A DNA stretch of 64,000 nucleotides. Origin: Candidatus Heimdallarchaeum aukensis (GTDB taxonomy: Archaea > Asgardarchaeota > Heimdallarchaeia > Heimdallarchaeales > Heimdallarchaeaceae). This document shows positions 1 through 64,000 of the stretch, piece after piece. The notes beneath the pieces are model-generated. The model was not told the origin of the DNA, did not search any database, and saw only the letters and a list, made by a program, of their open reading frames with translations. Every line of letters starts with the position of its first letter. Within the stretch, counting starts at the first letter, position 1. The DNA lies in NCBI GenBank assembly GCA_021513695.1, contig CP084166.1, positions 2,624,001-2,688,000 of the forward strand. The letters run 5' to 3'. Made by a program: the position numbers and the translations under genes.

Positions 1-619
1 TTTTTATAGTCCTTTTTTTATCTACTGTCCAGGTAACAACTTTCTTGTTTAGTTTTTTGAAGTATTGCATATTTGATTTGTTAAGAAAACGGTAGTATGG
101 ATTTACAGTGTCTATATATTCTCTTTTGATAAACTCTTTCACTTTTTTATTTGGAAATAGAAAAAGAAAAGCGAGAGAAAACCCTAATTTCCTATTTTTT
201 AATTCTTCAATGACCTCAGGATGAAATGAACTGACCATTATTTTAGAATAATCGATATCAATTTCTCGAAGACAATCGTAAAATTGCTCTTTTTTAATTT
301 TACATTTTATTTCTACATTAATACTAATCGAAGGAATAAATTGTTGCAAAACATCCTTGAGTAATGGTATCCTCTCATTGTTAGGCAGTTTAATCTTCTT
401 CAATTCTTCAAATGTAGTTTCTTTTATTAAATAAGAACGGTTATTGTATTTTATCTCTGGATCATGATGGACAATAAAAAACCCATCTTTCGTTAAATGT
501 GTATCTAACTCAATCATATCTGCTTTTTGTTCAACAGCTAACTTAAAAGCTGAAAAGCTATTTTCATACGCTTCTGCTGAAGCACCTCTATGTGCAATGA
601 TAAGTGGTTTATTTGTCAT
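1..619 (-). CDS. Glycerophosphodiester phosphodiesterase (GDPD/UgpQ family). The C-terminus runs off the window edge. Not in the supplied ORF track.
   Basis: Reverse-strand translation from the ATG at 617-619 reads MTNKPLIIAHRGASAEAYENSFSAFKLAVEQKADMIELDTHLTKDGFFIVHHD..., the GDPD catalytic N-terminus (HRG...E.D.H motif). The frame stays open to position 2. Confidence 0.6.
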   Translation of the reverse strand, partial: MTNKPLIIAHRGASAEAYENSFSAFKLAVEQKADMIELDTHLTKDGFFIVHHDPEIKYNNRSYLIKETTFEELKKIKLPNNERIPLLKDVLQQFIPSISINVEIKCKIKKEQFYDCLREIDIDYSKIMVSSFHPEVIEELKNRKLGFSLAFLFLFPNKKVKEFIKREYIDTVNPYYRFLNKSNMQYFKKLNKKVVTWTVDKKRTIK

Positions 620-720
620 CAAGTCTTCTAACTTTTCATTCAATTAAATGCTTTTCCCCTTTTTTTAATTATAAAGAAACACACTTAAAAACGTAAATAA
701 AAATAGTTCTTGAGAAAGAA

Positions 721-1974
721 ATGGCATATAAAATTAAAAATATTGATCTTGCAGAAGAAGGGAGAAGGAAAATCGAATGGGCAGAAAGTAGAATGCCTGT
801 AATGATGAAATTAAGAGAAGAATTTTCTAAAACTAAGCCTTTAGAAGGAATGAGAATAGCAGGTTGTCTTCATGTAACAAAAGAGACCGCTGTCTTAGTT
901 GAAACACTTGTTCTTGCTGGAGCAGAGGTTTCTTGGAGTGGATGTAATCCGCTATCTACTAAAGATGATATAGCAGCAGCTTTAGCTGCAAATGGAACAT
1001 CAATTTTCGCTTGGCATGGAATGACAACGGAAGAATTTTACTGGGCAATAGATAAAACACTTGAATTTAAACCCACACTAACTCTAGATGATGGAGCAGA
1101 TTTAATATTTAGAGTTCATTCTGAGTTCCCACACTTAGCAGAAAACATCATTGGTGGAACTGAAGAGACGACTACAGGAGTCCACCGTCTAAGAGCAATG
1201 GAAAAAGCAAATAAACTGCTGTATCCCATCATTGCTGTTAATGATACACCTACTAAGTGGCAATTTGATAATGTATATGGAACAGGACAATCAACTATTG
1301 ATGGAATATTAAGGGCAACAAATATTCTTATTGCAGGTAAAACTTTAGTTGTGGCGGGTTATGGACATTGTGGAAGAGGAGTTGCAAAAAGGGCAGCTGG
1401 TTTAGGTGCGAATGTAATTGTTACTGAAATAGATCCAGTTGAAGCACTAAAGGCCACATTAGAAGGTTTTAGAGTAATGAAAATGATCGATGCTGCAGAA
1501 ATAGGAGATATTTTTGTAACTGCAACTGGAATGAAAGATGTAATAACAAAGCCCCACTTTGAAAAAATGAAAGATGGTGCAATAATTTGTAATACAGGAC
1601 ATTATGATGTAGAGATAAATATTAATCACTTAGAAGAGTTAGCCGTAGAAAAAAGAGAACTAAGAGCAAATAATGAAGAATATAAGTTGAAAGACGGAAG
1701 AAGATTATATTTACTTGCAAAAGGAAGACTTGTAAATCTTGCCTCTGCAGAAGGACACCCATCAGAAGTTATGGATATGTCTTTTGCTAATCAACTGTTA
1801 AGTTTGATTTATCTTAAAGAAAATGGAGAAAACTTAAAGAAAAAAGTATATGATGTCTCAGAAGAACAAGACAAAAGAGTTGCCAGTTTGAAATTGCAAT
1901 TAATGGGTTATGAGATTGACGAATTGACAGAAGAACAGAAGCAATATAGAGATGCTTTCTTTGAAGGAACATAG
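721..1974 (+). CDS. ahcY: S-adenosyl-L-homocysteine hydrolase (adenosylhomocysteinase)
   Basis: 417 aa. Contains HVTKETAVLVETL, GCNPLSTKDD and the NAD-binding GYGHCGRGVA Rossmann motif typical of SAHH. Confidence 0.9.
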   Translation: MAYKIKNIDLAEEGRRKIEWAESRMPVMMKLREEFSKTKPLEGMRIAGCLHVTKETAVLVETLVLAGAEVSWSGCNPLSTKDDIAAALAANGTSIFAWHGMTTEEFYWAIDKTLEFKPTLTLDDGADLIFRVHSEFPHLAENIIGGTEETTTGVHRLRAMEKANKLLYPIIAVNDTPTKWQFDNVYGTGQSTIDGILRATNILIAGKTLVVAGYGHCGRGVAKRAAGLGANVIVTEIDPVEALKATLEGFRVMKMIDAAEIGDIFVTATGMKDVITKPHFEKMKDGAIICNTGHYDVEININHLEELAVEKRELRANNEEYKLKDGRRLYLLAKGRLVNLASAEGHPSEVMDMSFANQLLSLIYLKENGENLKKKVYDVSEEQDKRVASLKLQLMGYEIDELTEEQKQYRDAFFEGT

Positions 1975-2046
1975 AATCAGAGACAAATCGACGGAAGATT
2001 TTTAGACTAGAAATAAGTATCTCAATATATAGGAAGAGGTATAGAA

Positions 2047-3333
2047 TTGATAAAGCATCTACTTATCCTAACAACATATGGGCAAATATTTTATAGTCAA
2101 GAATTTGGAACAGAAGAAACAGTGGATGTCGCTTTAACAGGAGGGCTAATGTCTGCAATATACTCCATGGCTACAGAAACTCAAAGAGAAAATATCACTG
2201 AATTTGAAATGATGACATCCAGAATCAAATTTAGAGAAGAAGAAAATGATCTATTATTTGTCCTTACTGTTGATAAGCGTATGGATGAAAAAGATGTAGA
2301 AGACTTACTTGATATGATCTCCAAAAGATTTTTTGAAAAATACGGAGAACTTCGAGTAGATGGACTTATTTTGAGTGATTTTGAAGAAGATGTCACTGAA
2401 ATTATAAATAAAAAATTATGGTACCTTGAAACCTCAAAAAGAAAGTTCAGGTTCTTTGATTACTTAGCTTTAATTGCTACTTCAGTAATATTAGGTTGGT
2501 ATATTTACTTATTGTTCAATATTCCCGGTTTTGTATGGTCCCCCTTGTTGAAAAGGTTATCTCAACCTGTAGACTTCGTACTGTATCTCTTAATTTTGAT
2601 GGCTTCTTTTTCTTTACCAGGATTAGCGTTGTATTTTATCTTGAAATATTCACACATTAAGGATATATTCAGGTTCTCAAAGGATTATTTAACAAGACCA
2701 ACAAGAGCAAGCTATGCAGAACTTTTACCAAACTACTTTTTACTAAGTATAGTCATTTCATATGTTATTTACTTTAGTTTTATGATATTCAGCAAGGCCT
2801 ACTTTTCAGAAATTACTGCTTTTCCGATGTACCCTGGAGCATTATTAGGTTCAGATTATGCACAACCTTTCTCCTTTAGTAATATTAGTAACTCTGATAT
2901 AGGTGATCAAGTGTTAGTAGGTTCGTTCACTTGGTTTAGCTGGGTTTTCTTATGTCCCCTTATCTATTCTTTGATTCTTGGAGAAAAAGAAAGGTGGAAA
3001 CTACTCAGAAATAGCATCTTTATTGCATCATTAGCTATAACTGTATTAATTGGCTGTTTAGTTGTAGGAGGAGTAATTTACCTACAAGCGGTTGGTTTTC
3101 ACCCAACAAATCCTGTTCTTTTTGCAGAAGATGTTTCATCTCTATTATATCAATTCGTTGCTCGTTTTCCATTGAACATCTTTTTCTATGGGTTTCTTTT
3201 ATTCCTAGGTGTTGGAATAAATAGAGTTACACCACCAAAGACAAAAGTTTCTTCACTTCTCGCTATTTGGGTATCAATTTACCTTACACTTATCATTCAA
3301 CGCTTATTCTCTGATCTATGGGCTGGAAGCTAG
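2047..3333 (+). CDS. Roadblock/longin-like N-terminal domain fused to a polytopic (~8 TM) membrane domain
   Basis: TTG start. The first ~100 aa (LLILTTYGQIFYSQEF...GGLMSAIYSMATE...LLFVLTVDK...) have a beta-alpha-beta-beta-alpha pattern typical of the Roadblock/LC7/MglB fold. The remainder is hydrophobic helices. Confidence 0.45.
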   Translation: MIKHLLILTTYGQIFYSQEFGTEETVDVALTGGLMSAIYSMATETQRENITEFEMMTSRIKFREEENDLLFVLTVDKRMDEKDVEDLLDMISKRFFEKYGELRVDGLILSDFEEDVTEIINKKLWYLETSKRKFRFFDYLALIATSVILGWYIYLLFNIPGFVWSPLLKRLSQPVDFVLYLLILMASFSLPGLALYFILKYSHIKDIFRFSKDYLTRPTRASYAELLPNYFLLSIVISYVIYFSFMIFSKAYFSEITAFPMYPGALLGSDYAQPFSFSNISNSDIGDQVLVGSFTWFSWVFLCPLIYSLILGEKERWKLLRNSIFIASLAITVLIGCLVVGGVIYLQAVGFHPTNPVLFAEDVSSLLYQFVARFPLNIFFYGFLLFLGVGINRVTPPKTKVSSLLAIWVSIYLTLIIQRLFSDLWAGS

Positions 3334-3399
3334 TCTCTCTCTTTTCTCTTTCTACAAAGAATTTTTAAATTCATAAGATAGAAGGTAGATGAAGTTACA

Positions 3400-4554
3400 A
3401 TGCTCTCATTTAGTGTTCTATTCTTTTTCCATAATAAAAAAAGAACTTACCAAGCAATATTAGTACTCTCTCTTTCCTTAGTAATCTATATTTCAACTAC
3501 TCTTCTGGTGAGAGGTTATTCTTCAAATCTTTCAGGAATGGCTAATATTATTGCTCCATCAGATGAATATATTATAATAGAAAAGGAAAAGTCACTATCT
3601 GAAAGTAGAATTGAAAATCAAACTATTGATTTTCTTCATGATTATGCAGAAAAAACTCCAAATATAAAAGCAATTGTCGCATACAAATATGTACCGATAA
3701 TTATAGAAGGAGAAAATGGTAGAATTAAGGAAACTTATCTTCGTTTATTGAATTTTACTTATTTTAATTCGTATTATCCTCGGGAGTATGTTTATTCGTT
3801 TGAAAATCCAGGTTCTGATGAGCTTATTTTAGGAAGATACTTAGCTTCTTTGTTATCTGCTGATAAAAACTCAGTAGTTGATGTTTATCTTCCAACCATC
3901 AATTTTAACACATCTCTTGTAATTTCTAATATAATAACTAACAGCGATGAATTTGAACTCGAAATAATTGCGAGCTTTAACAGCATTTTGAACTCACACT
4001 TTGATTATTTCTCTTTTGTTGAAATAAAAATTAAAGACCCTTCAACTATTTCTGCTATTCAAGAGGATATTAAAGAAAAGTATCCTGAGCTTGATGTAAT
4101 AAGTGAAAAGCAAACTCAAGAATTTATTATTTATGGCACAAATGATATCATACAAACTCTTACTCTATTACAATCCTTATTTTTCATTTTAATGCTTGTT
4201 TCAATTACGTATAGCATTTATACGTTAGTAAAAGAAAGTGAAAAAGAAATTTTTATTCTCCGTTCTATAGGGGCCACCAATTTAAATATTATTAGCCTTT
4301 TTCTTCTCCAATCATTGTATATAGGAATAATTTCAGCATTCTTGGCTTTAATTGGTGGATTTTTATTTATTGTTTCCATTGTTTCGGCAGTAACAGCTTT
4401 TTCTCATCTTCCTTATATTTCTGTCACAATATATTCAAAGTTAATTGTAATTATTTTTGGTTTTTCAATAGGTTTGTCAATATTATCAGGAATAATACCT
4501 TCTTTCCTTGCGTCAAAAATAAGATTACTTAAGGAGGATGAAATTGTTGTTTAA
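3400..4554 (+). CDS. MacB/FtsX-family permease-like membrane protein (N-terminal TM, extracytoplasmic domain, C-terminal 4-TM FtsX-type domain)
   Basis: C-terminal ILRSIGATNLNIISLFLLQSLYIGIISAFLALIGG... matches the FtsX/MacB permease core (R/K-x-IG-A motif). Overlaps the next gene by 17 nt. Confidence 0.55.
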   Translation: MLSFSVLFFFHNKKRTYQAILVLSLSLVIYISTTLLVRGYSSNLSGMANIIAPSDEYIIIEKEKSLSESRIENQTIDFLHDYAEKTPNIKAIVAYKYVPIIIEGENGRIKETYLRLLNFTYFNSYYPREYVYSFENPGSDELILGRYLASLLSADKNSVVDVYLPTINFNTSLVISNIITNSDEFELEIIASFNSILNSHFDYFSFVEIKIKDPSTISAIQEDIKEKYPELDVISEKQTQEFIIYGTNDIIQTLTLLQSLFFILMLVSITYSIYTLVKESEKEIFILRSIGATNLNIISLFLLQSLYIGIISAFLALIGGFLFIVSIVSAVTAFSHLPYISVTIYSKLIVIIFGFSIGLSILSGIIPSFLASKIRLLKEDEIVV

Positions 4555-7500
4555 CCTTAGACATACTTTCCTATACAATATCTTACCAAAAAAGAGATTA
4601 CTAATAGCTTTTATTGGTTTTTTCATTAGTTCAGTAGTTATATCTGGTGGATCAATATTAATGTATAGTATTGTTTCTTCTACTACAACGTACCTTGGTG
4701 AGAGTGATGATGTCCTTATAATAACGAAAGAAGGTTCTACAACTCCCTATACAAGCCAATTGCCTTTAGACTTTGTTGAAGCAGTGAAATTTGTACCTGG
4801 AGTAGTTGAAGTGTGTCCAGAGGTTTTAACTGCAGCAGTATATAAAAATAAGGCTATTTATTTTAGGGGAGTAGATACATATAGTTTTTGGAATTTTACT
4901 CCTTATACTTTAATTGATGGAGTATTATTAGATGACAAAGATACCTTTAATGTTACGATTGGATTAAATTTTGCAAAAAAGCATAAATTGGAGGTTGGAG
5001 ATTTCATAACTATTTATTCTACAAAAACAACTTCAGCTATTGAATTAAGAGTAAAATCTATTATTTACACGGGCACACTTCTAGATGATGAACTAGTAGC
5101 TCCATTAGCAATTGGACAATTTTTAACTTTTAATTCTTTCAACTATATTACTCATGTAAGAGTAAGAATTGATTTATTAAAAACTACAAAAGAAAAAGTG
5201 AAAAGTATAGTATCGAATAGTTATAAAATTAAAGTTGGAGTACGAACCTTTAATGAAACACAAGAGCTTAATGCTACTGTTTTCGTTCAAGATTTGCGTG
5301 GACAAAAAATTAACACAACTGAAATTGTAAACTCAAATTCTATGATGTTTGAACTCCCATTTAGGATGTATGAAATTTATGCACAGATAGGAAATTTCAA
5401 GTCAAATAAAACACAAATATTACCTGGAATCGACTTAGAGGTTAACCTTCTTATTCCTTATTTAGAAAGAGTTCTGAATTTTACTATTTTAACTGAAGAA
5501 AAAGAACCCATAGAAAACGCAAAAATAAGCTTAACTAGCGAAGATTTTGATGTTTATTCTTATACTGATGAAATAGTATTGTATTCAAATTCTAAAGGAA
5601 AAGCAGTTGTCACTGTCAGTAATGGTACGTATTCTGCTGTTATCTCTTATAAAAGATTCAATAAGAAAATCAGTTTTGCAACTCAGGAAAATAATGAATT
5701 TGAAATAACATTAATAAAGAAACATCCAGACTTACAAGTTAAATTTCCACAAAATAACTCTATAATACATGGTACAACACTTAATCTCTCTTTTGTTAGT
5801 TCTCCTGGTTATTCAATATATTATTACTTTGATGGCGATGGATCCAACACTTATACTTATTATAGTGAGTATACTAATCTACTAGTTCCTGATTTTATTT
5901 TACACAAATTTTCAGGAGAAGCAGGAGAACACACGCTTACGGTTTATACAAAAAATTCTTATTATTCAGGAAACGTGTCAGAATATTTTAATTCAACAAT
6001 TATTTATTTCACTATAATTGACCCACCTGAAACTTTAGAATTTGAAAATGTTTCAGATATGTCTAATTTAGAGCCCAATCAAGTACTGAAAGTAAACTTA
6101 CCATTTAACTATTCATATTATACCCCTTCTTATAGATGGGACGATAAAGAGTGGATAAGTATGAATAATAATCAGATCGTTGCAGAAACAACAATAGGAT
6201 TGCATAAGTTAGAAATTAAACTTAAAACGAATACTAAGCAAAAGAGCTATTTCTATTATTTCTCTATTTCAGAAAACAATTACAATTTTGGATTGTATAA
6301 CTTATCGTATCATAAAAGAATAAAACCAAATTCAATTTTTAAGGTTTGGTTTAATAATCTAACAGAACCACTCTTCTATAGTTGGGATAATCGTAGTTCA
6401 AATAATTTATTTGAACACGAATATATTTTAACAACAGGTTTATCAGAAGGGAGCCATTCATTAACCATTGGATTCCAAAAAGATGGGCTATGGAACAATA
6501 GAAGTTACAATGTAATTATTGACGCTAGTATTCCAAATGTTTCTCTTTCAGTAACAAATAATTCTATTCTAAATTCAGGAGAGTTTTTGAGCGTTTTTTC
6601 AAATGAAACAATTAATAATCTTGCATTTTCATGGGATAATCAAAAATATTCTCTATCTTATGGCAACAAAATCCCAACCCCTTATACAAACGGTACGCAT
6701 ACTCTAAGTTTGATTGGTTATGATTTAGCAGGTAATAAATTTAGTTTATTTTACAATTTCATTATTGTTAATCAAACAACTGTCAATCTATATGACTTCT
6801 TTTTGTCAAACGAATATTCAGGGTTGATCAATCAAACATTTATTGAACTCGAAATTTATTCTCCACCTAGTGTTTCAACTATAACCTATGAATTAGAAGG
6901 AATGCTAAATATTTCAGGAAATTACACAGAAAAACAACTATTTCATCTTTATTCTGGAAAATATAATTTAACAATTAAACTCTTCAACAACTCTCAGATT
7001 ATAGGTTACAGAAATTGGTCTTTTTATGTAATGGATGGATACAACAAATCATTCATTTCTTACTATGATTTACCACAAAATAATGATTTAGAAGATGTTG
7101 TGATCTACTTCCCAGAATTCGATGTTTCATATAAATTAGATGAATCATCAACAATATTTATTACAGATAATATATGGTCTTCAATTATTTTGTCTAACAA
7201 TTCCACTAACAACTTATTTTCATATTTGTTTGTTGATACACAACCACCTAGTGTTTCTATACTTTCACCAGATAAAGGGTCTGATCTTGCAAATATATGG
7301 TTGGATTTAAAAACAGAAGCTGTAGAAGTTTTTTACAAAATTGATTCTTTAACAACATTTACTAAATATTACTCTCCCGTAGTTATATCTAATTTATCAA
7401 TAGGAGAACACAAATTATATTTAACTTTGTATGATAGTTTGAAGAATAAGAAGGAACTTACATATACTTTTTCTATAGGAATCGAATATTCTCTCGTTAA

Positions 7501-8752
7501 TTTAACTTTTGTTTATTCTGAAATAGGAAATATTACTCTAGCCCCAAATTATGAATTTAAAGTTCGTTCTATTTGGAATAAAACTTTAATTTCTCTACAA
7601 TCAAATAACAATGGAACTTCACTATTTAAAATTTTGAAAGGACAATTTTATTTGTACATCACTTATGATAATACAACATTTGTATTTACAATCAATGCAA
7701 TAAGTAATATTAAAAAAACTATATTTCTTGGAAAAACAAATTTGACATTATCGTTTATTGATGTCTATGCGAATCTGCCAATATCACACCAGTACTTCAA
7801 TATTTACGATTATACAGGATTACTAATAAAAAGACTAAAAACAAATAGTACAGGAGAAACAGAAGTGTCTTTGGACACAGGCATTTATTCTGTGGAATAT
7901 GAAGTGCTTGATAATATTTATTCTTTTTATATTTATGTTTTTGAGGGAACGCAATCTTATACTTTTTATGTACCTTCACAGCCTGAAGCAATTAGTTTAA
8001 CTTTTATATTTAGCAATAACACTCAGGCCAAAAACTTGCCAATAATTGTTGAAACTGAGTTTTTTGGAAATATTAGTTTTTATACAGATATTAACGGAGA
8101 ATACATTTTGTTGCTACCTTATCAAAAAATAGTTATACATGTTTTTTCACCTTCAGGAAGAAGATTAATATCTTTAACTAGATATATCGAACCAGGTATT
8201 TCCTCTCTTAAAATCGTTATTCCTAGTGAAAAGAGTTCTACTTATCAAGAATTGCCCTTTCAGAATATAGGTGGATCTTTTGAAATACTTGTAAGTTTAT
8301 CTTCAGAGTATATGGAACATTATCTAAAGGGTTCTCTGCTTTTTACATATACTTTGGCTTATGCTGAAATTATCCTAATTGTATTAATTGTAAGTGCTAA
8401 CTTATACGCTATTTTGAGAAATATAAACACAGAAAGTAGAAAAGAAATAAGAATTGCTGAAATGATAGGTGCTACTCATTCTCATATTATGTTTTCTATT
8501 TTTTCCAGATTGGTTATTTTAACCTCTTTCTCCTATATTATCGGTTATTTTGTGGGGAACGAAATTCTTAAATTGTTAGCTATGAAGAACAAAACCGTAT
8601 TCTTTGGTCATACATTTATCCCAAAAGGTAACTTATATATTTTTGTTATATGTTATTTCTTAATTTTAATAATTGTAAGTGTAACAACATTATTCTTGGT
8701 TGTCTTACATAGAAAAAATGAGAAAAATAGAAAGGAAAAACATAAACTCTAA
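4538..8752 (+). CDS. Giant (1404 aa) FtsX/MacB-family membrane protein with a very large extracellular beta-rich region carrying >40 N-x-S/T sequons. Probable N-glycosylated surface protein.
   Basis: Perfect SD AAGGAGG at 4531-4537. N-terminal TM plus a MacB-periplasmic-like segment. Long middle region with Ig/CarboxypepD_reg-like beta repeats and dozens of NxT/NxS. C-terminal RIAEMIGATHSHIMFSIFSRL... is a 4-TM FtsX motif. Confidence 0.55.
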   Translation: MKLLFNLRHTFLYNILPKKRLLIAFIGFFISSVVISGGSILMYSIVSSTTTYLGESDDVLIITKEGSTTPYTSQLPLDFVEAVKFVPGVVEVCPEVLTAAVYKNKAIYFRGVDTYSFWNFTPYTLIDGVLLDDKDTFNVTIGLNFAKKHKLEVGDFITIYSTKTTSAIELRVKSIIYTGTLLDDELVAPLAIGQFLTFNSFNYITHVRVRIDLLKTTKEKVKSIVSNSYKIKVGVRTFNETQELNATVFVQDLRGQKINTTEIVNSNSMMFELPFRMYEIYAQIGNFKSNKTQILPGIDLEVNLLIPYLERVLNFTILTEEKEPIENAKISLTSEDFDVYSYTDEIVLYSNSKGKAVVTVSNGTYSAVISYKRFNKKISFATQENNEFEITLIKKHPDLQVKFPQNNSIIHGTTLNLSFVSSPGYSIYYYFDGDGSNTYTYYSEYTNLLVPDFILHKFSGEAGEHTLTVYTKNSYYSGNVSEYFNSTIIYFTIIDPPETLEFENVSDMSNLEPNQVLKVNLPFNYSYYTPSYRWDDKEWISMNNNQIVAETTIGLHKLEIKLKTNTKQKSYFYYFSISENNYNFGLYNLSYHKRIKPNSIFKVWFNNLTEPLFYSWDNRSSNNLFEHEYILTTGLSEGSHSLTIGFQKDGLWNNRSYNVIIDASIPNVSLSVTNNSILNSGEFLSVFSNETINNLAFSWDNQKYSLSYGNKIPTPYTNGTHTLSLIGYDLAGNKFSLFYNFIIVNQTTVNLYDFFLSNEYSGLINQTFIELEIYSPPSVSTITYELEGMLNISGNYTEKQLFHLYSGKYNLTIKLFNNSQIIGYRNWSFYVMDGYNKSFISYYDLPQNNDLEDVVIYFPEFDVSYKLDESSTIFITDNIWSSIILSNNSTNNLFSYLFVDTQPPSVSILSPDKGSDLANIWLDLKTEAVEVFYKIDSLTTFTKYYSPVVISNLSIGEHKLYLTLYDSLKNKKELTYTFSIGIEYSLVNLTFVYSEIGNITLAPNYEFKVRSIWNKTLISLQSNNNGTSLFKILKGQFYLYITYDNTTFVFTINAISNIKKTIFLGKTNLTLSFIDVYANLPISHQYFNIYDYTGLLIKRLKTNSTGETEVSLDTGIYSVEYEVLDNIYSFYIYVFEGTQSYTFYVPSQPEAISLTFIFSNNTQAKNLPIIVETEFFGNISFYTDINGEYILLLPYQKIVIHVFSPSGRRLISLTRYIEPGISSLKIVIPSEKSSTYQELPFQNIGGSFEILVSLSSEYMEHYLKGSLLFTYTLAYAEIILIVLIVSANLYAILRNINTESRKEIRIAEMIGATHSHIMFSIFSRLVILTSFSYIIGYFVGNEILKLLAMKNKTVFFGHTFIPKGNLYIFVICYFLILIIVSVTTLFLVVLHRKNEKNRKEKHKL

Positions 8753-8764
8753 AAACTAATTTCC

Positions 8765-11563
8765 TTACTTTATAACAAATCCATTTATCCCATAAGTAAA
8801 CCAACTATTATTGTAATAATATATGTTCAATCCATTTGTTGAAAGAGTTGAAACATGGTAATTAAGTTTTTCAATTTCATTTGTATATGAGTGGAAATAG
8901 GATATGGAAATATCGATCGAGTATATTGTGTAAGAACTCTGTTCCAATGATAAAAGTGTAAATTGGTTGAATGTTTCTCCTTCTGGTTTTTCCATTGAAT
9001 AATTTAGCACGGAGAATCGCCTAGTATGATTTGAAAAAGTAGAATATTTTGTAGAAATTGTGATATTAAAAGGCTGATTTGTTGGTATTGCTGTGAAGTC
9101 TTGAATGAGGTTAATTTGAGCATAACTGCCGTCTATGGGCGTATTATGGAAATTATTGGTGAATAAGCTCGTTTTACTATTATTGTTCATTAGAAGAAAA
9201 TCCACGGGTCCGATATAGGGATTGTTAAAATCGTAATCATTGAATGTGTATAATAAATACTCGTCATTATAAAAATTCAAAGTAAATAATTTGTTGTTTG
9301 CTAGTATTCTAAAGATATAATACTTCCAATAAATTTTTTCTATAAAGGCCTTGTACCAATCATTTTTTTGATTATGTGAAACAAAAATTGAAACATTGTA
9401 TTTATTGAAGAAATCAAAGAGTTTTGTTACATTTTCTCTATCTAAATATATTTTTTCTCCTATTTCTGAATTTTCTATGAAACTAAGAACAAAAACATCT
9501 ATTGTTGGTTGAGAAACATAGTATTCCAAGCCTGGAGTGTTAATTGATAATATTGTTTCCCAATCTGAAGACCCAAGTCTGTTAATAGCATCTTTCAATT
9601 CTTCATAGTTTGTTCTAGTGTAGTAGCTATAGCGAAGTTGATATTCATTAATATCAAATTTACAATAAGTAATCAGTGCAGCTTGAGCAGCCATTGGAAC
9701 AAATATTAATACAAAAAGTAAAAAGGTTGTAGCCATTCTCTGAATACGTTTTTTCTTTTTAAAACTTTTACTAAAACTAAGATTCCAACTTTTTTCTTTC
9801 CAAATAAACAAAAACACTATCAAAGTCAATAATAAAGAAAACGCAATAATAGTTCCAATGTGTGTGTGAGCTTTATACCAACGCTCATGAAAATTAGTAA
9901 TTACGCTAACTTCAAAAGGGAGGACTGGATAGAGCGATAAAAAGGCTGTTAAAGCAAAGAAAATAAAAGCAAAAAATCCATCACTTTGAAGTTTAAACTT
10001 TTCATTGAAGAAATTAATTATTTCTTTGAAACCAAACACTACAATTATCGTTAGTGGTACAACGATTGGGGAAAGATAGCGAATAGAGCCTAAAGCAAAA
10101 AAACCTTGCCAGAAAATATAGAAGAATATTAACCAGATGATTAATCCATTCTTTTTATCTTTATGAGTTTTATATAATCCTATAAGCTTTACAAATAACC
10201 ATGAAGGAGCAAACATTGTTGCAATTAAAATAGCAAATGTTGAAGTTACAAAAGTTGCAGAATGAGCATTTTCTAGGTAAGTTTCAACCAAAGGAAGACC
10301 TATACCTTCCCAATTAAGATTAAAAGAAGCGTTTTTAGGGTCCCAATAAGTGCTTCTTAGCATTTGTTCAACACCAGCTATTTTTAACATGTGTCGAGCC
10401 CAAAAATAACCTACAAAAATAGGGAAAGAAAAGATTACTGCAGTAAAAAGCCATCTTTTATATGAAAAAATTAATGTTTTAGATTGGATGATTACTGTTA
10501 CACAATAAATTGCAGCTAATACAATAAAAATTGATGTACCTACATAAATATCAAATAACGATTTTCTTACTATCTGAACGACAAACCCAAAAACAAGTAA
10601 AACTCTTAAAACTTTCCCGATTTTATCTGAATCCATCGCAGTAAAAATAATTAGGGGAATTACAAATCCACTCATTTTACTTAAAACACAACCAGCAAAA
10701 GATACAGACGTCAAAAGAGTATATAGGATTTGATCTTTATTTTCAGTGCTTTTTAAAAATTTCTTGTAATAGTAATAGGAAGAAGTAGTAAAGAACATGA
10801 TGTAAATTTCTTGGTAATATTGATATTCATAAATAAGAAAATACACAAAAGGAGTTACTAAAAAAGCAATCGTAGCCATATTTGAGTATTTTTCATTTAA
10901 TCCCTCAATTTTAGCAATTTTGTAACATAGATAAACAGTTAAACTAAAGAATAACATAGGAACTAATTGTATCATTTCAGTTAATGTGATGAAAAATGTA
11001 AAGGAATAAAGCATTACATTTAGTGGTGGTTTAAACATTGGAAGAAAGTTTAGTTCATTGATTTTTCCTAACTCACCTGTAGCAAAGATTCTAAAAGCAT
11101 TAGGGAGATAAAAGTGGAGTGCATCCCACCCTCTAATTGGTGAAACAAGTGCTTGAAAAGTGTAAGCACCAAGCATTAGACAAATAACCACAATTAGAAT
11201 TTTATTAATACTCTTCTCATACTTATATTGCCCTCTTAAAACTGTTTTAGGAAGAACCTTTATTATGAAATAAAACAAATAATAAAGGAAAACTGCAATA
11301 CTTATAGTTAGAAAAGTGTAAACGAAATTACTCATTAATTGTTTTGTTAGTTGACTAGGATAATAATAAGCTAAAAGACCACAAAAAATCATAGGGCCAA
11401 CGAGAGAGATTGATCCTAATACCGTTGAATCAAGGATATGTTCAAAAAATGTCTGTTTTTTTTCATTTTTTAGTAGTTTGTTGATAATTGATACTTCGAT
11501 TGAACCAAATGAAATTATAGAAATAACAGGTAAAATAACTCTGATGTCAAGCATAAATGTCAT
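8765..11563 (-). CDS. Large polytopic membrane protein (~13 TM N-terminal half, ~300-aa sequon-rich extracytoplasmic C-terminal half). Candidate GT-C-fold glycosyltransferase or oligosaccharyltransferase-like.
   Basis: 932 aa with many TM helices followed by a soluble NxS/T-rich domain. Its start overlaps the stop of the upstream GT2 gene (ATGA). No canonical WWDYG motif was seen, so the GT-C/AglB assignment is inference only. Confidence 0.3.
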   Translation of the reverse strand: MTFMLDIRVILPVISIISFGSIEVSIINKLLKNEKKQTFFEHILDSTVLGSISLVGPMIFCGLLAYYYPSQLTKQLMSNFVYTFLTISIAVFLYYLFYFIIKVLPKTVLRGQYKYEKSINKILIVVICLMLGAYTFQALVSPIRGWDALHFYLPNAFRIFATGELGKINELNFLPMFKPPLNVMLYSFTFFITLTEMIQLVPMLFFSLTVYLCYKIAKIEGLNEKYSNMATIAFLVTPFVYFLIYEYQYYQEIYIMFFTTSSYYYYKKFLKSTENKDQILYTLLTSVSFAGCVLSKMSGFVIPLIIFTAMDSDKIGKVLRVLLVFGFVVQIVRKSLFDIYVGTSIFIVLAAIYCVTVIIQSKTLIFSYKRWLFTAVIFSFPIFVGYFWARHMLKIAGVEQMLRSTYWDPKNASFNLNWEGIGLPLVETYLENAHSATFVTSTFAILIATMFAPSWLFVKLIGLYKTHKDKKNGLIIWLIFFYIFWQGFFALGSIRYLSPIVVPLTIIVVFGFKEIINFFNEKFKLQSDGFFAFIFFALTAFLSLYPVLPFEVSVITNFHERWYKAHTHIGTIIAFSLLLTLIVFLFIWKEKSWNLSFSKSFKKKKRIQRMATTFLLFVLIFVPMAAQAALITYCKFDINEYQLRYSYYTRTNYEELKDAINRLGSSDWETILSINTPGLEYYVSQPTIDVFVLSFIENSEIGEKIYLDRENVTKLFDFFNKYNVSIFVSHNQKNDWYKAFIEKIYWKYYIFRILANNKLFTLNFYNDEYLLYTFNDYDFNNPYIGPVDFLLMNNNSKTSLFTNNFHNTPIDGSYAQINLIQDFTAIPTNQPFNITISTKYSTFSNHTRRFSVLNYSMEKPEGETFNQFTLLSLEQSSYTIYSIDISISYFHSYTNEIEKLNYHVSTLSTNGLNIYYYNNSWFTYGINGFVIK

Positions 11564-13224
11564 TTTTTCTCTCCTTCATATTCTTTAATAACATCTGCAG
11601 CGCTTTTGGTAGATCTTGCCTTTTTAAGGAATTCTAATTCTTTGAAGTATGTGACAGTTATTATTGCAGGTACTGATAAAGATATTGCTGACATGATAAA
11701 CCAGCCAACTAAAGGATCGGGTGGAAAAGATAAGAATGATTGAACAATAGCATAATAAAATGGGATAGAAAGTAATAAGAGAACAAAAGACCAAATAGAA
11801 TATTTTATCTTTTCACTCATCTTACCTAATGTTTTAGGTTTTTTCTTAATTGTTCTTCTGAACTCTTTCTTTATTCCCAGAAAAGCACTAATTACAGCCC
11901 ATAAAAGAAAAGATTGTGCAGTTAACATTAAAATATAAAAAGCAGTAATTGTCCAAATTCCACCCCAAAATCCCCTCAAACGTATCATTCGGTCTTCTTT
12001 TTCTTCTCTTATCCAAGTAACGATCCCCATAACTAAATTTGCAAAAGCAACAAGAATAGGTGCCAAAATAAGTAAAGGAATAACTTCTGCAATGTTTGAC
12101 CTAATAAAGGGAACTTTCAAGAAGTAATTACATAAGAGAATAAAGAAATTAGCAAACCACATGCTTACTCCAATAGCAGGAAGAACAGAGGTTACTACCA
12201 TATCTATTTTGTTTAAAAATGAACCTTTACCTCGTAGAACGAATATTGTTCTTTTCACAAAAATCTGTGAAATCCCATAAGTCCATCTCCACACTTGATT
12301 TATCATTCCTATAGGTGTCCAGGGTACTAAACCATTACTACATATTTCATGAATGTAATTGGATTTGTAACCTTTTGCAATAAGAACGAATGATGTATCT
12401 GTATCTTCTGCAAGGGTATCTTCTAAAAATCCTCCAACTTCTTTAACTAACTTAGTTTTGAATACTCCAGTTGTTCCTGCAAAAACTACTCCATGACGTG
12501 TGGCACGACTTTTTTGCATTATGTGAAAAAATTGACTGTGAATAAATGCACTGCTTCTTTGCATGTAATTATCTTGATTAACAAACATAGGTTTTCCTTG
12601 AACAAAAATAATTTTTTCATCAGTAAAACCAGATAAACAAGTTTTCAAAAAATTCTCTGTTGGAATATGATCAGAATCTAACAAAGCAATATAGTCACTT
12701 GAAATTTGTTTTAAAGCATTATTAATTGCTCCAGCCTTGAACCCTTTTCTGTTTTCTCTATGTATATATTTTACATTCTTTTTTTGGCAAAAATCTCTTA
12801 ATTCGTTATTTTCTCCTTCTGGTGTATCATCTGCTATAATAACCTCAAAAAAGTTTTTAGGGTAATCAACATTTAATGCTCCCTCTATTGTTTGAGATAA
12901 AACTACTAAAGGTTCCTTATATGCAGGAATAATTATTGAAACAGAAGGTATTTTCTCTTTTTCAGAAAAAGAAAAACTTCCAGTAATCGGAATTTTATAG
13001 TCAGAAGAAGAACCAATATAATAATAAATGAAAATAGAATAAAAGGCACTAAATAATTCTATAAACAGTATAGCGAAATTTTCGATAACGATAAGAATAT
13101 TTTTTGTTCCTCCATTCATCTTTGCATATTGAACAATAAGAATTGAACTTGAAATAATATAGTATAATAGAAATCCAAATAGTAAATAAAACAAAATATA
13201 CCAAATTACTTTTACTTTAGACAT
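11560..13224 (-). CDS. Processive family-2 glycosyltransferase (cellulose/chitin-synthase-like beta-glycan synthase) with N- and C-terminal TM helices
   Basis: Contains IIIPAYKEP...IIADDT (DxD), LLDSDHIP, LAEDTDT (TED) and QVWRWTYG (QxxRW), the hallmark motifs of processive GT2 synthases. Flanked by TM segments. Confidence 0.7.
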   Translation of the reverse strand: MSKVKVIWYILFYLLFGFLLYYIISSSILIVQYAKMNGGTKNILIVIENFAILFIELFSAFYSIFIYYYIGSSSDYKIPITGSFSFSEKEKIPSVSIIIPAYKEPLVVLSQTIEGALNVDYPKNFFEVIIADDTPEGENNELRDFCQKKNVKYIHRENRKGFKAGAINNALKQISSDYIALLDSDHIPTENFLKTCLSGFTDEKIIFVQGKPMFVNQDNYMQRSSAFIHSQFFHIMQKSRATRHGVVFAGTTGVFKTKLVKEVGGFLEDTLAEDTDTSFVLIAKGYKSNYIHEICSNGLVPWTPIGMINQVWRWTYGISQIFVKRTIFVLRGKGSFLNKIDMVVTSVLPAIGVSMWFANFFILLCNYFLKVPFIRSNIAEVIPLLILAPILVAFANLVMGIVTWIREEKEDRMIRLRGFWGGIWTITAFYILMLTAQSFLLWAVISAFLGIKKEFRRTIKKKPKTLGKMSEKIKYSIWSFVLLLLSIPFYYAIVQSFLSFPPDPLVGWFIMSAISLSVPAIITVTYFKELEFLKKARSTKSAADVIKEYEGEKK

Positions 13225-13250
13225 TTAACACACTTTAATTCCAACTTACT

Positions 13251-14849
13251 TTAATTAATTTCATAAATATTATTCTTTTTAGTTTTACTCATAAAATAAA
13301 GAGATAAAGGTGTAGTTAATAACATCGAAGAACCTAATACACCTAATCCTAGCCAGAAGGCCCCACTAAAAGAGTTGTTGAGGAAGTCTAGCACAGAACA
13401 GGCAATCATTATTCCTCCAACAATGGTAACAAAAACAAGATAAGAATAAATTGGGACTCTCTCATTCCACTTGTCTTTCCCCTTAATAGGTTCTCTATTG
13501 GATATAAGAGATTTAAAAGAAGCATAAATTGTAAAAGGATTAAAAACAAGTGCGAATAAATAAAAGTAAATTAAATCTCTATATCTATAATTCATGTGAT
13601 TTCTATTTGCAAAGCTTATTGAAAGAATACCTGAAAGATAATATGATAGGCTAAAGGACACTGGTATTATTAATAAAGGTAAGAAATCTTGAATTGGCGG
13701 ACGTATTAACGATATGTTGAAGAAAAACATAATTATATAGACAAATCCAGAGAAATAAAGAATAGAAGCCACTAAGAAAAGTGAGATGCTGAATAATAGG
13801 TCAATTTTGTCAAAAATTCCTAAATCAGAGCGTAATATTTCTCTCCATTTTTTAGTAAGAACCCTAAATTGACCTTTGGCCCACCTGATAATCTGTGAAA
13901 TGAGCACATCAAACTTTGCAGGAACAAGACCCAAACTTCCATATTCGTCTAAAAGCACACCCTTGTATTTTTCTTTAAGTATTTCAACAGTAGTGGCGAC
14001 ATCTTCAGTGAAAGAATAGATAGGAATTCCTCCAATCTCTTTAAGAACCTTTGTTCTAAAGCATGCAGATGAACCGTTGAAAATAGTTGTGTTTCTAACA
14101 CTTTTAGATCTGCCAAATATTTCGAAAAATTGGGTATACATCACAGATTCCCATAATTGTAATTTGGACTTAATTTCTCTAAAATTAACTTTTGTCTGGA
14201 CATATGCAATTTTATTATCTTTTTCTAGTATTCGTACACACTTTGAAAGAATACTTGGAAAAATTACATGATCATAATCTAAGAAAAAGATGAAATCTGT
14301 TTCTATGGTTTTTAAAATTTCGTTTAACATTCCCGCTTTGAAATACTTATTTGAAGACGAGAAAAAGTAATTAGCATTATAATGTTCAGCTAAATTCTTA
14401 ATTTTTAGCGCAAGTTCTTCGTTTAACGTATCATCGCCTATTATAATTTTAATCTTTGATTTTGGATAATCCATTTCATTAAGTGAGACTAGTGTTTCTT
14501 TTAACACGTCTATTATTGGGTTATGAACTGGAACAACTATTGTTACTTTGGGTAGTTCCTTGTTTTCGCTTTCTTGAGTTTCAAGATTGATTAATTGAGT
14601 GTGAAAACAACTATTTGCCATATGATAAAATAATAGTGTGGTATAAAAAATACCAAAAGTTTCAAAGAAAAGAGAAATAAAATTAAATATAATTTGAAAA
14701 GTTAAATTTGTAGTAATTTTTGAAACAAATAATGGATAAATATTTAGATACATTGACCATATAAGGTAAAAGCAACCTAGAACTAATGATGTTAATGTGA
14801 AAAAGTAGAGTAAAATTCCAACAAATTTCCATTTTTTACTAGGTTTCAT
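13251..14849 (-). CDS. Processive family-2 glycosyltransferase, paralog of the adjacent gene
   Basis: Contains TIVVPVHNP...IIIGDDT, FFLDYDH, FTEDVATT (TED) and QIIRWAKGQ (QxxRW). N-terminal and C-terminal TM helices. Confidence 0.7.
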   Translation of the reverse strand: MKPSKKWKFVGILLYFFTLTSLVLGCFYLIWSMYLNIYPLFVSKITTNLTFQIIFNFISLFFETFGIFYTTLLFYHMANSCFHTQLINLETQESENKELPKVTIVVPVHNPIIDVLKETLVSLNEMDYPKSKIKIIIGDDTLNEELALKIKNLAEHYNANYFFSSSNKYFKAGMLNEILKTIETDFIFFLDYDHVIFPSILSKCVRILEKDNKIAYVQTKVNFREIKSKLQLWESVMYTQFFEIFGRSKSVRNTTIFNGSSACFRTKVLKEIGGIPIYSFTEDVATTVEILKEKYKGVLLDEYGSLGLVPAKFDVLISQIIRWAKGQFRVLTKKWREILRSDLGIFDKIDLLFSISLFLVASILYFSGFVYIIMFFFNISLIRPPIQDFLPLLIIPVSFSLSYYLSGILSISFANRNHMNYRYRDLIYFYLFALVFNPFTIYASFKSLISNREPIKGKDKWNERVPIYSYLVFVTIVGGIMIACSVLDFLNNSFSGAFWLGLGVLGSSMLLTTPLSLYFMSKTKKNNIYEIN

Positions 14850-15035
14850 CTAATCCCGTACATCGCTTTTTAATTCGGATATTTATAGAGTTTCTTAAAT
14901 ATTTTGAAAAGACTTATTGAGAATAAAAGATCAGGGTGAGCTAGGCTCATCACTATTCAGCGGTTGTAATTCTTCGTCATCTCTATTATTCTCAAAAACA
15001 TTTTAATTATACTGTTATAATTTTTCTTATTGTTC

Positions 15036-16070
15036 TTATTCTTCTTTTTCTTCTTCAAAAGGAACTTCTTCTATTTGTTCCTCTTTATCCTCATCTATCA
15101 TCTCTATTTTCTCATCTTCAGTCAGCCTTTTTTGTATTAATTGTTCAGGAGGTAAAAGAGCTTCTATTTGGTTTTTAGGAACTGGAGGTGGTACAAATCT
15201 TTTTACAAGATTTTGTATTTTTTCTTTTTCTTCAGTTAATTTTAGTTTATCACAGATTTCATAAAATTGTTCTTCAAATAAATATAATTCTTCGAGTAAA
15301 TCCTTATAGATTGTATTTAATTCTTTATCGCTCAATTTTGCTATTTCGTCAGAACATATTTCCTGAATATATTCCTTAAGAAAATCGTCGTCTTTTGTTT
15401 CTTCAGCAATGAAGAACATAAATTTGGAGATGTTAGGTTGAGTACCATGTACGGCAGTCTGAATGATTATTTTCTTATACTTTTTAGTTAAATATTCTCT
15501 AAATTCACCTTTTTCTATTTTTAAAGCATCTGATAATTCATCTTCCCAATTTTCATCCAATTTGGAAAAATTAAATGCTATTGCTGGTATAGTGTGTTTA
15601 ATAATAACTTCTCGATGCTTTGTTAAATCCTCTTCTGGTATAGCTTTTATATTTTTTAGAAATAAGTTGTAATATTGTATATTTCCTGAAATTTCGAAGT
15701 ATTTTAGTAATGGAATAACAACTTGTTGAGGTTCTAAATCTTTAAAATATAGTTTTAGTAAATATGGTCTAAAAATATAAGGAGCAACCATTAAAAGCAA
15801 CAATGGAATAAATAGATAAGAAATTGGGAATCTTAAAGCAAGTAAAATTACACTTACAACAATGATAATTGCGTATAGTCCATAATTAAAAAGTCTTAAT
15901 GTCTTTTTTGCATTATATCTATTAGCACAAATAGGACAAATTCGTTCTTGTTTCATATTATAATGTTGATCTAAATCACAAATTGCTAATTTACATTCAG
16001 TACACTTTTCAGTAGATTCATTATGAATATGAAAAGCACAATTTTCTTTTATTTCTCCATCAAAACTCAT
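15036..16070 (-). CDS. Hypothetical membrane protein with an N-terminal Cys/His zinc-ribbon (B-box-like), 2 TM helices and an acidic Glu-rich C-terminal tail
   Basis: CAFHIH...CTECKLAICDLDQH...CPICANRY cysteine/histidine pattern, then hydrophobic LYAIIIVVSVILLAL..LFIPLLLLMVAPYIF, ending EEVPFEEEKEE. Confidence 0.3.
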   Translation of the reverse strand: MSFDGEIKENCAFHIHNESTEKCTECKLAICDLDQHYNMKQERICPICANRYNAKKTLRLFNYGLYAIIIVVSVILLALRFPISYLFIPLLLLMVAPYIFRPYLLKLYFKDLEPQQVVIPLLKYFEISGNIQYYNLFLKNIKAIPEEDLTKHREVIIKHTIPAIAFNFSKLDENWEDELSDALKIEKGEFREYLTKKYKKIIIQTAVHGTQPNISKFMFFIAEETKDDDFLKEYIQEICSDEIAKLSDKELNTIYKDLLEELYLFEEQFYEICDKLKLTEEKEKIQNLVKRFVPPPVPKNQIEALLPPEQLIQKRLTEDEKIEMIDEDKEEQIEEVPFEEEKEE

Positions 16071-16204
16071 TTCATTACAAAATTCTAGAGAAGTTTTTTA
16101 ACTTTATCTATTGCTTGAAATTTATAATAATTTATCCGAAACTATAACAAATGTTTCCCTCAGATAATAAGTCTTAAAATAATAACAATAAATGTTGAAC
16201 TGAA

Positions 16205-17842
16205 ATGAATAATCCTTATGAAATTGAAGAACGCGAGTATAAACATTGGGCAACAGTTGTAAGTGAACAAGCAATTCAATTGTTTGGTAATGATCAAGTT
16301 GTAGCAACTGGTTGGGCTCCTAGCGGCTATTATCACATAGGTAATTTTAAAGAAGCAGTAACTTGTCGTGCAATTTATAATGAGTTGAAAAACTTGGGTG
16401 CAAAAACACGCTTTATTCTAAACATCGATGATGTTGACCCTTTCGACAAAGTACCTTCTTTTTTCAAAAAGGATTATGGAAAAGAGCTTCACAAATATAT
16501 TGGTTTTCCAATCAATCAAGTACCTGATCCACTAGGTTGTCATAAATCATATGCAGAGCATTTTATAGCTAATGCTTTAAGTATTATGGAATCGTTCGAT
16601 GTTAACCCAGAAAATCTTAGTACTGCAGAACTTTATAAAAAAGGTGAATATGATAAATATGCAAAGTTGTTTTTAGAGAAGAAAGAACAAGTATATGAGC
16701 TAACAGAACAAATTACTGGCTCTAGAATGGAAGATTTCATGCTTATTCAATGTCCAAAATGTGGTAATCTCGCAGCTCCTAAGATGACAGATTTCAGTAT
16801 CGAAAAAGAAAAAATATTTGTTGATATTGAGTGTAGAAAGGAAAAAAGAGGTTGCGGTGAAAAAAGTTCAATTCAACTAGGTGAAACAACATGGAAACTG
16901 AAATGGCGTCTAGATTGGGCGTCTAGACAAGATTTCTTGGGAGTAACTGTTGAATCATCAGGAAAGGATCATGGGGTGGCTGGAGGATCAATTGACACCT
17001 CTTTAGCAGTCCATAAAGACATATTTCAAAAAGAAAAGCTCCCTCTTCTAATTCAACATGGTTTCTTAACTTTTGGCGGGAAAAAGTTGAGCGGGAGCTC
17101 TGGCAGTGGTATGCCTGTTACTGAATTCCCAAAAATTCTAGATCCAACAGTCTTTTTATATAAAATATATAGACAAAACCTAAGGACTGATTTTGATTTT
17201 AATGTAAGCATAGATGTACCTAAAGTGGCTGCAGAATTTGATCAAGCTGAGAAACTATACTTCAGTAAAGAAACAATAGAAAAGGATAAAGCTGCTAAAA
17301 AGATAATTAAGGCATACGAGTTGTCGCTTATAGGCGAACCTATATCTGAACCTGTAATTAGGATTGATTATGGTCATCTCTCTACAATTATGCAAGTATG
17401 TCTGTTTGATCAAGACTTAACTTTACAAAAATTGTATGAAACAAATTACATTCCAAGGAAATTGACAGAATATGAATATGAACTCTTTAAGAAACGATTT
17501 GAAAGAGCAAAGTATTGGTTAGAAAATTATGCAGATGAGAGAATTCGTTTTAAAATACTTGATAAACCAGAGTGCTCTCAGGTACAAAAATGCACCGCAG
17601 AAATTATTTCATCTTTAAGTAAAGCAATAGAAAGTTTAACTGAAGATTTACATGGAGATAACATTACACAATTCTTGTATGAACAAGCTAAAATGAATAA
17701 AATTAAGCCTAAAGACTTTTTCAAAGCTTTATATCTTGTAATATTAGGTAGAACTTCAGGACCAAGAGCTGGGACACTTATAGAAGCAATAGGGAAAGAA
17801 AAAGTAATATCAATGATGAAAGAAGCTTTATCTTGCTTTTAG
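16205..17842 (+). CDS. lysK: Lysine--tRNA ligase, class I (archaeal type)
   Basis: Contains WAPSGYYHIGNFKE (HIGH region), FPINQVPDPLGCHKSYAEHF, KLKWRLDWASRQDFLGVTVESSGKDH and KLSGSSGSGM (KMSKS-like). Collinear with Pyrococcus class I LysRS. Confidence 0.85.
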   Translation: MNNPYEIEEREYKHWATVVSEQAIQLFGNDQVVATGWAPSGYYHIGNFKEAVTCRAIYNELKNLGAKTRFILNIDDVDPFDKVPSFFKKDYGKELHKYIGFPINQVPDPLGCHKSYAEHFIANALSIMESFDVNPENLSTAELYKKGEYDKYAKLFLEKKEQVYELTEQITGSRMEDFMLIQCPKCGNLAAPKMTDFSIEKEKIFVDIECRKEKRGCGEKSSIQLGETTWKLKWRLDWASRQDFLGVTVESSGKDHGVAGGSIDTSLAVHKDIFQKEKLPLLIQHGFLTFGGKKLSGSSGSGMPVTEFPKILDPTVFLYKIYRQNLRTDFDFNVSIDVPKVAAEFDQAEKLYFSKETIEKDKAAKKIIKAYELSLIGEPISEPVIRIDYGHLSTIMQVCLFDQDLTLQKLYETNYIPRKLTEYEYELFKKRFERAKYWLENYADERIRFKILDKPECSQVQKCTAEIISSLSKAIESLTEDLHGDNITQFLYEQAKMNKIKPKDFFKALYLVILGRTSGPRAGTLIEAIGKEKVISMMKEALSCF

Positions 17843-17894
17843 TTTAGCTGTCGGTAACGAAACATATACATAGTTTGTTTTTTTTTACTAAATA

Positions 17895-18770
17895 ATGAGT
17901 GATATACTTAATATTGTCCTTCTTGGCTTGGAAAACGCAGGGAAAACAACTCTTCTAAACACTTTAAAAGGAGAACAATTTAGAGACACAAGTACAACAA
18001 TTGGAATTAATGTAGACCTTATTAATTATAATGGATATAAATTTCAAGCAATTGATGTAGGAGGACAAAGAGTATTTCGAGACACATTATGGCCGCAATA
18101 TACGAAACTTGCTAGTGGAGTAATCTTTATTTTTGATATATTTGATAAAGGAAAGTTAAGCGAAGCAAAAAAATGGTTTGATGAAATCCAGACATGGGTA
18201 ACAAAAAAGGCTGTTTTTCTTTTTTTAGCAAATAAGATAGATCTAAAAGAAGAAAGAAAAGATTTTATGTCACTTGATGATGTAATAAAGAGCTTCAACT
18301 TAGAAAGATTTTCTCTTTATCCTGAGCAAAGTTTCAGAATTTTTGAAGTTTCAGCAAAAACTGGAGAAAATGTGGATGTGGCAATTAAATGGTTGTTTGA
18401 GAAATTGTCAGAGCAAGTTAGAAAACAAACAAATCTTTCTTTCATATTCGTCCATAATAGTGATTTTGAATTAATATATGTTAATTCTGAAAAAGTGAAG
18501 GTTTTAGAAAAACTACTGTTAAAACATGTTTCTCAACTTAGAAAAAATAACATGAAAACTTCATTTCTAAATGTCGATGAGTATAAATTATTTTTTTATG
18601 TTGAACCTCAATTCAGCATTATTTTTGGGGCAAAAAATATATACAAACAGTTCTTCCTAAATGTAGCCTTAGAAATAGCTAATGAGCTTAAAACAAACCA
18701 TCTGCCATTAACTGAATATAAACCAGAACTTGATGGAATAATAAGTAGAATTTTAATAAAGGAAAAATAA
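17895..18770 (+). CDS. Small Ras/Arf-superfamily GTPase fused to a C-terminal roadblock/longin-like domain
   Basis: G1 GLENAGKTTLLN, G3 DVGGQ, G4 ANKIDL and G5 SAKTG fall in the first ~170 aa. The last ~120 aa (FIFVHNSDFELIYVN...KLFFYVEP...FLNVALEIANEL) show a beta-alpha-beta-beta-alpha pattern. Confidence 0.6.
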   Translation: MSDILNIVLLGLENAGKTTLLNTLKGEQFRDTSTTIGINVDLINYNGYKFQAIDVGGQRVFRDTLWPQYTKLASGVIFIFDIFDKGKLSEAKKWFDEIQTWVTKKAVFLFLANKIDLKEERKDFMSLDDVIKSFNLERFSLYPEQSFRIFEVSAKTGENVDVAIKWLFEKLSEQVRKQTNLSFIFVHNSDFELIYVNSEKVKVLEKLLLKHVSQLRKNNMKTSFLNVDEYKLFFYVEPQFSIIFGAKNIYKQFFLNVALEIANELKTNHLPLTEYKPELDGIISRILIKEK

Positions 18771-18844
18771 TTGAGGAACTCCTGTTATCTAAAATTACAT
18801 CTCAATAAATTATAAGTTAAAAAAACATTGAAATCAGTTTAAAC

Positions 18845-20404
18845 TTATTCTGGTAAGCGTATCAAGTCTCGAAAGACCTCTGATTTTTTCTCTAAAACTT
18901 CCTTTTCTCCTTGACCATTAACGAAAATAGAGAATGTTTCTAACATTGGAGAAGAATCTCCACTAATCTTTAGATATATTCTCTGCTCTTCATTTTCTTT
19001 GAGAACATCTAAAATCAAAGTCATTTTTTTGTAGTCGTCTTTGTTTTCTTCAATTATTTGTATGTATTCTGGTTCCTTTCTAGTTATAACGTGCATTAGG
19101 GGTATTTTGTCTTCAATTGAAATTGCTCCTTCTAAATTCTTTGTAGGCTTGAATACGTAAAGAATAGTATATCCTGATTCTGTACTTTTAAGGTAAATGA
19201 ATTTAGCGCTTTTAATGATTGTTTCTCCATTTTCATTCTCAACAACTTTTTTAGCTCTAAATAGATAAGGATAATAGTCAAGTTGGTAGGTTTTAGTTAG
19301 AATCTGTCCCATGTTGACATTCTTATGCTGCCAGCGGACAGTTGTTCCTTTCATTTTTGCTTTTTCAATTGTTCCGGTAGGAGGAATTACATCAGGATTG
19401 CTTCTTTGAATTTCAAATTCAGGAGGAATGTCATCTGTAATATACAATTCATCGATGCTGCGATTATGAATGTTCAAATATTTTGTCTCTGATACAAACT
19501 GTAATCCTTCTGTTTTAATTGTTTCAAATACGTTTAATATGTTAATGACTTTTTTATCCATTACTTCGAGAATTGTTCTATTAATTCTCCTCCTAAAGTA
19601 ATATTTTGCTTGAAATTTTTGTTTTGGGGCAAGTTCTGGTATGTTCCAAATAATTTCCAAAAATTCATCTTTCTTGTTTTTTAATGGATCCACTTCTGCA
19701 CCGTGAATATCAATTTTGTTGATTTTAAAACAATAAGGAATCTGATCAACGATTTTTATATCCTTTATTGGTGCATCATACTCATTTTCTAATTCTGATT
19801 CGATAACAAAATCTCCTATTCCTTCTCCAACAAGTATGCTGTTATCTTTCTCTGTTGTAACTAGTTTTCCGTCGGGTGTTCTAAAACTATTTGTACTTTT
19901 AATCTTTTCAGGATATTGATACTTGTTATCCTCTATTATTTTGAAGATTAGCTCTTTTTTTGCATATTCATCATCAGGAAGTTCGGAAAGAGTGTTTTCT
20001 TTTCCAATCACACGAGTGTCTTCTTCAATTTCCCAATTTTCTTCTTGTTTTCTTGTATCAAGTGGTTTTGTATCTACAATTAAATCTTCAATAGGTTTTT
20101 CTAATATAGTATCAGTTTTTAAAAGTCGAAGAATTAGTCTATAGTCTGCATTTATTCCCAACTCTTGCAAAAATTCTTCTATCCATCGAGCAACTCGAGT
20201 TTCGTGAGGAGCTAGAATTGTAGCCCAAAACTCAAAAACTGTTTTAACCACTTCATGCAGGTTTTTGCATACTCTTTCATTTATTAACCCAGACTTATCA
20301 TGAAAAGAAACAGTTCCACCTAAAGCAGTAGAAAATAAATTTGTGTTTGGTTCAATGTTGATAAAATATCGAGTAGAGCCCCAAAGAAGTTTTCCCGTAG
20401 TCAT
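18845..20404 (-). CDS. Hypothetical protein (519 aa, beta-rich, no recognised motif)
   Basis: Long uninterrupted ORF with a proper ATG. Its start overlaps the stop of the upstream gene (ATGA). Confidence 0.3.
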   Translation of the reverse strand: MTTGKLLWGSTRYFINIEPNTNLFSTALGGTVSFHDKSGLINERVCKNLHEVVKTVFEFWATILAPHETRVARWIEEFLQELGINADYRLILRLLKTDTILEKPIEDLIVDTKPLDTRKQEENWEIEEDTRVIGKENTLSELPDDEYAKKELIFKIIEDNKYQYPEKIKSTNSFRTPDGKLVTTEKDNSILVGEGIGDFVIESELENEYDAPIKDIKIVDQIPYCFKINKIDIHGAEVDPLKNKKDEFLEIIWNIPELAPKQKFQAKYYFRRRINRTILEVMDKKVINILNVFETIKTEGLQFVSETKYLNIHNRSIDELYITDDIPPEFEIQRSNPDVIPPTGTIEKAKMKGTTVRWQHKNVNMGQILTKTYQLDYYPYLFRAKKVVENENGETIIKSAKFIYLKSTESGYTILYVFKPTKNLEGAISIEDKIPLMHVITRKEPEYIQIIEENKDDYKKMTLILDVLKENEEQRIYLKISGDSSPMLETFSIFVNGQGEKEVLEKKSEVFRDLIRLPE

Positions 20405-21012
20405 TGTGTCACCTCTCCTATAACAATGCGTTCATTTATAGAAATAACTTGGTACTCGACAGTTTTCTCTGTTGAAACCTCGATTTCTTCAATTGTGTCA
20501 GAACTATAATTGTAAACACTTAATTTGTAAGTACCTTCTTCTAATGATTCAGTAACATATTTTTTAATTTGAGTAAGAGAATTAAACATAACTGAAGGAG
20601 AACTTAAAACTGGGACATAATCTCCAAAAACATCTCTTTTTAAAATTTCTATTATCTCTCTATTCTCCTTTTTTCCTAATTTTTCTTTATAGAGCCTTTT
20701 TGCAGTATGTAAATGAAAGTTTACTATCTCCTCACTTTCAGCTAAATCATAAATCTCTTTTGCTTTTTCCAATTCATTTAGATACAAGTATCTAGTTATC
20801 AATTTTGCTAAAGCGAAAGCGTATAAGTCTTCATAATCCTCTTTTGAAATATCAGCTAGAAAATTCCACAAAATTGTTGATTCTAAATATTTTTCATTTT
20901 TTTCTAATTCTAAAGATTTTTTTGTTATTGCTTCTAACACTTCATTTATCTTGTCTTGATTGAATAATTCCTTTACTTCTCTAATGATTTCTTGAATAGA
21001 ACCTTCGCTCAT
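20401..21012 (-). CDS. Hypothetical protein (helical N-terminal half, beta-rich C-terminal half), co-translated with the 519-aa ORF
   Basis: The ORF runs to 21021 with a GTG start. The first ATG is at 21010-21012. Confidence 0.3.
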   Translation of the reverse strand: MSEGSIQEIIREVKELFNQDKINEVLEAITKKSLELEKNEKYLESTILWNFLADISKEDYEDLYAFALAKLITRYLYLNELEKAKEIYDLAESEEIVNFHLHTAKRLYKEKLGKKENREIIEILKRDVFGDYVPVLSSPSVMFNSLTQIKKYVTESLEEGTYKLSVYNYSSDTIEEIEVSTEKTVEYQVISINERIVIGEVTQ

Positions 21013-21131
21013 AATAGCCACTCTTTCTTCACCTAAGTTTGTTTAACTAACTATATAATTGTTACTCTCGCCAAATCTTTTCTTATAATTCTATTTGTGA
21101 TTTTTGCTCTTCCTAATTATAAATGTTGAAA

Positions 21132-22479
21132 TTAAATGAATCTTTGGTAAATTAATTCCATTTTCCTTTTCCAATTTTCATATTCCCTATAATCATTAGG
21201 AAACTGATAGCAGATATTCTTTATCTGTTTTGTAGCACTAAGAGCTTTTTTCATTAATAACAGTAAATACATTTTTGGGAAACAACGTATAACTCTGGCT
21301 AATAAAGAAAAAATGCTTTCTTTTTTACTTAATCCTTCAACTGATAAATCGGATTGTTTGATTACTCTTTTTCTAATTAAAAACTCTAAATCTTCAGCTC
21401 CAATTCTCTTTAAAACAACAGCTAAAATTTTATAAAGAGAATTATCGCTCCCAAATTCTTTCATAACTTCAACATTATACTGCCACAAGTTGTTAATGTC
21501 ATATTCTCCTTTTTCTATTGCTTGTTTAGCTACTTTTCCAGCTATTGTTCCTGCAAGTAGAGCTGGACCGTGACCCTCTGCGGTTAGAGGATCAGCATGA
21601 AAAGCAGCATCTCCTACAACAATTAAACCTGGTGCAACAGCATTCCATAGAGGTGGTTGTACTGGAACAACATCTCCTCTTCCGTCAATAACATTATAAT
21701 CTGAATAATATTTCTTCATAGCATTGAAGTAAACTTGTTTAACACTAAGTTGTTCATTTTTTCCAATTTTTTGAAAGCCTGTTCCACAATTTAGTCTTTG
21801 TTTTCCATCTCCAAAAAACCAAATATATCCAGGCTCTGGAATGTCTTTTTCGTATTGTAACACAATTTTACCATGTAAATCATGATCCTCTTTTAATTCT
21901 ATTATTTCCCGAAAACAAGAGGCATAATCGTTTTTTGTTAGCTTCTTATATAATCTTGGAGAAAAGTCTTCAGGTAAATTCGTCCTTATAACAGCACGGC
22001 ATCCACTAGCATCAATAGTTATTTTTGCTCTAAATTCTTCTTCTTTATCAGCTTTTTTTGCGATAACACCTACTACTCTGCCTTTTTCAATTATGGGTGT
22101 TGATACTTTACAATTATCTACTAATTTGACATTTCTTGAGAGAGCTTCTTTGAGTAATCTCTGCCCATAGATATGGCGGTTGATCATAAAACCAATAGCT
22201 GGTAACTCTATGTTTATTTCAGGGTCTCCAGTTCTAACTACCATTGTTTCTATTTTTGCATTAATTTCTTCTTCTCTTGGAGGGTCAATGTCTAACATTT
22301 TTGAAACTTTTAGAACAGTTTTCTTAGATAATGCTTCTCCGCACACTTTATCTCCAATTCTCTCCTTAGACTTAGAGTCGATTAGTATTACATTCAACCC
22401 TTGATTGGCCGCACTAATAGCTGCAGCAACACCTGCAGGACCTGCTCCAACAATAACAACATCACTAGTGTTAACCATT
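21132..22479 (-). CDS. Geranylgeranyl reductase family FAD-dependent oxidoreductase (digeranylgeranylglycerophospholipid reductase-like) with a C-terminal extension
   Basis: DVVIVGAGPAGVAAAISAANQGLNVILIDSK dinucleotide-binding motif and overall GGR-like layout. The ORF begins with TTG at 22502, the likely ATG is at 22479. About 60 aa longer than typical GGR. Confidence 0.7.
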
Positions 22480-22686
22480 AAATCAGAACGAGAATAGAGC
22501 AATAAAAGACTTTCTCTCCTTCTACTAGTAGATACACCAATTATATATTTAATACAATTAAGATATATATCTGATTATATCTATATTATTTTGGAAAGAG
22601 CTATACTATAATTGATTTTAGCTAAATAATCTTCTTCCTATGAAACAAATTTTAAATAGATATATGATTTTTTAAAGTAGAAGAAA

Positions 22687-23790
22687 ATGGAAAATGTAAA
22701 AATAGTCTTTTCAGTATTTGATGATACAGTGGGTTCAAGAGTTCTTCTATCTCAGAATGTTTCTGAAGAAGAAGCTCAAAAAGTATCTGTAAGAATGTTG
22801 ATGGGAGCAGCAGCTACAGACATGTTAAAAGAAAGTTCTGCAGTTTTACCCCTTCATGACATGAGTGATGTGGCATATTCATTTTTCTTTGGTATCCCGT
22901 GTAAATCAAAGAGATCTCCTGTTACAATGGCTTGTTTGACATTTATAATTCCAGAAGATCTTCAAGCTAAGCTTTATACGAAGGTGCCTGTTTTTAATTA
23001 TCATTCTAGTACAGTGGCAAAACAGATATCTGGTCTTATTTTGTATGAACCTAGTTACAACTTAGATGAATCACTTAAACAGAGAGTGCTAAAATGGGCT
23101 GAAAATCTGAATTCAATTATGGAAGCTAAACAAGAACAAATGGGTGGTGTTCAAACAGTTGATATATTGAGATCTGCAGCAACACCGTATTTCTTCATGA
23201 GGCTCGTAAACAAAGGACAAGAATCAGTTGTACGAGAACTGATGCTAGGTCGCCCAATTGTAGTCGTGTGTTCTAAAGAAATGGTTAAACCATTTTTATC
23301 CTCGCTTCAGTCATTCCAACCTAGAAGAGAATTACTTGTTTCGCTCTATCCTGCAGAATATGTTCCTCCAGATCAATTTGATGTCCTTTTCGCAACTCCT
23401 GAACTACTATCTTCCTATCCTGATACATTAATAGTAGATCTAACAACAGGTGTAGCAAAAAATGGTCAAAATTGCCAATTCTGTAAAGAATTACTAAATA
23501 AACTACAACAAGATGCAGAAGCTGAAAAATATAATCACAAAGAAATAATAGATGATGCAATAAGAAAAATGGAAGAGGAAGTAAGCAAAATACTTCGATA
23601 CTCTGGTTCTTCTATTATTAGTCAATATTATGCACTAACAACAAATCCAAAACAACAGTTCGCTAATCTTACAGATAGTGAAATCGATATGGCTTTTACA
23701 ATTGCTTTAGCTAGATATCCAGAATATACCCAAAAAATCGACAAATTATACCAAGAATTAACTGGTAAGAAACGAAAATTCACTGTTTAA
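22687..23790 (+). CDS. Hypothetical protein with an N-terminal longin-like fold followed by an alpha/beta (Rossmann-like) domain. Possible longin-DENN/folliculin-like regulator.
   Basis: The predicted secondary-structure pattern of residues 1-120 (IVFSVFDD / SRVLLSQ / helix / AVLPLHD / VAYSFFFGI / TMACLTFIIPE / two helices) fits a longin domain. Downstream PIVVVCS...VLFATPELL...LIVDLTTG suggests a three-layer alpha/beta domain. Inference only. Confidence 0.3.
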   Translation: MENVKIVFSVFDDTVGSRVLLSQNVSEEEAQKVSVRMLMGAAATDMLKESSAVLPLHDMSDVAYSFFFGIPCKSKRSPVTMACLTFIIPEDLQAKLYTKVPVFNYHSSTVAKQISGLILYEPSYNLDESLKQRVLKWAENLNSIMEAKQEQMGGVQTVDILRSAATPYFFMRLVNKGQESVVRELMLGRPIVVVCSKEMVKPFLSSLQSFQPRRELLVSLYPAEYVPPDQFDVLFATPELLSSYPDTLIVDLTTGVAKNGQNCQFCKELLNKLQQDAEAEKYNHKEIIDDAIRKMEEEVSKILRYSGSSIISQYYALTTNPKQQFANLTDSEIDMAFTIALARYPEYTQKIDKLYQELTGKKRKFTV

Positions 23791-23913
23791 AAATAATAAT
23801 TACTTTTAATTTTTTTTGCTTTTTAAATTATTATCGTTGACTTTAGGCAAAAATAAGCTTTTTCAAGTATTTTTTTGAATAAATTTTAAATCTCTAAAGC
23901 TTATTAGTTGAAT

Positions 23914-24693
23914 ATGAACATTTCTGAGATTGTAGAAAAAATTGATGTGGAAAGGTTAAAAATAGTCTCTATTGTCGGGGCGGGGATTTCAAAAGCTTCT
24001 GGTATGCCTACTTTCAGAGGAGAAGATGGAATGTGGGATAATTATAGTGCAATGGAACTGGCTACGCCCCAAGCATTTGCAAAAGATCCTCAATTAGTAT
24101 GGAATTGGTACAAAGCAAGAATGAGGATTTTACTTGAAGCAAAGCCCAATAATGCTCATTTTGCTCTTACTGAATTAGAAGAGGAGGGTTTAAGTTTAGG
24201 TATCATAACTCAAAATGTTGATGGATTACACGAAATAGCAGGAAGTAAAAATATTATTGAGATTCATGGTAGAATCAGATATGCTCGTTGTACAAGTTGC
24301 AATCATATCCAAAGATGGGATAACCATAAGATTGCAAATGAAAGAGATTCTCTTCTTTATTGCCCAAAGTGCAAAAACAGTTTGTTAAGGCCCGATGTTG
24401 TGTGGTTTGGAGAACCTTTAGACCCTTTAAAAAGTGAAAAGGCATTAGATTGGTTATCACAGTGTAATCTCGTTCTGGTGATTGGAACAAGTGGAGTTGT
24501 TTATCCTGTAGCATCTTTCCCTTCTTTTGCAAAAAAAAGTGGAGCTAAAATTATAGAATTTAATATTGAATCTACTCCATTAACACCAATTTGTGATTTT
24601 TCAATATTTGGAAAGTGTGAGGAAACCTTACCAGTGTTTGTAAAAGAGTTAATAAGAAAAGTTGAGAAAAGAAAAAGTGAGAAAAATGAATAA
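23914..24693 (+). CDS. cobB: NAD-dependent protein deacylase, Sir2/sirtuin family
   Basis: GAGISKASGMPTFRG, QNVDGLH, the zinc ribbon CTSCNH...CPKC and VVWFGE. The ORF opens with TTG at 23908, the ATG at 23914 is the likely start. Confidence 0.85.
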   Translation: MNISEIVEKIDVERLKIVSIVGAGISKASGMPTFRGEDGMWDNYSAMELATPQAFAKDPQLVWNWYKARMRILLEAKPNNAHFALTELEEEGLSLGIITQNVDGLHEIAGSKNIIEIHGRIRYARCTSCNHIQRWDNHKIANERDSLLYCPKCKNSLLRPDVVWFGEPLDPLKSEKALDWLSQCNLVLVIGTSGVVYPVASFPSFAKKSGAKIIEFNIESTPLTPICDFSIFGKCEETLPVFVKELIRKVEKRKSEKNE

Positions 24694-24961
24694 AAGAATA
24701 GAAGTAAAGGTTACAGGAATAGTCCAGGGAGTATGCTTTAGGGCTTATACCAGAGATTTCGCAAAAAGAATAGGTGTAAATGGATACGTGAGAAATCTCG
24801 TTGATGGTTCCGTAGAAATAGTAGCTGAAGGTGAAGAGGAAAAATTGTGGGAATTAATTAAATTTGCAAAAAGAGGTCCCCCCTCAGCTCGAGTATATAA
24901 CATTGATGTAAAGTGGACTGAAGCTTCAAATCAATACAACAATTTTACAATAAAGTATTGA
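24686..24961 (+). CDS. acyP: Acylphosphatase
   Basis: VTGIVQGVCFRAYTRDFAKRIGVNGYVRNLVDGSVEIVAEGEE matches the acylphosphatase signatures (V.G.VQGV.FR and G.V.N..DGSV). The ATG at 24686 overlaps the sirtuin stop by 8 nt. The track ORF starts earlier at a TTG. Confidence 0.8.
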   Translation: MNKRIEVKVTGIVQGVCFRAYTRDFAKRIGVNGYVRNLVDGSVEIVAEGEEEKLWELIKFAKRGPPSARVYNIDVKWTEASNQYNNFTIKY

Positions 24962-24990
24962 AAAATAAAAATGAGGAAAATAGGAAACAC

Positions 24991-25773
24991 CTATTCATTT
25001 TTTTCAGAAGATGTGTCTTTTTCTTCTTCTTTTTCCCCCTTTGATTTTGCTAGTAACTCATCTATTTTTTTCCTATCCTCCTCTGATAGTTGTTCCATAG
25101 CCTCTTGACTCTTTTTCATAATATGACCAAGTATAAGACCATATAATATCGATAAAACACCCATTGTTGAACCTTGAGAGTTGAAATGCTCTTGTGCTCT
25201 TGATTTACATGTATTCAACCATTCTTTGGTCATTTTTCCGTTTCCTAATCCTGGGCATTCTTCCTTATCTGCTAAAAAGTATTTTTGCCCGTTAAAAGCT
25301 AAAGGATAAGCACTACAGTGAATGGGCATACTGTAGTAAAGGTTACATATTTTGTTTTCATGATCATAGAGAGGACACCCAGAGGGGTTAGTGTCATTTT
25401 CTTCCTTATTACGCTTCAAAACTAACTGAACACTAAATTGGTTAATCTCTTTTATTTGAAGAAATGGTAATACATAATTAAGAGAACCATCTCTAATCCA
25501 TCTTTGGATGTCAGAAATATAAACTGGTACCTCGTCCCAACGTTCGCAACACTTACCACAGCCTTTTATACAATTAAAAACAAATCTTGGGGGCTTTTTT
25601 TCTTTTGTTTCTTGTTTTTCTTCTTCACTCTTTTTTACTTCTTGTTTTTCCTCTTGCTTCATTTCTTCTTTATCTTGCTGGTTTTCCTGCTGTTCTTGGT
25701 TTTTTTCTTCTTGTTTTTCTTCTTGCTCTCTTCTTTCCTCTGTAACGTCTACGTTCTCTTCATTTTCAAACAT
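24991..25773 (-). CDS. Cys-rich YkgJ/UPF0153-like putative Fe-S/zinc-binding protein with a Glu/Lys/Gln-rich low-complexity N-terminus
   Basis: CIKGCGKCCERW (CxxCxxCC) pattern plus additional Cys. N-terminal EEKQEEKNQEQQENQQDKEEMKQEEKQEVKKSEEEKQETKEKK. Confidence 0.4.
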   Translation of the reverse strand: MFENEENVDVTEERREQEEKQEEKNQEQQENQQDKEEMKQEEKQEVKKSEEEKQETKEKKPPRFVFNCIKGCGKCCERWDEVPVYISDIQRWIRDGSLNYVLPFLQIKEINQFSVQLVLKRNKEENDTNPSGCPLYDHENKICNLYYSMPIHCSAYPLAFNGQKYFLADKEECPGLGNGKMTKEWLNTCKSRAQEHFNSQGSTMGVLSILYGLILGHIMKKSQEAMEQLSEEDRKKIDELLAKSKGEKEEEKDTSSEKNE

Positions 25774-25851
25774 TGTATCACCAAATATTAAGCCTACAAG
25801 ATAAAATAAAATTTTTCGGTATAATATAAAAATAAAAAATAAAACAAGAGT

Positions 25852-26490
25852 CTAATCATACAACTCTCGTTTAATAGTCTCAAAGATTCCATCTATTCTG
25901 TCGTACATTTCCTCTCCGCCTTTTAAAGCAGAGATAGCTTCCCAACCATGAAATGATTTCGGATAACGTTCTTTTAGATGTTCCCAAGCAGCTTTGAAGT
26001 TTTCTCTCAAGTATTCATCTGCTTTTGCCTTGCTAAAATCGAGTAAGTCAATTTTATTGACTACTAGGAAAAAGATAGCTTTGATTTTTCTTGCCTTGCG
26101 CTCAGCTTTGACAATATCATCATCTAAAGTCATAAGAAAATAATTGCTAACTTGAGTTAAAGCATCAATTTGAACTTTAGTGTCTTGAGTGGGATCAATC
26201 ATAAAGATTATACCATTAGTTTTATAGTCTTGCATTGCTTTTTTCCAATAAGGCCATAAAGACATATCTCCAGGACAGTCTACTGCCATAACTTTGTAAG
26301 TTCTGTATTTTTCTAAGCTCAAAGAAGATTTGTATTGTTGGCTTTTTAGCTTTATACGCTTAGAATGCACTTCAATTTGCGTAGTTGGACTTATATCTTC
26401 TATTTCTTCTCCCTTGATTCTTTTAATTAGAGTAGTTTTACCCACTCCTGTTGCACCTAAAACTGTGATTGATAATTCACGAGTTAACAT
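25852..26490 (-). CDS. Small GTPase (Arf/Rag-like, Ras superfamily)
   Basis: G1 GATGVGKTTLIKR, DCPGD, the LWPYW switch-II region resembling Arf's LWRHY, and NKIDLL (NKxD). Confidence 0.65.
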   Translation of the reverse strand: MLTRELSITVLGATGVGKTTLIKRIKGEEIEDISPTTQIEVHSKRIKLKSQQYKSSLSLEKYRTYKVMAVDCPGDMSLWPYWKKAMQDYKTNGIIFMIDPTQDTKVQIDALTQVSNYFLMTLDDDIVKAERKARKIKAIFFLVVNKIDLLDFSKAKADEYLRENFKAAWEHLKERYPKSFHGWEAISALKGGEEMYDRIDGIFETIKRELYD

Positions 26491-26904
26491 TGTTATTCAA
26501 CTGAATATTTAGTTTAATCAGTATATCAATCTTTTGTAAAGATTAAGTAAACACTTTATTCAAAAAATCAAAAGAATCAAATAATAGATGAAAAAAATCA
26601 ATAATTAGATATAATTAGCTTCTTAAGTATGATGAAAAAATCAAAAAGATATTTTTTTATTAATTATTGTTGGTGACTAAAAAAGCTAAAAACAAGTTTA
26701 ATTCGGTCTTAAATTTATTTTTTTTTAATTATTATTTTTTTTAAATTTTTGTATTTTTCACACTGAAAAAAACATTATTCTAAAGTGTTTTTTTAACGCT
26801 TCTAACTTGATTTTTTATAGGTTCCAATATTTGAGAAAAGTTTATAAGGAGACTGTTGGTGTTCTTGTAGATTATTTAAAATTAAGTTAATATGTGAATA
26901 GTAT
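26491..26904. promoter_or_regulatory. 414-bp extremely AT-rich divergent intergenic region (small GTPase on the minus strand, oxidoreductase-hydrogenase cluster on the plus strand) with TATA-like tttaaaatt at ~26875-26883, about 25 nt upstream of the korD ATG
   Basis: Longest non-coding stretch in the window. T/A runs and a TATA-box-like element close to the start codon suggest a short-leader archaeal promoter. Not verified. Confidence 0.3.
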
Positions 26905-27237
26905 ATGAATTATACTGTCGATTATGATAAAAAAAAGAAAAAAGCGGAGTGGCCCGCTTTCATAAATATAAGTGAATGGAAACAAGAACACCCCGTAATA
27001 TATCTAATCCCAGAACGTTGCAAAGCTTGTAGTTTCTGCATAAATTACTGCCCTGAACAGATTCTTGAATTTTCTCCAGATATTAATCAAAAGGGCTATC
27101 ATCTTCCCAAACTTAAAGAGGGTAAAGACTTTTCTAACTGTGCAGAGTGTCATTTTTGTGAATTAATTTGTCCTGAATTCGCTATTTTTGTGAAGGTTCC
27201 GGAAAAACAAGACGAGGAGGAGAAACCAAGTGAGTGA
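26905..27237 (+). CDS. 2-oxoacid:ferredoxin oxidoreductase, delta (2x[4Fe-4S] ferredoxin) subunit
   Basis: Two CxxCxxCxxxCP motifs (CKACSFCINYCP, CAECHFCELICP). First gene of a D-A-B-G set. Substrate specificity (2-oxoglutarate vs pyruvate/2-ketoisovalerate) is not decidable by eye. Confidence 0.75.
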   Translation: MNYTVDYDKKKKKAEWPAFINISEWKQEHPVIYLIPERCKACSFCINYCPEQILEFSPDINQKGYHLPKLKEGKDFSNCAECHFCELICPEFAIFVKVPEKQDEEEKPSE

Positions 27238-28402
27238 AACAATTCAGAAAGAAGAAGATAGAACTGTTTTAACTGGTGAATATTTCACAACTGGAAACCT
27301 AGCTGCGGCAGAAGGCGCTTTAGCTGCTGGATGTAAGTTCTTCGGCGGTTATCCCATTACTCCCAGTTCAGAGATTGCAGAACACATGTCTTATCGTCTT
27401 CCCCAAGTTGGAGGTCATTTCCTTCAATTCGAGGATGAAATAGCTTCTATCGTATCAATTCTTGGAGCAAGTTGGGGCGGATGGAAATCTATGACTGCAA
27501 CTTCTGGTCCAGGTTACTCTTTAATGTTGGAAAATATAGGTCTAGGAATAATGACTGAAACTCCTTGTGTTATAGTTAATGTTCAACGAGGAGGTCCTTC
27601 TACTGGTTTACCAACACTAGTAGGCCAACAAGATATCCAACAAACAAGGTGGGGGTCTCATGGAGATTATGAAGTAATCGCTTTAGCACCAAATAGTGTT
27701 CAAGAATGCTTTGATTTAACTATTGTTGCTTTTAATTATGCTGAAAAATATAGGTTGCCAGTAACCTTGCTAATGGATGAAACACTTGGTCATATGAGTG
27801 AAAAGTTGATTATTCCAACAAAAGATGAAATCAAGGTTATTAATAGAAAAAAACCCAAAGATGATCCATCGATACACCTTCCCTATAAAGCAGATGACGA
27901 TCTAGTTCCTCCCATGGCTACTGCAGGGGAAGGATATCGTGTAATGACTACAGGATTAACACATGATGAACGAGGATATCCTGTTTTAAATGCGGAAACC
28001 CAAGAAAAACTTATACGAAGATTAATCGACAAAATAAGAAAAAATAAAGATGATATAATCCTGCTCGAGGAATATAAGCTCGAGGACGCAGAAATAGCGC
28101 TAATCTCTTTTGGTATAAGCGCACGTGCTTCAAAGGGTGCAATTGAGCTTGCAAGAAAGAAAGGAATAAAGGTTGGCCTTTTAAGACTTATTACTATTTG
28201 GCCGTTTGCAGATGAACAAATAGAGAAACTTGCTGAACAAGTGGGTAATATTTTTGTTGTTGAAATTAATGCAGGACAAGTTACAAGAGAGGTTCAGAGA
28301 GCTGTAAAAGGTAAAGCAGAAGTTCATGGTGTATTTAAGTATGGTGGAGCCATTCACACACCAGAAGAAATTTTGTCTGAAATCGAGAGGAGAATAAAAT
28401 GA
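27230..28402 (+). CDS. 2-oxoacid:ferredoxin oxidoreductase, alpha subunit
   Basis: GTG start preceded by GAGGAGGAG. GGYPITPSSEI and the overall PorA/KorA layout. Overlaps korD by 8 nt. Confidence 0.8.
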   Translation: MSETIQKEEDRTVLTGEYFTTGNLAAAEGALAAGCKFFGGYPITPSSEIAEHMSYRLPQVGGHFLQFEDEIASIVSILGASWGGWKSMTATSGPGYSLMLENIGLGIMTETPCVIVNVQRGGPSTGLPTLVGQQDIQQTRWGSHGDYEVIALAPNSVQECFDLTIVAFNYAEKYRLPVTLLMDETLGHMSEKLIIPTKDEIKVINRKKPKDDPSIHLPYKADDDLVPPMATAGEGYRVMTTGLTHDERGYPVLNAETQEKLIRRLIDKIRKNKDDIILLEEYKLEDAEIALISFGISARASKGAIELARKKGIKVGLLRLITIWPFADEQIEKLAEQVGNIFVVEINAGQVTREVQRAVKGKAEVHGVFKYGGAIHTPEEILSEIERRIK

Positions 28403-29259
28403 CAGATAAATTATTAAAAGCAGTAGAACATCCTTCTGATGTATTTTTAAGACCAGGGAGAATACCACATATTTGGTGTCCTGGGTGCAGTTTAGGTTCA
28501 GTAACGAACGTGATTATTGAAGCAATAAAACAAAGTGGAATTGATTCCAAAAAAATATCTATTATCTCTGGAATTGGTTGTACTGGAAGAGCTGCAGGAT
28601 ACCTAAACTTTGATTCCTTTCACACTACACATGGTAGAGCTATTCCCTTCGCAATAGGCTTAAGTGTAACTGATCCTGAAAGAAAAGTTATTGTTATTTC
28701 AGGAGATGGTGATCTAGCTTCTATCGGAGGTAATCATCTAATTCATGGAGCTAGAAGAAATGCAGATATTACAGTTATTTGTGTAAATAACTTTCAATAT
28801 GGAATGACAGGGGGGCAAGTAGGTCCTACCTCCTATGAGGGACAATTTCAAACTACTGCACCATATGGAAATGTTGAACATCCATTTGACCTACCGGGTT
28901 TGGCTTATTCATGTGGAGCAACTTTTGTAGCAAGGTGGACAGCTCTTGATGTCAGAAGAATGAAAGAGACAATTATTGAAGCAATTCTACATAAAGGATT
29001 TTCTTTTGTAGAAATATTGGGCTCATGTCCTACAACTTATGGACGAAGAAATCAATTAAGAGAAGGTTTAGAGATTTTAGAAAATTTCAGAAAGAGAACA
29101 GTATTGAAACACGGAGCTGACCCAACAAAAACAGAAATTTCCAAGGATGGACCTATAATTGTTGGAAAATTTGTTGAAATCAAAGATAAATCGACTTTAA
29201 CTGATAATTTGCTTAAAGTTCAAAGAATAGCAAAAGCGACAAAGGCAAGGGGGTTATAA
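28399..29259 (+). CDS. 2-oxoacid:ferredoxin oxidoreductase, beta (TPP-binding) subunit
   Basis: Cys ligands CPGCSLG...GIGCTGRA, and the TPP motif GDGDLASIGGNHLIHGARRNADITVICVNNFQYGMTGGQ. ATGA overlap with the alpha subunit. Confidence 0.85.
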   Translation: MTDKLLKAVEHPSDVFLRPGRIPHIWCPGCSLGSVTNVIIEAIKQSGIDSKKISIISGIGCTGRAAGYLNFDSFHTTHGRAIPFAIGLSVTDPERKVIVISGDGDLASIGGNHLIHGARRNADITVICVNNFQYGMTGGQVGPTSYEGQFQTTAPYGNVEHPFDLPGLAYSCGATFVARWTALDVRRMKETIIEAILHKGFSFVEILGSCPTTYGRRNQLREGLEILENFRKRTVLKHGADPTKTEISKDGPIIVGKFVEIKDKSTLTDNLLKVQRIAKATKARGL

Positions 29260-29262
29260 AAA

Positions 29263-29802
29263 GTGCCAAGAGTAGAAATACGTTTTGCTGGTTTTGGAGG
29301 ACAAGGTATTGGTCTTCTAGGGCGATTAGTAGGAGAGGCAATTGCTTTGTATATGGAAGGAAAAAATGCAATAATGACACAGAGCTATGGACCTGAAAGT
29401 AGAGGTGGAGCGAGTAGTTCTGATGTTGTGATTGACGAAGGAGAGATAGCCTACCCTAAAGCGACACATTACGATTATTTAGTTGTTATGTCAGAGGAAG
29501 CCTATCACAAATATATCCCAAATTTAAAAGAAGGAGGAACATTATTTGTAGAAGAGAATCTAGTTATCCTCGATGAACACGCTAAAAAAGCTGGAAAAAT
29601 CTTCAAAATTCCCGCAACTAAAATAGCAGAAGAAATAGGAAGTAGTTTATATGCTAATATAGCAATGTTGGGTTTTTTCTGTGCAAACACTGATATCGTA
29701 TCTGAGGATGCGCTAAAGAAGGTAATAAGAGAAAAAGTGAAGGCGCGGTTTGTTAAGAACAATCTTATTGCTTTCGAAAAAGGGAAAAACTATAAGGGAT
29801 GA
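29263..29802 (+). CDS. 2-oxoacid:ferredoxin oxidoreductase, gamma subunit
   Basis: 179 aa, FAGFGGQGIGLLG motif typical of the gamma subunits. GTG start. Confidence 0.75.
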   Translation: MPRVEIRFAGFGGQGIGLLGRLVGEAIALYMEGKNAIMTQSYGPESRGGASSSDVVIDEGEIAYPKATHYDYLVVMSEEAYHKYIPNLKEGGTLFVEENLVILDEHAKKAGKIFKIPATKIAEEIGSSLYANIAMLGFFCANTDIVSEDALKKVIREKVKARFVKNNLIAFEKGKNYKG

Positions 29803-31772
29803 AAAAAGAAATGGATGAGAAAAAGAAAGTTGGAGTATTTATTTGTCATTGCGGAAGAAATATCGCTCAAACTGTTGATATAGAAAAACTAATGGAAGAA
29901 GTTAGAGAAAAGTATGATGTTGAGTTTGTAGAAGATAATATGTACATGTGTTCTGATCCTGGACAAAATCTGTTAAAAGAATCAATTCAAGCAAAGAATT
30001 TAGATCGAGTAATTGTTGCTGCTTGCTCTAGAGATATGCATGAACCAACATTTAGAAGTGCAGCACAAGAAGCTGGTTTAAATCCGTATTTAGTCGAAAT
30101 TGCTAATATTAGAGAACAAGTCAGTTGGGTTCATGATGATAAAGAAAAAGCCACAGAAAAAGCTTCAAAGATTATCGGTTCAACAATCGAAAAAGTAGTA
30201 AGAGATGAACCTTTAGAACCTCTACAAATTCCAGTTGTTCAAAGAGCATTAGTTATTGGTGGTGGAATAGCAGGAATTCAAGCTGCTCTTGACATCGCTG
30301 ATGCAGGATATGAAGTGACTCTAGTTGAAAAATCTCCTACTATTGGAGGACACATGGCACAATTAGCTGAAACATTTCCCACTTTGGATTGTAGTCAATG
30401 TATTTTAACACCAAAAATGGTTGCATTAAGTCGCCATCCAAAAATTAATTTGCTGACAACCAGTGAAGTTGTAAGTGTAGAAGGTTATGTGGGAAATTTC
30501 AAAGTACAGATAAGAAAAAATCCAAGGTATGTTGATGTTGATAAATGTAATCTCTGTGATGATTGTACAGCTGTATGTCCTGTAGTTGTTCATGATGAAT
30601 ACAATCAGGGTTTAGCTCCAAGGAAAGCTATCTACATTCCATTTCCGCAAGCTGTTCCTGCATCATATGTGATTGACGAAGCAACTTGTTTGGGAATTGA
30701 CCCTCTAATTTGTTCTAAATGTAAAGATGTTTGTTTAGTTGAAGCAATAGACTTTGATATGCAACCAGAAATTATTGAAGAAGAATTTGGCGCCATAGTT
30801 GTAGCTACTGGGTATGATATCTATCCAATAGAAAATATAGGAGAATATGGGTATGGTTCCCATCCAGATATTATATCTGGATTAGATTTTGAAAGGTTAT
30901 TATCTGCAAATGGACCTACACAAGGAGTTATAAGAAGACCTTCAGACGGAAAGATTCCAAAAACCGTAGTTTTTGTTCATTGTGCTGGTTCAAGAGACCC
31001 TGCTAAACATTTACCTTATTGTTCCAAGATTTGTTGTATGTATTCTACTAAACACGCTTTGCAGTATAAACATCTTGTTCATGATGGTACTGCAATCAAC
31101 TTTTATATTGATGTAAGAACAGCAGGAAAAGATTACGAAGAATTCTATAAACGAGCAGCAGAAGAAGAGCAAGTGATTTATGTTCGAGGAAAAGTCTCAG
31201 AGATAATAGAAGATGGAGATCAGCTTCTAGTTAAAGGTGTGGATACATTATTAGGGGAAGCAGTAGAAGTTCATGCTGATCTAGTGGTTCTAGCTACAGG
31301 ACTAGTTCCAAGTAAAGGAACACAGGAAATCTCACATCTTTTGAAGTTATCTTGTGATAGTAAAGGATTTCTAAAAGAAGCACATCCAAAGTTAAAACCT
31401 GTTGAATCAGCTCTATCGGGTATTTTTATTGCTGGAACTGCTTCCGGACCAAAAGATATCCCCGAGACTGTTGCCCAAGCTTCTGGAGCGGCAGCAAAAG
31501 CTGCAACGATTCTGGCCTCTGAATATCTTGAACGAGAACCTCAAATTGCTCAAGTAGACCCAACAACCTGTGGTGTATGTCATACTTGTATTCATGTTTG
31601 TCCATATGGCGCAATTTATCTAGATGAGGTTGTAGGAAGAATAACTGTTCGAGAAGCATTATGCGAAGGATGTGGAAGTTGTGCAGCAGCTTGTCCTTCT
31701 GGTAGCATTGAATTAAAGAACTCTACTTCTGAAGGAATTAGAGCGAGAATTAAAGCATTATTGCAAGGGTGA
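29799..31772 (+). CDS. hdrA: Heterodisulfide reductase subunit A (FAD, multiple [4Fe-4S])
   Basis: FICHCGRNIA N-terminal Cys cluster, FAD-binding GGGIAGIQAALDIADAGYEVTLVEKSPTIGG and four CxxCxxCxxxCP ferredoxin motifs. ATGA overlap with the preceding gene. Confidence 0.85.
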   Translation: MKKEMDEKKKVGVFICHCGRNIAQTVDIEKLMEEVREKYDVEFVEDNMYMCSDPGQNLLKESIQAKNLDRVIVAACSRDMHEPTFRSAAQEAGLNPYLVEIANIREQVSWVHDDKEKATEKASKIIGSTIEKVVRDEPLEPLQIPVVQRALVIGGGIAGIQAALDIADAGYEVTLVEKSPTIGGHMAQLAETFPTLDCSQCILTPKMVALSRHPKINLLTTSEVVSVEGYVGNFKVQIRKNPRYVDVDKCNLCDDCTAVCPVVVHDEYNQGLAPRKAIYIPFPQAVPASYVIDEATCLGIDPLICSKCKDVCLVEAIDFDMQPEIIEEEFGAIVVATGYDIYPIENIGEYGYGSHPDIISGLDFERLLSANGPTQGVIRRPSDGKIPKTVVFVHCAGSRDPAKHLPYCSKICCMYSTKHALQYKHLVHDGTAINFYIDVRTAGKDYEEFYKRAAEEEQVIYVRGKVSEIIEDGDQLLVKGVDTLLGEAVEVHADLVVLATGLVPSKGTQEISHLLKLSCDSKGFLKEAHPKLKPVESALSGIFIAGTASGPKDIPETVAQASGAAAKAATILASEYLEREPQIAQVDPTTCGVCHTCIHVCPYGAIYLDEVVGRITVREALCEGCGSCAAACPSGSIELKNSTSEGIRARIKALLQG

Positions 31773-31777
31773 GAATA

Positions 31778-32242
31778 ATGAGTACATCAAAGCAAGAACA
31801 AGAATCAGGTATAAAAAACCCAGATCCTAAGATTGTCCTTTTCTTATGCCGATGGTGTTCAGGAAAGGGAGCAGATCTAGCAGGAACGTCAAGATTAAGT
31901 TATCCTCCCAATGTTTTACCAATAATGGTAAATTGTACATCAAGAATTGATCCAAGATTTGTAGTAGAAGCTTTTCTTGATGGAGCTGATGGTGTTCTAG
32001 TGACTGGCTGTCACTTTGGTGATTGTCACTATAAGACTGGTAATTACAAAGCATATAGACGTCTTTCGCTAGTCGCAAAGTTGTTAAAACAAGTTGGGGT
32101 AAATCCTAAGAGATTTAGATTGACTTGGATATCAGCTACAGAAGCAGCAAAATTCGTAGAAGTGACTACAGAGATGGTAAATGATCTGAAAAAACTTCCT
32201 CCTTACTGGAGAAATGGAAATGGAGGTAATACCAATGAATAA
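31778..32242 (+). CDS. mvhD: Methyl-viologen-reducing hydrogenase delta subunit
   Basis: ILFLCRWCSGKGADLAG...VTGCHFGDCHY, the MvhD/FlpD family Cys pattern. The ATG at 31778 lies downstream of the track's GTG. Confidence 0.8.
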   Translation: MSTSKQEQESGIKNPDPKIVLFLCRWCSGKGADLAGTSRLSYPPNVLPIMVNCTSRIDPRFVVEAFLDGADGVLVTGCHFGDCHYKTGNYKAYRRLSLVAKLLKQVGVNPKRFRLTWISATEAAKFVEVTTEMVNDLKKLPPYWRNGNGGNTNE

Positions 32243-33233
32243 ATTAAAGGTTGCAGTGGCTCTTGGCGCAACTTGTGCAGGTTGTGACGTGGCTATCTTA
32301 GATTTGAATGAAAAAATACTAGATGTTATAGAGATAGTAGATTTTGTTTTCTGGCCAACAGCTATGGATTTCAAGCTTGAAGATCTAAAGGCATTAAAAG
32401 ATGGTGAAGTAGACGTAGGTTTATACCATGGAGCTATAGGTACAGAAGAAGATGAAGAAATAGCAAAAATATTAAGAAAGAAGTCGAAAGTAGTAGTGGC
32501 CTTTGGAGCTTGTGCTAATTTTGGTGGGATACCAAGTCTAACAAATATGCCTTATGAATCAAAAATATTCGATGTGGTTTATAAGGAAAGTCCATCTACT
32601 TCAAATCCTGAAGGAACTGTACCTCTAAAAGAAACAGAGGTAGAAGGAACAAAGTTGACTTTACCTGGAATTAGAAAAAGAGCAGATTCTTTGAATAGTG
32701 TTATCGATGTAGATTATTACGTTCCAGGCTGTCCTCCTATGGTTCCTTTGATAGAACAAGTGGTAGACATTTTGAGAGTTTTTGTTGAAAAAGGAACTTT
32801 ACCTCCTAAAGGAGCTGTTATCGCTGGGCAAGATACACTATGTAAGGAATGCGGAAGAACTAAACCAGAAACCATCTCTTACACAGAGTTTCTCTCTCCA
32901 CAAGAAGTGAAAGAGATTGACCCTGACCTTTGTCTTCTATCACAAGGAATTTTGTGTTTAGGACCAGCAACACGTTCTGGTTGTGGAGGATTATGCACAA
33001 GCATGAATGTTGGTTGTAGAGGATGTTTAGGACCAACAGATAAAGTTGATGATCATGGTCTAAAAATGATTTCAGCTCTAACATCACTTTTGGACGTAGA
33101 GCATGAAGAAGAGTATACAGAAGAGGAACTAGATAAATTAATAGAAAAAATCCCAGACCCATTAGGAACATTTTATCGATTTACTTATGGAGTCTCCATG
33201 ATCTCTAAATTACATCCTGATATGGAGGAATAA
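32235..33233 (+). CDS. mvhG: [NiFe] hydrogenase small subunit (F420-non-reducing, Mvh-type)
   Basis: VAVALGATCAGCDVAILD proximal-cluster Cys motif and further Cys clusters. GGAGGT SD 7 nt upstream of the ATG at 32235. The track ORF starts at an in-frame ATG at 32214. Confidence 0.8.
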   Translation: MNKLKVAVALGATCAGCDVAILDLNEKILDVIEIVDFVFWPTAMDFKLEDLKALKDGEVDVGLYHGAIGTEEDEEIAKILRKKSKVVVAFGACANFGGIPSLTNMPYESKIFDVVYKESPSTSNPEGTVPLKETEVEGTKLTLPGIRKRADSLNSVIDVDYYVPGCPPMVPLIEQVVDILRVFVEKGTLPPKGAVIAGQDTLCKECGRTKPETISYTEFLSPQEVKEIDPDLCLLSQGILCLGPATRSGCGGLCTSMNVGCRGCLGPTDKVDDHGLKMISALTSLLDVEHEEEYTEEELDKLIEKIPDPLGTFYRFTYGVSMISKLHPDMEE

Positions 33234-33235
33234 AA

Positions 33236-34723
33236 ATGAATCAAAAATTAAATCCAAATATCGTGACTATTGAGCCAGTCACAAGATTAGAAGGATTAGC
33301 AAAAATAACAGTACTTCTTAATGATGAAGGAAATGTAAAAGATGCTTTTTATCAAGTAGTAGAACTCAGAGGTTTTGAGCGTTTTGTTCAAGGAAGACCA
33401 ATTGAGGAAGTATTGAGAATCACACCAAGAATATGTGGTGTATGCCCCATACCTCATCATCTTGCACCAGCAAAAGCAGCAGATAGGGTATATGGGGTCG
33501 ACCCTCCTAAAACTGCAAAATTATTAAGAGAAATGCTAGCTTTGGGACATATTGTTCATAGCCATATTTTGCATTTCTATGCTTTTGCTCTTCCTGATTT
33601 TGTACTAGGAGAAAAGAAAGAACCAGGAACGCATAACATAATTGGTATAGCAAAAGCATTTCCTGATGTGGCGAAAGCTGCCATTAAAGCAAGAGGAGAT
33701 GCCCAAAAAATACAAGCAATGATTGGTGCAAAAGCAACTCATCCTGTTACTGTAATTCCAGGAGGAATAAGTAAAGGAGTAACGAAGGAAGATACAGAAA
33801 AGATATTAGAAATGAGCAAGAATATCGTTGAATTCGGTAAACTGGGTCTTAAGGTCTTTGAAGATTTAGTAGTTAAAAATAAAGATCAAATGGATCTTAT
33901 AAACAGTGACGCCTATCAGATGGATACCTATTATATGTCAATTGTAGGCCCCGATAATACGCTCGATTTCTATAATAGTCAAACAGTTAGAGTAATTGAC
34001 AGTAAAGGAAAAGAATTTGCAAAATTTGAAGCAGAAGATTATTTAGACCATTTAGATGAACATGTTGAACCATGGACATATCTCAAGTTCCCCTATTTGA
34101 AAAAGGTAGGTTGGAAGGGACTTGTTGATGGACCGGATAGTGGTATGTATAGAGTAAATGCTTTAGCACGATTGAACGTTATAGATAAGATAACAACACC
34201 TCTCGCCCAAGAAGCAATGGAAATTATGTATGAAGGTCTAGGTGGAAAACCTGCTCATCACACTTTAGGTTTTAACTGGGCTAGGTTAGTGGAAATACTA
34301 TACAGCGGTGAGAGAATGGTTGAACTAGCTGAAGATCCTGACTTTTATGGTACAAAGTTCAGAGAACAGCTAACCAAGGATATGATTACAGGTGAAGGGG
34401 TGGGAGCCATAGAAGCACCAAGAGGAACTTTATATCATCACTATAAGACTGATAAAGAAGGAAAAGTAACCAAAGCTAATATCATAGTAGCAACCACCAA
34501 CAATAATGCTGCGATTTGTTTAAGTGTGAAAAAAGCCGCTCAAGAAATGATTAAAAACGGTCAGTATAATGAGGATGGCTTAAATAAAATAGAGATGGCT
34601 TTTAGAGCTTATGACCCTTGTTTAGCATGTGCTACCCACGCCATGGTTGGACAAATGCCACTGAAAGTAGAAATATATGATTCTAAGAAAAATAAGATTA
34701 GAGAGTTGACACGTAAACTATGA
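33236..34723 (+). CDS. mvhA: [NiFe] hydrogenase large subunit (group 3c, Mvh-type)
   Basis: N-terminal RICGVCPIPHH (RxCGxC) and C-terminal DPCLACATH (DPCxxCxxH) nickel-binding motifs. A C-terminal extension after the His is consistent with protease processing. Confidence 0.85.
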   Translation: MNQKLNPNIVTIEPVTRLEGLAKITVLLNDEGNVKDAFYQVVELRGFERFVQGRPIEEVLRITPRICGVCPIPHHLAPAKAADRVYGVDPPKTAKLLREMLALGHIVHSHILHFYAFALPDFVLGEKKEPGTHNIIGIAKAFPDVAKAAIKARGDAQKIQAMIGAKATHPVTVIPGGISKGVTKEDTEKILEMSKNIVEFGKLGLKVFEDLVVKNKDQMDLINSDAYQMDTYYMSIVGPDNTLDFYNSQTVRVIDSKGKEFAKFEAEDYLDHLDEHVEPWTYLKFPYLKKVGWKGLVDGPDSGMYRVNALARLNVIDKITTPLAQEAMEIMYEGLGGKPAHHTLGFNWARLVEILYSGERMVELAEDPDFYGTKFREQLTKDMITGEGVGAIEAPRGTLYHHYKTDKEGKVTKANIIVATTNNNAAICLSVKKAAQEMIKNGQYNEDGLNKIEMAFRAYDPCLACATHAMVGQMPLKVEIYDSKKNKIRELTRKL

Positions 34724-35226
34724 AAATAGCAATTATCGGCCTGGGAAACCCCATTGTTGGGGATGATGCTGTCGGAATAAGAGTCTTAGATTACATAAAA
34801 GAGAATAAGACTCTTCCTTCCTTTGTAGACATAATGGTCGATGTAAGCCTTTCTGGAATAGGTTTAGTTGAACTATTCAGAGGATATGACAAAGTGATAA
34901 TAATTGATTCTATGCAATCTAATCAATTTGAACCAGGTACAGTTCTAAGACTCAACCCTGACCAATTTGTAAGTGCATTACACGTTTCAGATTATCATAA
35001 TATGGACTTTTTTACTGCTTACGAATTCGGTAAAGAGATATATGATGATTTACCACCAAATGAACAAATTGTTATCCTCGGAATTGAGATTAATTATATT
35101 ACTGAATTTAGCGATCAGCTATCTCCAGAAATAAAGTCAAAATTTGATGATATTGTAAATGATGTTTATCAATTTATTAAAAAAGAAATAAATCAAGAGA
35201 AGGAGATTATACGCAATGTCCTTTGA
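34720..35226 (+). CDS. Hydrogenase maturation endopeptidase (HycI/HybD/FrhD family)
   Basis: IAIIGLGNPIVGDDAVGIRV N-terminal motif. 168 aa. ATGA overlap with mvhA. Confidence 0.7.
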   Translation: MKIAIIGLGNPIVGDDAVGIRVLDYIKENKTLPSFVDIMVDVSLSGIGLVELFRGYDKVIIIDSMQSNQFEPGTVLRLNPDQFVSALHVSDYHNMDFFTAYEFGKEIYDDLPPNEQIVILGIEINYITEFSDQLSPEIKSKFDDIVNDVYQFIKKEINQEKEIIRNVL

Positions 35227-35629
35227 ATATATAAAAATAGGAAAAGAAGAAAAAGAATTCATTAGTAAAATAGAAGATATCAGCGGACAGAATCTATATG
35301 CATGTTATCAATGTGGAAAATGTACCGCTGGATGTTCTTTTAGTAATCAGATGGATCTTACAGTAAACCAAGTTATTCATAGATTACAACTTGGGCAAAA
35401 AGAAAAAGTGCTGAGTGCAAAGAGTCCTTGGGTATGTGCGAGTTGTTTGACTTGTACAGTTAGATGCCCACGAGATATTGACGTAGCTGCAATAATGGAG
35501 TCAGTAAGAGAATACATTCTACGTTATGAACCTGAGAGAATAGAAAGAATGAAAGTTACAGGAGAAAAAGCTAAAAACTTGCCTAACATTGCCCTCGTAG
35601 GTAGTTTTAGGAAGAATACTGAATTATAA
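35216..35629 (+). CDS. hdrC: Heterodisulfide reductase subunit C-like (2x[4Fe-4S])
   Basis: CYQCGKCTAGCSF and CASCLTCTVRCP motifs. Confidence 0.7.
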   Translation: MSFEYIKIGKEEKEFISKIEDISGQNLYACYQCGKCTAGCSFSNQMDLTVNQVIHRLQLGQKEKVLSAKSPWVCASCLTCTVRCPRDIDVAAIMESVREYILRYEPERIERMKVTGEKAKNLPNIALVGSFRKNTEL

Positions 35630-35641
35630 TAGGTGAATTAA

Positions 35642-36532
35642 ATGAAATATTCATATTTTCCAGGATGTAATCTCAAAACAAATGCAAAGGAATATGAACA
35701 TACAGCTGTTGAAGTTTCTAAAATATTAGATGCTGAACTTGTAGAAATGCCAGTGTTTAATTGCTGTGGGACAGTTCATAGTATGGCTTCAGATAATACT
35801 ATGAGGAGAATCGCCCCTGTACGTATTCTTTCAAGATCAGAAGAGCACCAAAAAGAGTTGGAAGATACAAATAACACAGTTGTAACTCTATGTTCCATGT
35901 GTAGTTCAACACTTAAAGTAGTAAATGAAGAAGTAAAAGAAGATGAAGAAATGCTACAGAAAATAAACTGGCAGCTAGAAAGAGATAACTTAAAATATTC
36001 TGGCCATTCGGAAGTCAAACACTATTTAGAAATACTTAGAGATGAAGTTGGTTTTGAAGAAATTGTTAAAAAGGTTAAAAAACAACTTAAAGGAATGAAA
36101 GTTGCTTCTTATTACGGTTGCATGCTGTTACACCCAGATAAAGCTAAAATTGATGACAGCGAAACACCAACAGTGATGGAAACCCTTACCCTTGCACTCG
36201 GAGCAGAAGTAGTTGATTGGCCTTATTTTAAAACTTGTTGCGGTTCTTACCATGTAGTAGACAAAGAAGATATCGTAAACAATCAAATTCTAAAAATAAC
36301 GGAGGGTGCTAAAAAAAGAGGAGCTAATGCTATAATTACTGCTTGTCCTTTATGTGCCTATAATCTTGATAGTCAGCAAGTATTTTTACAGAAAAAAGGA
36401 ATAATAAAAGAAACTATACCTATCTTCTACTTTACTCAACTTATGGCAATAGCTCTAGGAATAAAATTAGAAAATTTTGAAGATCATCATGTAGATCCTA
36501 AACCTTTACTAAAAAGTCTAGGATTAATTTAA
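35642..36532 (+). CDS. hdrB: Heterodisulfide reductase subunit B-like (two CCG domains)
   Basis: PGC...NCCGT and YYGC...CCGS...CPLC arrangement characteristic of the HdrB/GlpC/SdhE CCG domain. Confidence 0.75.
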   Translation: MKYSYFPGCNLKTNAKEYEHTAVEVSKILDAELVEMPVFNCCGTVHSMASDNTMRRIAPVRILSRSEEHQKELEDTNNTVVTLCSMCSSTLKVVNEEVKEDEEMLQKINWQLERDNLKYSGHSEVKHYLEILRDEVGFEEIVKKVKKQLKGMKVASYYGCMLLHPDKAKIDDSETPTVMETLTLALGAEVVDWPYFKTCCGSYHVVDKEDIVNNQILKITEGAKKRGANAIITACPLCAYNLDSQQVFLQKKGIIKETIPIFYFTQLMAIALGIKLENFEDHHVDPKPLLKSLGLI

Positions 36533-36549
36533 AAAAAAGAGGAATAAAA

Positions 36550-37272
36550 ATGGCAAAAGCAATATCAATGAGAGAAAAAAAGGAAAAACTTGACACAGTA
36601 ACCATATATATTATGGGTCAAGGATACAAAGTTCCTTCTTCTTTAACCATAATGAAAGCAATGGAATATGCTGGTTTTAAACTTAAAAGAGGAGTCGGTT
36701 GTCGTGCAGGTTTTTGTGGAGCATGTGCAACCGTTTATAGAAAATTAGGTGATTACAAAATATATGCTAACTTAGCATGTCAAACTAAAGTCGAAGATGG
36801 GATGTATCTCACACAATTACCTTTTGTTCCTGCTAATAAAGCAGAATACAATCTTGACGAGATTAAACCTTCAGCTTCAACAATGCTCCGTTTCTATCCA
36901 GAAATAGCAAGATGCTTAAGCTGTAATGCTTGTTCAAGAGTGTGCCCACAAGATATACAAGTAATGGACTATGTTCAATACAGCTTGCAAGGGCAAATAG
37001 AAAAAGCAGCAGAACTAGCTTTTGATTGTATTCAATGCGGTCTTTGCGCAATTCGTTGCCCAGCAGAGATTCCTCAATATCATGTGGCGACATTGGCACG
37101 AAGATTACATGGTAAATATCATATGATTGCTCCTGATACTCTAGAACAAAGAGTAAAGGAAATAGAAGAAGGAAAATACGAAAAAGGATTTGAAGAGTTG
37201 ATGTCTCTATCTGAAGAAGAATTGAAGAAACGATACGTTGCAAGAGACTTTATTGATCAGAAAAAGGCGTGA
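36550..37272 (+). CDS. Succinate dehydrogenase/fumarate reductase iron-sulfur subunit-like protein (2Fe-2S plus 2x[4Fe-4S])
   Basis: GCRAGFCGACA (plant-ferredoxin-like cluster as in SdhB), then CLSCNACSRVCP and CIQCGLCAIRCP. Confidence 0.65.
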   Translation: MAKAISMREKKEKLDTVTIYIMGQGYKVPSSLTIMKAMEYAGFKLKRGVGCRAGFCGACATVYRKLGDYKIYANLACQTKVEDGMYLTQLPFVPANKAEYNLDEIKPSASTMLRFYPEIARCLSCNACSRVCPQDIQVMDYVQYSLQGQIEKAAELAFDCIQCGLCAIRCPAEIPQYHVATLARRLHGKYHMIAPDTLEQRVKEIEEGKYEKGFEELMSLSEEELKKRYVARDFIDQKKA

Positions 37273-37277
37273 GAAAA

Positions 37278-38936
37278 ATGATTAGAGGATATCCAGAAAG
37301 TATGAGAAAAAGTATTGACAAAGTCAATAAAACAAGAGATAAGAGAATCGACCAAATTATGAAAGATTTGACTCTTGAAGAACGTGAGAAAGTATTAAAG
37401 GAATTTCACCCTGATTATAATCCAGCATATAAAAGAACTATAAGTTGGGGACAAAATAAAGGCGATTATGTTCCTAATGAAGTCGCAGATATACTGGAAT
37501 CATACCCAATCTATGATCCAGATGAGATAGATTTAAGTCAAATAGATTACGATGTTGGAATATTAATTATTGGTGCAGGAGGAGCTGGAACAGCTGCTGC
37601 TTTATGGTCTGTTTATTCTGGAGTGCCAAATGATAAGATCCTTCTAACAACTAAATTAAGGCTGGGAGACTGTAATACAGTTATGGCACAAGGAGGGATA
37701 CAAGCTGCTGATAGACCAGAAGATTCACCTTTAATTCATTATTTAGATGCTATGGGTGGAGGACACTTCAAAAATAAACCAGAGTTAGTAAAAGCACTTG
37801 TTTCAGATGGTCCCAAAATAATCAAATGGCATAAAGAACTAGGTTTAATGTACGATCAGAATGAAGATGGAAGTTTTGTAGAAAATGCTGGAGGAGGAAC
37901 ATCTAGAAACAGAATGCACTGCGCAAAAGATTATACAGGAATGGAAATTTTCAGAAATCTAAAAGATGAAGTTATTAACAATGAGATACCTTTATTGGAA
38001 TTTTCACCTGCAGTAGAATTGCTAAAAGATGAAAATGGAAGAGTAGCTGGTGCATTGTTATATAATCTAGAAACAAAAGAATATTCCGTCGTAAGAGCAA
38101 AAACAACCATTTTAACAACAGGAGGTTTTGGAAGATTACACATCGCAGGATTTGCAACAACAAATCACTATGGGGCAACAGGAGACGGAATAGTTATGGC
38201 TTATAGAGCAGGAGCTAAACTAAGAGATTTAGACTCAACACAGTTCCACCCAACAGGAGCAGCTTTCCCTGAACAAATAGTAGGTCTGTTAATTACTGAA
38301 AAAGTAAGAAGTTTAGGAGCACAAGTTTTAGGAAAGAATGGAGAACAAATCTGCTATCCACTAGAACCAAGAGATGTAGAGGCTGCTTCAATAATAAGAG
38401 TAACAAAAAGTACAGATAATTATGTTGAAACTCCAACAGGAATGAGAGGAGTCTGGTTAGATAGTCCATTAATTGAAGAAATCAGAGGAAAGGGAACAAT
38501 TGATAAGAATCTTGCTGCAATGAAAAGAATGTTTGCAAGGTTTGATATTGACATGACAGAAGATCCCATACTTGTTCATCCAACCCTTCATTATCAGAAT
38601 GGAGGAGTGGAACTCGATGAAAATGGATATACTTCTGTACCAGGTTTACTAGGCGCAGGTGAAATAAGCGGAGGAGTACATGGAAAGAATCGTCTTATGG
38701 GTAACTCTCTGCTTGAGGTCAATGTTTTCGGTAGACGAGCAGGTATAACTGCTGCTAAAGAATATAAACGAGGTAAAAAACCAGGCAAACTTACTTTATC
38801 ACATGTAAAGAAAACTATTGAGCAATTAGATGCTCTAAACATTAAGAAAAAACGCTTTTCACCTATCATTCTTCCAGAATATCGTAGTGAAGCAGTAAGA
38901 GACAGATTAATTCAACTATTTGAATCTAGTCTCTAA
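37278..38936 (+). CDS. Fumarate reductase/succinate dehydrogenase flavoprotein-family FAD oxidoreductase (TfrA/L-aspartate-oxidase-like), probably non-covalent FAD
   Basis: GILIIGAGGAGTAAAL dinucleotide fold. CNTVMAQGG sits where SdhA has the His that binds FAD covalently (Cys here). HYQNGGV active-site region. ~90-aa N-terminal extension. The ATG at 37278 lies downstream of the track's GTG. Confidence 0.75.
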   Translation: MIRGYPESMRKSIDKVNKTRDKRIDQIMKDLTLEEREKVLKEFHPDYNPAYKRTISWGQNKGDYVPNEVADILESYPIYDPDEIDLSQIDYDVGILIIGAGGAGTAAALWSVYSGVPNDKILLTTKLRLGDCNTVMAQGGIQAADRPEDSPLIHYLDAMGGGHFKNKPELVKALVSDGPKIIKWHKELGLMYDQNEDGSFVENAGGGTSRNRMHCAKDYTGMEIFRNLKDEVINNEIPLLEFSPAVELLKDENGRVAGALLYNLETKEYSVVRAKTTILTTGGFGRLHIAGFATTNHYGATGDGIVMAYRAGAKLRDLDSTQFHPTGAAFPEQIVGLLITEKVRSLGAQVLGKNGEQICYPLEPRDVEAASIIRVTKSTDNYVETPTGMRGVWLDSPLIEEIRGKGTIDKNLAAMKRMFARFDIDMTEDPILVHPTLHYQNGGVELDENGYTSVPGLLGAGEISGGVHGKNRLMGNSLLEVNVFGRRAGITAAKEYKRGKKPGKLTLSHVKKTIEQLDALNIKKKRFSPIILPEYRSEAVRDRLIQLFESSL

Positions 38937-39642
38937 AGTCTTTAACGACTATTTTCTTTTTTTCCATCTCTTTTTCTAATAATCTTATTGGAAATATTTT
39001 TCCATGTGAAGGATAAAGCCATTTTACACCTTCATCTATTAGTTTTTTCCAACTTTCGTATATCTTTTCCTTTTTATTTGCGACTATAGGAAAATAGCTT
39101 CTTCCTGAAAGCAAAGGAAACTTCATAACTATGTCTCCTACAAAAGCATGTTTTTGTTTAAAAATTAATGAAATTGAACCATCAGTATGACCTAATGTAT
39201 GAATTATCTTAGCATCAAATCCATATTCTTTTAGGGAAAATTCATCACTTACTTTAATATCAACAGAAAAAGGAGCTATCTCACGCTTTGTAGAAGAAAA
39301 AATCTTCTTAAGCAATTTATTAGTTAAAACTGCTTCTGGTGTATCTCCCTTTTCCACTAATTCAGCCTCTATTTTGTGCATTAAGACTTTTGCTCCTGTA
39401 ATCTCTTTTATCTCTTTTACAGAACCAATATGGTCTATATGTGCATGTGTAATGATAATTAGCTTGATATTTTCTGGTTGAATAGAATTTTTTTGTAAAA
39501 AATGAACTATCTTTTTATGACTTTTTGGCATTCCTGTATCAACTAAAATACAATTATTATTCTCTTTTATTAGAAAACTATTGACATAACCCAATTTTAT
39601 TCTATGGATAGAAACCATACTTACCAAAGAAAGTTCTTGCAT
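38926..39642 (-). CDS. Metallo-beta-lactamase-fold hydrolase
   Basis: IIITHAHIDHIG (HxHxDH) motif and further His/Asp ligands. 3' end overlaps the flavoprotein gene convergently by 11 nt. Confidence 0.65.
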   Translation of the reverse strand: MQELSLVSMVSIHRIKLGYVNSFLIKENNNCILVDTGMPKSHKKIVHFLQKNSIQPENIKLIIITHAHIDHIGSVKEIKEITGAKVLMHKIEAELVEKGDTPEAVLTNKLLKKIFSSTKREIAPFSVDIKVSDEFSLKEYGFDAKIIHTLGHTDGSISLIFKQKHAFVGDIVMKFPLLSGRSYFPIVANKKEKIYESWKKLIDEGVKWLYPSHGKIFPIRLLEKEMEKKKIVVKDFRD

Positions 39643-41310
<1,668 letters not shown>

Positions 41311-41345
41311 ATTCTTTAATTTCTTTTTTCTCTTTTTTAAAAATA
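41311..41345 (+). terminator. Oligo-T tracts downstream of gdhA (candidate archaeal intrinsic terminator)
   Basis: taaattctttaatttcttttttctcttttttaaaaa immediately after the gdhA stop. Archaeal termination typically occurs at T-runs. Confidence 0.3.
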
Positions 41346-41394
41346 TCAAAAATGCTTTTTTATTATAATCAAATTATTATAATCAAAAAGAAGA

Positions 41395-42801
41395 TTAGAT
41401 AAAATCTCCCGTTTCTATTTTCTGTGGGAGGTAGAAGTTTGTAATAAATTGTGGGTCACGTGCATTTAATGCTTGTATTTCTGCTTTATAACCTGTATTT
41501 ATTAGGATTTCAAGTTGTTCTTGCCATTTTGGTTTTCTCTTTACGAACTCTTCTTCAAGCATTAACTTTGATCTTCTTATGTCTTTTTGAGTCATTTTGA
41601 TTAGTGCTTCTCTAGGAATATCAAATCCACTTTCAGGTTTTAGATCACTTGGGAGCAAACCTAACCATTTAATATTTGGCACTGCAAGATGGGTTGATTC
41701 GAAACTAAGAGCTTTACTTCCAACGCTATATACTCTCATGATTTCGAATCCGTAAGGGTCAGCATCCATAATGGCAAGAATAGGTAATTGTAAGTCATCA
41801 TTTATTTTCTTTAGAAACTGTCTTGTTGCCATGTCAGGTTGACCTTTAGCTGTAACTAAAATGCTTGGTACATAATCGTAAAAATGGTCTTCTGCTAACC
41901 TGTTAAAAATAGCATCTTTTTCAATAACTAAACAAAATTCAGCATCACTTTCTAAATCTTCGATGTCATCTATATTTGGTGAAATAGCTTTTCCTGAACC
42001 GATAGCTCTACAATCTATAAGATCACCCTTTTCCTTGAATTGTAACTTTCCTACAACAATACCTTTAGACGATGCACTAACATTTAGTGAAGTCCTCGTA
42101 GCTTGTATCATTGCTCCTAAATCTTCAATAAGAGAGTCTGATACTGCTTGTTTCTTAAACGCATTCACATTCATGTAGAAAATATCTCTTTTTGTACTGT
42201 GAATATCACGTGATAGTATGTCATGAAGAAGTCTCATTAATATTGACATTTGTTCAATCGTGCTTACAGAGGATAAACTCCTAAATTGGCGTTCTATCAT
42301 TTGTCTACCAATAAGTACTAATTCTTGTTCTTCATCAAAACCAATATTTCTCTTTCCTCTTGAAGGAATTTTAAAACTAGCTTCATCAGGTTTGTTAAGT
42401 GCTTCATTCAAAAATAATAATGCTGCTTCAACAATTTTATTTTTAGCTTTTTCCGAAGACATTGTTTCTACATTAGTTACACCATAAGGTAACTCATAAT
42501 CCTGCAATAAAGTAAGTTCGTTTCTAAGTTTCCTTATTTTATCAACTGGAACTTTTCTTTTTATTTCAATTCTCATTAATTCTTTCTTAAGAGGATAATT
42601 ACCTAAGGTTTTACCTTTCTCTAGAGGATACCACTTCTTTCCGCTTCTCAAAAAGAGTACAAAAGATCCTTTTTTAAGTTCAAATTCTTCTTGTAATATT
42701 TGAAATAATTCATTTATCTGAATACTGTTATCAAAACTCATTTTTACTTCAGTTGAAGGCAATATTGTTGCATTTTTTACTAAAAAATTATAGTTTACCA
42801 T
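41395..42801 (-). CDS. top6A: DNA topoisomerase VI subunit A (Spo11/Top6A family)
   Basis: Winged-helix region with the RDIFY tyrosine, and the Toprim domain CLVIEKDAIF...ILVTAKGQPDMATRQFL...LPILAIMDADPYGFEIM. Starts 9 nt after the top6B stop with a GGTGG SD. Confidence 0.85.
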   Translation of the reverse strand: MVNYNFLVKNATILPSTEVKMSFDNSIQINELFQILQEEFELKKGSFVLFLRSGKKWYPLEKGKTLGNYPLKKELMRIEIKRKVPVDKIRKLRNELTLLQDYELPYGVTNVETMSSEKAKNKIVEAALLFLNEALNKPDEASFKIPSRGKRNIGFDEEQELVLIGRQMIERQFRSLSSVSTIEQMSILMRLLHDILSRDIHSTKRDIFYMNVNAFKKQAVSDSLIEDLGAMIQATRTSLNVSASSKGIVVGKLQFKEKGDLIDCRAIGSGKAISPNIDDIEDLESDAEFCLVIEKDAIFNRLAEDHFYDYVPSILVTAKGQPDMATRQFLKKINDDLQLPILAIMDADPYGFEIMRVYSVGSKALSFESTHLAVPNIKWLGLLPSDLKPESGFDIPREALIKMTQKDIRRSKLMLEEEFVKRKPKWQEQLEILINTGYKAEIQALNARDPQFITNFYLPQKIETGDFI

Positions 42802-42810
42802 TTTTCCACC

Positions 42811-45800
42811 TCATTTTGTACTCCTTTTTTTGGTTTCAATTTTTGTATCAGCTGAAATTTCATCTAAAGTTGTTTGTTTTGTTCGCTTTGAAGTTGTTGT
42901 TTTCTTTGTTGTTGTACTTGGTCTCTTTGTTTTAGTAGTCGTTGTTTTCTTTGTTGTTGTACTTGGTCTCTTTGTTTTAGTAGTCGTTGTTTTCTTTGTT
43001 GTTGTACTTGGTCTCTTTGCTTTGGTAGTCGTTGTTTTTACAAAAGGAATTGTCTGTTTGATCTTCTTTATATCATTATAAGTCATCTCTAGCTTTCCTT
43101 CAAGCTGAGATGTCGGATAAGCAATAAATTCTCCAATTGTATTAATTCCAAGTGAGTTCAACTTATTTCGTATTTGCTGTTTAACATCTAATTTTTCTAT
43201 TGGCTCTTCTATTAACTTTAGTAATTTTTGAACATTTTTGTTTTTGAAAATATCTTTTCTCTTCGTACGATTATCAGCAAATATCAACTCTTCAAACGAA
43301 GATATCCCTATTTCTTTTAATTTTGATATAATCTCACTGCTCATAAATGGTGTACTTTTCACTATTTGCGTTTTACCCTTCTTTGCAATTTTTAGAGATT
43401 GAGGAGTTAAAGTTGCAAAATAGTTTCTTAACTGCCTTTCTGTTATATTAGTAATTTCAGTCAGTTCGTTAATTTTTGTATTAAAAACATCCCAGAGAGA
43501 ATACTTCTGTTTATGGTATAATTTAAAGATACTGTTTGGTTTATCCTGCATTAGTGCATAGAATGAGTAAATTGGGTATGAAAGAAGTTCTTTTAATGTG
43601 GATATCTGTCTGATTGATAACTCTGTTTGTTCTTTAATTCTCTTATCAGAAACTGATAAATGTATAATGTGGGAATACCCACCGTTTTCCAATATGGATT
43701 TTTCAGTATCTGAAAATAGACCTAAATCTTTAATCCTATAGCTATTTAGTTCTAATTGCTCTTTCACTTTAGTCATGTTAAGAGAGTTAAGAAGTTCAGT
43801 AAATTCTGCACGTTGTTTTTCTGTAAATTTAATCTGTAAATCATCTATATTTTGTAGGAAGAAAAGATCATAAACTTGTTCATAACCTCTTTTTGCTAGT
43901 TGAAAAAGTATATTCTTTTGACGTATAAATAATGCTAATGATGCTCTAAAACAAGAAAGAACATCTTTTACTTTCATGGATAAGTCGCTGATATTTTTCT
44001 CTTCAAACAAAGCAATTAGTTCACCTAATGAATTTATATCATTTTCATTTAGCTCGTTAATTATTTCTTTATCGTTTACAAAATCTATAAGTTTAGAATT
44101 GCTTTGAGATGCTAATGAATCTAGATCATGGAACGGAATTTGAGATAAAAGGTTTTTAAGGACAGTTATGTTTGAAGATTTATTTAATAATAGTAAATCA
44201 TAAACTGTTTTTGTATTACTTTTTAGTAGAAGCCTAAATGTTTCCTTACTCTCAAAGACAAGTGGAAGAGAGTAAATTTTTTGTTCAATTCTTAAACGGA
44301 GTTTTTCCGTGATCTTCCATCTCTTTGAAGTTTTTGATTTTGATACAATATTAAACACGTAAGCCTCTTCTATAGAGAAAATGTGACCTTGACTTAAAAC
44401 ATCTAATTCAGTTTTATCCAAAATTGTTTCAGGAATGGGGGTTAACTTAGATGCTAGAGTACGTAATGTTTCTAGTGATAGATTTCGAATCTGACGTATT
44501 AGTCTATTATCGTCGATTATCTGACTTAACTGGTATCTAGGTTTTAAAATTAAATCTCCTATTGTTAAGTTGCCATATTGTTTGAATTTCTCTTTATTTT
44601 CAAAACTTTCATTGACTAGCAAAATAACATGCCTATTTAGAAATTGTAAGTATTCATTAAAGTGTAAAGTTATGGTCTCTGGGAAAGAACTTGTAATTTT
44701 GTCAAATTGCTTTTTATCATATTTCTCCAAGAGAAGTAAGGATTCAAGGGTATATTGGACTTTTAGTTCATCTTTTTCAGGAAGATTCAACTTTTCTTCG
44801 AATTTGGTTGGTTTTGAGAAAATAAATGAGTAAATATCAAGTAGTCTCTTGGATACTTGAGAATTTACTTTTAGAGAATCATGATGTATATTGAAGAAAA
44901 CTAATTGTTGAAAACTTAAGTCTGGGAGTTTTTCGTCAAAATATCGCGAAGAGAGTTTTTGTAAAAGTCCAATTTTTGTTCTTAATGAAGGTGAAAGGTT
45001 AGAAACAACATCAGTGTTTTCAAAGAGATCAAGATAATTCTTAATACCATTTTCTCTCAATTCAGCAATATCAAAATCTTGTAGAACAATGTTTGTTTTT
45101 AGAGCAGGGGGGTTGCTTATTCTAGAAATAGTAATCTTACTAAGAAAAGTGTCAACTTCACTAATGTTTGTGCTTATAATTTTTGCAAGAGCTGGCTTAG
45201 ATAACAAAAGCATTTCTTGTAGAGTACTTACTTTGGATAAAAGTTTTAACCAATTTTCGAGAGGAAGTTGTGGGAAAGAAATCAGATAAATAGATTTGTT
45301 TAATATCTTTTGAACATTATTTCGTAATTTACTTCTCAATTTACAGTGTTTTTTTGATAAATCATAAACCAAATCGTCAATAACTGTATAATATTTCAGT
45401 AATTTTTTCTTTGTTTCACTATCAAACAGCATAATATTGGAAAGTTGAACTCTTTTATCTCTCAATTTTTTAATTGTTTTAACATTCAAAGTTGAGAGAA
45501 CATGATTAACTTTCTCAAGTTGTTTTTCTGATAAGAATGAAGAATATGAAATAGGTTTAATTAGTAAATCCTTTAGTGTTTCGATTTTATGTTCATTCAG
45601 TTTTTCTACTTCTTTTTCAGTGAAATCTGTTATTATAGAGACAGAACTGTTAAGGAGGTTTAGAATCTCTAATCCTGTTTTAGTAAGAAACTCTTTGTTC
45701 ATGTATAAAACAGAAATAAAATCAATGATATTTGAGATCTCTGGAATTTCAATGTTTTTGCTGAATAAGTTTTTTGAATTAATAGTACCAAGAAAATCTT

Positions 45801-48800
45801 TTGTCTTTAACGTAAGAGATAATGTTTTCTTTTTATCTTTAATCAGATTACTAATTATGGTGTTATAATCACCAAAGCTGACTAGTTGATCGTTTTTAAC
45901 AAGATCTCTGATGGTGAAAAGATTGTTGTCAAAGTATTTTGTTTCAATCTCTTCAAATTTTAAGGAGTTAATAGAGCTTAAGAATAGGATTGATGTATCT
46001 AAAATTTGTTTTATTTTTGTTCTTATTTTTTCTATCTTTTTAATATCATAAAGCCAGTTGTATATTGAATTCTCTTCTAAATCTGAAAAACTATAGAATC
46101 CATAAGATAACAAAGTAGATTTTTCTTTTTCACTAAGAAATGGTAAATCTACAAAATGATTTGGCTTATCTTTTTCAATTGTTTTCTTGATTTTATCAAT
46201 CTTTATTGATGAGCGTAGTTTCAATATTTGATCAAGTTTAATCCTTGATTCTTTTGCGACTGTTTTATACGGAATAAGCAGTAGATCTGCGATAGTGTAT
46301 GTTCCACCTTTTTTAAGGTTAGTTTCTATTTTCTCTTCTAGTCCTAAATATCGAATATTGGCTAGTAAATATGGGCTAATTTCTGCAAATATGCTCTTAT
46401 CTTTTAGATTAACATCTCCAAGTAATTCTTGATAAGATAAGTACCCAAGTTTCATTGCTTTTTCTTCATATGAACCTAAAGGAGGAATAAAACTTTCAAG
46501 ATGTAGATTTTTTAACATTGATAGACTTGATAAAATTTCATCAACCATTGCATCATCTAGATTTTGGATAGAGGAAATAACATCTATAATGTAAACTAAC
46601 TTCTTGTTATAACAAGATTTTATTGTATCTAATGTCAATATAGGTAGATTGTTTATGTTTCTACTTAATTTCATTCTAATATCTTTAATTTCTTCAATGT
46701 ATGAATCTGGTAGGCTTAAGAAAAACTCTTCAGGGAAGTAATATAGATATTCAATTGAGAAAACTCCCAAACTGTATAGCTTTTGAACTAATGACTTATT
46801 TAACTTTAAGTTTGCAATATCAAGAGTAGAGAATTGAAGGGAAGATAGATTCCTAATGAAAAGAGAATTGTTCTCTTTTATGGCTTTATCCAATTTTGGG
46901 AGAAGGGTTTCCCACAGGTGAATAGGAATATGAAGGTAGTCATAATATGTTTTTTTATTTTTTAAAGATTCATTAATATTTTTTGTTGAAATCCCGAGTA
47001 TACGCTCAATTGTCTTTATTGGTGTAAAGAGAATAGGTATATTCACTATCAACTTTTCTTTTTCATCTTTGTTTATTTCTAATTGATCTACATCATGATA
47101 AAATAGTTGAATTAAAGAGTAAATCTCATTTTCATTAAGATATTCGATTGTAGAAACCTCGGGTTTTTTGATTGTTTTTGGACTAGTACCTTCTTTAGCT
47201 TCACGTTTTTTAATAAGTGGAAGTTTACCCTCTTTTGTTAGTTCTTTTTCAGTTAAGGATGGTAAAAGGTTTAAGTCGATTCCATAGAGTTTAAGTTCAG
47301 AAACAATATTTCTTTTACTAATCTGTAATTTAATAGTGTTTATCTCTTTATACTCTATTTCAAATAATTTACCCAAAGAAACTGATGGAATAGATAAAAA
47401 TTCAAGTATAGTGTTAATCTTATTTTCAAAGAGAATAGAGTTTTGTTGCAATGAAAGTGAACTTAAGAAGGAAATTGGAGTTGTTCCAAACAATGAGAGA
47501 GTCTTTTTTATTGATGATAAATTCTTATCTTCTGAACTGTAATCCTGTAAACAAAGAAGTTGATCTAAATACTCAATATTAATCTTTTTTAGATATAGCT
47601 TCTGTTGTTTGGACAAAAATTTTACATCACGTAACTTAATTGCCCATTTAGGTATTTGAAAATCAGATAAAGAACTTACTACATATTCTGCTAGTTCTAT
47701 GTCAATATTGTCTGGAGGAAGAAGTAATAAATCAAGAATAAGTTTTTTATCTTCCTTCATCAAATTTCTCAAAAACTCAAGCTGATCTATTTGAGAAAAT
47801 TTATCTAACCAAATAATTGGATATTTTACCATACTTGTAAGAGAATTAGAATTACTAAAGAGAATTTGAGAACTTATGACAAATGGTTGAGGAAGCAGAT
47901 CTAGTAGATTAATAACATCGGGAGAGGTCTTAATGTCTAGTTTATCACTTTTATTTGATAGAATGTCCAGATGATCTTTGGGAATTAAGTTAACTAATTT
48001 TTCTTTAGAAAATTCTTTTACAAAACGGATAATCTCACTTCTAGCATTTGATGGAATAGTTCTCTTTTCTTCAGAGCTAAGAGTAAGAAGTTCAATAATA
48101 TTTTTAACTCCATTTTTCCATAAATCAAGTTTGACGTCTAAACTCATGTCTGAGATAGAAAAAATATTTAGACATAAACCATAGATTAGTTCTTCAAGTT
48201 TAGCAATACTACTCGCTTTTTCTATTTTTTCACTTTCTGAGAATATAAGCAAGTATTCTGGTACCAACCCAAAGATATCTTCAAATGATGCTTTTGAAAG
48301 GTTGAATTTAAAGTCTGTGAGTGTACTTATTAATTCTTTATCTTCTTCAAGAATAGGTATGCCTGAACTAAGGCTTATGTTTCCCTTTCTTTTATCTTTT
48401 AACTCTTCAGGAATGGAATTGAATATCTTCTTAAGATCTTTTTCTCTAACTATAAAGAGGTCAATAACTCGTAGAATGCGGTTTTTTGCAAGACTACGTT
48501 TAATAAAGCGTGAAAGGTTTGAAATTCTGAAGACTGAAGAGTTACAAAGAGAGAGAAAATTATCAATATTTTCCTTAAATTCTTCAGAAAATGATTTTAT
48601 TTGATAACAAAGACCATAAAGATCTTGAACTGTGTCCTTATTCAGTTTTTGTAAGCTAAGAAGATTTCTCTTTGACAATAACGCAAGAGATTCAAGTTTT
48701 ATTCCTTTTTCTTCAACTTCATTTAGTATTTTTTTAACTGAAATATTTTCTTTTATTTTGATAATTTCAGTTTCAGGTATGTCTAAAATTAATGATATCG

Positions 48801-51800
48801 TAGTGATGTCTTCTGTTAAGAAGGTGAGTATATCCCCGACGCCAGAATAAACAAGTTTTAACATTTGTTCTAACTCTAAATCCAAGAAGAATACAGATGA
48901 GAGATACAACTTTGCTTCTTTAAATACATTCATGTTCACTAGATATGGGTATGATTTTCTGATTTCAGACATTCTAGAAATGAAGTCTTGAATTGAATAA
49001 ATCCCTAATTCATGTAATTTTTCTACATATTCACTTGTTATTGATGGACAATTTTCTAGAGGAATTGCAAAACGAAGTCTTTTCTCTTTTAATTCATCTA
49101 AAGATAACAAGTCAAATATATGAAATTCATCATAAATAGGATTGTTTAGAATTTGTGATAATTGTCCTTTTTCAAAAAGAGACAAATCGATTACTGAGTG
49201 AATATCCTGTAATTCTAGTTTCTTTATTTCTTCAAAAGACAAGAAACTAAGAAAAGTTATTGAACCTGATAATATTTCTTTAAATTCTCTATATTTCTCT
49301 TGCTTTAAGATACTGGATGCACCCATTCTTACTCCAGCATAGTACAAAGTTTCTATGTCTGATATTCCTATATCTCGTAATTTAGAAATTTCAGTTTCCG
49401 TGATGAGAGAAGAAGGCATAATAGGGTGAGATCTTGCTTTGTGTAATTCAACAATTTCACTATAAGATAGATTTTCCTTTATTTCATTAATCCTTTTTTG
49501 TGTTTCATTAGATATTTCAGAAAGTTTTTTGGTTGGTGTTGAATAAAAGTCTATTAATGTTGTAATTGAAGATCTGCTAAGAGGAAGAGCAAGATTAACG
49601 TCCAAGTTTAGTGAAGAAATAGGAATAGACAAATCACCTATAAGTTTATCTAAACTATTTTCTTCACCTAGTTTGTTTTTAATTTCCAAGAGAGGAGAGT
49701 TCTCCTCGAATTCAAGTTCAAATAAGCTCCCTAAAGTAATTATAAAGTATTTATTCCTCATATCTTCACTTAAAAGATTGAGAAAAGGTGTAATTCCAAG
49801 TGGTAATTCAAAAACTGAACGAATAAGTGTAATGTTACATTTTTCAAAAGCTAATTGTCTTTCAAATTCGCTGAGGGTTTTTATCAAATCTGTGCTGGAA
49901 ATAACATCAAGTAATGTTAACTCTTCAATATCTTCCAGAATAGTAGAAAAGAAGTCTTTATTGTAAGCAGTTGCAGAAAGAAAATCAAAGTAGTGATAAG
50001 CTCTCAAGTCAATTAATTTAGAAGAATAGTCTGAAACAGTTCTAAATAGCGTTCTATCCGTTAAATCGCTATCTAATATGAATATTAAATGGTAAAGGTG
50101 GGTTATTTGGTTTTGATTAAAAATAGTCAAAGAATAATCTGAAATCTCCTGAAAAATCCGTAAAGGAAGTGATAATATTTTCTTTAATGTGAAAACTTTT
50201 CTCCAGATTGATGAGTTTCTGTCGATGAAAACTTCATCGGGACAGTAGAAAAGTTCTTGAATTGATTGAAATCCTTCATAACTGTAAATTGTTTCTCTAC
50301 TTAGCGTTCTTTGTTCATTTTTGTCAAAAAGTCTAGTTTCATATGCATAGATTGCTCGCGCCTCATATTCTTCTCTTATTCTCTGTGATGTTAAAATGTC
50401 AATTATTTCCTTTGTTTCTTTTGTTGTAATGTTTAGGATATTACTGAGTTTAACAGATGAAGTAGAAACGAAATCAACTATAGTTAATATACCCGCTTTT
50501 CTCAATTCTTCAGTTTGTGAAAAAGAGATATTTGGTAAGAAATAAACAGGGAGACTGAAAAAGTAAAAAATTTCACCAAGATCTAGACTTCTCTTAATAT
50601 TATCAAAACGTTCGTCGGGAATCCCTGTTCTTTCCATTAGAACTTTAGATGACGTAAGTAGAAAACCTAACAATGTATTTATTTTGTTTTTCTTTAAGAG
50701 CTTAATTATATCTGGATCTAACATGTCTGACAAGTGCTTAAATCGTAAATTTAGCACATTTTTTAAATTCTGAACTATCTCCCATGGAATTGTTCTTATT
50801 GCCCATTTTTCTTGCTGAGTAGAAAAGTATAGGTCCTCAATGGTAAAGATGTTGTTAGTTTCTAAAATTTCTACTATCGATGGTCTAAAGATATCAAGTT
50901 CAGAAATATCTGTTCCAGTTTCACTAATCCTGATATTTTTCTTGTATTTTTTAGCTTCTTCTAAATCAATTTTTAAAATAGAAGCGATTGTTTCATCACT
51001 AACAAGGAAAAAGTCAATGATTCTTCTGATTCCAGTTTTTCTTAGAGCATTCAGCTGTTCATGGGATAAGCTTGTTATTTCAATTTCTTCAATTTCTTCC
51101 TCTTGTTTTGTTTCTTCATTTAATATCTTCTTCTTTGTGGTTTTTTCCCAAGTAACTAGCGTCAGGGGAGAACGCAATAGTTTCTTGAATTTTTCAATTA
51201 CACCCCATTTTATTATGGGAGCACCAAAAGTGTAAGGGTGTGTTAAATAAAATAGCTGGTCTATAGAATTGTAACCAATAACAAGTAAAGAACGGATTTC
51301 TTCAGGTGAAAAACGTTCTGAATTTTCAAAATCAAAGGAGATTATTGATTCATACTTACCACTAGATACTTTCTCGTAGAATGGTTGTCCATCTCTATTT
51401 ACATCAAAATTGTTTATTAACTCATCAAAATTCTTCTTTGAAAAATTAAGTATCGTGCTTAATTCATCAAAACTGTAATTTAAAAATTGGTGCAGAGAGT
51501 AAATCTTTTTTGAAGCTAATACTTCATAATCTTTAAGTTTCAAGCTTTTTATACGAGTGATTGGTAATTGCAAAAACTGATAGAAATCAATTATTTCGTG
51601 AGATAACAAAACTTTTTCTGCAAACTCATCAGTATCTTTAAGATTTTTACTATTTATATTGTCGTAGAGTTCAAGTAAAATTTTTTTGTCTTTATTTTTT
51701 GAAATTTCTGTCTCAATAAATACAGGTGTAAGTTGAAGGAAATCTCTTATTGTATTTACATCCTTGGTTTTGAGCTTAAGAAGAGCATCATTCAATGACT

Positions 51801-54800
51801 TTGCTTTAGATTTTGTTGGGGCTAACTTTGCTAAAAATATTAGATCTTCATTCATGAATTCTCTAAAGTTATTCATCTTAGTTAAAAGATCTGAAATCGA
51901 CGGAAGTTCTTCTTCAATATAAAAGTAAAACAACTCTTGTATTGTTGTTTGTTGTTCATTGAATTGCTTAACCAATCTTGGAAAGTGTTTTTTTATTATT
52001 TTTAAATTTCCTTTGTATCTTTCTTTATTTTTTGTAATCTTGTTAGCAGATATACTTTGTTTTAGACGTATAATTTCTTGTTCGTTAAGGTTTAATACCA
52101 AAGAGAGTTCTTTATTACTCCATATTAGAAACCTGCCTATACAGTTTACTCCAATTTCATTCAAAACGTTAATTTTCTCGTTTAGTTCAGGAAAAGCAAA
52201 AATCAAGGGAGTTCGTAATAGTAAGTAATCTGAAACATATTGTTTCTTTGTTTGTTCATCTTTAAATTCAAAATTCTCTGGTTGAGAATATAGAATGTCC
52301 TCTACTGTATAAATTTCATATTTACTTGCTTTGTTCTTCAAAGATAGAAAGTTAGGAATGGGCGTACCTATCTTTTTCTTTATTCTTGCAATCTCGCTTT
52401 TTAATAAACCCATTTCGCGTAATTTTTTCGATGGTGTAATCAAGAATGATGTGGAAGTAAATATCTTGTTTTCTAGCAATTTTTCTTCAGCTTTTTCACT
52501 AATCACTTTTAAGTGTGATAGGTCAAGGTCTTTATTTACTTCATTAAGATGAGAAAGAATGCGAAACTTTGATTCTTCTAATAGACTATCAACAAAAACA
52601 CTTAGTTCTTTTTTCATTAACGTTCTTAATTTAGCGTTTGCATATTGTGCTAAGGTTTCTATATTCGCTGATTTAAGACTGTCTAGTATGTTTTTTCTTA
52701 TATTGTCATCTATGGTTGATATTAGTCCTAGTTTGTTAAGAGGGATAGATCTCTCGCTGTTAGCTAGAATAGTGAAAAATCTAGTATAAATAGAACGCTC
52801 TAATTCTTTGATTTCTAAAAGGTCTTTAGTTGGCGTTTTAAGAAAATTATCTATTGTCTCTATCTTTCTTCTATGAAAAGCATTTTTAGAATATCCATCT
52901 ATCCAATCAGGTTTCATTTTTGTAATGTTGACCTTTAGAAAATCAGGAAACTTTTCTGAAACATGTGAAAATACCTTTTTAACGTAATCAATCAACATTT
53001 CTGTTAAATCATTATCATATTTAAACGAAAAAGGCTCATTGAACTTATAAATAAAATCCTCTAACCCCTTAAACTTATTTGAAAAGTTGGGATAACTTGT
53101 TTTTATATAATTGAAATCTGGATACAGAAATTCTTCTTTTAACTCTGAATAATCAGACATAGTTTCTAAATTAAATTTAAATTCTTCGATAAAGATCGAC
53201 AACTCTACTGTTTCTTGGCCATCTTGAGATTTTGTAACTTCGTTAATTAGCTTAAATTTGTTATCTTCTATTAGACGTTCTACTAAACCTTCAACTAAAC
53301 GCAATTGTGTAGCTTCTGTAGCTAAATAATGATAGCTATTTTGAATCCATCTTTGATATAATGCTTCATTGAAACTACTACTAGTTCCTTGACGTGCAAA
53401 CCTCTTATCTATCATTTTATTTGTTAATGCTTTTAGTGGGAGTTCAGGGCTCAACTTAGACCTGTCTAGTTCATAAATTGTTCTTTGTTTTATTCTTGAA
53501 ACTTCTTTTTTTGAAAGATTCAAAATAGGAGCTAGTTCTGAAACAGGTATGGAAAGAAACTTTCCAATTGTTAAAATATCACTTTTAGCACAACTTTTCT
53601 TGTATTTATCAGGGCACCACACATTAAGTTCAAAAATGGGTGTCCCTAAAGGAACAAAATTTCTAATTTTCTTTTTTGCTCCGTGAGCTAGAGCTGCTGC
53701 AACTTTATATTTTTCTTTATTTATGTTTGTATAAACTATTTTTTCATTCTCTAAAATTCTTGCGAGGTTATCAATTACAACAGGTGCTGATCGTACAAAA
53801 CGGGATAATCGTGCATGTTCTCTTTTCCTTCTTTTTGCTCTACTAAGGAATGTTTTAAGTCTTCTACCAAGTTGTTGTAAAGCTAACCTAATCTCTTCTT
53901 CAATTTCTGGGACGGTTGAGATATACTCCTTACTCGTTTCAGGAAAAGGTATTTTTGTACTTACAATTGATACTGCAATCGCGAGAGGATCTGATTGTCT
54001 TGTAAGACCGTATTCACTCCAATTAAGCGAAGAAACTACTTTTGTAATAACGTCATTTCCCGCACCAAAAATTAAAGGAATTCTATTTGCATATCGATAA
54101 ATTATTTTGTTGTCGACTGACGTGCTTCCTTTTTGTTGAGCATATTTTGATACTCCCCCCCCATAACCTATTGCTGCTTCAACGATAAAAGGATGACCAG
54201 AATAAGCTTTTGGAGGACGAGAAATCGCTTCTACAAACTCTGGTTCAAGTTCTTTTTCTAAACCTTTTCTTAATCTTGCTGCTCCTAAAGGAGAAAGAGC
54301 ATCACCTTGTGGAGCATCAAATCTAAAGATTCTATCTCTTTTTCTTTTTATTTCTTTAGCCTCTTGGTAGGCTTTGATAAATCCTTCATGAACTATTCTT
54401 CTAATTTCTTTAGAAGTAAGGTCGCTAGGCTTTTTATTAGGGTCAATTTCTAAAATCTGAAAGAACTCTTCAGCTACTTCTTTTCTTACTCCCATAAAAT
54501 CTTTTGACAGAAAATCAACTAGATTTTCTGCAGAAGTAGCAGCAATTTTTGCTTTAAACTGAGTGATATCACATCCAAATGGGTGTAACTGAATTACTTT
54601 AGGAGGGTCGGGCATATCATCTACTACTTTTTGGAAAACTAATGTTTCACTTGTTCCTTCTTCATCTCCTGGAAGAACTACAGTAAAACTTGCATAGGGA
54701 GTAATTATAGCTAATTGTTTAAAATACTCCTTAATACTGTTCTTTGCTAGATTCCAAGCTCCAGTAAAAGTTATACTTATCTCAGTACCGCTAGTGTGCA

Positions 54801-55365
54801 AATATCCTGGGTCATCTGGATTATATTCGTGTTGTTCCATAATAACAGGTTCATTTTTTTCCAAGTTGATCATTAAATGAACTTCTGTAGTCATTTCTTC
54901 CATGAAGTATCTGCTCTTTATCCTTGCAGGAAGATCTACAGATGACATAGAATGTAGTAGACACATCTTGGCTCCTAAACCAAATCTGCCTCTAGTTTGA
55001 ATTACTCCATATTTTGTTCCTGTTAATACTCTACCAAAAAGATTTGGAATCTCATGACCAGGAACACCTACACCGTTATCTCTACATGTTAACTGAAGAA
55101 AATCAAGATGTTTTTCTAACTGTTTATATCTGGTAATATCTAATAATTCATTAATTTCAGAACTTGATAACTTCCTTAATTCAATATATATTTCAGGGTT
55201 CACACCTAGTTTTTCTGCTGCATCTAAGCCATTCTCGACCAATTCTCTAACAGAGGTAAAAACAGCTCGCATCGAGTTGCCAAAACCTGCAATGGCCTTA
55301 TTTTCATTGAAGAAAGCAGCTGCACTCATTTTTCGTGTTTTATTTTCTTCAGCCACAAAATTCAC
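42811..55365 (-). CDS. top6B: Giant (4184 aa) DNA topoisomerase VI subunit B fusion. The N-terminal ~540 aa carry the Top6B GHKL ATPase and transducer. They are followed by ~3,500 aa of tandem HhH-like repeats and a Lys/Thr-rich basic tail.
   Basis: Bergerat-fold motifs ELVENGLDA (N box), RDNGVGVP (G1) and GRFGLGAKM (G2), then a transducer-like region ending in a long basic helix. The rest is one uninterrupted ORF. A 12.5-kb stop-free frame in AT-rich DNA cannot arise by chance. SD GGAG 7 nt upstream of the ATG. Confidence 0.8.
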   Translation of the reverse strand: MNFVAEENKTRKMSAAAFFNENKAIAGFGNSMRAVFTSVRELVENGLDAAEKLGVNPEIYIELRKLSSSEINELLDITRYKQLEKHLDFLQLTCRDNGVGVPGHEIPNLFGRVLTGTKYGVIQTRGRFGLGAKMCLLHSMSSVDLPARIKSRYFMEEMTTEVHLMINLEKNEPVIMEQHEYNPDDPGYLHTSGTEISITFTGAWNLAKNSIKEYFKQLAIITPYASFTVVLPGDEEGTSETLVFQKVVDDMPDPPKVIQLHPFGCDITQFKAKIAATSAENLVDFLSKDFMGVRKEVAEEFFQILEIDPNKKPSDLTSKEIRRIVHEGFIKAYQEAKEIKRKRDRIFRFDAPQGDALSPLGAARLRKGLEKELEPEFVEAISRPPKAYSGHPFIVEAAIGYGGGVSKYAQQKGSTSVDNKIIYRYANRIPLIFGAGNDVITKVVSSLNWSEYGLTRQSDPLAIAVSIVSTKIPFPETSKEYISTVPEIEEEIRLALQQLGRRLKTFLSRAKRRKREHARLSRFVRSAPVVIDNLARILENEKIVYTNINKEKYKVAAALAHGAKKKIRNFVPLGTPIFELNVWCPDKYKKSCAKSDILTIGKFLSIPVSELAPILNLSKKEVSRIKQRTIYELDRSKLSPELPLKALTNKMIDKRFARQGTSSSFNEALYQRWIQNSYHYLATEATQLRLVEGLVERLIEDNKFKLINEVTKSQDGQETVELSIFIEEFKFNLETMSDYSELKEEFLYPDFNYIKTSYPNFSNKFKGLEDFIYKFNEPFSFKYDNDLTEMLIDYVKKVFSHVSEKFPDFLKVNITKMKPDWIDGYSKNAFHRRKIETIDNFLKTPTKDLLEIKELERSIYTRFFTILANSERSIPLNKLGLISTIDDNIRKNILDSLKSANIETLAQYANAKLRTLMKKELSVFVDSLLEESKFRILSHLNEVNKDLDLSHLKVISEKAEEKLLENKIFTSTSFLITPSKKLREMGLLKSEIARIKKKIGTPIPNFLSLKNKASKYEIYTVEDILYSQPENFEFKDEQTKKQYVSDYLLLRTPLIFAFPELNEKINVLNEIGVNCIGRFLIWSNKELSLVLNLNEQEIIRLKQSISANKITKNKERYKGNLKIIKKHFPRLVKQFNEQQTTIQELFYFYIEEELPSISDLLTKMNNFREFMNEDLIFLAKLAPTKSKAKSLNDALLKLKTKDVNTIRDFLQLTPVFIETEISKNKDKKILLELYDNINSKNLKDTDEFAEKVLLSHEIIDFYQFLQLPITRIKSLKLKDYEVLASKKIYSLHQFLNYSFDELSTILNFSKKNFDELINNFDVNRDGQPFYEKVSSGKYESIISFDFENSERFSPEEIRSLLVIGYNSIDQLFYLTHPYTFGAPIIKWGVIEKFKKLLRSPLTLVTWEKTTKKKILNEETKQEEEIEEIEITSLSHEQLNALRKTGIRRIIDFFLVSDETIASILKIDLEEAKKYKKNIRISETGTDISELDIFRPSIVEILETNNIFTIEDLYFSTQQEKWAIRTIPWEIVQNLKNVLNLRFKHLSDMLDPDIIKLLKKNKINTLLGFLLTSSKVLMERTGIPDERFDNIKRSLDLGEIFYFFSLPVYFLPNISFSQTEELRKAGILTIVDFVSTSSVKLSNILNITTKETKEIIDILTSQRIREEYEARAIYAYETRLFDKNEQRTLSRETIYSYEGFQSIQELFYCPDEVFIDRNSSIWRKVFTLKKILSLPLRIFQEISDYSLTIFNQNQITHLYHLIFILDSDLTDRTLFRTVSDYSSKLIDLRAYHYFDFLSATAYNKDFFSTILEDIEELTLLDVISSTDLIKTLSEFERQLAFEKCNITLIRSVFELPLGITPFLNLLSEDMRNKYFIITLGSLFELEFEENSPLLEIKNKLGEENSLDKLIGDLSIPISSLNLDVNLALPLSRSSITTLIDFYSTPTKKLSEISNETQKRINEIKENLSYSEIVELHKARSHPIMPSSLITETEISKLRDIGISDIETLYYAGVRMGASSILKQEKYREFKEILSGSITFLSFLSFEEIKKLELQDIHSVIDLSLFEKGQLSQILNNPIYDEFHIFDLLSLDELKEKRLRFAIPLENCPSITSEYVEKLHELGIYSIQDFISRMSEIRKSYPYLVNMNVFKEAKLYLSSVFFLDLELEQMLKLVYSGVGDILTFLTEDITTISLILDIPETEIIKIKENISVKKILNEVEEKGIKLESLALLSKRNLLSLQKLNKDTVQDLYGLCYQIKSFSEEFKENIDNFLSLCNSSVFRISNLSRFIKRSLAKNRILRVIDLFIVREKDLKKIFNSIPEELKDKRKGNISLSSGIPILEEDKELISTLTDFKFNLSKASFEDIFGLVPEYLLIFSESEKIEKASSIAKLEELIYGLCLNIFSISDMSLDVKLDLWKNGVKNIIELLTLSSEEKRTIPSNARSEIIRFVKEFSKEKLVNLIPKDHLDILSNKSDKLDIKTSPDVINLLDLLPQPFVISSQILFSNSNSLTSMVKYPIIWLDKFSQIDQLEFLRNLMKEDKKLILDLLLLPPDNIDIELAEYVVSSLSDFQIPKWAIKLRDVKFLSKQQKLYLKKINIEYLDQLLCLQDYSSEDKNLSSIKKTLSLFGTTPISFLSSLSLQQNSILFENKINTILEFLSIPSVSLGKLFEIEYKEINTIKLQISKRNIVSELKLYGIDLNLLPSLTEKELTKEGKLPLIKKREAKEGTSPKTIKKPEVSTIEYLNENEIYSLIQLFYHDVDQLEINKDEKEKLIVNIPILFTPIKTIERILGISTKNINESLKNKKTYYDYLHIPIHLWETLLPKLDKAIKENNSLFIRNLSSLQFSTLDIANLKLNKSLVQKLYSLGVFSIEYLYYFPEEFFLSLPDSYIEEIKDIRMKLSRNINNLPILTLDTIKSCYNKKLVYIIDVISSIQNLDDAMVDEILSSLSMLKNLHLESFIPPLGSYEEKAMKLGYLSYQELLGDVNLKDKSIFAEISPYLLANIRYLGLEEKIETNLKKGGTYTIADLLLIPYKTVAKESRIKLDQILKLRSSIKIDKIKKTIEKDKPNHFVDLPFLSEKEKSTLLSYGFYSFSDLEENSIYNWLYDIKKIEKIRTKIKQILDTSILFLSSINSLKFEEIETKYFDNNLFTIRDLVKNDQLVSFGDYNTIISNLIKDKKKTLSLTLKTKDFLGTINSKNLFSKNIEIPEISNIIDFISVLYMNKEFLTKTGLEILNLLNSSVSIITDFTEKEVEKLNEHKIETLKDLLIKPISYSSFLSEKQLEKVNHVLSTLNVKTIKKLRDKRVQLSNIMLFDSETKKKLLKYYTVIDDLVYDLSKKHCKLRSKLRNNVQKILNKSIYLISFPQLPLENWLKLLSKVSTLQEMLLLSKPALAKIISTNISEVDTFLSKITISRISNPPALKTNIVLQDFDIAELRENGIKNYLDLFENTDVVSNLSPSLRTKIGLLQKLSSRYFDEKLPDLSFQQLVFFNIHHDSLKVNSQVSKRLLDIYSFIFSKPTKFEEKLNLPEKDELKVQYTLESLLLLEKYDKKQFDKITSSFPETITLHFNEYLQFLNRHVILLVNESFENKEKFKQYGNLTIGDLILKPRYQLSQIIDDNRLIRQIRNLSLETLRTLASKLTPIPETILDKTELDVLSQGHIFSIEEAYVFNIVSKSKTSKRWKITEKLRLRIEQKIYSLPLVFESKETFRLLLKSNTKTVYDLLLLNKSSNITVLKNLLSQIPFHDLDSLASQSNSKLIDFVNDKEIINELNENDINSLGELIALFEEKNISDLSMKVKDVLSCFRASLALFIRQKNILFQLAKRGYEQVYDLFFLQNIDDLQIKFTEKQRAEFTELLNSLNMTKVKEQLELNSYRIKDLGLFSDTEKSILENGGYSHIIHLSVSDKRIKEQTELSIRQISTLKELLSYPIYSFYALMQDKPNSIFKLYHKQKYSLWDVFNTKINELTEITNITERQLRNYFATLTPQSLKIAKKGKTQIVKSTPFMSSEIISKLKEIGISSFEELIFADNRTKRKDIFKNKNVQKLLKLIEEPIEKLDVKQQIRNKLNSLGINTIGEFIAYPTSQLEGKLEMTYNDIKKIKQTIPFVKTTTTKAKRPSTTTKKTTTTKTKRPSTTTKKTTTTKTKRPSTTTKKTTTSKRTKQTTLDEISADTKIETKKRSTK
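42904..43038 (-). repeat. Three tandem copies of a 45-bp direct repeat at the 3' end of the giant top6B gene, encoding (KRPSTTTKKTTTTKT)x3
   Basis: The unit ctttgttgttgtacttggtctctttgttttagtagtcgttgtttt recurs at 42904, 42949 and 42994, the last copy with 2 mismatches. It reads in frame on the minus strand as KRPSTTTKKTTTTKT. Confidence 0.85.
43040..53580 (-). other. Region of the giant top6B gene encoding a tandem array of degenerate (HhH)2-type repeats (RpoA-alphaCTD/NusA/HhH_5-like). At least a dozen strong copies and many weaker ones.
   Basis: Recurring ~55-65-aa unit L..xGIxTIxDL...S..eL..ILNI[ST]xKE..EIK..L. Examples: LRKTGIRRIIDFFLVSDETIASILKIDLEEAKKY, LRKAGILTIVDFVSTSSVKLSNILNITTKETKEI, LNEIGVNCIGRFLIWSNKELSLVLNLNEQEIIRLKQ, LNSLGINTIGEFIAYPTSQLEGKLEMTYNDIKKIKQ, LHELGIYSIQDF, LRDIGISDIETL. 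Confidence 0.5.
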
Positions 55366-55503
55366 TCCTTATATTCCGAATTAATGTACAAACATACATT
55401 CTTTTTCTATTATTTAAAGATAAATTAACCGTTTTAATAATTTAGCGCTTTAGGATTGAAATACAAAAAGTGAAATAATAAAATAAAAAATAGAGAAAAT
55501 AGA

Positions 55504-58440
55504 TTATTTTTTCTTGCGGAACAATTGTTGTTTTACTGGTTCTGGATTAATTGTTAGAGAAGAAACAATTATACCAAGTGTTAGAATAAATAATGCTGCA
55601 AAAGCCCCTCCAGTTCTGTAAGAGTCAGCTCTTCCGATTATTGAGAGGAACTCATCTTCTATTTGTTTAGCAAGGTTATCTGTGGAATATAGGATATCTT
55701 CGAGCCAGAATAAGTTTGCCATGTCTGCAGTAAGTTTTGGATAAGTTTGATGCCATGTTCTGTATTTATATTGAATGTCTTCAGTATCTTCTACAACATC
55801 TTCATCAAGGAATGGATAGTACTCAATATATTGTCCTGCATAAGTGTTGTATTGTACTCTATCTCTTCGTTCAAGAATTGTACCAGTTGTTGGGTCAGTG
55901 AAGATCTGTTGGAAGTGGAATTCATCACGTATAGAACCTGGGAAGGTGTGAGTGATATAAATATCGTCATTCTTCCAATCGGTACCATGAATTTGGTTCC
56001 ATCTTCCTACATGGACGAAACTCTCGTTTAGGTAGTCTGCATACTCTTGCCAGTATAAATCGTATTGATCGACTTGTAGGTAAGGTTGTTGTGTATCTGC
56101 ATAATAAATGTAAGCATCTCTACCATACATGATTGTTTTATCTCTGGCTGAATCAAATATAAATGGACGATAGAAGTACTCAACCCATCTTTGTGTAAAT
56201 CCTCTTTCTGTGTTTGGAGGTAGGACATCTAATCCATAAGTTTCACTAAATGGTTCAAACTGTGTAGTCTTCATTGGCCAATTGTTTAATTGAACAAAAG
56301 AAGCTTTATCCCAAATTTCAACGAATGTTCTTAATTCGTCTCTATGTAAGACATCACTGAATGAACCTGAAGAATAGGTTATGTGTATTAATCCTTTTGA
56401 ACCATCTGCAAGGTAAATGTTTTCACCAGAAGCATAAATATCGTATGCTTCTCCGTCACTATCATAAGTTGCTAAACTTGTTAAGGAATTGACGTTAGAT
56501 GCATCAACTACAATCAAACCATTTTCTCCAGCAGTGAGATATAGCAGATCGTTGTTTTGGTATAGGTTGAAGAATCCACCAGAAACACCAAAGTCATATG
56601 TTCCTATTTGAGTTAAGGTGTTTCCACTAATGGAATAAACAACAAGTCCTAAGGTGTCATCAAGAACATACAGAGTTGTTCCATCTAATAATAACTGAGT
56701 TGCTCCAGTAAGAGAAACGTTTGCTAATGATTCTAATGTAACTGCATCAAAAACTTCTATTCCTCGTCCCTGTTCAACAGCATAGGCTTTTGTTCCATCA
56801 GTTACAACAGCTGTAACAGGAGATTCAGTCTCTTTAAGTGTGTTTAGTGATATGTCTCCTCCATTAGTAGTTGCTTTAGCTAATCCATATTGACCCATAG
56901 CGATGAGCATAAAAGTCTTTGTTGGATTATATTCAAGGTCTAAAGCGTTTATATCTCCTCCATTGGTCCAAACTGTAATTTGGTCAATTTCTGTAAGATC
57001 AGACATATCTAATGAAACTATTCCTTTTTCTCCTGCTGCTACGTATGCAAAATCGCCATATAAACTAGTTTCAAAAGCGATGTCTCTGAAGAAATAACCT
57101 TGTAATCTGTATCCACCAATACCCAAAAACAAGGGGCTGGATGTGTTTACTATTCTAAATCCTCTATTTCCTTCAATAACATAAGCGAATTCGTCATTCA
57201 TTTCAACCTTATAACTTTGAGATTCTTCGAAGGTTGGTATGTTGGCTATTCCAATGATTTCATCAACTTTTGTTATATTATCTCTTCCTGTTTTAACAGC
57301 GTATAATAGGTCTGTTGAAGGATCAACTGAGTCAACTGCAAATGACTGATTAACTAAGAAAGGATATTTTTTTCCGCCGAGGAGTGGATCTTCAACTCCT
57401 GTAACCCATTCTAAAGCTGTTCTTTCACATATGTATGATATCTTGTTTTCATATAACCAGTTTAAAGCAGGTGTACCAGTAAGATATCTGATGTATGCAG
57501 CAAAAGATTGAGCTTGTTCTAGTTCCTCTGGTGTATCGATGTCATAAATTTCTGCTAACTTTTGAGTTACATTAATTGTGAGGATTGAGGGGTCATAGCT
57601 TAACCCTTGGACTAAATCAAGGAAGTACTTCATAGAACCGGCTTCTCCAGTGAATAGAGAATAATCATGACCATCTGCAGTAATTGCATTAAAGAGAATT
57701 TTGTAGGCTGTAGCGCTATCAAAGTTAATATCAGTGTGGTCAGGACGTGAGTTGATCCACATGTGAGGGCTATATTTGATACTATAAATTAGGTCGTTAG
57801 TTTGAGCATATGCCTTATTTAGCACAAGTTTAGCAATCTCACTGTTGTTGTATCCTAAACCTTCTAACTCGCTTCGAATCATAAATCCTGCAACATAAGC
57901 TTGTAAACCATATTCTGAACCATTACCAAAATTTTTCACATAATATGGCCAGAGGTAGTTATAATTGATGATTTTCTCATTACCTGTTAATGTTGAAAGT
58001 GTTTTATTTAAAGTGTATTGTTTCCGTTCGGTGTAAACAACATAATCATTTTCTTCACTATAATCAATTACAAATTTCTTCACTTCTAAGTCAAATACTA
58101 GTTTTCCTGGAATACCTATGTAAGTAATTGGAGTGTTCTTGTACAAGTATGCGTTTCTATCACTTATGTTGTAAAATTCTATATACGTATGAGCGTAATA
58201 ATTACTATCATCAGAGTATTTAGCAACATACATCCAATCAGAGTAATTGTCGCTTCCTCCTTCATAAGGATCAAGATCGTCTTCTGTAATCATACCATAC
58301 TCATTTAGCTTCTCTTCTATTTGATTATTGATTTTAATAGTTTGAATTGGTAACATTACGCCAACTGCGATAGCTGATCCAGAAGTTAAAATTAAAATAA
58401 ATATTCCTAACATTACACGGAATTTTTTCTGCATAGTCAT
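55504..58440 (-). CDS. LVIVD-repeat (beta-propeller) surface protein with an N-terminal signal/TM and a C-terminal TM anchor
   Basis: Repeated GLIVVDASN, GLVVYSISG, GIEVFDAVT, GFRIVNTSS and GIVSLDMSD motifs of the LVIVD repeat. Hydrophobic N-terminus (MLGIFILILTSGSAIAVGV), C-terminal GGAFAALFILTLGIIVSSLTI followed by basic residues. Many NxS/T sequons. Confidence 0.6.
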   Translation of the reverse strand: MTMQKKFRVMLGIFILILTSGSAIAVGVMLPIQTIKINNQIEEKLNEYGMITEDDLDPYEGGSDNYSDWMYVAKYSDDSNYYAHTYIEFYNISDRNAYLYKNTPITYIGIPGKLVFDLEVKKFVIDYSEENDYVVYTERKQYTLNKTLSTLTGNEKIINYNYLWPYYVKNFGNGSEYGLQAYVAGFMIRSELEGLGYNNSEIAKLVLNKAYAQTNDLIYSIKYSPHMWINSRPDHTDINFDSATAYKILFNAITADGHDYSLFTGEAGSMKYFLDLVQGLSYDPSILTINVTQKLAEIYDIDTPEELEQAQSFAAYIRYLTGTPALNWLYENKISYICERTALEWVTGVEDPLLGGKKYPFLVNQSFAVDSVDPSTDLLYAVKTGRDNITKVDEIIGIANIPTFEESQSYKVEMNDEFAYVIEGNRGFRIVNTSSPLFLGIGGYRLQGYFFRDIAFETSLYGDFAYVAAGEKGIVSLDMSDLTEIDQITVWTNGGDINALDLEYNPTKTFMLIAMGQYGLAKATTNGGDISLNTLKETESPVTAVVTDGTKAYAVEQGRGIEVFDAVTLESLANVSLTGATQLLLDGTTLYVLDDTLGLVVYSISGNTLTQIGTYDFGVSGGFFNLYQNNDLLYLTAGENGLIVVDASNVNSLTSLATYDSDGEAYDIYASGENIYLADGSKGLIHITYSSGSFSDVLHRDELRTFVEIWDKASFVQLNNWPMKTTQFEPFSETYGLDVLPPNTERGFTQRWVEYFYRPFIFDSARDKTIMYGRDAYIYYADTQQPYLQVDQYDLYWQEYADYLNESFVHVGRWNQIHGTDWKNDDIYITHTFPGSIRDEFHFQQIFTDPTTGTILERRDRVQYNTYAGQYIEYYPFLDEDVVEDTEDIQYKYRTWHQTYPKLTADMANLFWLEDILYSTDNLAKQIEDEFLSIIGRADSYRTGGAFAALFILTLGIIVSSLTINPEPVKQQLFRKKK

Positions 58441-58672
58441 TTTCCTCGCAACAATATCTGTTTATGCTTCCGTCTCTTATGTCTATTTAAATGTAATGAC
58501 ATAATCACTAGACATATTGGACTAGAGACATTATCAGTGCAACAGAGAAATAAACAATTATATATTTTGCGTATGTGTTCTTTTTAAGGAATCATATATC
58601 TAGAAGATTTTTATCCAAAAACAAGTTGATGAAAAAAAGTATGTAAAAAGAAGGTATGTATCCATAGAAAGA

Positions 58673-59938
58673 TTATCCACTTTTCTTCTCTTCTTCATCC
58701 TCTTTTGAGATGTTCTCTTCTATTAGATAGTATTCCTTCTCAAATAAACTATCACACGAAGATAAGATGGAAGCTCCAATAAGTTCGCCGTCAGAATTGT
58801 ACTCTTTGACGATTATATTGTTTAATATATTAAATGAATCAACAATTTCCTGGGGAATACTAACAAAAGAGAATATTCCTCTAATGATTGTTCCTCTTCT
58901 CTTATCACCGTTTATTGCAAAAAATACATCCTTATTTGAGTACTTTTGTCTAAAAACCTTATAATTTGCAACTGATAGACCTTCGTCTGTTGTTTGAATA
59001 CTAATAAAACCTCTTAAAGGAGGATTGTCGATTTCTATACTTGATGCTAAATTTTCAACTTTCAACAGAACTGTAAAATCATTAATTTGCTCATAAATGT
59101 CATAAGCAACCAAAGAACAAAGACCCTTTGCTTCCTGAAAAATATACAGAAAGTCTGACAAATCATAGGAATAAAAGTCATTCTTTGAGATAGAAGCTGT
59201 TGTAATATCAATTATTATATTCATTACTCTATCTCTAAATTTGTTTTTCAACTCAAGATAATCATTGGAAGGGTTGTTTTCTATTAATTTATTATGATCT
59301 AGTAGGATAAATGGAATTAAGGTATTTTCTAAATTTATTAAATATGAAATGAAACTCAAGAACGAAACTTCAGCATTTAAGTCCTGTTTTCTTAATGGCT
59401 TTTCAAGGATAACTATTGGAGTTTTTCCTTTCTTTTTAATGATGGGTAAGAGATCCATTAACAAACCAAACAGAAAACCATCATTTCCTGCGAAAATAAA
59501 GATAATTGAAGAATTTCCTGTAACATTTTCGATTTTCTGCAAGACCTCAAACTGATTTTCCCTAAACCACTTTTTTCCCAAAGAAAAAGTAGAATTTATG
59601 ATCTCTCTACTAGGTAATCGAATAGAATGATTCTTGTTTTCATATTTGTTCAATATCTCTTCATTAGCTAATAGTAGGGAATTGCATTTTTTTATTCTTC
59701 TTGTAAGAGAAGGATAGAATTCACAGCTTTCTTCTAAAAATAGAAACGCAAAGTCCTTTAGTTTTTCTTCTCCTTCAAAAAACAGGGTATCAGATAACTC
59801 TGAACCAAAAAAAGGTTTTTCATCATTTCTACTATCTGAAATTATTCCCTGAAAATCAAATTTGTATAAAGGATTGAATTTTTGTTTCCTTGTCCCTAGA
59901 ATTGTTTTTTTCCTTTTTAATATTCTTTTCAAACTCAT
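58673..59938 (-). CDS. Highly divergent FtsZ/tubulin-superfamily protein with a degenerate GTP-binding signature (possible pseudo-GTPase)
   Basis: IIFIFAGNDGFLFGLLMDLLPIIKKKGKTPIVILEKPL...TLIPFILLDHNKLI aligns residue-for-residue in spacing with FtsZ [38 protein letters not shown]...TLIVIPNDKLL. GNDGFLFG replaces the GGGTGTG motif. The downstream DFYSYDLSDFLYIF region resembles FtsZ NVDFADVKTVM. Confidence 0.4.
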   Translation of the reverse strand: MSLKRILKRKKTILGTRKQKFNPLYKFDFQGIISDSRNDEKPFFGSELSDTLFFEGEEKLKDFAFLFLEESCEFYPSLTRRIKKCNSLLLANEEILNKYENKNHSIRLPSREIINSTFSLGKKWFRENQFEVLQKIENVTGNSSIIFIFAGNDGFLFGLLMDLLPIIKKKGKTPIVILEKPLRKQDLNAEVSFLSFISYLINLENTLIPFILLDHNKLIENNPSNDYLELKNKFRDRVMNIIIDITTASISKNDFYSYDLSDFLYIFQEAKGLCSLVAYDIYEQINDFTVLLKVENLASSIEIDNPPLRGFISIQTTDEGLSVANYKVFRQKYSNKDVFFAINGDKRRGTIIRGIFSFVSIPQEIVDSFNILNNIIVKEYNSDGELIGASILSSCDSLFEKEYYLIEENISKEDEEEKKSG

Positions 59939-60007
59939 TTTGCAACACTTAACGAAACTTCATTTTATATTTTATTTATTGCTTTTTATTTCTATCGAAA
60001 AGCAATT

Positions 60008-61414
60008 TTAATGTTTTCCCGCAAGTACTTCATTGGTGTTGAATACTTGGATTGTATTAGTTTTTCTTGGTATGCCTAAATAGCTTCCTCCTACTAATAC
60101 TACAGTGTCATCATCCTTCAAATGTTCCTCATTAATTAATCGTGAAATACAAGTGTAAACTAGTTGATCATAATCTGTTTCATATGTGTGGAAAATAGGC
60201 TTCACTCCCCAATAGAGTTGTACTCTTCTTAATGTCCTCTTTTCGGGTGTAGAGGCAAATATTGGTAAGTGCAATCTATATTTTGACACCATTTGCGAAC
60301 TATAACCTGTACGAGTAAGAGCAATTATAGCTTTAGCAGAAAGATTCTGAGCAATATCGACAGCTGCTTTTCCTATAGATTCTTCTATGTTTTTAGCTTT
60401 ATACCTTGGAATAAAAGTGAGATCGCTTTTTTCTGCTTCTCTAATAATTTGATCCATTACGTTGATTACAGTAATAGGATGAATTCCTGTAGCAGTTTCA
60501 GCGGACAACATCACTGCATCAGCACCATCAAAAACAGCATGGGCAACATCACTAGCCTCAGCACGAGTTGGGATAGGTTCAATTGTCATTGATTCGAGCA
60601 TCTGTGTAGCAACGATCACTGGTTTTCCAAGTTCCATTCCCATTTGAATATATTGTTTTTGTAAAACTGGCACTCTCTCAGGGCCTATTTCAATTCCTAG
60701 GTCTCCTCTTGCAACCATTAATCCATCACAATTCTTCATGATGGACTTAACGTTATTCACTGCATCAATATGCTCAATCTTTGCAATTATGGGAATATAT
60801 TGAGATGTTGAGGATTTTATTATCTCTTTTATCTTCTTAATGTCTTTGACATCTCTTACAAAACTTATGAAAAGATAATCGACTTCTAAATCACAAGCCT
60901 TTTCAATATCCTTTATGTCTTTTTTAGTTGGCACATGTAAAGTTAAATTTGAATCAGGAACATTCACTCCTTTTCTTGTTGATATTGTTCCGCCATCTCT
61001 AACTACGCATTTAATTAAACTCCCATCAATTTCTAAAACCTCTAGTTTTACTAAACCATCATTAATAAAAATAGGTGAACCCACTTTCACTTCTTTGTAT
61101 AAATCTTTGTAATTAACTGAAAAGTAATTTTTTGTACTTATTATTGATTCATCATTGGTTATTGTTACCTTTTCACCAATTTCTAGTGAAACTGCCTCTT
61201 TAAATTTTCCAATACGTATTTTGGGACCAGCTATATCAATTGCTATTGCAATATTAGGACAATTTTCTCTAATTCTATTAAAAATTGTTTCATGTTCGTT
61301 GTGAGTTCCATGAGAGAAATTTAATCTAGCTACATTCATTCCAGCTTTTTCCATCTTTTTCAGCATTTCTGCAGAATCAGATGATGGCCCAATAGTGCAA
61401 ACAATTTTAGTCAT
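60008..61414 (-). CDS. pyk: Pyruvate kinase
   Basis: MTKIVCTIGPSSDS...NVARLNFSHGTHNEH and MVARGDLGIEI motifs. The ORF opens with TTG at 61420, the ATG is at 61412-61414. Confidence 0.85.
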   Translation of the reverse strand: MTKIVCTIGPSSDSAEMLKKMEKAGMNVARLNFSHGTHNEHETIFNRIRENCPNIAIAIDIAGPKIRIGKFKEAVSLEIGEKVTITNDESIISTKNYFSVNYKDLYKEVKVGSPIFINDGLVKLEVLEIDGSLIKCVVRDGGTISTRKGVNVPDSNLTLHVPTKKDIKDIEKACDLEVDYLFISFVRDVKDIKKIKEIIKSSTSQYIPIIAKIEHIDAVNNVKSIMKNCDGLMVARGDLGIEIGPERVPVLQKQYIQMGMELGKPVIVATQMLESMTIEPIPTRAEASDVAHAVFDGADAVMLSAETATGIHPITVINVMDQIIREAEKSDLTFIPRYKAKNIEESIGKAAVDIAQNLSAKAIIALTRTGYSSQMVSKYRLHLPIFASTPEKRTLRRVQLYWGVKPIFHTYETDYDQLVYTCISRLINEEHLKDDDTVVLVGGSYLGIPRKTNTIQVFNTNEVLAGKH

Positions 61415-61637
61415 TCTCAACTTTAATCGTCTAAGTATTCGTATTTTTACTTAAAAGATTATGCTTGTGTTCTTTCTCCAAATTTGAAAAAACAACCTTT
61501 TTTTGCAAGTGTAACTGTTTCAAAGAATTGATTTTCCTATCTAGAGGACCAATCAGTTATTTTTTTTTAAGAAATCCTAATTTGTTATTGTTTCTCTTGC
61601 GAAAGTTTAAAAATGTAAATTTGCTCTTTTCATTGAA

Positions 61638-62948
61638 ATGGAAGAAAATTCAAAAACTCTTGTTAGTGGGATTAAAGCAAATTTAGTATATCCAGAATCT
61701 AAAGTAAAACCAGTCTTTAATTTTGAAAATATGATAGTTGAACATTATAAACGATTTCCACGAACTGCAGTTTTAATCGAAAATCCAAAATATGCAAAAG
61801 CTCTAATGAACCCTCTAAAATCATTTTATCTAGTACCTATTGCCATTTTCAAAGTCAAATTTAATACTGTTCTCTCAATGAAATTTTGGAATTATATCGC
61901 TTTGTGGTTATACATCCTTATTGTTTCTATTCCTAACTCTGTTTTTATGTATATAACGTTTAGTAGCAACAAAATTTTGGGAGACATAACTTTTTCAGTT
62001 ATTATACCCATGTTGGTTTCATCCCTAGTAGCTCTTTGGTATTTGAAATTTACTCATGATGGTTTCTTTGGATTGATTATAGAGAAAAAAGTTGAATGGT
62101 TAGAAAAGCCTGTAAAAGAATATTATGATAAATATTATGATAAAAAATTTAGCTTAAATATTGTTTTAGTTGTTTTAAGTGTCTTAACATCATTAGGAGT
62201 GGGAATTCCTGTATTAATTTATGCTTCAAGTCAAGGTTTACAATCTGCAATTATATTTGGAGTTATAGGAATGATTTGTAATTTCGTAGTTTTTTATATT
62301 TTCTACTTATCTTTACAATATACTATATTAAACACCAAAATCTATTCTAAAGTATTAAACGCAATAAAAAGTAGAATTGATATCTATCTCAATGAGTATG
62401 GAACTTTGTTAAATAGTGAAAATTACGAAATTATTTGGGCTCTAGGAGATACCCCTGGAAGATCAATAAGGCAGCTTGAAAATATACCCGTGGCTGGAGT
62501 GTTATCTGCGTTAATAGTAACAATTGCCATGTTGATGGGAACAATTAATCAAGCAGTCCTTGGAGTAGTCAAAGGGAATATGCCAACAGTGAATGTATTC
62601 AATTCGCAAATGAGTCTTAACGCAATAATAGCTGCAATCTCCCTAGTTATAGCTATCATAATAGTACTAATTGTTGTTCTTCCATTGTATATCTTCAGTG
62701 GAAAAATGAAGAAATTCAAAATTAAAGCTTTAATAGAACTTGATAACTATATTTTTGCAAATGTAATGGAATTTGAACAACGCTATTCTGAACTTGCAAA
62801 GCAAGAAACAGTAACAATATTTGCTCTCAGAGAGTATATATCGGGTATGAGAACAATTCCTATTTCAGCAGCAAAGATTATCAAAAGTTTAACAGCTGTT
62901 GCAGTATGGTTTGTAAATGTCCGAAAAATAATTAGAGCGTTTAATTAA
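61638..62948 (+). CDS. Hypothetical polytopic membrane protein
   Basis: 436 aa with ~8 hydrophobic helices. No recognised motif. Confidence 0.4.
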   Translation: MEENSKTLVSGIKANLVYPESKVKPVFNFENMIVEHYKRFPRTAVLIENPKYAKALMNPLKSFYLVPIAIFKVKFNTVLSMKFWNYIALWLYILIVSIPNSVFMYITFSSNKILGDITFSVIIPMLVSSLVALWYLKFTHDGFFGLIIEKKVEWLEKPVKEYYDKYYDKKFSLNIVLVVLSVLTSLGVGIPVLIYASSQGLQSAIIFGVIGMICNFVVFYIFYLSLQYTILNTKIYSKVLNAIKSRIDIYLNEYGTLLNSENYEIIWALGDTPGRSIRQLENIPVAGVLSALIVTIAMLMGTINQAVLGVVKGNMPTVNVFNSQMSLNAIIAAISLVIAIIIVLIVVLPLYIFSGKMKKFKIKALIELDNYIFANVMEFEQRYSELAKQETVTIFALREYISGMRTIPISAAKIIKSLTAVAVWFVNVRKIIRAFN

Positions 62949-62958
62949 GTGAGGAAAA

Positions 62959-64000
62959 ATGTCGTTCTTAAAGAAACTTAGAAAAAAATCAATAGATATC
63001 GCAGTAATTGCTGTTGGTGACGCAGCTTGTATAATAGGTGCTAAATTTATCCAAAATTTAAAAGAAAATAAGATTAATGTCAAATCTCTGGCAGTGAACA
63101 CAAAGAACAACTTTGGTTCTAAGATTTCTGATCCTTATAATGACAAGTTTTGGTTTGCTGAGCAATATTCTTCTACAAATCGTAATTTAGAATTTGCAAG
63201 AAAGCTTTTAGAAGAAAGAAAAGAGGTTCTAACTGATAAATTGAGGAATGTTGTCTTTTATCGTTTAGATGATAAAAAACGTAAAGAGAAACTCGCTTTA
63301 CATCTTATAATTGCTAGTGGAGGAGGAACTGGTTCAGCAGGTTCAATGATAATAAGTAAAATAATCAAGGATATAACTGGCGAATCTCCAACAATAATAT
63401 TTATTGTTCCTGAAAAGCATGAACCTTCTATTGTTCAATATAACACAGCAACAGCTTTGTTCTATCTAGGATTTGATAGTCTAGGTCCTAATTGTCCTAC
63501 TATTCTTTTTGACAATGAAAAATTAATTTCAGTTGATGAAACTTTGGATATTAAAAAGGCATTGGACTATTGTAATAACTATCTAGCTGATACTCTCTCT
63601 ACTACTATTTTAGCAGCTCTGCAAGAATCATCTCATGAAGAATTTAATGCTGGTTTAAATGATTTCTTCAAATCTTTTAGTTCTGAAGCAAAAGGAATAG
63701 GTGTTATTATCTCTGTCGATAAAACTTTTGAATCGTTAGAAAAAGCACAAAATATTAGGTTTTCTGACATATTCTTCAAAGAATTAGAACTAACATCAAG
63801 TTTAACTGCAGACATTACTAAAGCAAGGTTGGGCTTCCTATCTATTATCGCTCCTCATTCTTATCAGACAACTTTTGAAACCAAAAAGATAGTAAAAAGA
63901 TTCGAAAAAGGGTCAATTAAAGTCTCATTAACAGCTTTAGAAGAGCCTATACTTTTAATACGCGGTGTAATAACGGGGTTGCATCCTGATTTCATTGAGA
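62959..64000 (+). CDS. FtsZ/tubulin-superfamily GTPase, divergent (intact T4 signature, atypical T1 loop). The C-terminus runs off the window. Not in the supplied ORF track.
   Basis: Own translation from the ATG at 62959 (SD GTGAGGA upstream) gives MSFLKKLRKKSIDIAVIAVGDAACIIGAKF...LALHLIIASGGGTGSAGSMIISKIIKDITGESPTIIFIVPEK...PTILFDNEKLIS. SGGGTGSAG matches the tubulin/FtsZ signature [SAG]GGTG[ST]G. Spacing to the NEKL element is as in FtsZ. The frame stays open to 64000. Confidence 0.6.
   Translation, partial: MSFLKKLRKKSIDIAVIAVGDAACIIGAKFIQNLKENKINVKSLAVNTKNNFGSKISDPYNDKFWFAEQYSSTNRNLEFARKLLEERKEVLTDKLRNVVFYRLDDKKRKEKLALHLIIASGGGTGSAGSMIISKIIKDITGESPTIIFIVPEKHEPSIVQYNTATALFYLGFDSLGPNCPTILFDNEKLISVDETLDIKKALDYCNNYLADTLSTTILAALQESSHEEFNAGLNDFFKSFSSEAKGIGVIISVDKTFESLEKAQNIRFSDIFFKELELTSSLTADITKARLGFLSIIAPHSYQTTFETKKIVKRFEKGSIKVSLTALEEPILLIRGVITGLHPDFIE

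What the first reader, a model, noticed from the sequence alone, without database searches (positions are those of the whole stretch)
35216..38936. HdrC-HdrB-like module joined to SdhB/SdhA-like subunits: a thiol:fumarate-reductase-like (Tfr) arrangement with non-covalent FAD
Established knowledge: in Methanothermobacter, thiol:fumarate reductase TfrAB combines a fumarate reductase flavoprotein with a subunit containing HdrB-type CCG domains. Here four separate genes supply the same parts: HdrC-like 2x[4Fe-4S], HdrB-like with two CCG domains, an SdhB-like FeS protein with a 2Fe-2S motif GCRAGFCGACA, and an SdhA/FrdA-family flavoprotein in which the His that binds FAD covalently is replaced (CNTVMAQGG). 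Non-covalent FAD is typical of soluble fumarate reductases and L-aspartate oxidase and favours fumarate reduction over succinate oxidation. The flavoprotein has an unusual ~90-aa N-terminal extension. The physiological acceptor is unknown (fumarate, another enoate, or a heterodisulfide-like thiol).
Basis: partly seen in the sequence, partly recalled or inferred. Interest (0 to 1): 0.5.

Follow-up and report, generated by a model that had tools for sequence, protein, structure and literature searches.

The report
Hydrogenase–Hdr-linked fumarate reductase operon
The four genes are real and form the fumarate-reducing end of a 13-gene Asgard-archaeal operon that also encodes a hydrogenase, HdrA and a 2-oxoacid:ferredoxin oxidoreductase, which suggests that fumarate, not an unknown disulfide, is what this archaeal Mvh–Hdr complex reduces.

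Summary
Window 35216-38936 encodes four proteins: an HdrC-like protein (2x[4Fe-4S]), an HdrB-like protein (two CCG motifs, 10 invariant Cys), an SdhB-like protein ([2Fe-2S] plus two 4-Cys motifs), and an SdhA/FrdA-type flavoprotein. All dicarboxylate-site residues are intact in the flavoprotein. The covalent-FAD His is replaced by Asn136, the usual C-terminal domain is missing, and there is a conserved family-specific 95-aa N-terminal domain.

These are the last four genes of a tightly packed 13-gene operon (26905-38936): KorDABG, HdrA, MvhD/G/A, protease, HdrC, HdrB, SdhB, SdhA. The window is from Ca. Heimdallarchaeum aukensis.

Among 124 related loci with enough upstream flank, 114 carry an HdrB-like gene. 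The donor module swaps between Mvh hydrogenase and FlxABCD. Kor, fumarase and malate dehydrogenase recur in shuffled gene orders. In gut Lachnospiraceae, 49 of 49 informative loci hold HdrABC, FlxABCD and fumarase next to the pair, and 48 of 49 also hold MDH.

Best reading: an HdrA-based, H2-driven, probably electron-bifurcating fumarate reductase. It is not a thiol-driven TfrAB; the TfrA and TfrB models score far below their cut-offs. It is a hydrogenase variant of the proposed but biochemically unproven Flx-Hdr fumarate reductase. Interest is moderate.

The parts
26905..27237 (+). 2-oxoacid:ferredoxin oxidoreductase delta (ferredoxin-like) subunit, 110 aa
   Evidence: Best NCBIfam hit is OGOR_delta, below its cut-off. 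ORF listed. Overlaps KorA by 8 bp.
27230..28402 (+). OFOR alpha subunit (Kor-like)
   Evidence: POR_N and PFOR_II. PRK08659 scores 573 bits, above its cut-off of 411; the next best hit is 2-oxoglutarate synthase alpha.
28399..29259 (+). OFOR beta subunit (TPP-binding)
   Evidence: TPP_enzyme_C. Best NCBIfam hit is 2-oxoglutarate ferredoxin oxidoreductase beta, 245 bits, below its cut-off.
29263..29802 (+). OFOR gamma subunit
   Evidence: PF01558 POR; PRK08537.
29799..31772 (+). HdrA, the FAD/FeS subunit that is the bifurcating flavoprotein in methanogen Hdr
   Evidence: Full-length match to solved HdrA 8rvu_a, E 8.7e-208. HdrA2/HdrA NCBIfam models score 819 and 653 bits, below their equivalog cut-offs.
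31769..32242 (+). MvhD (FlpD) [2Fe-2S] connector subunit
   Evidence: PF02662, 1.9e-49.
32214..33233 (+). [NiFe] hydrogenase small subunit, MvhG/VhuG-like
   Evidence: PF01058; VhuG model 179 bits.
33236..34723 (+). [NiFe] hydrogenase large subunit, MvhA/VhuA-like
   Evidence: PF00374; VhuA model 400 bits. The RICGVC and DPCLACATH motifs are visible in the translation.
34720..35226 (+). Hydrogenase maturation endopeptidase
   Evidence: PF01750 HycI; TIGR00072 scores 95 bits, above its cut-off of 47.
35216..35629 (+). HdrC-like 2x[4Fe-4S] protein, C-terminally shortened (137 aa against about 184)
   Evidence: Matches residues 10-102 of HdrC 8rvv_C, E 3.8e-18. Fer4_8 and Fer4_17.
35642..36532 (+). 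HdrB-like protein with two CCG motifs (two predicted non-cubane [4Fe-4S] clusters)
   Evidence: NCBIfam scores tie between MFR SdhE (152 bits) and HdrB TIGR03288 (148 bits), both below their cut-offs.
36550..37272 (+). SdhB/FrdB-like FeS subunit: [2Fe-2S] plus two 4-Cys motifs, with a C-terminal helical tail
   Evidence: Alignment with E. coli SdhB/FrdB. Cys51/56/59/77, Cys122/125/128/132 and Cys160/163/166/170. Cys163 is the extra ligand that 3Fe-4S-type SdhB lacks.
37269..38936 (+). Fumarate reductase flavoprotein: residues 1-95 are a family-specific N-terminal domain, followed by FAD and capping domains; there is no C-terminal domain and no covalent-FAD His (probable start ATG 37278)
39949..41310 (+). 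NADP-type glutamate dehydrogenase (neighbour; possibly linked through 2-oxoglutarate)
   Evidence: PRK09414 scores 749 bits, above its cut-off of 536. GDH also lies next to the flavoprotein gene in L005, L154 and L168.

Best explanation
The four genes encode the high-potential acceptor arm of an HdrA-based soluble redox complex that reduces fumarate to succinate. Proposed path: the Mvh [NiFe] hydrogenase oxidises H2. Electrons pass through MvhD to the FAD of HdrA. One branch runs HdrC (2x[4Fe-4S]) -> HdrB (two CCG clusters) -> SdhB-like ([4Fe-4S]x2, [2Fe-2S]) -> non-covalent FAD of the flavoprotein -> fumarate. The other branch reduces ferredoxin by flavin-based electron bifurcation, with fumarate (E0' about +30 mV) taking the role that CoM-S-S-CoB plays in methanogens. 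The co-transcribed Kor-like 2-oxoacid:ferredoxin oxidoreductase is the likely user of the reduced ferredoxin (succinyl-CoA + CO2 -> 2-oxoglutarate, then glutamate through the neighbouring GDH). Together this would be a hydrogen-driven stretch of the reductive TCA branch, or a quinone-free fumarate sink. Shown here: gene content, cofactor motifs, an intact fumarate site, and conserved linkage. Inferred: physical complex formation, the order of clusters in the wire, bifurcation, the direction of the reaction, and the Kor substrate.
For: (1) Fumarate site. All catalytic and dicarboxylate-binding residues of SdhA/FrdA are invariant in the family. The best structural matches are E. coli FrdA and M. 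smegmatis SdhA, TMq 0.63-0.66. (2) Linkage to Hdr. 114 of 124 related loci with at least 3.5 kb upstream carry an HdrB-like gene. All 5 informative Heimdall loci and all 49 informative Firmicutes loci carry HdrA, HdrB, HdrC and MvhD/FlxD. The gene set persists through many rearrangements, for example L162 (SdhBA-KorDABG-HdrACB-MvhGA) and L147 (FumAB-MvhGA-HdrCB-HdrA-MvhD-SdhBA). (3) The donor module is interchangeable while the acceptor arm is constant. Mvh is present here, in a Loki MAG (L089), in Thermoplasmata (L003) and in 7 informative metagenome loci. FlxABCD is present in 4 of 5 informative Heimdall loci that are 78-80% identical to this one, and in all informative Firmicutes loci. (4) Substrate supply. 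Fumarase alpha and beta occur in 49 of 49 informative Lachnospiraceae loci and malate dehydrogenase in 48 of 49; an Asp-Al_Ex permease homologue occurs in 28 of 49. FumAB also occurs in several metagenome loci. (5) Kor is co-located in Heimdall, Loki, Thermoplasmata, Acetothermia and 11 of 16 informative metagenome loci. (6) Direction. The covalent-FAD His is Asn throughout the family. From established knowledge, loss of the covalent bond in FrdA/SdhA abolishes succinate oxidation but leaves fumarate reduction. (7) All 13 genes are separated by at most 17 bp or overlap. (8) Literature. The same idea was proposed, without biochemistry, for Flx-Hdr plus fumarate reductase in Pseudoclostridium thermosuccinogenes (PMC7282089) and for kor-tfrAB-flx-hdr clusters in tubeworm symbionts (PMC6315080, PMC13147460).
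Against: There is no biochemical evidence for any member of this family. Synteny does not prove a physical complex. Methanofastidiosia and Theionarchaea carry only the four-gene module, with no HdrA within about 8 kb or about 2 kb upstream respectively, so the module may work without HdrA there. HdrB keeps all ligands of the disulfide-reducing clusters, so a small thiol/disulfide intermediate cannot be excluded. No fumarase or succinyl-CoA synthetase was identified among the window ORFs that were scanned. The Kor subunits best match 2-oxoglutarate enzymes but score below the substrate-specific cut-offs. Two related loci pair SdhBA with a NuoEF-GltD-like protein instead of Hdr.
Confidence: 0.6

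Rival explanations
1. A split thiol:fumarate reductase. HdrB oxidises a pair of low-molecular-weight thiols. Electrons pass (through HdrC and/or directly) to the SdhB-like protein and the flavoprotein, which reduces fumarate. Mvh-HdrA then re-reduces the resulting disulfide at the same or another HdrB site, so that a thiol/disulfide couple shuttles between the two activities.
For: TfrB is in effect an SdhB-like::CCG-domain fusion, and TfrA is the best-scoring NCBIfam model for the flavoprotein. All 10 CCG cysteines are conserved. The four-gene module stands alone in Methanofastidiosia, a methanogen lineage expected to hold CoM-SH and CoB-SH, and in Theionarchaea. Asgard papers annotate such genes as thiol:fumarate reductase (PMC9723677).
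Against: The TfrA and TfrB models score far below their cut-offs (309 against 718; 44 and 31 against 385). HdrC, which in solved Hdr complexes wires HdrB to HdrA, is always present although a thiol-driven enzyme would not need it. The operon has only one HdrBC pair to serve both proposed activities. The same family in Lachnospiraceae is embedded in Flx-HdrABC, and these bacteria are not known to make CoM or CoB (my knowledge, not tested). Papers on Asgard and Culexarchaeia genomes report that the disulfide substrate is unidentified or that the CoM/CoB pathways are incomplete (PMC11291895, PMC9723716).
Confidence: 0.15
2. The complex runs in reverse as an electron-confurcating, H2-evolving succinate dehydrogenase. 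Reduced ferredoxin from Kor (glutamate -> 2-oxoglutarate -> succinyl-CoA) and electrons from succinate are merged at HdrA and released as H2 by Mvh. This would allow syntrophic amino-acid oxidation.
For: Kor and an NADP-type GDH flank the genes. Papers on Asgard archaea describe Mvh-Hdr as an H2-evolving confurcating complex in syntrophic amino-acid degraders (PMC9723677). My own estimate is that the reaction becomes feasible at about 0.1-3 Pa H2 with a low fumarate/succinate ratio.
Against: The covalent-FAD His is absent from the whole family; from established knowledge this disables succinate oxidation. The standard potentials are unfavourable (donors average about -230 mV against -414 mV for H2). 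In Lachnospiraceae the context (MDH, fumarase, exporter-like permease) points to the reductive direction. In P. thermosuccinogenes the operon is linked to succinate production (PMC7282089).
Confidence: 0.12
3. The flavoprotein acts on a substrate other than fumarate, such as L-aspartate (NadB-like), another enoate, or a sulfur compound, and its proximity to Hdr has a different cause.
For: The flavoprotein reaches no curated family cut-off. NadB models score nearly as well as SdhA/FrdA models (261 against 256 bits). The architecture is unusual: a new N-terminal domain and no C-terminal domain.
Against: The full set of dicarboxylate and catalytic residues is invariant. The NadB Glu121 position is Gly208. 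An SdhB-like [2Fe-2S] partner gene is always adjacent; NadB has no such partner (established knowledge). Fumarase and MDH are co-located in 49 of 49 and 48 of 49 informative Lachnospiraceae loci.
Confidence: 0.05

Closest known systems
Proposed Flx-Hdr-dependent fumarate reductase: the 'succinate operon' of Pseudoclostridium thermosuccinogenes (Koendjbiharie and van Kranenburg, preprint 2019, cited in PMC7282089), and the kor-tfrAB-flxABCD-hdrABC clusters of Ca. Endoriftia and Thioflavicoccus (PMC6315080)
   Same: A two-subunit soluble SdhAB-like fumarate reductase is encoded with HdrABC and an MvhD/FlxD connector, often with fumarase and/or Kor. The proposed mechanism is also the same: bifurcation to fumarate and ferredoxin. 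Close Heimdall relatives of this locus (78-80% identical flavoprotein) carry FlxABCD at the same position.
   Different: In this window the NAD(P)H-dehydrogenase module FlxABC is replaced by a [NiFe] hydrogenase (MvhG, MvhA and a protease), so the donor would be H2. The host is an Asgard archaeon. None of these systems has been characterised biochemically, as far as the searchable library shows.
MvhADG-HdrABC, the H2:CoM-S-S-CoB/ferredoxin oxidoreductase of methanogens (PDB 5odc, 8rvu)
   Same: HdrA matches at full length with E 8.7e-208. MvhD, MvhG, MvhA, HdrC and HdrB are all present, with their cluster ligands.
   Different: HdrB scores only 117 bits against solved HdrB and falls below the TIGR03288 cut-off (148 against 345). 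HdrC lacks about 45 C-terminal residues. Two extra subunits (SdhB-like and flavoprotein) are co-transcribed directly downstream, so the terminal acceptor is probably fumarate rather than a heterodisulfide.
Thiol:fumarate reductase TfrAB of Methanothermobacter
   Same: A soluble fumarate reductase that combines an SdhA-type flavoprotein, SdhB-type FeS clusters and HdrB-type CCG clusters. TfrA is the best-scoring NCBIfam model.
   Different: The FeS and CCG parts are separate proteins here, and an HdrC is added. The flavoprotein lacks the last ~120 positions of the TfrA model and has a 95-aa N-terminal domain. Scores are far below the cut-offs. The context points to HdrA and H2 rather than thiols as the donor.
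Type E succinate:quinone oxidoreductases / MFR (SdhABEF, MfrABE)
   Same: An SdhAB pair works with an HdrB-like CCG protein. The SdhE model ties with HdrB as the best NCBIfam hit for the HdrB-like protein (152 bits). The SdhB-like protein has a 4-Cys motif where classical SdhB binds a 3Fe-4S cluster.
   Different: There is no covalent-FAD His and no SdhF-like partner. HdrC and HdrA are present. No family cut-off is reached.

Membership tests
Thiol:fumarate reductase TfrAB | TfrA-type flavoprotein (NCBIfam NF004900 equivalog, cut-off 718 bits) | tested here: not met
   309 bits. Only model positions 7-425 of 546 are matched, by residues 95-521.
Thiol:fumarate reductase TfrAB | TfrB: one polypeptide with [2Fe-2S], two [4Fe-4S] and two CCG domains (NF004898, cut-off 385 bits) | tested here: not met
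   The parts are split over two proteins that score 43.6 and 31.4 bits. An additional HdrC-like protein is present.
Thiol:fumarate reductase TfrAB | Uses CoM-SH plus CoB-SH as electron donor | not testable with these tools
   Needs an enzyme assay. The context (HdrA, Mvh) suggests another donor.
MvhADG-HdrABC heterodisulfide reductase | HdrA with FAD and FeS domains, plus MvhD, MvhG and MvhA with NiFe ligand motifs | tested here: met
   HdrA against 8rvu_a, E 8.7e-208, full length. FlpD, Oxidored_q6 and NiFeSe_Hases. RICGVC and DPCLACATH motifs.
MvhADG-HdrABC heterodisulfide reductase | HdrB with two CCG motifs and HdrC with two [4Fe-4S] clusters | tested here: met
   10 invariant Cys and two CxxCxxCxxxC motifs. 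However, HdrB (148 bits, cut-off 345) and HdrC (66 bits, cut-off 160) are below the equivalog cut-offs.
MvhADG-HdrABC heterodisulfide reductase | CoM-S-S-CoB is the terminal acceptor | not testable with these tools
Flx/Mvh-Hdr-linked soluble fumarate reductase (proposed, uncharacterised) | SdhA/SdhB-like pair encoded with hdrA, hdrB, hdrC and mvhD/flxD | tested here: met
   Met in the window, and 114 of 124 related loci with enough upstream flank hold an HdrB-like gene.
Flx/Mvh-Hdr-linked soluble fumarate reductase (proposed, uncharacterised) | FlxABC NAD(P)H-dehydrogenase donor module | tested here: not met
   MvhG, MvhA and a protease replace it in the window. It is present in Heimdall relatives L006-L016 and in all informative Firmicutes loci.
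Flx/Mvh-Hdr-linked soluble fumarate reductase (proposed, uncharacterised) | Sequence orthology to the P. thermosuccinogenes or Endoriftia fumarate reductase | not tested
The gene order in Lachnospiraceae relatives (seven Flx-Hdr genes, then two FR genes, fumarase, transporter-like gene) resembles the published description (PMC7282089).
SdhA/FrdA fumarate reductase / succinate dehydrogenase flavoproteins | Catalytic and dicarboxylate residues (SdhA H242, T254, E255, R286, H354, R399) | tested here: met
   H327, T343, E344, R368, H441 and R475 are invariant.
SdhA/FrdA fumarate reductase / succinate dehydrogenase flavoproteins | Covalent 8-alpha-N3-histidyl FAD (SdhA H45) and the C-terminal helical domain (PF02910) | tested here: not met
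   The His position is Asn136. There is no PF02910 hit, and the alignment ends about 130 residues before the end of SdhA.
L-aspartate oxidase NadB | TIGR00551 equivalog (cut-off 452.75 bits); Glu121; no FeS partner | tested here: not met
   261 bits. The Glu121 position is Gly208. An SdhB-like partner gene is always adjacent. The role of Glu121 is from my recollection of the NadB literature.
Type E SQR / MFR (SdhE/MfrE anchor) | NF042965 SdhE equivalog (cut-off 500 bits) and NF042982 flavoprotein (cut-off 1100 bits) | tested here: not met
   152 and 185 bits.

The most novel reading that the evidence does not exclude
In Asgard archaea (and in Thermoplasmata relatives) the unidentified acceptor of the Mvh-HdrABC complex is fumarate. 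The 13-gene operon would then encode one H2:fumarate/ferredoxin oxidoreductase that passes its bifurcated low-potential electrons straight to a co-encoded 2-oxoglutarate synthase. This would be a quinone-free, membrane-free, hydrogen-driven segment of the reductive TCA cycle in close relatives of the eukaryotic ancestor, with a donor port (Mvh or Flx) that lineages exchange.
Probability: 0.35. Interest if true: 0.75.

Novelty: new variant of a known kind. Interest (0 to 1): 0.55.

Why it matters
Genomic papers on Asgard archaea and other non-methanogens report that Mvh-HdrABC reduces 'an unidentified heterodisulfide', and some note that these organisms lack complete CoM/CoB pathways (PMC11291895, PMC9723716). 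This locus and its 160-odd relatives offer a concrete, testable acceptor: fumarate. That would change hydrogen and energy budgets in metabolic models of Asgard archaea, which feed into syntrophy-based scenarios of eukaryogenesis. It would also add fumarate to the short list of high-potential acceptors that drive flavin-based bifurcation. The same acceptor arm occurs in cultured human and mouse gut Lachnospiraceae (Schaedlerella, Dorea, Blautia, Mediterraneibacter), where it could account for quinone-independent succinate formation. These strains make biochemical tests feasible. The caveat is that everything beyond gene content, motifs and synteny is inference.

Tried and rejected
1. NadB or another non-fumarate substrate. 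Rejected on the active-site alignment, the Glu121 position and the obligatory FeS partner.
2. Type E complex II / MFR. Considered because the SdhE model ties as best hit for the HdrB-like protein. Rejected: no covalent His, HdrC and HdrA are present, and scores fall far below the cut-offs.
3. AprAB/Qmo-like. Considered because the HdrC-like protein hits the QmoC N-terminus (61 bits against a cut-off of 300). No Apr-type hits appeared for the flavoprotein, so this was dropped.
4. The N-terminal extension as a known or mobile domain. phmmer against 1.84 billion representatives gave 317 hits. Almost all place it at a protein's N-terminus, many of them on truncated fragments, so it appears specific to this family. 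A few long proteins with repeated partial hits look like chance matches.
5. The sequence search of the SdhB-like protein against the PDB found only generic ferredoxin domains. Its homology to SdhB rests on the alignment of Cys ligands.
6. Literature. No biochemical characterisation of any Hdr-linked fumarate reductase was found, and no description of the Mvh variant. Miura et al. 2008 on the Hydrogenobacter NADH-FRD could not be read.
7. Not attempted: a phylogeny that includes authentic TfrA (no sequence available), and complex modelling (only single window or database proteins may be submitted for structure prediction).
8. The bacterial promoter/terminator scan was not run because the host is an archaeon.

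Full report
**Origin and observation**

The flavoprotein is 100% identical to a protein of Candidatus Heimdallarchaeum aukensis encoded on a 3.08-Mb contig, so the window is Asgard-archaeal DNA with about 30% G+C.

All four ORFs named in the finding exist on the + strand at the stated coordinates.
- The HdrC-like protein (137 aa) has two CxxCxxCxxxC motifs. It matches residues 10-102 of solved HdrC chains but lacks about 45 residues of their C-terminus.
- The HdrB-like protein (296 aa) matches solved HdrB from end to end (1.3e-32). It has two Pfam CCG repeats. The ten cysteines of the two CCG motifs are invariant across seven family members from archaea and bacteria.
- The SdhB-like protein (240 aa) aligns with E. 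coli SdhB and FrdB at the [2Fe-2S] ligands (Cys51/56/59/77). It carries two complete CxxCxxCxxxCP motifs. The extra Cys163 predicts a [4Fe-4S] cluster where classical SdhB has a [3Fe-4S] cluster.
- The flavoprotein (555 aa from GTG 37269; 552 aa from ATG 37278 in the public record) has only the PF00890 FAD_binding_2 domain.

**The flavoprotein**

I aligned it with E. coli SdhA, FrdA and NadB, whose DNA I fetched and translated, and mapped positions by script.
- SdhA H242, T254, E255, R286, H354 and R399 correspond to H327, T343, E344, R368, H441 and R475. All are invariant in a 36-sequence family alignment.
- The covalent-FAD histidine (SdhA H45) is Asn136, also invariant.
- The position of NadB Glu121 is Gly208. 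As I recall the NadB literature, Glu121 is the residue specific to L-aspartate oxidases.
- The protein stops about 130 residues before the end of SdhA, FrdA and NadB, so the C-terminal helical domain is missing.
- In its place there is a 95-residue N-terminal domain. It is present at full length in relatives that are 50-96% identical, from Asgard archaea, Theionarchaea, Methanofastidiosia, Thermoplasmata, Acetothermia and Lachnospiraceae.
- AlphaFold2 models this domain with confidence (block pLDDT 81-96; whole model 82).
- A search with the domain alone against 1.84 billion representative proteins found 317 proteins. Almost all carry it at their N-terminus, so it is specific to this family.
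- Foldseek places the rest of the model with E. coli FrdA and M. smegmatis SdhA (TMq 0.63-0.66).
- No curated family cut-off is reached. TfrA scores 309 bits against a cut-off of 718, NadB 261 against 453, and SdhA/FrdA 256 against 567.

**Context in the window**

The four genes are the 3' end of a 13-gene array on the + strand, 26905-38936. The order is OFOR delta, alpha, beta and gamma; HdrA; MvhD; MvhG; MvhA; a hydrogenase maturation protease; HdrC; HdrB; SdhB-like; flavoprotein. Neighbouring genes overlap or are at most 17 bp apart.
- HdrA matches methanogen HdrA structures at E 8.7e-208 over its full length.
- MvhA shows both NiFe ligand motifs.
- The OFOR alpha subunit passes the PRK08659 cut-off. 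The delta, beta and alpha subunits have 2-oxoglutarate enzymes as best or second-best matches, below the substrate-specific cut-offs.
- An NADP-type glutamate dehydrogenase follows, after a convergent MBL-fold gene.

**Comparative evidence**

I collected 170 loci: look-ups of six homologues, a scan of species-representative genomes, a scan of metagenomes, and three E. coli reference loci that were excluded from the synteny analysis. I annotated all ORFs with phmmer, using the window proteins plus Flx, fumarase, MDH and permease queries taken from two of the loci.
- Of 124 loci with at least 3.5 kb upstream of the flavoprotein gene, 114 contain an HdrB-like gene. The immediate order HdrC-HdrB-SdhB-SdhA occurs in 45, and FlxB-FlxA-SdhB-SdhA in 61.
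- I counted a locus as informative if it had at least 8 kb upstream and 6 kb downstream. All 5 informative Heimdall loci have HdrA, HdrC, HdrB, MvhD and Kor. One has MvhGA and four have three genes with FlxC, FlxB and FlxA domain content.
- All 49 informative Firmicutes loci have HdrABC, FlxABCD and fumarase alpha and beta. 48 of 49 have a malate/lactate-dehydrogenase-family gene, and 28 have a homologue of the Asp-Al_Ex permease.
- Of 16 informative metagenome loci, 14 have HdrA, 13 HdrB, 11 Kor, 7 Mvh, 3 Flx and 2 fumarase.
- Gene order is heavily permuted. Examples are SdhBA-KorDABG-HdrA-HdrCB-MvhGA, FumAB-MvhGA-HdrCB-HdrA-MvhD-SdhBA, and MvhGA-HdrCB-SdhBA-KorDAB-FumAB. Retention of the same gene set through such rearrangement argues for functional coupling.
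- A Lokiarchaeota MAG has the same gene order as the window (its stored flank begins within KorA), and a Thermoplasmata contig has the same order without the protease.
- In Methanofastidiosia and Theionarchaea the four-gene module stands without HdrA or a donor module nearby.
- Two loci pair SdhBA with a NuoEF-GltD-like fusion instead.

**Interpretation**

1. *The substrate is fumarate.* The catalytic site is complete. An SdhB-like [2Fe-2S] partner gene is always adjacent. Fumarase and MDH are the commonest metabolic neighbours.
2. *The electron source is HdrA rather than free thiols.* HdrC's known role is to wire HdrB to HdrA, and HdrC always accompanies the module. HdrA and MvhD/FlxD co-occur with it in nearly all loci. 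The donor module (Mvh or Flx) is exchanged between close relatives while the HdrCB-SdhBA arm stays constant.
3. *Fumarate is a plausible high-potential acceptor for bifurcation.* From established potentials, fumarate/succinate is about +30 mV and CoM-S-S-CoB about -140 mV, so fumarate is more favourable than the methanogen acceptor. H2 (-414 mV) could then reduce fumarate and ferredoxin (about -500 mV in vivo) with roughly -70 kJ per 2 H2. This figure is my estimate.
4. *The direction is reductive.* The whole family lacks the covalent-FAD histidine. In FrdA and SdhA, loss of that bond removes succinate oxidation but not fumarate reduction (established knowledge).
5. *The co-transcribed Kor-like OFOR and the nearby GDH suggest where the reduced ferredoxin goes.* The route would be reductive carboxylation of succinyl-CoA to 2-oxoglutarate, then glutamate. 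Methanogens use this same reductive branch with TfrAB (established knowledge). Alternatively, the ferredoxin feeds membrane complexes for energy conservation.

The steps that are shown are gene content, ligands, the active site and synteny. Complex formation, cluster order, bifurcation, direction and Kor specificity are inferred.

**Comparison with what is known**

- The idea of an Hdr-linked bifurcating fumarate reductase exists. A 'succinate operon' of fumarase, Flx-Hdr, fumarate reductase and a putative transporter has been described for Pseudoclostridium thermosuccinogenes, with transcript data (PMC7282089, which cites a 2019 preprint).
- kor-tfrAB-flxABCD-hdrABC clusters have been described in tubeworm symbionts and Thioflavicoccus (PMC6315080; repeated in PMC13147460).
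- I found no biochemical proof and no description of a hydrogenase-containing version.
- Asgard papers either leave the Mvh-Hdr acceptor 'unidentified' (PMC11291895) or annotate a CoM/CoB-dependent thiol:fumarate reductase (PMC9723677).
- The locus is therefore best filed as a new, H2-linked, archaeal variant of a proposed but uncharacterised kind. It is not a member of TfrAB, canonical heterodisulfide reductase, type E complex II or NadB.

**Verdict**

Confidence in the separate claims:
- fumarate reduction: about 0.85;
- functional coupling to HdrA and Mvh: about 0.7;
- bifurcation to ferredoxin: about 0.55;
- the combined statement: 0.6.

Interest is 0.55. The locus gives a concrete, testable answer to the open question of what Hdr complexes reduce in non-methanogens, but the general concept has already been proposed for bacteria and nothing here is biochemical.

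Noticed in passing
window 42811-55365 (-) and 41395-42801 (-): A 4184-aa ORF begins with a topoisomerase VI B module (HATPase_c, Topo-VIb_trans, residues ~38-518). About 3,600 further residues follow, with weak helix-hairpin-helix-type hits (RAD51D_N, RNA_pol_A_CTD) and a C-terminal tandem repeat (TTKKTTTTKTKRPS, three copies). Topo VI A/Spo11 lies directly downstream. This is an extremely large Topo VI B fusion.
   Followed up: partly
window 17895-18770 (+) and 25852-26490 (-): Two Arf/Ras-family small GTPase genes, which are typical Asgard 'eukaryotic signature' proteins. The second is transcribed divergently from the operon's first gene.
   Followed up: no
window 38926-39642 (-); L008 12317-13027 (+): An MBL-fold hydrolase gene (weak glyoxalase II-like hits) overlaps the 3' end of the flavoprotein gene by 11 bp in convergent orientation. 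A homologous MBL gene also follows the cluster in another Heimdall MAG, so the neighbourhood may be conserved.
   Followed up: no
L138 11764-17600 (-), and a similar arrangement in L168: In two metagenome loci the SdhB/SdhA-like pair has no Hdr genes nearby. It lies beside a 1025-aa NuoE/NuoF-GltD-like fusion, a 2Fe-2S/4Fe-4S protein and a glutamate-synthase-like protein. This may be a third, NAD(P)H-type donor arrangement.
   Followed up: partly
L088 7987-11650; L090 2208-5827: In Methanofastidiosia and Theionarchaea the HdrC-HdrB-SdhB-SdhA module stands alone, with no HdrA, Mvh, Flx or Kor genes nearby. In those lineages it could work with an HdrA encoded elsewhere, or as a true thiol:fumarate reductase.
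   Followed up: partly
L001 9686-10810: In an Acetothermia MAG, HdrA is fused to MvhD (796 aa), and an extra HdrD-like gene (Fer4 plus CCG, 374 aa) follows the flavoprotein gene.
   Followed up: no
window 37269 / 37278: The ORF finder starts the flavoprotein at GTG 37269 (555 aa). The public annotation and the family alignment favour ATG 37278 (552 aa).
   Followed up: yes
window 21132-22502 (-), 23908-24693 (+), 60008-61420 (-): Other metabolic genes in the window: an FAD-dependent oxidoreductase (FAD_oxidored/GIDA-like), a Sir2-family deacetylase and a pyruvate kinase. No fumarase, malate dehydrogenase or succinyl-CoA synthetase was identified among the window ORFs that were scanned.
   Followed up: no

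Follow-up and report, generated by a model that had tools for sequence, protein, structure and literature searches.

A giant topoisomerase VI B subunit with a predicted C-terminal array of (HhH)2 units in Candidatus Heimdallarchaeum aukensis

The top6B-top6A operon

Positions are those of the window, the whole 64,000-nucleotide stretch of DNA that was analysed. The locus is a genuine top6B-top6A operon of Ca. Heimdallarchaeum aukensis. The B-then-A order and the 9 nt between top6B and an intact top6A are as given by an earlier, sequence-only reading of this DNA. The operon contains the following features:

42811..55365, minus strand: top6B open frame, 4184 codons counted from the first GTG, with a TGA stop at 42811-42813
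55365..55370, minus strand: Shine-Dalgarno-like AAGGAG, 8 nt upstream of GTG 55356
42802..42810, minus strand: top6B/top6A spacer, 9 nt, with GGTGG directly before the top6A ATG
41395..42801, minus strand: top6A, 468 aa (Pfam TP6A_N + TOP6A-Spo11_Toprim; NCBIfam)

The GC content of top6B is 0.28-0.30 along its length. Because the probability of a stop is 0.083 per codon (coding-strand base composition), a stop-free run of 4184 codons has a chance of ∼1e-158, and the 12,555-nt frame is not accidental, as had been proposed. The start first called, GTG 55365, overlaps the AAGGAG motif at 55365-55370, and the true start is probably GTG 55356, 9 nt further downstream. The N-terminal consensus of the orthologues, MSxxxxTKKMSAAAFF, agrees with a start at 55356. 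Translation from this codon gives a product of 4,181 aa and ∼485 kDa that is identical at 4181/4181 residues (100%) to GenBank UJG40514.1 / UniProt A0A9Y1FL76, recorded as 'DNA topoisomerase VI subunit B' of Ca. Heimdallarchaeum aukensis from a closed genome (3.08-Mb contig).

The GGTGG in the spacer suggests that translation of top6B and top6A is coupled. The catalytic core of Top6A was located at aa 111-468 by alignment to 2zbk_A and 1d3y_A, which placed the catalytic Tyr in RDIFY and the Toprim Glu in VIEKDA and also matched DADPYG; an N-terminal extension of ∼110 aa precedes the core.

Top6B catalytic module and fusion junction

Topo VI is an A2B2 enzyme with a B subunit normally of ∼450-650 aa. 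The N-terminal part of the giant protein corresponds to such a subunit:

53716..55347, minus strand: complete Top6B module (GHKL ATPase, H2TH, transducer), aa 7-550 (NCBIfam NF003218, TIGR01052)
53812..54312, minus strand: transducer, aa 352-518 (Pfam PF09239, Topo-VIb_trans, E 3.5e-57)
53650..53865, minus strand: junction, aa 501-572, terminal transducer helix followed by a ∼35-aa linker

The module scored 470.8 bits against the NF003218 equivalog (aa 7-550) and 400.6 bits against TIGR01052, above the cut-offs, and the Top6B motifs quoted earlier were all present. The GHKL motifs were intact in a residue alignment to 2zbk_B and 1mx0_A: the N-box (VRELVENGLDA) aligned to E38/N42 of S. shibatae Top6B, the G1 (DNGVGVP) and G2 (QTRGRFGLGAK) boxes aligned likewise, and the switch Lys was assigned to the K in ETSKEY, aligned to K427. 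The alignment to 2zbk_B was unbroken across aa 8-539. The transducer WKxY motif is WSEY here, with loss of its K. From these alignments the GHKL-H2TH-transducer module is predicted to be catalytically competent and to pair with Top6A as an A2B2 enzyme.

The terminal transducer helix is strongly basic (net +17 across aa 501-600) and the ∼35-aa linker that follows was predicted with low confidence. Residues past the module make up ∼87% of the protein, (4184-550)/4184, the share estimated previously.

C-terminal array of (HhH)2 units

This part, described by the sequence-only reading as non-topoisomerase sequence, was resolved into an alphaCTD/RAD51-N-type (HhH)2 array and a basic tail. The array is as follows:

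43033..53649, minus strand: predicted tandem alphaCTD/RAD51-N-type (HhH)2 five-helix units of ∼62 aa each, aa 573-4111 (family HMM)

Self-BLASTP of the extension gave zero internal matches at E <= 1e-3. The repeats have diverged beyond what pairwise comparison detects, so profile iteration was needed. The resulting family HMM, with the consensus unit LELPISFLPGLSPEEIKKLKKNGITTIEDFLFTPDEELAEILGLSEEEIEEIKKSLDLPEI, found 49 unit envelopes, 39 of them at i-E <= 0.01 compared with 0.23 in shuffles. The array is continuous, with no gap in coverage above 138 aa, and unit-to-unit spacing peaks at 55-70 aa. The number of units is estimated at roughly 45 (39 significant, up to ∼55 by spacing). Pfam RAD51D_N and RNA_pol_A_CTD exceeded their gathering thresholds in the array, and in a fragment from a distantly related member of the family HHH_5 totalled 81.7 bits. 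Over its full length, the unit profile aligned to the alphaCTD structure 1doq (E 1.4e-4). An AF2 model of aa 2780-3480 was all-alpha, with a pLDDT of 77 and a pTM of 0.60. Searches of 700-aa models against the PDB with Foldseek gave no match at E <= 0.001 and local matches to single units only; the top whole-model match for aa 500-1200 was Topo V-DNA, which was non-significant. Judged by these profile comparisons, the added ∼3,600 residues are an array of (HhH)2 units, a fold known from DNA-binding proteins.

The extension is nearly neutral, with a net charge of +24 in 3,634 aa. The alphaCTD DNA-contact residues (the '265 determinant') were looked for in the units, and their conservation was not found: a basic residue stands at the R265 equivalent in just 18% of units, and Asn at the N268 equivalent in 17%. 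The canonical hairpin Gly is found in 45% of first hairpins and ∼10% of second hairpins. The best conserved basic position of the unit is column 53, with K in 63%. The low net charge, the lost contact residues and the few hairpin glycines are observations that speak against a DNA scaffold.

An alternative is an array that is mainly a rigid protein scaffold or interaction platform and not a DNA binder, with Topo VI placed in a large assembly. Its alphaCTD/RAD51-N/SAM-like units would bring in partners or arrange them, for instance gyrase, chromatin proteins and replisome or segregation factors, or would self-associate. This explanation is considered unlikely, but of appreciable weight. It is favoured by the near-neutral charge and lost contacts, by unit positions that are fixed with almost no indels among orthologues at 41-48% identity, by the pTM of 0.60 across 700 aa, which implies confident packing between units, and by short conserved C-terminal motifs that resemble partner-binding peptides. 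Against it, the nearest sequence and structure relatives of the units (alphaCTD, RAD51/RadA N-terminal domains, the Pol IV thumb and HHH_5) are from DNA-binding proteins, the array is joined to a DNA enzyme beside its DNA gate, and Topo V shows that (HhH)2 tracks with almost no contacts are able to bind DNA.

Basic tail

The protein ends in a basic low-complexity region:

42814..43032, minus strand: basic low-complexity tail, 73 aa, aa 4112-4184 (composition)
42892-43038: 45-nt tandem repeat, 3.3 copies, 97% matches
42853..42876, minus strand: conserved island QTTLDEIS within the tail, Q/T/L/D columns invariant in the orthologue alignment

The tail is 78% S/T/P/K, with a net charge of +22 over aa 4101-4184, and holds 3 copies of the 15-aa unit TTTK[AT]KRPSTTTKKT. 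The Heimdallarchaeaceae consensus at the island is KQTTL[LFM]D. The island was compared with the PIP box (Qxx[LIM]xx[FYW][FYW]), which it resembles but without the aromatic pair, and a PIP-box reading is not supported for this protein. The strict motif was found in only 4/68 complete family members, e.g. RQKSLNAF in Hodarchaeales-type proteins. SAP motifs were observed in the tail of one family member.

Relatives and gene integrity

The search for Asgard orthologues gave 76 relatives, all of them long (2,311-4,341 aa), in Heimdallarchaeaceae, Kariarchaeaceae and Hodarchaeales; the lineage is Heimdallarchaeia, in place of the Lokiarchaeia to which the earlier reading had pointed. Three size classes were seen: the Hodarchaeales proteins have ∼2,300 aa, those of Kariarchaeaceae ∼3,500 aa and those of Heimdallarchaeaceae ∼4,200 aa. 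Full-length orthologues span 4,161-4,341 aa, and an alignment to 12 orthologues at 41-48% identity has hardly any gaps. Several of the 76 relatives come from contigs of 0.37-2.85 Mb. In Hodarchaeales the giant gene is located in a gyrB-gyrA-top6B-top6A operon. Outside its own family the extension has almost no relatives, with 35 matches among 1.84 billion representatives. Two apparent standalone HhH arrays (P0205 and P0212) were rejected, both being fragments that span whole contigs.

GTDB was scanned with the junction alignment using narrow patterns, which returned 4 loci, including the closed Ca. H. endolithica genome, and is not a full census. That genome has the homologous frame, uninterrupted over at least 4,053 codons at 86.9% nucleotide identity. 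The Top6B module gave a dN/dS of 0.016, and the extension one of 0.087, with values of 0.047-0.172 when taken per 500 codons. All three size classes share a homologous fusion junction (junction alignment). The Top6B-array fusion arose once and is kept by purifying selection throughout Heimdallarchaeia.

The Ca. H. aukensis closed genome was assembled from Nanopore and Illumina reads (PMC8813620). A chimeric assembly or annotation artefact, with a normal top6B wrongly joined to an unrelated repeat gene, is effectively refuted. Repeats and AT-rich DNA are misassembly-prone in general and no specific support for a false join was found, while the same architecture was present in 2 closed genomes and in numerous other assemblies that different studies produced independently on different sequencing platforms, purifying selection extends along the entire frame, and the units are too divergent to recombine. 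The chimeric join that the sequence-only reading had wanted excluded is therefore excluded by the open frame of the sister genome and the shared junction, and its claim of one giant encoded polypeptide is borne out by the frame being open in both closed genomes and by the dN/dS across the extension.

Breaks soon after the Top6B module were present in two MAG loci, one with ORFs of 611, 617 and 1,033 aa (L001) and one with ORFs of 622 and 2,996 aa (L002); both loci were chosen for their length, which is an ascertainment bias. Two proteins proposed as a normal-length Top6B with an adjacent repeat gene (P0081 and P0083) were rejected, as both turned out to be collinear with the fused gene and broken by frameshifts. 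The case that had been named as refuting the fusion, a normal-length top6B with the repeat protein encoded elsewhere, was thus not borne out by these two apparent short Top6Bs. The breaks in L001 and L002 are frameshifts within homologous sequence that stays collinear, with a second frameshift in L001, and are more readily explained by sequencing error or decay. These breaks, together with the low-confidence linker at the junction, are nonetheless what would be expected if the ORF were a precursor, or effectively two proteins, with Top6B and the HhH array separating via proteolysis or being tolerated as separate genes. Such a separation is judged improbable: besides the likelier origin of the breaks and the selection of both loci by length, domain profile searches of the giant Top6B detected no intein, protease or cleavage-site domain, the fusion is retained by the 76 family members, and the shorter HhH-only matches are the contig-spanning fragments.

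Comparison with known systems

Canonical archaeal Topo VI (S. shibatae 2zbk; M. mazei 2q2e) likewise has co-encoded A and B subunits, and its GHKL-H2TH-transducer and Top6A 5Y-CAP/Toprim core align end to end with those described here, with all catalytic motifs retained. Canonical Top6B measures ∼470-620 aa, closing with one or two helices or, in M. mazei, with a ∼100-aa Ig-like CTD, whereas the giant Top6B has ∼3,630 further residues, WSEY for WKxY, and a Top6A partner with the extra N-terminal residues noted above.

Topo V of Methanopyrus kandleri similarly has a catalytic module followed by a long tandem (HhH)2 array (12 domains) on one polypeptide. Its catalytic domain is type IC, in contrast to the type IIB Top6B/Top6A here, and the likeness is one of architecture and not of family membership. 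The (HhH)2 domains of Topo V wrap DNA while touching few phosphates directly and serve as a processivity factor; other enzymes also become processive when fused to them (PMC9489208). The related domains of alphaCTD and the N-termini of RAD51/RadA/RAD51C/D (RNA_pol_A_CTD, RAD51D_N, HHH_XRCC3_RpoA, HHH_5) are found once per protein, whereas ∼45 are concatenated here.

Gyrase was reported in the Heimdall, Kari and Hod lineages by Villain et al. 2022, and C-terminal elaborations of Top6B correlate with the presence of gyrase (PMC9348778). The Top6B extensions of gyrase-encoding archaea described there also have the C-terminus as the variable end, but are globular domains of ∼100 aa; nothing of giant size or of this fold is mentioned.

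Proposed role

Topo VI binds DNA weakly and acts distributively, and its B subunit is compact. The reading favoured here, with moderate confidence, is that the array of the giant fused Top6B is a sequence-independent scaffold that binds or wraps dsDNA. In the A2B2 enzyme two arrays would emerge from the transducer C-termini beside the Top6A DNA gate and would serve as a sequence-independent dsDNA track or wrapping scaffold, comparable to the 12 (HhH)2 domains of Topo V. They would keep the normally weakly binding enzyme on DNA and let it grip hundreds of base pairs around the gate segment, or else catch another duplex to decatenate. The basic tail would contribute electrostatic binding of DNA or of a partner. 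Support by analogy comes from the Topo V domains, from Topo V-DNA as the top although non-significant whole-model match, from the SAP motifs in one family member, and from the gyrase of these lineages and the Hodarchaeales operon. Processivity, bridging and scaffolding, which the sequence-only reading had put forward, would likewise be possible roles. Topo VI in these lineages is probably specialised for unlinking, and not for supercoil homeostasis, because they also carry gyrase.

A rigid, defined architecture is suggested by conservation that is gap-free and specific to position, and by the relatively high pTM of the model; such an architecture would suit a structural or protein-binding scaffold as much as a DNA track. 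It is also conceivable, if rather doubtful, that the two ∼3,500-residue solenoids form a megadalton chromosome organiser, acting as a structural axis or loop anchor as well as a decatenase. This organiser would hold hundreds of base pairs by wrapping or bridging them, and its conserved C-terminal peptide might dock it to replisome or chromatin partners.

Novelty and significance

The giant Top6B was described in no paper found by full-text literature search, and was absent from PMC12680538, PMC9348778, PMC11302465, PMC9665070, PMC12395588, a 2025 bioRxiv Panguiarchaeum preprint and PMC8813620. The last of these, the Ca. Heimdallarchaeum genome paper, contains no mention of topoisomerase. The earlier suggestion of novelty stands in part: the architecture is undescribed in the searched literature, but the sequence was already public and auto-annotated as Top6B (UJG40514.1), and therefore only the architecture is undescribed and not the gene.

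A B subunit of 7-8x normal size is kept across a whole archaeal class, and the A2B2 enzyme would reach ∼1.1 MDa. To our knowledge it would be the largest topoisomerase subunit, and the second topoisomerase with a long (HhH)2 array after Topo V, the array having arisen independently of Topo V on an unrelated catalytic core. HhH arrays are used in biotechnology for salt-tolerant, processive polymerases, so that a new natural source of arrays has practical interest. The giant Top6B would give a testable handle on processivity and crossing capture in type IIB enzymes, on how gyrase and Topo VI share their tasks, and on the upkeep of long arrays of non-interchangeable repeats. Heimdall-group archaea are the class usually placed closest to eukaryotes, and a chromosome organiser, if that doubtful reading were true, would be a prokaryotic counterpart in this lineage to the scaffold role of eukaryotic Topo II.

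The top6B-top6A locus

Top6B was read as one open frame on the reverse strand, with top6A 9 nt downstream, where the sequence-only reading had placed it. The features of the locus and the other large ORFs of the window were as follows.

4538-8752, + strand: FtsX/MacB-like protein, 1,404 aa
8765-11563, - strand: 932-aa ORF, no Pfam match
18845-20404, - strand: 519-aa ORF, no Pfam match
41395..42801, - strand: top6A ORF, 468 aa
42472-42801, - strand: Top6A N-terminal extension (aa 1-110, ~110 aa)
42811..55365, - strand: top6B open frame, 4184 codons from the first GTG, no stop
42853-42876, - strand: conserved C-terminal island KQTTL[LFM]D (Heimdallarchaeaceae), inside the Top6B tail
42892-43038, - strand: 45-nt tandem repeat, 3.3 copies, 97% matches, encoding TTTK[AT]KRPSTTTKKT, part of the tail
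55504-58440, - strand: LVIVD-repeat protein, 978 aa, directly upstream of top6B

The LVIVD-repeat neighbour has a syntenic counterpart of 976 aa in Ca. H. endolithica. Given the base frequencies of the coding strand (A 0.39, T 0.31, G 0.15, C 0.15), stop codons should occur about once in 12 codons, and the probability of 4184 codons without one is ~1e-158, in keeping with the earlier claim that the frame is not accidental. The called GTG (55365) overlaps an AAGGAG motif. An in-frame GTG at 55356, 8 nt downstream of AAGGAG, gives the N-terminus MAEENKTRKMSAAAFF, which agrees with the orthologue consensus. The product from GTG 55356 (4,181 aa) is 100% identical to GenBank UJG40514.1 / UniProt A0A9Y1FL76 (3.08-Mb contig, Ca. 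Heimdallarchaeum aukensis); the sequence is thus already public, auto-annotated as 'DNA topoisomerase VI subunit B'. Residue numbers below count from GTG 55365. GGTGG directly follows the top6B stop and precedes the top6A ATG, and translation of the two genes is therefore probably coupled.

Topoisomerase modules

Residues 7-550 of Top6B matched the NCBIfam equivalog NF003218 (470.8 bits) and TIGR01052 (400.6 bits), with the Pfam transducer at aa 352-518. Residue-level alignment against S. shibatae Top6B (2zbk_B, 1mx0_A) showed that Glu and Asn of the N-box, both the G1 and G2 boxes, and the switch lysine are kept, and the identification first made from motifs was upheld. The WKxY transducer motif, listed among conserved Top6B features, reads WSEY in the window protein (aa 444-447, ~54025-54036, - strand) and WNEY in the orthologue consensus, its lysine being lost in the giant family. 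The top6A product contains TP6A_N and Toprim domains, in which the catalytic tyrosine (RDIFY), Toprim glutamate and DADPYG are all retained. With these motifs kept, both subunits look catalytically competent, and an intact Topo VI is shown to be encoded, as judged from domains and motifs.

The ~110-aa N-terminal extension of Top6A is absent from S. shibatae and M. mazei Top6A, and its sole profile hint was a sub-threshold match to ubiquitin-like FERM_f0 (E 0.01). Top6A is 469-470 aa long at the Hodarchaeales-type loci (L001, L003) and at the locus of the 3,501-aa type (L010). Brinkmeier et al. (PMC9665070) describe no more than an extra N-terminal helix for Asgard TopoVIA.

Conservation of the giant frame

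A whole-protein search gave 76 clusters, each of them Top6B of 2,311-4,341 aa or contig-truncated fragments. Full-length sequences (12 of the 76, 41-48% identity) aligned almost without gaps across the 3,600-aa extension. When GTDB species representatives were scanned for the junction, a match came from the closed chromosome of Ca. H. endolithica PR6 (CP084167.1). The corresponding frame there runs without a stop for at least 4,053 codons, reaching the end of the fetched locus, at 86.9% DNA identity to the window. Both Heimdallarchaeum genomes were circularised from Nanopore and Illumina data and have an ANI of 88% (PMC8813620). Between the two species dN/dS (Nei-Gojobori) was 0.016 in the Top6B module; in the extension it was 0.087 (0.047-0.172 across 500-codon blocks). 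Further family members lie on 0.37-2.85 Mb contigs from independent projects. One polypeptide-sized frame, as had been proposed, is under selection, and with the frame recurring in the closed sister genome and in independent assemblies a chimeric join or other assembly artefact has a negligible probability. Processing of the product into separate chains is a highly improbable alternative. The transducer-to-array junction is homologous in the three size classes, which argues for one ancestral fusion.

A search with the Top6B module alone returned, as nearest matches other than obvious fragments of giants, proteins of 611-622 aa and seemingly normal length, each directly followed by HhH-repeat ORFs and then top6A (MAG loci L001 and L002). 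In tblastn both loci aligned collinearly to giant orthologues, with changes of frame along the way: three frames were used in L001 and two in L002. They were therefore rejected as clean separate genes, and the candidates for a normal-length top6B with a separate repeat gene, which would have spoken against a fusion, proved to be frameshifted giant copies. The frameshifts (L001 3150-3230 and 5040-5090; L002 ~6750-6850; the first of each just past the Top6B module) are probably sequencing error or decay, and less likely natural gene fission or programmed frameshifting. The next nearest Top6Bs (Korarchaeota, Njordarchaeia, Bathyarchaeia, plants) are of ordinary length at 35-41% identity.

The (HhH)2 array

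Self-BLAST of the extension gave no internal matches and Pfam only scattered RAD51D_N, RNA_pol_A_CTD, TfoX_C and IMS_HHH matches; family-specific profiles were therefore built. An iterated HMM seeded on the Pfam matches found 22-25 units at i-E <= 0.01 and 0 in shuffled sequences. A 61-position unit model gave 49 envelopes, 39 at i-E <= 0.01, against means of 3.9 envelopes and 0.23 significant over 30 shuffles. Units span aa 573-4111 with no uncovered stretch above 138 aa, and the spacing of successive units peaks at 55-70 aa, so that there is room for ~55 unit equivalents. The unit profile aligned with the RNA polymerase alpha C-terminal domain (1doq) over 58 positions (E 1.4e-4), and also matched RadA, RAD51 and RAD51D N-terminal domains and Pol IV and Brr2 HhH modules.

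Two 700-aa stretches were modelled with AlphaFold2, both all-alpha: aa 500-1200 (pLDDT 65) and aa 2780-3480, where Pfam is mostly blank (pLDDT 77, pTM 0.60; pLDDT ~85-92 across aa 2960-3470). Foldseek returned no significant whole-model match for either; Topo V-DNA was the top, non-significant match of the first. Single units superposed on RAD51C, RAD51 and RadA N-terminal domains at 1.7-3 A. The extension consists of an array of ~45 (HhH)2-fold units and a basic tail.

Run exhaustively on 1.84 billion representatives with aa 1301-2200 as query, phmmer gave just 35 relatives, the identifiable ones being giant Top6Bs or their HhH-only fragments. The array is essentially private to the giant family. 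P0215, a 545-aa protein of the UbiA prenyltransferase family, matched residues 1870-2130 of the extension weakly (E 1.4e-6), which may reflect a fused or miscalled C-terminal region.

Basic tail and C-terminal peptides

The last 73 residues form a tail that is basic (net +22 over aa 4101-4184) and rich in S/T/K/P. P0001, a 98% identical protein, has at least 5 repeat copies in its last 100 residues against 3.3 in the window, so copy number differs between close strains. A short C-terminal peptide is conserved in P0002-P0013, P0035-P0062 and P0075. Among Hodarchaeales-type proteins, those of the 2,311-aa type have ..GRLD[SA]YM and others have the canonical PIP-like RQKSLNAF or KQKSLDEY; the peptide is absent from Kariarchaeaceae-type tails. 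The peptide may be a partner-docking motif, e.g. for PCNA. In P0032 (4,099 aa, partial) the tail carries repeated SAP-motif sequences (PF02037), SAP being a DNA/chromatin-binding module common in eukaryotes.

Distribution and gene context

Size classes of giant Top6B, from source names and sizes
Heimdallarchaeaceae: 4,160-4,340 aa
Further group: ~3,870-3,920 aa
Kariarchaeaceae-type: 3,470-3,690 aa
Hodarchaeales: 2,311-2,330, 2,410-2,460 or 2,940-2,980 aa

A few matches carry the NCBI source labels Thorarchaeota, Odinarchaeota or Promethearchaeota. In Hodarchaeales the giant top6B belongs to a gyrB-gyrA-top6B-top6A operon, in which it is the third gene and has a 4-nt overlap with gyrA, as at L003 5491-18360 (GCA_011364965.1, RDOB01000002.1; top6B of 2,314 aa); the overlap implies that gyrase and giant Topo VI would be co-expressed there. 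The window and the 3,501-aa relative have a top6B-top6A pair with no gyrase nearby. At L011 6001-17601 (ENA ERZ25073868, 2.85-Mb contig) a 3,866-aa giant top6B has no adjoining top6A, the next gene being on the opposite strand, so that not every family member has the B-then-A order. Gyrase has been reported in Heimdall, Kari and Hod lineages, and Top6B C-terminal elaborations track its presence, but those described are ~100-aa domains, in contrast to the 3,600-aa extension here (Villain et al., PMC9348778).

Role of the array

The array would leave the transducer C-terminus beside the Top6A DNA gate and could provide a track or wrapping scaffold for DNA irrespective of sequence. In Topo V, the precedent, 12 (HhH)2 domains make few direct contacts with the DNA they wrap and form a processivity factor transferable to other enzymes (PMC9489208). 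By this analogy a DNA-scaffold role is somewhat favoured. A mainly protein-scaffolding array is the less likely reading; a rigid protein scaffold would account equally well for the gap-free, position-specific conservation and the pTM, and two features count against a DNA track, the near-neutral charge of the extension (+24 over 3,634 aa) and the poor conservation of alphaCTD DNA-contact positions and hairpin glycines in the units.

No giant Top6B or Top6B-HhH fusion was described in the literature covered (full-text search plus genome, Topo VI phylogeny and Asgard replisome papers, mostly outside subscription journals), and the view that the architecture was undescribed held within that scope. 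The Heimdallarchaeum genome paper never mentions topoisomerase and highlights other ~5,000-aa proteins (PMC8813620). The giant protein belongs to a bona fide Topo VI, and its long (HhH)2 array (~45 units) is so far paralleled only by that of Topo V, by convergence.

Follow-up and report, generated by a model that had tools for sequence, protein, structure and literature searches.

A topoisomerase VI B subunit of Heimdallarchaeia that carries a long C-terminal array of helix-hairpin-helix modules

In topoisomerase V (Topo V) from Methanopyrus kandleri, a type IC enzyme, the topoisomerase module is succeeded on one polypeptide by a tandem run of 12 (HhH)2 domains that wrap DNA and serve as a processivity factor (PMC9489208). 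Canonical archaeal Top6B proteins, such as those from S. shibatae (2ZBK) and M. mazei (2Q2E), comprise ~470–620 aa and carry at the C-terminus either one or two helices (TACK) or an Ig-like domain of ~100 aa (Euryarchaeota group II) (PMC9348778). The alphaCTD of RpoA and the AR1/AR2 domains of NusA occur singly or in pairs at the tip of a flexible linker. RAD51/RadA and the RAD51 paralogues possess one such domain at the N-terminus of the recombinase, and the RAD51-type domain is to our knowledge never arrayed or part of a topoisomerase. The specialisation of type II topoisomerases is set by C-terminal or accessory elements, including the beta-pinwheel of GyrA/ParC, the C-terminal region of eukaryotic Topo II, RHL1 and BIN4. 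The latter two are mentioned as plant Topo VI partners (PMC9665070). These additions share with the protein described here the theme of an added DNA- or chromatin-binding element, but their folds are wholly different from its array, and homology to them was neither detected nor to be expected.

The protein is the B subunit of Topo VI (type IIB) from a Heimdallarchaeaceae archaeon near Ca. Heimdallarchaeum endolithica. In the window (the whole 64-kb stretch of DNA analysed), the ORF list and translation place top6B at 42811..55365 on the (-) strand, with 4,184 codons and a stop; the start given in the list is a GTG at 55365, and an in-frame ATG at codon 13 (55329) is an alternative. Its first 540 residues (53746..55365 (-)) form the Top6B catalytic core of GHKL ATPase, H2TH region and transducer, which matches Pfam Topo-VIb_trans (3.5e-57, 158 of 159 profile positions covered), scores above the cut-offs of two NCBIfam Top6B equivalogs, NF003218 (474 bits against 274) and TIGR01052 (406 bits against 381), and can be aligned over its whole length to S. 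shibatae Top6B (2zbk_B; 5e-88). The ATP-binding motifs ELVEN, DNGxG and GxxGxG are retained in this alignment, the N, G1 and G2 boxes of the GHKL/Bergerat fold (RELVENGLDA, DNGVGVP and GRFGLGAK) lie opposite their S. shibatae counterparts, and the switch lysine is present in the transducer (SKE, with ETSKEYI opposite SAGKESI of 2zbk_B). As in canonical systems, top6A adjoins: it lies at 41395..42801 (-), starts 9 nt past the top6B stop and encodes a Spo11-type catalytic subunit of 468 aa that matches Pfam TP6A_N (3.6e-19) and TOP6A-Spo11_Toprim (2.4e-59), with the RDIFY catalytic-tyrosine motif, the Toprim Glu and DADPYG all seen in its translation. The core is complete and, judged by its motifs, would be catalytically intact, and it forms one polypeptide with an extension of ~3,500 residues; unlike canonical Top6B, the chain continues for ~3,640 residues past the core. 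The preliminary description of this locus, in which a repeat array was said to be grafted onto Topo VI, was thus correct as to the enzyme.

The C-terminal helical array spans 43048..53610 (-) (aa 586–4106) and holds an estimated ~30–35 diverged (HhH)2/alphaCTD-like four-helix modules. It had been described as ~3,500 residues of tandem 55–65-aa units (at coordinates corresponding to aa 596–4109 of the 4,184-aa ORF), and recurrence of a unit is borne out: all four peptides given as examples were located (aa 1438–1474, 1621–1654, 1068–1105 and 4069–4106), and an HMM iterated from them recovered 24 copies of a ~43-aa motif at i-E <= 0.01, or 36 with weak ones. The 24 significant modules start at aa 593, 827, 959, 1063, 1195, 1279, 1436, 1552, 1617, 1929, 2045, 2112, 2166, 2288, 2412, 2640, 2739, 2779, 3011, 3252, 3589, 3767, 4011 and 4064. 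A profile–profile scan with 14 orthologues returned 28 matches, 17 of these at a probability >40. In a non-circular control, an HMM built from aa 542–2300 alone gave 9 matches in aa 2301–4106, compared to a mean of 0.06 and a maximum of 1 for 100 shuffles of the latter segment. The period of 55–65 aa applies to the tightest cluster of four consecutive modules (50395..51063 (-), aa 1435–1657), but not elsewhere, where recognisable copies are spaced by ~100–230 aa. Nor do the 3,500 residues form an unbroken run of tandem repeats: modules occupy only about half of the residues.

The modules are of the (HhH)2 type, like the RpoA alphaCTD and the RAD51 N-domain, with linker helices between them. 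Array segments exceed the curated Pfam cut-off for RNA_pol_A_CTD (24.7, 28.4 and 33.8 bits; cut-off 23.8), the cluster at aa 1435–1657 does so for RAD51D_N (43.4 bits; cut-off 27.3) and a PDB profile search with the modules returned many RpoA alphaCTD chains, which upholds the earlier assignment of the repeats to the HhH/alphaCTD type. The arrays of homologues score above that of the window (RAD51D_N 99.9 bits; HHH_5 51–82 bits), and HhH-type Pfam matches are absent from four of ten 400-aa segments (aa 2356–2755, 2723–3122, 3090–3489 and 3457–3856), one of them showing a weak NCH2 match only. An AlphaFold2 model of aa 542–1700 (1,159 residues; pLDDT 87.1, pTM 0.72) exhibits 12 four-helix modules with the order helix(9)-loop-helix(6)-helix(8)-helix(9), which account for about half of the modelled residues, the rest being linker helices and one beta-hairpin-containing insert; within the cluster at aa 1435–1657 the DSSP pattern H9-loop-H6-H8-H9 occurs four times at pLDDT ~85–92. 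The pTM over 1,159 residues suggests that the modules are packed rather than arranged as beads on a string. Structure prediction therefore supports HhH modules for aa 542–1700, but not to the same degree further on: a second model, covering aa 2400–3590 and based on a 7-sequence alignment, is of low confidence (pLDDT 61.9), and hence about one third of this segment is without an assignable fold. The extension (aa ~586–4106) is almost all-helical, with its C-terminal half poorly modelled.

In accordance with the preliminary description, the array is old, under purifying selection and conserved by position: 13 orthologues are collinear with it in a nearly gap-free alignment at 41–48% identity, intact orthologous ORFs of 4,161–4,341 aa are present in 13 independent assemblies, no stop occurs across the 3,873 available codons of Ca. 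Heimdallarchaeum endolithica PR6, and comparison with the PR6 orthologue yields a dN/dS of 0.088 in the array and of 0.016 in the core. Dozens of independent assemblies, one of them a closed genome, contain intact ORFs of 2,300–4,340 aa, and the architecture is kept across Heimdallarchaeaceae, Kariarchaeaceae and Hodarchaeales. Searching with aa 542–1700 matched only 39 clusters among 1.84 billion representatives; six doubtful clusters were checked, of which two contain a Top6B transducer domain, the other four being fragments with HhH modules only that were probably cut at contig ends. The array architecture is limited to the Top6B proteins of Heimdallarchaeia (2,300–4,340 aa), with the nearest Top6B outside this group being mostly 505–680 aa long.

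No description of a Top6B core joined to an HhH array was found in the literature searched; phylogenetic studies with Top6B as their marker remove the region past the core, which may be why the array has gone unremarked. The protein would represent a second, independent example of a topoisomerase with an extended HhH array, from a different and unrelated class of enzyme and on a far larger scale, and with a built-in tether of this size one could test directly how type II topoisomerase behaviour depends on accessory mass that binds DNA or protein. Heimdallarchaeia are the archaeal group placed nearest to eukaryotes, and the lineage is discussed as their sister. Since the array is conserved in such a lineage, and with the core about equally close to plant TOP6B (~35%) and to other archaeal Top6B (~37%), the architecture is relevant to the elaboration of chromosome handling before eukaryotes.

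The array had also been called a Topo V-like DNA-binding array, and this part of the preliminary description was not established. Topo V was the top-ranked Foldseek match to the whole model (targets 8df7_A and 5hm5), but the match is not significant (E 0.18–0.25, TM 0.08–0.10), and PDB searches gave no sequence match to the Topo V array. Identity of the protein as a topoisomerase V was rejected, as its N-terminal domain is Top6B and there is no significant homology to the 12 (HhH)2 domains of Topo V with their AP-lyase sites. The catalytic domains are unrelated, with type IC in Topo V and the type IIB, A2B2, ATP-dependent class here; the present array is ~6 times longer with ~3 times more modules, and unlike in Topo V these are of the alphaCTD/RAD51-NTD type with linkers between them, not basic and without a lyase signature. 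The parallel is one of architecture, by analogy only.

The array of the window protein has a net charge of +5 over 3,566 aa (pI 7.9) and those of homologues are neutral or, in many cases, acidic, with net charges down to -113; conserved acidic blocks are found at aa 1241–1640, 2041–2140 and 2341–2440 and more basic modules at aa ~541–1140 and 3241–3440. Of the 24 window modules, 43% keep the glycine of hairpin 1 and 11% that of hairpin 2, compared to 51% and 23%, respectively, across orthologues; the glycine-containing h-G-h-G hairpin of DNA backbone contact is thus mostly lost from the modules, and their conserved positions are mostly those of the hydrophobic core. HMMER alignment to the RpoA alphaCTD together with column frequencies revealed that the DNA-contact residues of this domain (the set that we take to be the "265 determinant") are not conserved in the modules: opposite the Arg of LSVRS and the Gly of NLGKKS, the module profile shows variable or acidic and Ser/Thr columns. 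Because the array is charge-neutral, has mostly lost its hairpin glycines and lacks a significant match to Topo V, we rate DNA binding by it, as judged from sequence, as only plausible.

Strong basicity is confined to the C-terminal tail (42814..43047 (-), aa 4107–4184), a Thr/Lys-rich low-complexity segment with a net charge of +20 and pI of 11.3; all complete homologues have K/S/T/P-rich basic tails or a short basic peptide at the end. The tail is also the only part with a repeat at the DNA level, as had been noted before: Tandem Repeats Finder and a direct-repeat search identified a 45-nt unit in 3.3 copies with 97% matches (42892..43038 (-)), which encodes a 15-aa tail unit. A PIP-box-like motif, KQTTLDEIS, is found 21 residues before the C-terminus (42853..42879 (-), aa 4163–4171). 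Compared to the PIP-box consensus Qxx(M/L/I)xxF(Y/F) (PMC1636371), QTTLDEIS of the window keeps the Q and the L and has Ile-Ser where the aromatic pair is expected. The motif is conserved as [KR]Q[TIM]TL[LFMV]D[VMIL] in Heimdallarchaeaceae orthologues, and counterparts in other Heimdallarchaeia are QKSLNAF, QKSLDEY, QKTLDAM, GRLDSYM and EVDKFF.

Topo VI is slow and distributive in vitro. Taking core, array, tail and mechanism together, we give a little better than an even chance to a tethered topoisomerase, in which the two extensions of the A2B2 enzyme would act as long, mostly rigid arms that hold an intrinsically distributive enzyme on the chromosome: the tail and the more basic modules would bind duplex DNA irrespective of its sequence, PCNA may be where the PIP-like peptide docks, and the other, neutral or acidic modules would be a structural spacer or a protein-contact surface. 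Such an arrangement would raise the local DNA concentration, ease capture of the second duplex and allow processive decatenation or relaxation close to replication forks. A further-reaching version, which we consider doubtful, would make of this type IIB topoisomerase a megadalton chromosome-associated machine with two arms of HhH modules, each several tens of nm in length, histone-tail-like basic ends and a PCNA-docking motif, serving as replisome-tethered decatenase and chromosome structural element and being the only type IIB enzyme of Heimdallarchaeia; it would then be an archaeal counterpart of the scaffolding and tethering done by the C-terminal region of eukaryotic Topo II, or of the partners of plant Topo VI. 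The SAM-like/(HhH)2 fold is also common in protein–protein contacts, and it is possible, if on balance not what we expect, that the array is no DNA binder but a protein–protein scaffold, whose modules pack together and recruit partners such as replisome, chromatin or segregation proteins, or a rigid spacer holding the core at a set distance from the basic-tail anchor. The neutral to acidic charge with its conserved acidic blocks, the loss of hairpin glycines alongside a retained hydrophobic core and the inter-module packing that the predicted pTM of 0.72 would indicate all favour this; however, the nearest families (RAD51 N-domain, alphaCTD and HHH_5) bind DNA, the protein is a DNA enzyme with a clearly basic tail and some clearly basic blocks, and no partner was identified.

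The tethered topoisomerase must also be weighed against an adaptation to coexisting DNA gyrase, with the extension restraining, sequestering or specialising Topo VI so that gyrase supercoiling is not undone, which would be compatible with either a DNA-binding or a scaffold mode. A role of this kind has been put forward for the C-terminal Ig-like domain in Top6B of Euryarchaeota and for extensions in Asgard archaea that were not specified, and Villain et al. find lineage-specific Top6B C-terminal extensions only in archaea that encode gyrase, having detected gyrase in Heimdall-, Kari- and Hodarchaeota (PMC9348778); in one Hodarchaeales contig (L001), gyrA is directly upstream of top6B. We regard this as unlikely, given that the link is a correlation only, that no gyrase gene was found within the 64-kb window and that a ~100-aa Ig domain would suffice for such a task in Euryarchaeota, leaving 3,500 residues unexplained. 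That a further enzymatic activity (AP lyase or other DNA repair) resides in some of the HhH modules, giving a bifunctional topoisomerase-repair protein as in Topo V, would fit the analogous architecture but is very improbable: the array bears no significant sequence or structural likeness to that of Topo V, no repair-enzyme family was found in any segment searched, and the modules share no invariant lysine or catalytic-looking column save one family-wide helix-4 Lys. Although the gene is split into three ORFs (611, 617 and 1,033 aa) in one Hodarchaeales contig, an origin of the long ORF as an assembly or annotation artefact or as decaying low-complexity sequence has a practically negligible chance and is refuted by cross-genome conservation, with dozens of intact ORFs, collinear alignment and a dN/dS of 0.09; the high-confidence fold prediction also speaks against it.

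The insert that interrupts the helical modules (51073..51402 (-), aa ~1322–1431) consists of two beta-hairpin elements flanking a partial HhH-like module, with strands at model residues 789–810 and 863–890. Its pLDDT is mostly 85–93, with a dip to 65–77 over model residues 861–900, and it contains strongly conserved columns (alignment A1).

Positions 43040-53580, for which the preliminary description had claimed a tandem HhH array of about 3,500 residues grafted onto Topo VI, correspond to aa 596-4109 of a single ORF of 4,184 codons on the minus strand (42811-55365) that encodes Top6B, with a predicted full-length product of ~480 kDa, and holds the whole of this feature. The core of the protein matches Pfam Topo-VIb_trans (3.5e-57), exceeds two NCBIfam equivalog cut-offs (NF003218, 474 bits against 274; TIGR01052, 406 bits against 381) and aligns over its full length with Top6B of S. 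shibatae (2zbk_B; 5e-88), with the N box, G1 box, G2 box and switch lysine all kept in this alignment. By every feature that its sequence allows to be tested the protein belongs to Top6B, and residues 1-540 are a complete Top6B that is predicted to be catalytically intact. The next ORF, which begins 9 nt past the top6B stop, is top6A (41395-42801, minus strand), with TP6A_N and Toprim domains and a translation that shows the RDIFY, Glu and DADPYG motifs: given a complete Top6B core and an adjacent Top6A, the repeats are indeed grafted onto Topo VI. The NCBIfam Top6A models match this 468-aa protein only from residue ~110-134 onward, and the ~110 extra residues at its N-terminus are possibly akin to the Asgard/eukaryote-specific N-terminal helices of Brinkmeier et al. 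(PMC9665070). The listed start of Top6B is a GTG and the stretch 55329-55365 leaves the true start ambiguous: an in-frame ATG lies 12 codons downstream (MSAAAFF...), ahead of the conserved SAAxFF N-terminal strap, and the arrangement is identical in the orthologue from Ca. Heimdallarchaeum endolithica PR6 (closed genome CP084167.1). G+C is low, at about 27-38% in the window and 28-30% across the C-terminal helical extension (aa 586-4106), hereafter the array.

The four peptides originally quoted as examples of the repeat are found at aa 1438-1474, 1621-1654, 1068-1105 and 4069-4106, and an HMM iterated from them detects 24 copies at i-E <= 0.01, or 36 when weak ones are included. As a guard against circularity, training was restricted to aa 542-2300: the resulting HMM gave 9 matches in aa 2301-4106, while 100 shuffled versions of that half averaged 0.06 and never exceeded 1. 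The recurring motif is thus real, on the strength of the 24 significant copies and of its recurrence in an independent half of the array. A profile-profile scan with 14 orthologues gave 28 matches, 17 of them at a probability above 40. The repeat profiles used were window-only and orthologue-only; a family-wide HMM (all 77 proteins) was dropped, as it drifted to the Hodarchaeales consensus and lost the window copies. The proposed unit of 55-65 aa stands for an acidic cluster of four modules (each one diverged repeat) arranged head to tail at aa 1435-1657, but not elsewhere, where spacing is irregular and recognisable copies lie 100-230 aa apart. It also proved correct that the DNA itself shows no repeat apart from one in the tail, 3.3 copies of a 45-nt unit at 42892-43038.

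Concerning the fold of the modules, a Pfam scan of ten overlapping 400-aa array segments gave RNA_pol_A_CTD at 24.7, 28.4 and 33.8 bits (cut-off 23.8) and RAD51D_N at 43.4 bits (cut-off 27.3), along with weaker matches to HHH_5, TfoX_C and IMS_HHH; an HhH-type match was absent from four of the ten segments, jointly covering aa 2356-3856. Searching the PDB with a profile of 20 copies returned numerous RpoA alphaCTD chains as well as a Pol IV HhH, and only the profile succeeded: phmmer with the single sequence of a four-module segment found no match there. AlphaFold2 modelled aa 542-1700 with confidence (mean pLDDT 87.1, pTM 0.72; 45-sequence alignment), and the DSSP string of the model contains the pattern helix(9)-loop-helix(6)-helix(8)-helix(9) 12 times. 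These 12 modules make up about half of the residues, the rest being linker helices and one beta-hairpin insert. This conserved insert (51073-51402, aa ~1322-1431) is predicted with high confidence to hold a partial HhH-like module between two beta-hairpin/sheet elements, and would be the sole non-helical part of aa 542-1700. In Foldseek, single chains of RAD51C-NTD and alphaCTD matched the model with TM 0.63-0.66 relative to those chains. For aa 2400-3590 the model is weak (pLDDT 61.9, pTM 0.38), with just 7 sequences left in the alignment once orthologous sub-sequences had been cut from the full-length MAFFT alignment; aligning the fragment directly to full-length homologues was discarded, since it smeared across the Top6B core. 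This low-confidence model is all-helical with nine full modules, and its confident blocks match RAD51C-NTD/alphaCTD-type domains. A generic solenoid (HEAT, TPR or armadillo) was rejected, with CAND1, importins and the like appearing only at probability <= 0.16 and TM ~0.1 with the low-confidence model. Pfam scores above cut-off, alphaCTD matches in the PDB and confidently modelled four-helix modules confirm the HhH assignment: the modules are of the (HhH)2/SAM-like fold, although the glycine hairpin signature is gone from most of them, with hairpin glycines left in 43% (hairpin 1) and 11% (hairpin 2). To describe all 3,500 residues as tandem repeats was too strong, given the share of modules in the first model; scaling from its ratio of structural to sequence-detected modules (12:9), we estimate about 30-35 modules for the whole array.

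A whole-protein search with the window Top6B returned 76 proteins, every one a giant Top6B, in three size classes: about 4,160-4,340 aa in Heimdallarchaeaceae (one at 98% identity), about 3,470-3,920 aa in Kariarchaeaceae and relatives, and about 2,310-2,980 aa in Hodarchaeales, including Ca. Hodarchaeum mangrovi. Most of these homologues (P0001-P0076) carry a precomputed match to Pfam PF26169. Thirteen full-length orthologues (41-48% identity) align to the window protein nearly gap-free, and individual modules are therefore positional orthologues. Compared with Ca. H. endolithica, whose core is 97% identical, dN/dS is 0.016 for the core and 0.088 for the array over 3,333 codons (blocks 0.04 to 0.17), with no stop codon among the array codons compared. 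Collinearity at such divergence and the dN/dS of the array uphold the earlier view that it is old and selectively maintained. With aa 542-1700 as query, HMMER retrieved only 39 clusters at E <= 1e-3 from 1.84 billion representative proteins; six doubtful ones were checked, two containing a Top6B transducer domain and four being pieces with HhH only that contig ends have probably truncated. The nearest Top6B cores beyond Heimdallarchaeia (Njordarchaeia, Korarchaeota, TACK, plants) belong to proteins of mostly 505-680 aa. 'Short' Hodarchaeales Top6B (611-622 aa) were rejected as an array-less form, as the array sits in two following ORFs in the one contig inspected: at 1-9620 of Hodarchaeales contig Ga0452209_041493, top6B is split into ORFs of 611, 617 and 1,033 aa between gyrA, directly upstream, and top6A, which reflects a truly split gene or else a frameshift or an error of sequencing. 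In all, subunit B of Topo VI carries a real, conserved and very large extension of HhH modules that is specific to Heimdallarchaeia. No description of this array was found in the full text searched, where coverage of subscription journals is scant, and an earlier description is possible; the nearest published mention is that of C-terminal extensions specific to a lineage, or of a 'globular domain', in Top6B of gyrase-encoding Asgard archaea (Villain et al. 2022, PMC9348778). Brinkmeier et al. 2022 give the Asgard CTD as present (PMC9665070), and a 2025 replisome study treats Top6B for phylogeny only.

Beyond the array, the tail (aa 4107-4184) is Thr/Lys-rich with a net charge of +20 and a pI of 11.3, and every complete homologue ends in a tail or a terminal peptide that is basic. 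Within it lies KQTTLDEIS (42853-42879, aa 4163-4171), which resembles the PIP box consensus Qxx(M/L/I)xxF(Y/F) (PMC1636371) but lacks the aromatic pair. This site is kept in register in all Heimdallarchaeaceae orthologues as [KR]Q[TIM]TL[LFMV]D[VMIL], and the C-termini of shorter Heimdallarchaeia Top6B present QKTLDAM or one of QKSLNAF, QKSLDEY, RLDSYM and EVDKFF, the latter four being more canonical PIP versions than the window copy. Judged by its sequence, the motif suggests possible docking of Topo VI to PCNA.

As for the role of the array, we infer a tether between the enzyme and DNA or chromatin, and the fact that the nearest families of its modules bind DNA would favour DNA binding here too, as would the precedent of Topo V. 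A simple polycationic clamp is a different matter: the array carries a net charge of only +5 over 3,566 residues (-113 to +32 in homologues) and turns acidic in the blocks aa 1241-1640, 2041-2140 and 2341-2440, with the charge profile kept among orthologues (r 0.4-0.8). Conservation in the modules falls on positions of the hydrophobic core and on a single Lys of the last helix, and the alphaCTD DNA-contact positions show no conservation at the aligned module positions. Charge profile, lost glycines and unconserved contacts all speak against such a clamp. We prefer a reading in which each A2B2 enzyme would bear two long, mostly rigid arms, with DNA, and possibly PCNA, bound by the tail and the basic modules (aa ~541-1140 and 3241-3440), and the remaining modules acting as structure or as a surface for protein contacts. 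Its main rival is that the array is purely a protein scaffold. A link between the extension and coexistence with gyrase (PMC9348778), for which the gyrA adjoining top6B in the Hodarchaeales contig is a point in favour, is compatible with either tether or scaffold. The array had also been called Topo V-like: tandem (HhH)2 domains of Topo V can wrap DNA and confer processivity (PMC9489208), and a functional analogy is plausible. However, the catalytic domains differ and the window protein is no relative of Topo V, and the structural match between the two arrays is not significant (E 0.18-0.25, TM below 0.1), leaving a likeness of architecture only; 'convergent' hence suits the design, but cannot yet be said of the function.

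Elsewhere in the window, Rfam and tRNA scans gave no match, and no Pfam match at E <= 1e-3 was obtained for the ORFs at 8765-11563 (minus strand, 932 aa), 58673-59938 (minus strand, 421 aa) and 61638-62948 (plus strand, 436 aa). Upstream of top6B, 55504-58440 (minus strand) encodes a 978-aa protein with LVIVD repeats and a weak CD36-family match. The plus-strand stretch 27230-38936 is a co-directional cluster in which G+C is higher (0.33-0.38) and GC skew strongly positive: it encodes 2-oxoacid:ferredoxin oxidoreductase subunits, an HdrA-like flavoprotein, MvhD, small and large [NiFe]-hydrogenase subunits, a maturation protease, CCG-domain and Fe-S proteins and an FAD-binding protein, and looks like an Mvh/Hdr-type electron-bifurcating hydrogenase module.

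Follow-up and report, generated by a model that had tools for sequence, protein, structure and literature searches.

A variable-number tandem repeat encodes part of the polycationic tail of a giant Heimdallarchaeum topoisomerase VI B subunit

Near the 3' end of the gene for a giant topoisomerase VI B subunit (Top6B), Candidatus Heimdallarchaeum aukensis carries a 45-bp tandem array that is a variable-number tandem repeat of the coding region: its units are in frame and highly identical, its copy number differs among close genomes, and the contigs of two other assemblies (L001 and L003) are truncated inside it. We favor, with moderate confidence, the view that the linker containing this array is the variable middle of a disordered polycationic Top6B tail, which would serve both as a DNA tether and as a leash presenting a conserved docking motif; that the tail binds DNA, influences processivity and has a protein partner is what we infer. 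The window to which all coordinates refer is the whole 64,000-nt stretch analyzed, positions 2,624,001 to 2,688,000 of contig CP084166.1.

TRF placed the array at 42892..43038 on the (-) strand, with a period of 45, 3.3 copies, 97% matches, 0 indels and a score of 273; each unit encodes KTTTTK(A/T)KRPSTTTK. The full units lie at 42904-42948, 42949-42993 and 42994-43038. The unit at 42994-43038 comes first in the protein and has exactly two base differences, one synonymous (ACC/ACT) and one that exchanges alanine and threonine (GCA/ACA). The TRF result and the codon listing agree with the original prediction of three 45-bp direct repeats, one with two mismatches. The unit length is a multiple of 3 and the array is in frame with top6B (CDS offset 12327, frame 0). 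The tail peptide given in that prediction likewise matches the translation, in which the ORF ends KKRSTK ahead of the stop codon. Three 45-bp units at 97% identity are beyond chance, and we therefore take the array to be real. The original prediction had found no other tandem repeat at the nucleotide level in the window; the array is indeed the sole long, high-identity one, but TRF returned 74 rows, the others being short or degenerate, with scores of 64 or less. Next in size among the TRF repeats of the window comes 25594-25735, where an imperfect periodicity spans 12-21 nt per unit. A 26-mer from the repeat unit, CCAAGTACAACAACAAAGAAAACAAC, had 0 exact matches in genome contigs and metagenome contigs, and the 45-bp unit is confined to this species-level lineage.

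Comparison with close relatives upheld the expectation that copy number may vary between strains. Against 3.3 copies in the window, a metagenome-assembled genome (MAG) with 99.2% nucleotide identity (L001) holds at least 6.2 variant units, a lower bound as its contig ends inside the array; internal variants in these units mark distinct copies. In Ca. Heimdallarchaeum endolithica PR6, a Nanopore assembly, the linker reaches 176 aa and another array (18-bp x 26 / 42-bp x 13) replaces the 45-bp one. The adjoining folded 300 aa are 92% identical between the window and PR6, and 22/25 of the last 25 aa are identical. A search with the single 500-aa protein identified PR6 as the sole related locus in the genome collection and no related locus in the JGI metagenomes. 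The third assembly, L003, is 100% identical to the window, and its contig stops inside the array at window position 42925. Because two independent short-read contigs (L001 and L003) break within the array, 3.3 copies may be an underestimate, just as the original prediction had warned in suggesting that such repeats tend to collapse in assembly and that the count could be too low.

These broken contigs are also what might lead one to regard the repeat, or its copy number, as an artefact of assembly. We consider this extremely unlikely: the array is found in three assemblies, the unit variants of L001 tell its copies apart, PR6 has a homologous, longer array assembled de novo from Nanopore reads, and the tail is kept family-wide. 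A chimeric assembly was rejected as well, given the presence of the tail in three assemblies and the Nanopore genome. We regard the repeat as securely established, and uncertainty is limited to the exact count. Heimdallarchaeum genomes in general are unusually rich in intragenic tandem repeats, with totals of 212 and 262 for tandem CRISPR or intragenic repeats (PMC8813620). The window array is one instance of this genus-wide abundance; topoisomerase VI and its tail are not mentioned in that paper. Since the array breaks short-read assemblies, many Heimdallarchaeaceae MAGs can be expected to show Top6B as a partial gene, and copy numbers read off assemblies of this sort are not trustworthy.

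The host gene, top6B, occupies 42811..55365 on the (-) strand, with 4184 codons from the first GTG and a TGA stop at 42811-42813; in a 98%-identical Top6B (P0001), the annotated start lies 3 codons later than the window's first GTG. Its assignment as a giant Top6B, made originally from the letters of the DNA, was borne out by curated models above their cutoffs and by the presence of top6A alongside. The NCBIfam equivalogs PRK04184 and TIGR01052 scored 470.8 bits (cutoff 274) and 400.6 bits (cutoff 380.7), respectively, and Pfam Topo-VIb_trans recognized the transducer at aa 352-518 (E 3.5e-57). The HATPase_c match at aa 38-135 was weak (21 bits, below the cutoff of 26.4). The span of PRK04184 defines a catalytic core running from the GHKL ATPase to the transducer (aa 7-550; 53716..55347, (-) strand). 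Giant homologs, each of at least 2,311 aa, number 76 in Asgard archaea.

The top6A gene (41395..42801, (-) strand; 468 aa) matches Pfam TOP6A-Spo11_Toprim (E 2.4e-59) and TP6A_N (E 3.6e-19). It lies 9 nt downstream of top6B, an arrangement found alike in L002 and L003, and the two genes are probably co-transcribed. On the coding strand the junction reads AAA TGA GGTGG AAAA ATG, and in PR6 it reads TAA GGTGT AAAAA ATG; direct reading of the window thus places a Shine-Dalgarno-like GGTGG at 42806..42810 on the (-) strand, past the stop codon of top6B and ahead of the start codon of top6A. We rejected the repeats as a regulatory element of top6A, as they lie >100 nt upstream of the top6A start and the RBS comes after the top6B stop.

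Ahead of the tail, aa 593-4102 (43060..53589, (-) strand) form an array of ~30 degenerate helix-hairpin-helix (HhH)-type modules resembling the RpoA alpha-CTD and the RAD51 NTD, as judged from Pfam, a self-profile, AF2 and Foldseek. The Pfam matches in the array are RAD51D_N and RNA_pol_A_CTD, and the 98%-identical P0001 has precomputed matches to PF26169 HHH_XRCC3_RpoA. A self-profile of the modules gave 35 matches in Top6B, compared with 1-7 across 20 shuffles. AF2 modeled the modules as all-helical, with pLDDT ~90. Foldseek against the PDB consistently superposed 53-56 aa on the RAD51C/D NTD and the RNAP alpha-CTD, with weak E-values (0.4-3); we took these matches simply to back up what Pfam and the self-profile had given. 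The last module (aa 4069-4102; 43060..43161, (-) strand; self-profile E 2.6e-13) adjoins the tail directly and is kept in all orthologs, with the pattern ..GI..hKEFhhYP...L..K..LSY..IK.LK.RLP. The closest precedent for this context, a topoisomerase core followed by a long tandem HhH array, is Topoisomerase V of Methanopyrus kandleri, in which 12 (HhH)2 domains follow the catalytic core and DNA is bound without sequence specificity. Topo V belongs to type IC and packs ~24 HhH motifs into <1,000 aa, whereas Top6B is a type IIB B subunit with ~3,500 aa of modules and a basic tail.

The tail itself was described originally as very basic and of low complexity, and its last 81 aa, 41% T and 24% K, do have a pI of 11.3 and a charge of +20. 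Top6B alone among the 38 window ORFs has a basic C-terminus. The tail includes a hypervariable polycationic linker of 55 aa (aa 4108-4162; 42880..43044, (-) strand) that is unalignable among orthologs and contains 18 K+R, 0 D+E, 31 S+T (56%) and 2 hydrophobic residues. Across 14 linkers, length ranged from 48 to 176 aa and charge density from +23 to +37 per 100 aa. Acidic residues are nearly excluded: D+E make up 7/836 linker residues (0.8%) vs 117 expected, compared with 14% in the protein body (binomial P ~3e-44, a value that treats residues and lineages as independent despite their shared ancestry), although a change from Lys to Glu needs a single transition. AF2, run with 13 sequences, predicted aa 3903-4111 to be helical (pLDDT ~90) and aa 4112-4184 to be coil (pLDDT 31-40).

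According to the original prediction, absence of the tail from all orthologs would have reduced it to strain-specific noise. It is not such noise: every complete large-form ortholog (~3,500-4,300 aa) carries a basic tail, 33-283 aa long with a net charge of +8 to +66; these large forms comprise those of Heimdallarchaeaceae (~4,200 aa) and the Kariarchaeaceae type (~3,500 aa). Within the tail, unrelated tandem repeats specific to particular clades occur in P0022, P0025, P0033/34 and P0076. The Hodarchaeales forms (~2,300 aa) go without a basic tail, and the tail is thus not needed for giant Top6B as such.

A rival view takes the repeat region for neutral, low-complexity filler: slippage-prone, A-rich DNA would grow and shrink to no functional effect, with only the terminal motif, and perhaps some spacer, being of importance. 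The unconserved sequence of the linker, its threefold difference in length between congeners, the tail-less Hodarchaeales forms and the unusual abundance of intragenic tandem repeats across Heimdallarchaeum genomes (PMC8813620) would all be expected if this were so. We nevertheless judge it decidedly improbable, as charge density and the exclusion of acidic residues are held across lineages at 41-48% overall identity, and the Kariarchaeaceae-type tails are basic too, though non-homologous in sequence. Most ortholog linkers, moreover, measure 48-60 aa, which suggests a preferred length.

Conservation of composition and charge rather than sequence is familiar from the histone H1 C-terminal domain, the mycobacterial HupB tail and the eukaryotic Topo II C-terminal domain. 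Like the Top6B tail, these are disordered, polycationic and rich in S/T/P/A/K, and they adjoin a folded DNA-binding module. The window tail differs from them in its host protein and in having no S/TPKK or PAKK repeats, and there is no evidence of homology. S/TPKK-type minor-groove motifs were absent from the window tail, and a single TPKK occurs in P0005-P0007; an H1-type SPKK array was rejected for the window tail, which is without any. An AT-hook, defined by an R-G-R-P core between basic residues, was rejected too: KRPS / KKPS occur in the tail, but G-R-P does not. Streptomyces coelicolor TopA, an actinobacterial topoisomerase I, shares a low-complexity, Lys-rich C-terminal tail built from repeats (PMC5714199). 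TopA is a type IA enzyme whose repeats are Lys/Ala/Pro-rich and acidic at the end, whereas Top6B, known from sequence, is a type IIB ATPase subunit in which a Lys/Thr-rich tail with a Q-x-T-L-x-D motif follows a huge HhH array. In composition and predicted disorder, the Top6B tail is of the same type as polycationic DNA-binding tails such as the H1 C-terminal domain and the TopA lysine repeats, which makes it a putative DNA-binding tail.

The abundance of threonine and serine would also be compatible with a tail that is mainly a regulatory modification site, at which phosphorylation neutralizes charge and releases DNA, or at which O-glycosylation takes place. Phosphorylation of histone H1 and of the Top2 C-terminal domain provides a model for charge neutralization and DNA release, Asgard archaea encode eukaryote-like Ser/Thr kinases, and 31/55 residues (56%) of the window linker are Ser or Thr. 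Such a role appears very doubtful: the linkers show no conserved kinase consensus and their Ser/Thr positions are not kept. Many of the Thr positions are Ala in PR6 (15% A), and other clades have P/A in place of S/T; because of these replacements, hydroxyl content is not the conserved property. O-linked modification, which had been offered originally as a possible function, was rejected because Top6B is a cytoplasmic DNA enzyme. To our knowledge, archaeal O-glycosylation is confined to secreted S-layer proteins, and we know of no precedent for it on a cytoplasmic DNA enzyme.

Comparison of orthologs revealed a conserved motif directly after the linker, KQTTLDEI (aa 4163-4170; 42856..42879, (-) strand). 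The original prediction was right about the 45-bp repeat, but what repeats is just the variable linker, and this conserved element had been overlooked. The motif is present in 14/14 Heimdallarchaeaceae sequences with the family consensus [KR]-Q-[TIM]-T-L-x-[DE]-hydrophobic; Q, T and L are invariant in 13/13 sequences and PR6, and the residue at -1 is always K or R. It sits 21-35 aa from the C-terminus (21 in the window) and is the sole conserved island of the tail, with adjoining columns at no more than 54% majority; its chance in shuffled tails was 0.0005 or less. The protein then closes with a short basic end, SADTKIETKKRSTK (aa 4171-4184; 42814..42855, (-) strand), and ortholog C-terminal ends have comparable K/S/T-rich stretches. 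The conservation of KQTTLDEI suggests a docking function besides DNA binding.

The motif resembles half of a PIP box, several of whose features it shows: Gln at position 1, an aliphatic residue at position 4, and location in a disordered, basic-flanked region near the C-terminus. Aromatics are absent from positions 7 and 8, which hold I/M/V/L (K in P0002) and S/T/K/Q/G/A, respectively; F or Y does stand at position 7 in other clades. It is tentatively possible, though we would not expect it, that the tail mainly tethers Topo VI to the sliding clamp, with KQTTLDEI acting as a degenerate PIP box that binds PCNA at or behind forks, where the enzyme would remove precatenanes. The basic linker would then chiefly boost the affinity and reach of the PIP, a role compatible with DNA binding. 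The motif fits the template Q1-x-x-h4-x-x-a7-a8 at Q1 and L4, and it has T at 3, an acidic residue at 6 and a hydrophobic one at 7 in 12/13 sequences. Genuine PIPs often have T at 3 and an acidic residue at 6, as in p21 (QTSMTDFY) and P. furiosus RFC-L (QATLFDFL). Other giant Top6B clades end in sequences closer to a PIP: RQKSLNAF (P0058/60/62), KQKSLDEY (P0075), SKINTFF (P0074) and EVDKFF (P0064/68). PIP motifs are found mostly at extreme termini (PMC3504372), which adds to the case for a clamp tether, as does the disordered, basic-flanked position of the motif near the C-terminus. In P. abyssi, co-immunoprecipitation of TopoVI with PCNA and RFC has been reported, and it has been suggested that TopoVI may be tethered to forks by factors (PMC9665070).

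The clamp is disfavored by the missing aromatics, which are the defining residues at positions 7 and 8, and by the Kariarchaeaceae-type tails, which have no such motif; AF2 also leaves the motif unstructured, though this is usual for unbound PIPs. Described PIP boxes (PMC3504372, PMC6881253) share with the Top6B motif Gln 1, an aliphatic residue at 4, an acidic residue at 6, disorder near the C-terminus and positive flanks, but canonically have two aromatics at 7 and 8. Because these aromatics are missing and PCNA binding is putative, we do not file the Top6B motif as a PIP box. Neither PCNA nor known PCNA clients were encoded by the 33 window ORFs scanned with Pfam (all but five ORFs at 32214-36532), and a PIP regex applied to the termini of all 38 window ORFs returned nothing relevant.

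Recruitment through the B subunit has parallels elsewhere: the C-terminal region of TOPOVIBL binds REC114, and plant TopoVI is supplemented by BIN4/RHL1 (PMC9665070). Shared with Top6B are a B-subunit C-terminus that would recruit partners and extra DNA-binding capacity for TopoVI. BIN4 and RHL1 differ in being separate beta-rich proteins, the REC114-binding region is unrelated in sequence, and no homology to the Top6B tail was detected.

Because charge and motif are conserved though length varies, we return to the tail as probably a DNA-binding leash with a docking motif. Such a tail would have three parts, namely a K/T/S/P(A)-rich linker, the 8-residue KQTTLDEI and the short basic end. The sequence of the linker would be free, growing and shrinking fast via replication slippage or unequal recombination, while selection would maintain its charge density and exclude acidic residues. 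The linker may prolong the ~30-module HhH array as a non-specific electrostatic DNA tether, which would raise DNA capture and the residence time of the A2B2 enzyme on the AT-rich chromosome, and it could double as a flexible leash that offers the terminal motif to a protein partner. Non-specific DNA binding by the tail is consistent with the conserved charge density and the adjoining HhH module.

Some observations weigh against a tether. The threefold length gap between congeners could mean that the linker is largely neutral filler, and 55 residues may add little DNA affinity to ~30 HhH modules. The classical S/TPKK and AT-hook (GRP) motifs are missing from the tail, and the ~2,300-aa Hodarchaeales forms are without a basic tail.

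A literature search for Asgard topoisomerase VI with helix-hairpin-helix modules found no paper. Neither the HhH array nor the tail is described in papers on TopoVI evolution and on the Asgard replisome; in Villain et al. the sole mention is of a 'globular' C-terminal extension. Within the searchable literature we came across no type IIB topoisomerase described as having a polycationic tail or a conserved peptide at its terminus. The in vivo recruitment of Topo VI to its substrates and the role of the variable Top6B C-terminus are open questions (PMC9348778, PMC9665070). The comparison of relatives divides the tail in two, a linker that expands freely and a fixed motif of 8 residues. The latter is a short, synthesizable peptide, and the division gives clear deletion constructs with which tethering to DNA and docking of a partner could be probed in the closest archaeal relatives of eukaryotes.

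If the tail is merely a generic basic appendage, it is a modest addition to the known lysine-rich topoisomerase tails. A more far-reaching proposal, which we regard as rather unlikely, is that Topo VI in this archaeal family closest to eukaryotes is coupled to the replisome via its own B subunit, by means of a polycationic leash of variable length and, at its end, a conserved but non-canonical clamp-binding peptide ([KR]-Q-x-T-L-x-[DE]-hydrophobic) whose docking site is PCNA or some other component of the fork. If true, a giant decatenase with an HhH array would be positioned behind the fork, and the tail would be an archaeal in-cis counterpart of the eukaryotic Topo II C-terminal domain or of the plant TopoVI accessories BIN4/RHL1.

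The only strong tandem array that Tandem Repeats Finder (TRF) detected in the window lies at 42892-43038 (period 45, 3.3 copies, 97% matches, 0 indels, score 273); all remaining TRF rows score 64 or less. The array falls on the minus (coding) strand, within a 4,184-codon ORF (42811-55365, minus strand) recovered from the ORF list and its translation, and is read in frame as three copies of KTTTTK(A/T)KRPSTTTK. Two substitutions, one synonymous and one Ala/Thr, set the protein-first unit apart from the others. TRF and codon-level translation therefore agree with the position, peptide and mismatch count of the original prediction. Second in repetitiveness within the window is a stretch of imperfect 12-21-nt periodic DNA (TRF rows 25594-25735), which encodes the highly acidic, E/K/Q-rich low-complexity N-terminus (~60 aa) of a 260-aa protein (24991-25773, minus strand) that carries a CxxCxxCC metal-chelating domain.

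The host ORF is top6B. Residues 7-550 match Top6B equivalog models above their cutoffs (PRK04184, 470.8 bits; TIGR01052, 400.6 bits), and the protein also matches Pfam Topo-VIb_trans (E 3.5e-57). Nine nucleotides past its stop, preceded by a GGTGG ribosome-binding site, begins top6A (41395-42801, minus strand; 468 aa, Toprim and TP6A_N domains). The curated-model match of Top6A begins only near residue 110, leaving an N-terminal extension of ~110 aa that may be the counterpart of the N-terminal helix region described as specific to Asgard and eukaryotic Top6A (PMC9665070). Directly upstream of top6B lies a 978-aa LVIVD-repeat protein (55504-58440, minus strand) whose C-terminal segment is hydrophobic and precedes an RKKK stretch; this neighbor is also present in a closely related locus, L001.

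Elsewhere in the window are two Arf/Ras-family small GTPases, typical Asgard eukaryotic-signature proteins (17895-18770, plus strand, and 25852-26490, minus strand; Arf E 3.2e-33 and 1.4e-10). A long same-strand cluster (26905-38936, plus strand) includes genes for 2-oxoacid:ferredoxin oxidoreductase subunits (POR_N, TPP_enzyme_C, POR), FAD/FeS proteins, an MvhD/FlpD-like subunit and a FAD_binding_2 protein, as read from a domain scan of its ORFs outside 32214-36532. Among the 38 window ORFs, Top6B alone has a basic C-terminus: its final 81 residues have a pI of 11.3 and a charge of +20, and are 41% Thr and 24% Lys.

Some 3,550 residues separate the catalytic core of Top6B from this tail. The intervening region gave weak Pfam matches to RAD51D_N and RNAP alpha-CTD, and a self-profile found 35 copies of a 34-38-aa HhH-type module, compared with 1-7 in shuffled controls. 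The C-terminal ~3,500 aa can be described as ~30 degenerate HhH-type (RpoA alpha-CTD/RAD51-NTD-like) modules, the last of which (aa 4069-4102) directly adjoins the tail. When aa 3885-4184 were modelled with AlphaFold2 on an alignment of 13 sequences, model residues 19-227 came out as confidently helical (pLDDT ~90). In Foldseek, 53-56-residue pieces of the model superposed on RAD51C/D N-terminal domains and RNAP alpha-CTDs with an rmsd of 1.4-2.7 Å and a TM of ~0.66 (normalized to the small target), at weak E-values of 0.4-3. Over residues 4112-4184 the pLDDT was only 31-40, and no secondary structure was predicted. The C-terminal element of Top6B is polycationic and predicted to be disordered, and it follows a DNA-binding-type module.

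A search over 5.8 billion proteins returned 76 clusters of giant Top6B homologs (all at least 2,311 aa), and all clusters bearing a source name were labelled Asgard archaea. This 4,184-aa Top6B is remarkable in its own right; it is conserved across these clusters in three size classes: ~4,200 aa (Heimdallarchaeaceae), ~3,500 aa (Kariarchaeaceae-type) and ~2,310 aa (Hodarchaeales). The original prediction would have taken the tail for strain-specific noise had all orthologs lacked it; all complete proteins of the two larger classes carry a polycationic low-complexity C-terminal tail (33-283 aa, net charge +8 to +66, K+R 25-51%), which is thus a conserved feature. The Hodarchaeales forms lack a tail and end in RLRRKxDVxGRLDSYM. 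Clusters P0035-P0057, of Hodarchaeales type, share the C-terminal peptide R(L/V)RLRRKxDVxG(R/Q)LD(S/A)YM, which fits h4-x-x-Y7-M8 of a PIP-like pattern. Other giant Top6B clades (P0022, P0025, P0033, P0034 and P0076) have independent, unrelated tandem peptide repeats in their tails, among them repeats of SSSKRSSSPKST and KKAPPKKVTT as well as (KKTTG)n. Repeats have therefore expanded in this tail several times.

Close relatives differ in repeat length, as the original prediction had proposed. L001 (GCA_054381415.1), 99.2% identical to the window across 20 kb, holds an array of at least 6.2 units, in which KKPS, KKAS and TTAK occur as internal variants, and its contig stops within this array (L001 20260). 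L003, a 62.7-kb contig from the Logan assembly of SRR15988954 that is 100% identical across 4 kb, also stops there, at window position 42925 (L003 position 1). These two independent short-read assemblies are both broken inside the 45-bp array, and such breaks account for Top6B being annotated 'partial' in NCBI. In Ca. Heimdallarchaeum endolithica PR6, whose complete genome (CP084167.1) is a de novo Nanopore assembly (PMC8813620), the corresponding position is taken by a 176-aa linker of KKTTT(A) and KKPSTTA units (TRF arrays of 18 bp x 26 and 42 bp x 13). The window's organism and PR6 share ~92% amino acid identity in this region; the 300 folded residues before the tail are 92% identical and 22 of the last 25 residues match, while linker length differs threefold. 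An assembly artefact is excluded as the source of the repeat itself; the exact copy number may still be affected, and 3.3 is to be taken as the minimum. The window's 55-aa linker is within the modal 48-60 aa of most orthologs. An exact 26-mer of the repeat had 0 matches in GTDB species-representative genomes and JGI metagenomes, so the window's organism is not represented there at this locus. Wu et al. found intragenic tandem repeats unusually abundant in Heimdallarchaeum and make no mention of topoisomerase (PMC8813620).

The tail can vary freely in length, while constraint acts on its charge and on one short peptide. Among 14 Heimdallarchaeaceae sequences (41-48% identical overall; PR6 92%), the linkers were not alignable, yet their net charge density was +23 to +37 per 100 residues. 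Only 7 of 836 linker residues were acidic, compared with 117 expected at protein-body frequency (nominal binomial P 3e-44, overstated since the lineages share ancestry), and this depletion persists though Lys to Glu needs one transition. Charge constraint and modal length argue against the linker being neutral filler. The tail may undergo regulatory phosphorylation, but neither the positions nor the content of Ser/Thr are conserved, and many Thr are Ala in PR6. O-linked modification, which the original prediction had suggested, found no support: Top6B is a cytoplasmic enzyme, and O-glycosylation was set aside.

The sole alignable island in the tail is [KR]-Q-[TIM]-T-L-x-[DE]-hydrophobic, here KQTTLDEI (aa 4163-4170; 42856-42879, minus strand). 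Its Q, T and L are invariant, the residue before Q is always basic, position +5 is always acidic, and 12 of 13 sequences have a hydrophobic residue at position +6. It lies 21-35 residues from the C-terminus in every case, and occurs in at most 0.05% of shuffled tails. The Hodarchaeales-type terminal peptide may be its counterpart.

We infer that the linker is probably a non-specific electrostatic DNA tether and also a flexible leash, and that the motif probably serves for docking. Among known motif classes, the best candidate is a degenerate PIP box (PCNA-interacting peptide), by which the tail would dock Topo VI on PCNA. The motif agrees with the PIP template at positions 1 (Q) and 4 (L), also has T at position 3 and an acidic residue at position 6, and sits in a disordered terminal region with basic flanks; closer PIP-like ends occur in other giant Top6B clades (RQKSLNAF, KQKSLDEY, SKINTFF), and, according to PMC9665070, P. 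abyssi TopoVI was reported to co-immunoprecipitate with PCNA and RFC. However, the motif lacks both of the aromatic residues that define the box, and it is missing from Kariarchaeaceae-type tails; for these reasons we do not class it as a PIP box, and we regard docking on PCNA as rather unlikely.

DNA enzymes and chromatin proteins with basic disordered tails are known already, as are variable-number coding tandem repeats, and the tail alone is a modest finding. In the searchable literature we found no account of a type IIB topoisomerase that bears such a tail, nor of the terminal motif or the giant HhH-array Top6B; for Asgard Top6B, Villain et al. record only a 'globular' extension at the C-terminus. 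A leash of variable length that bears a conserved motif, in the closest archaeal relatives of eukaryotes, provides a concrete, testable hypothesis for Topo VI recruitment.
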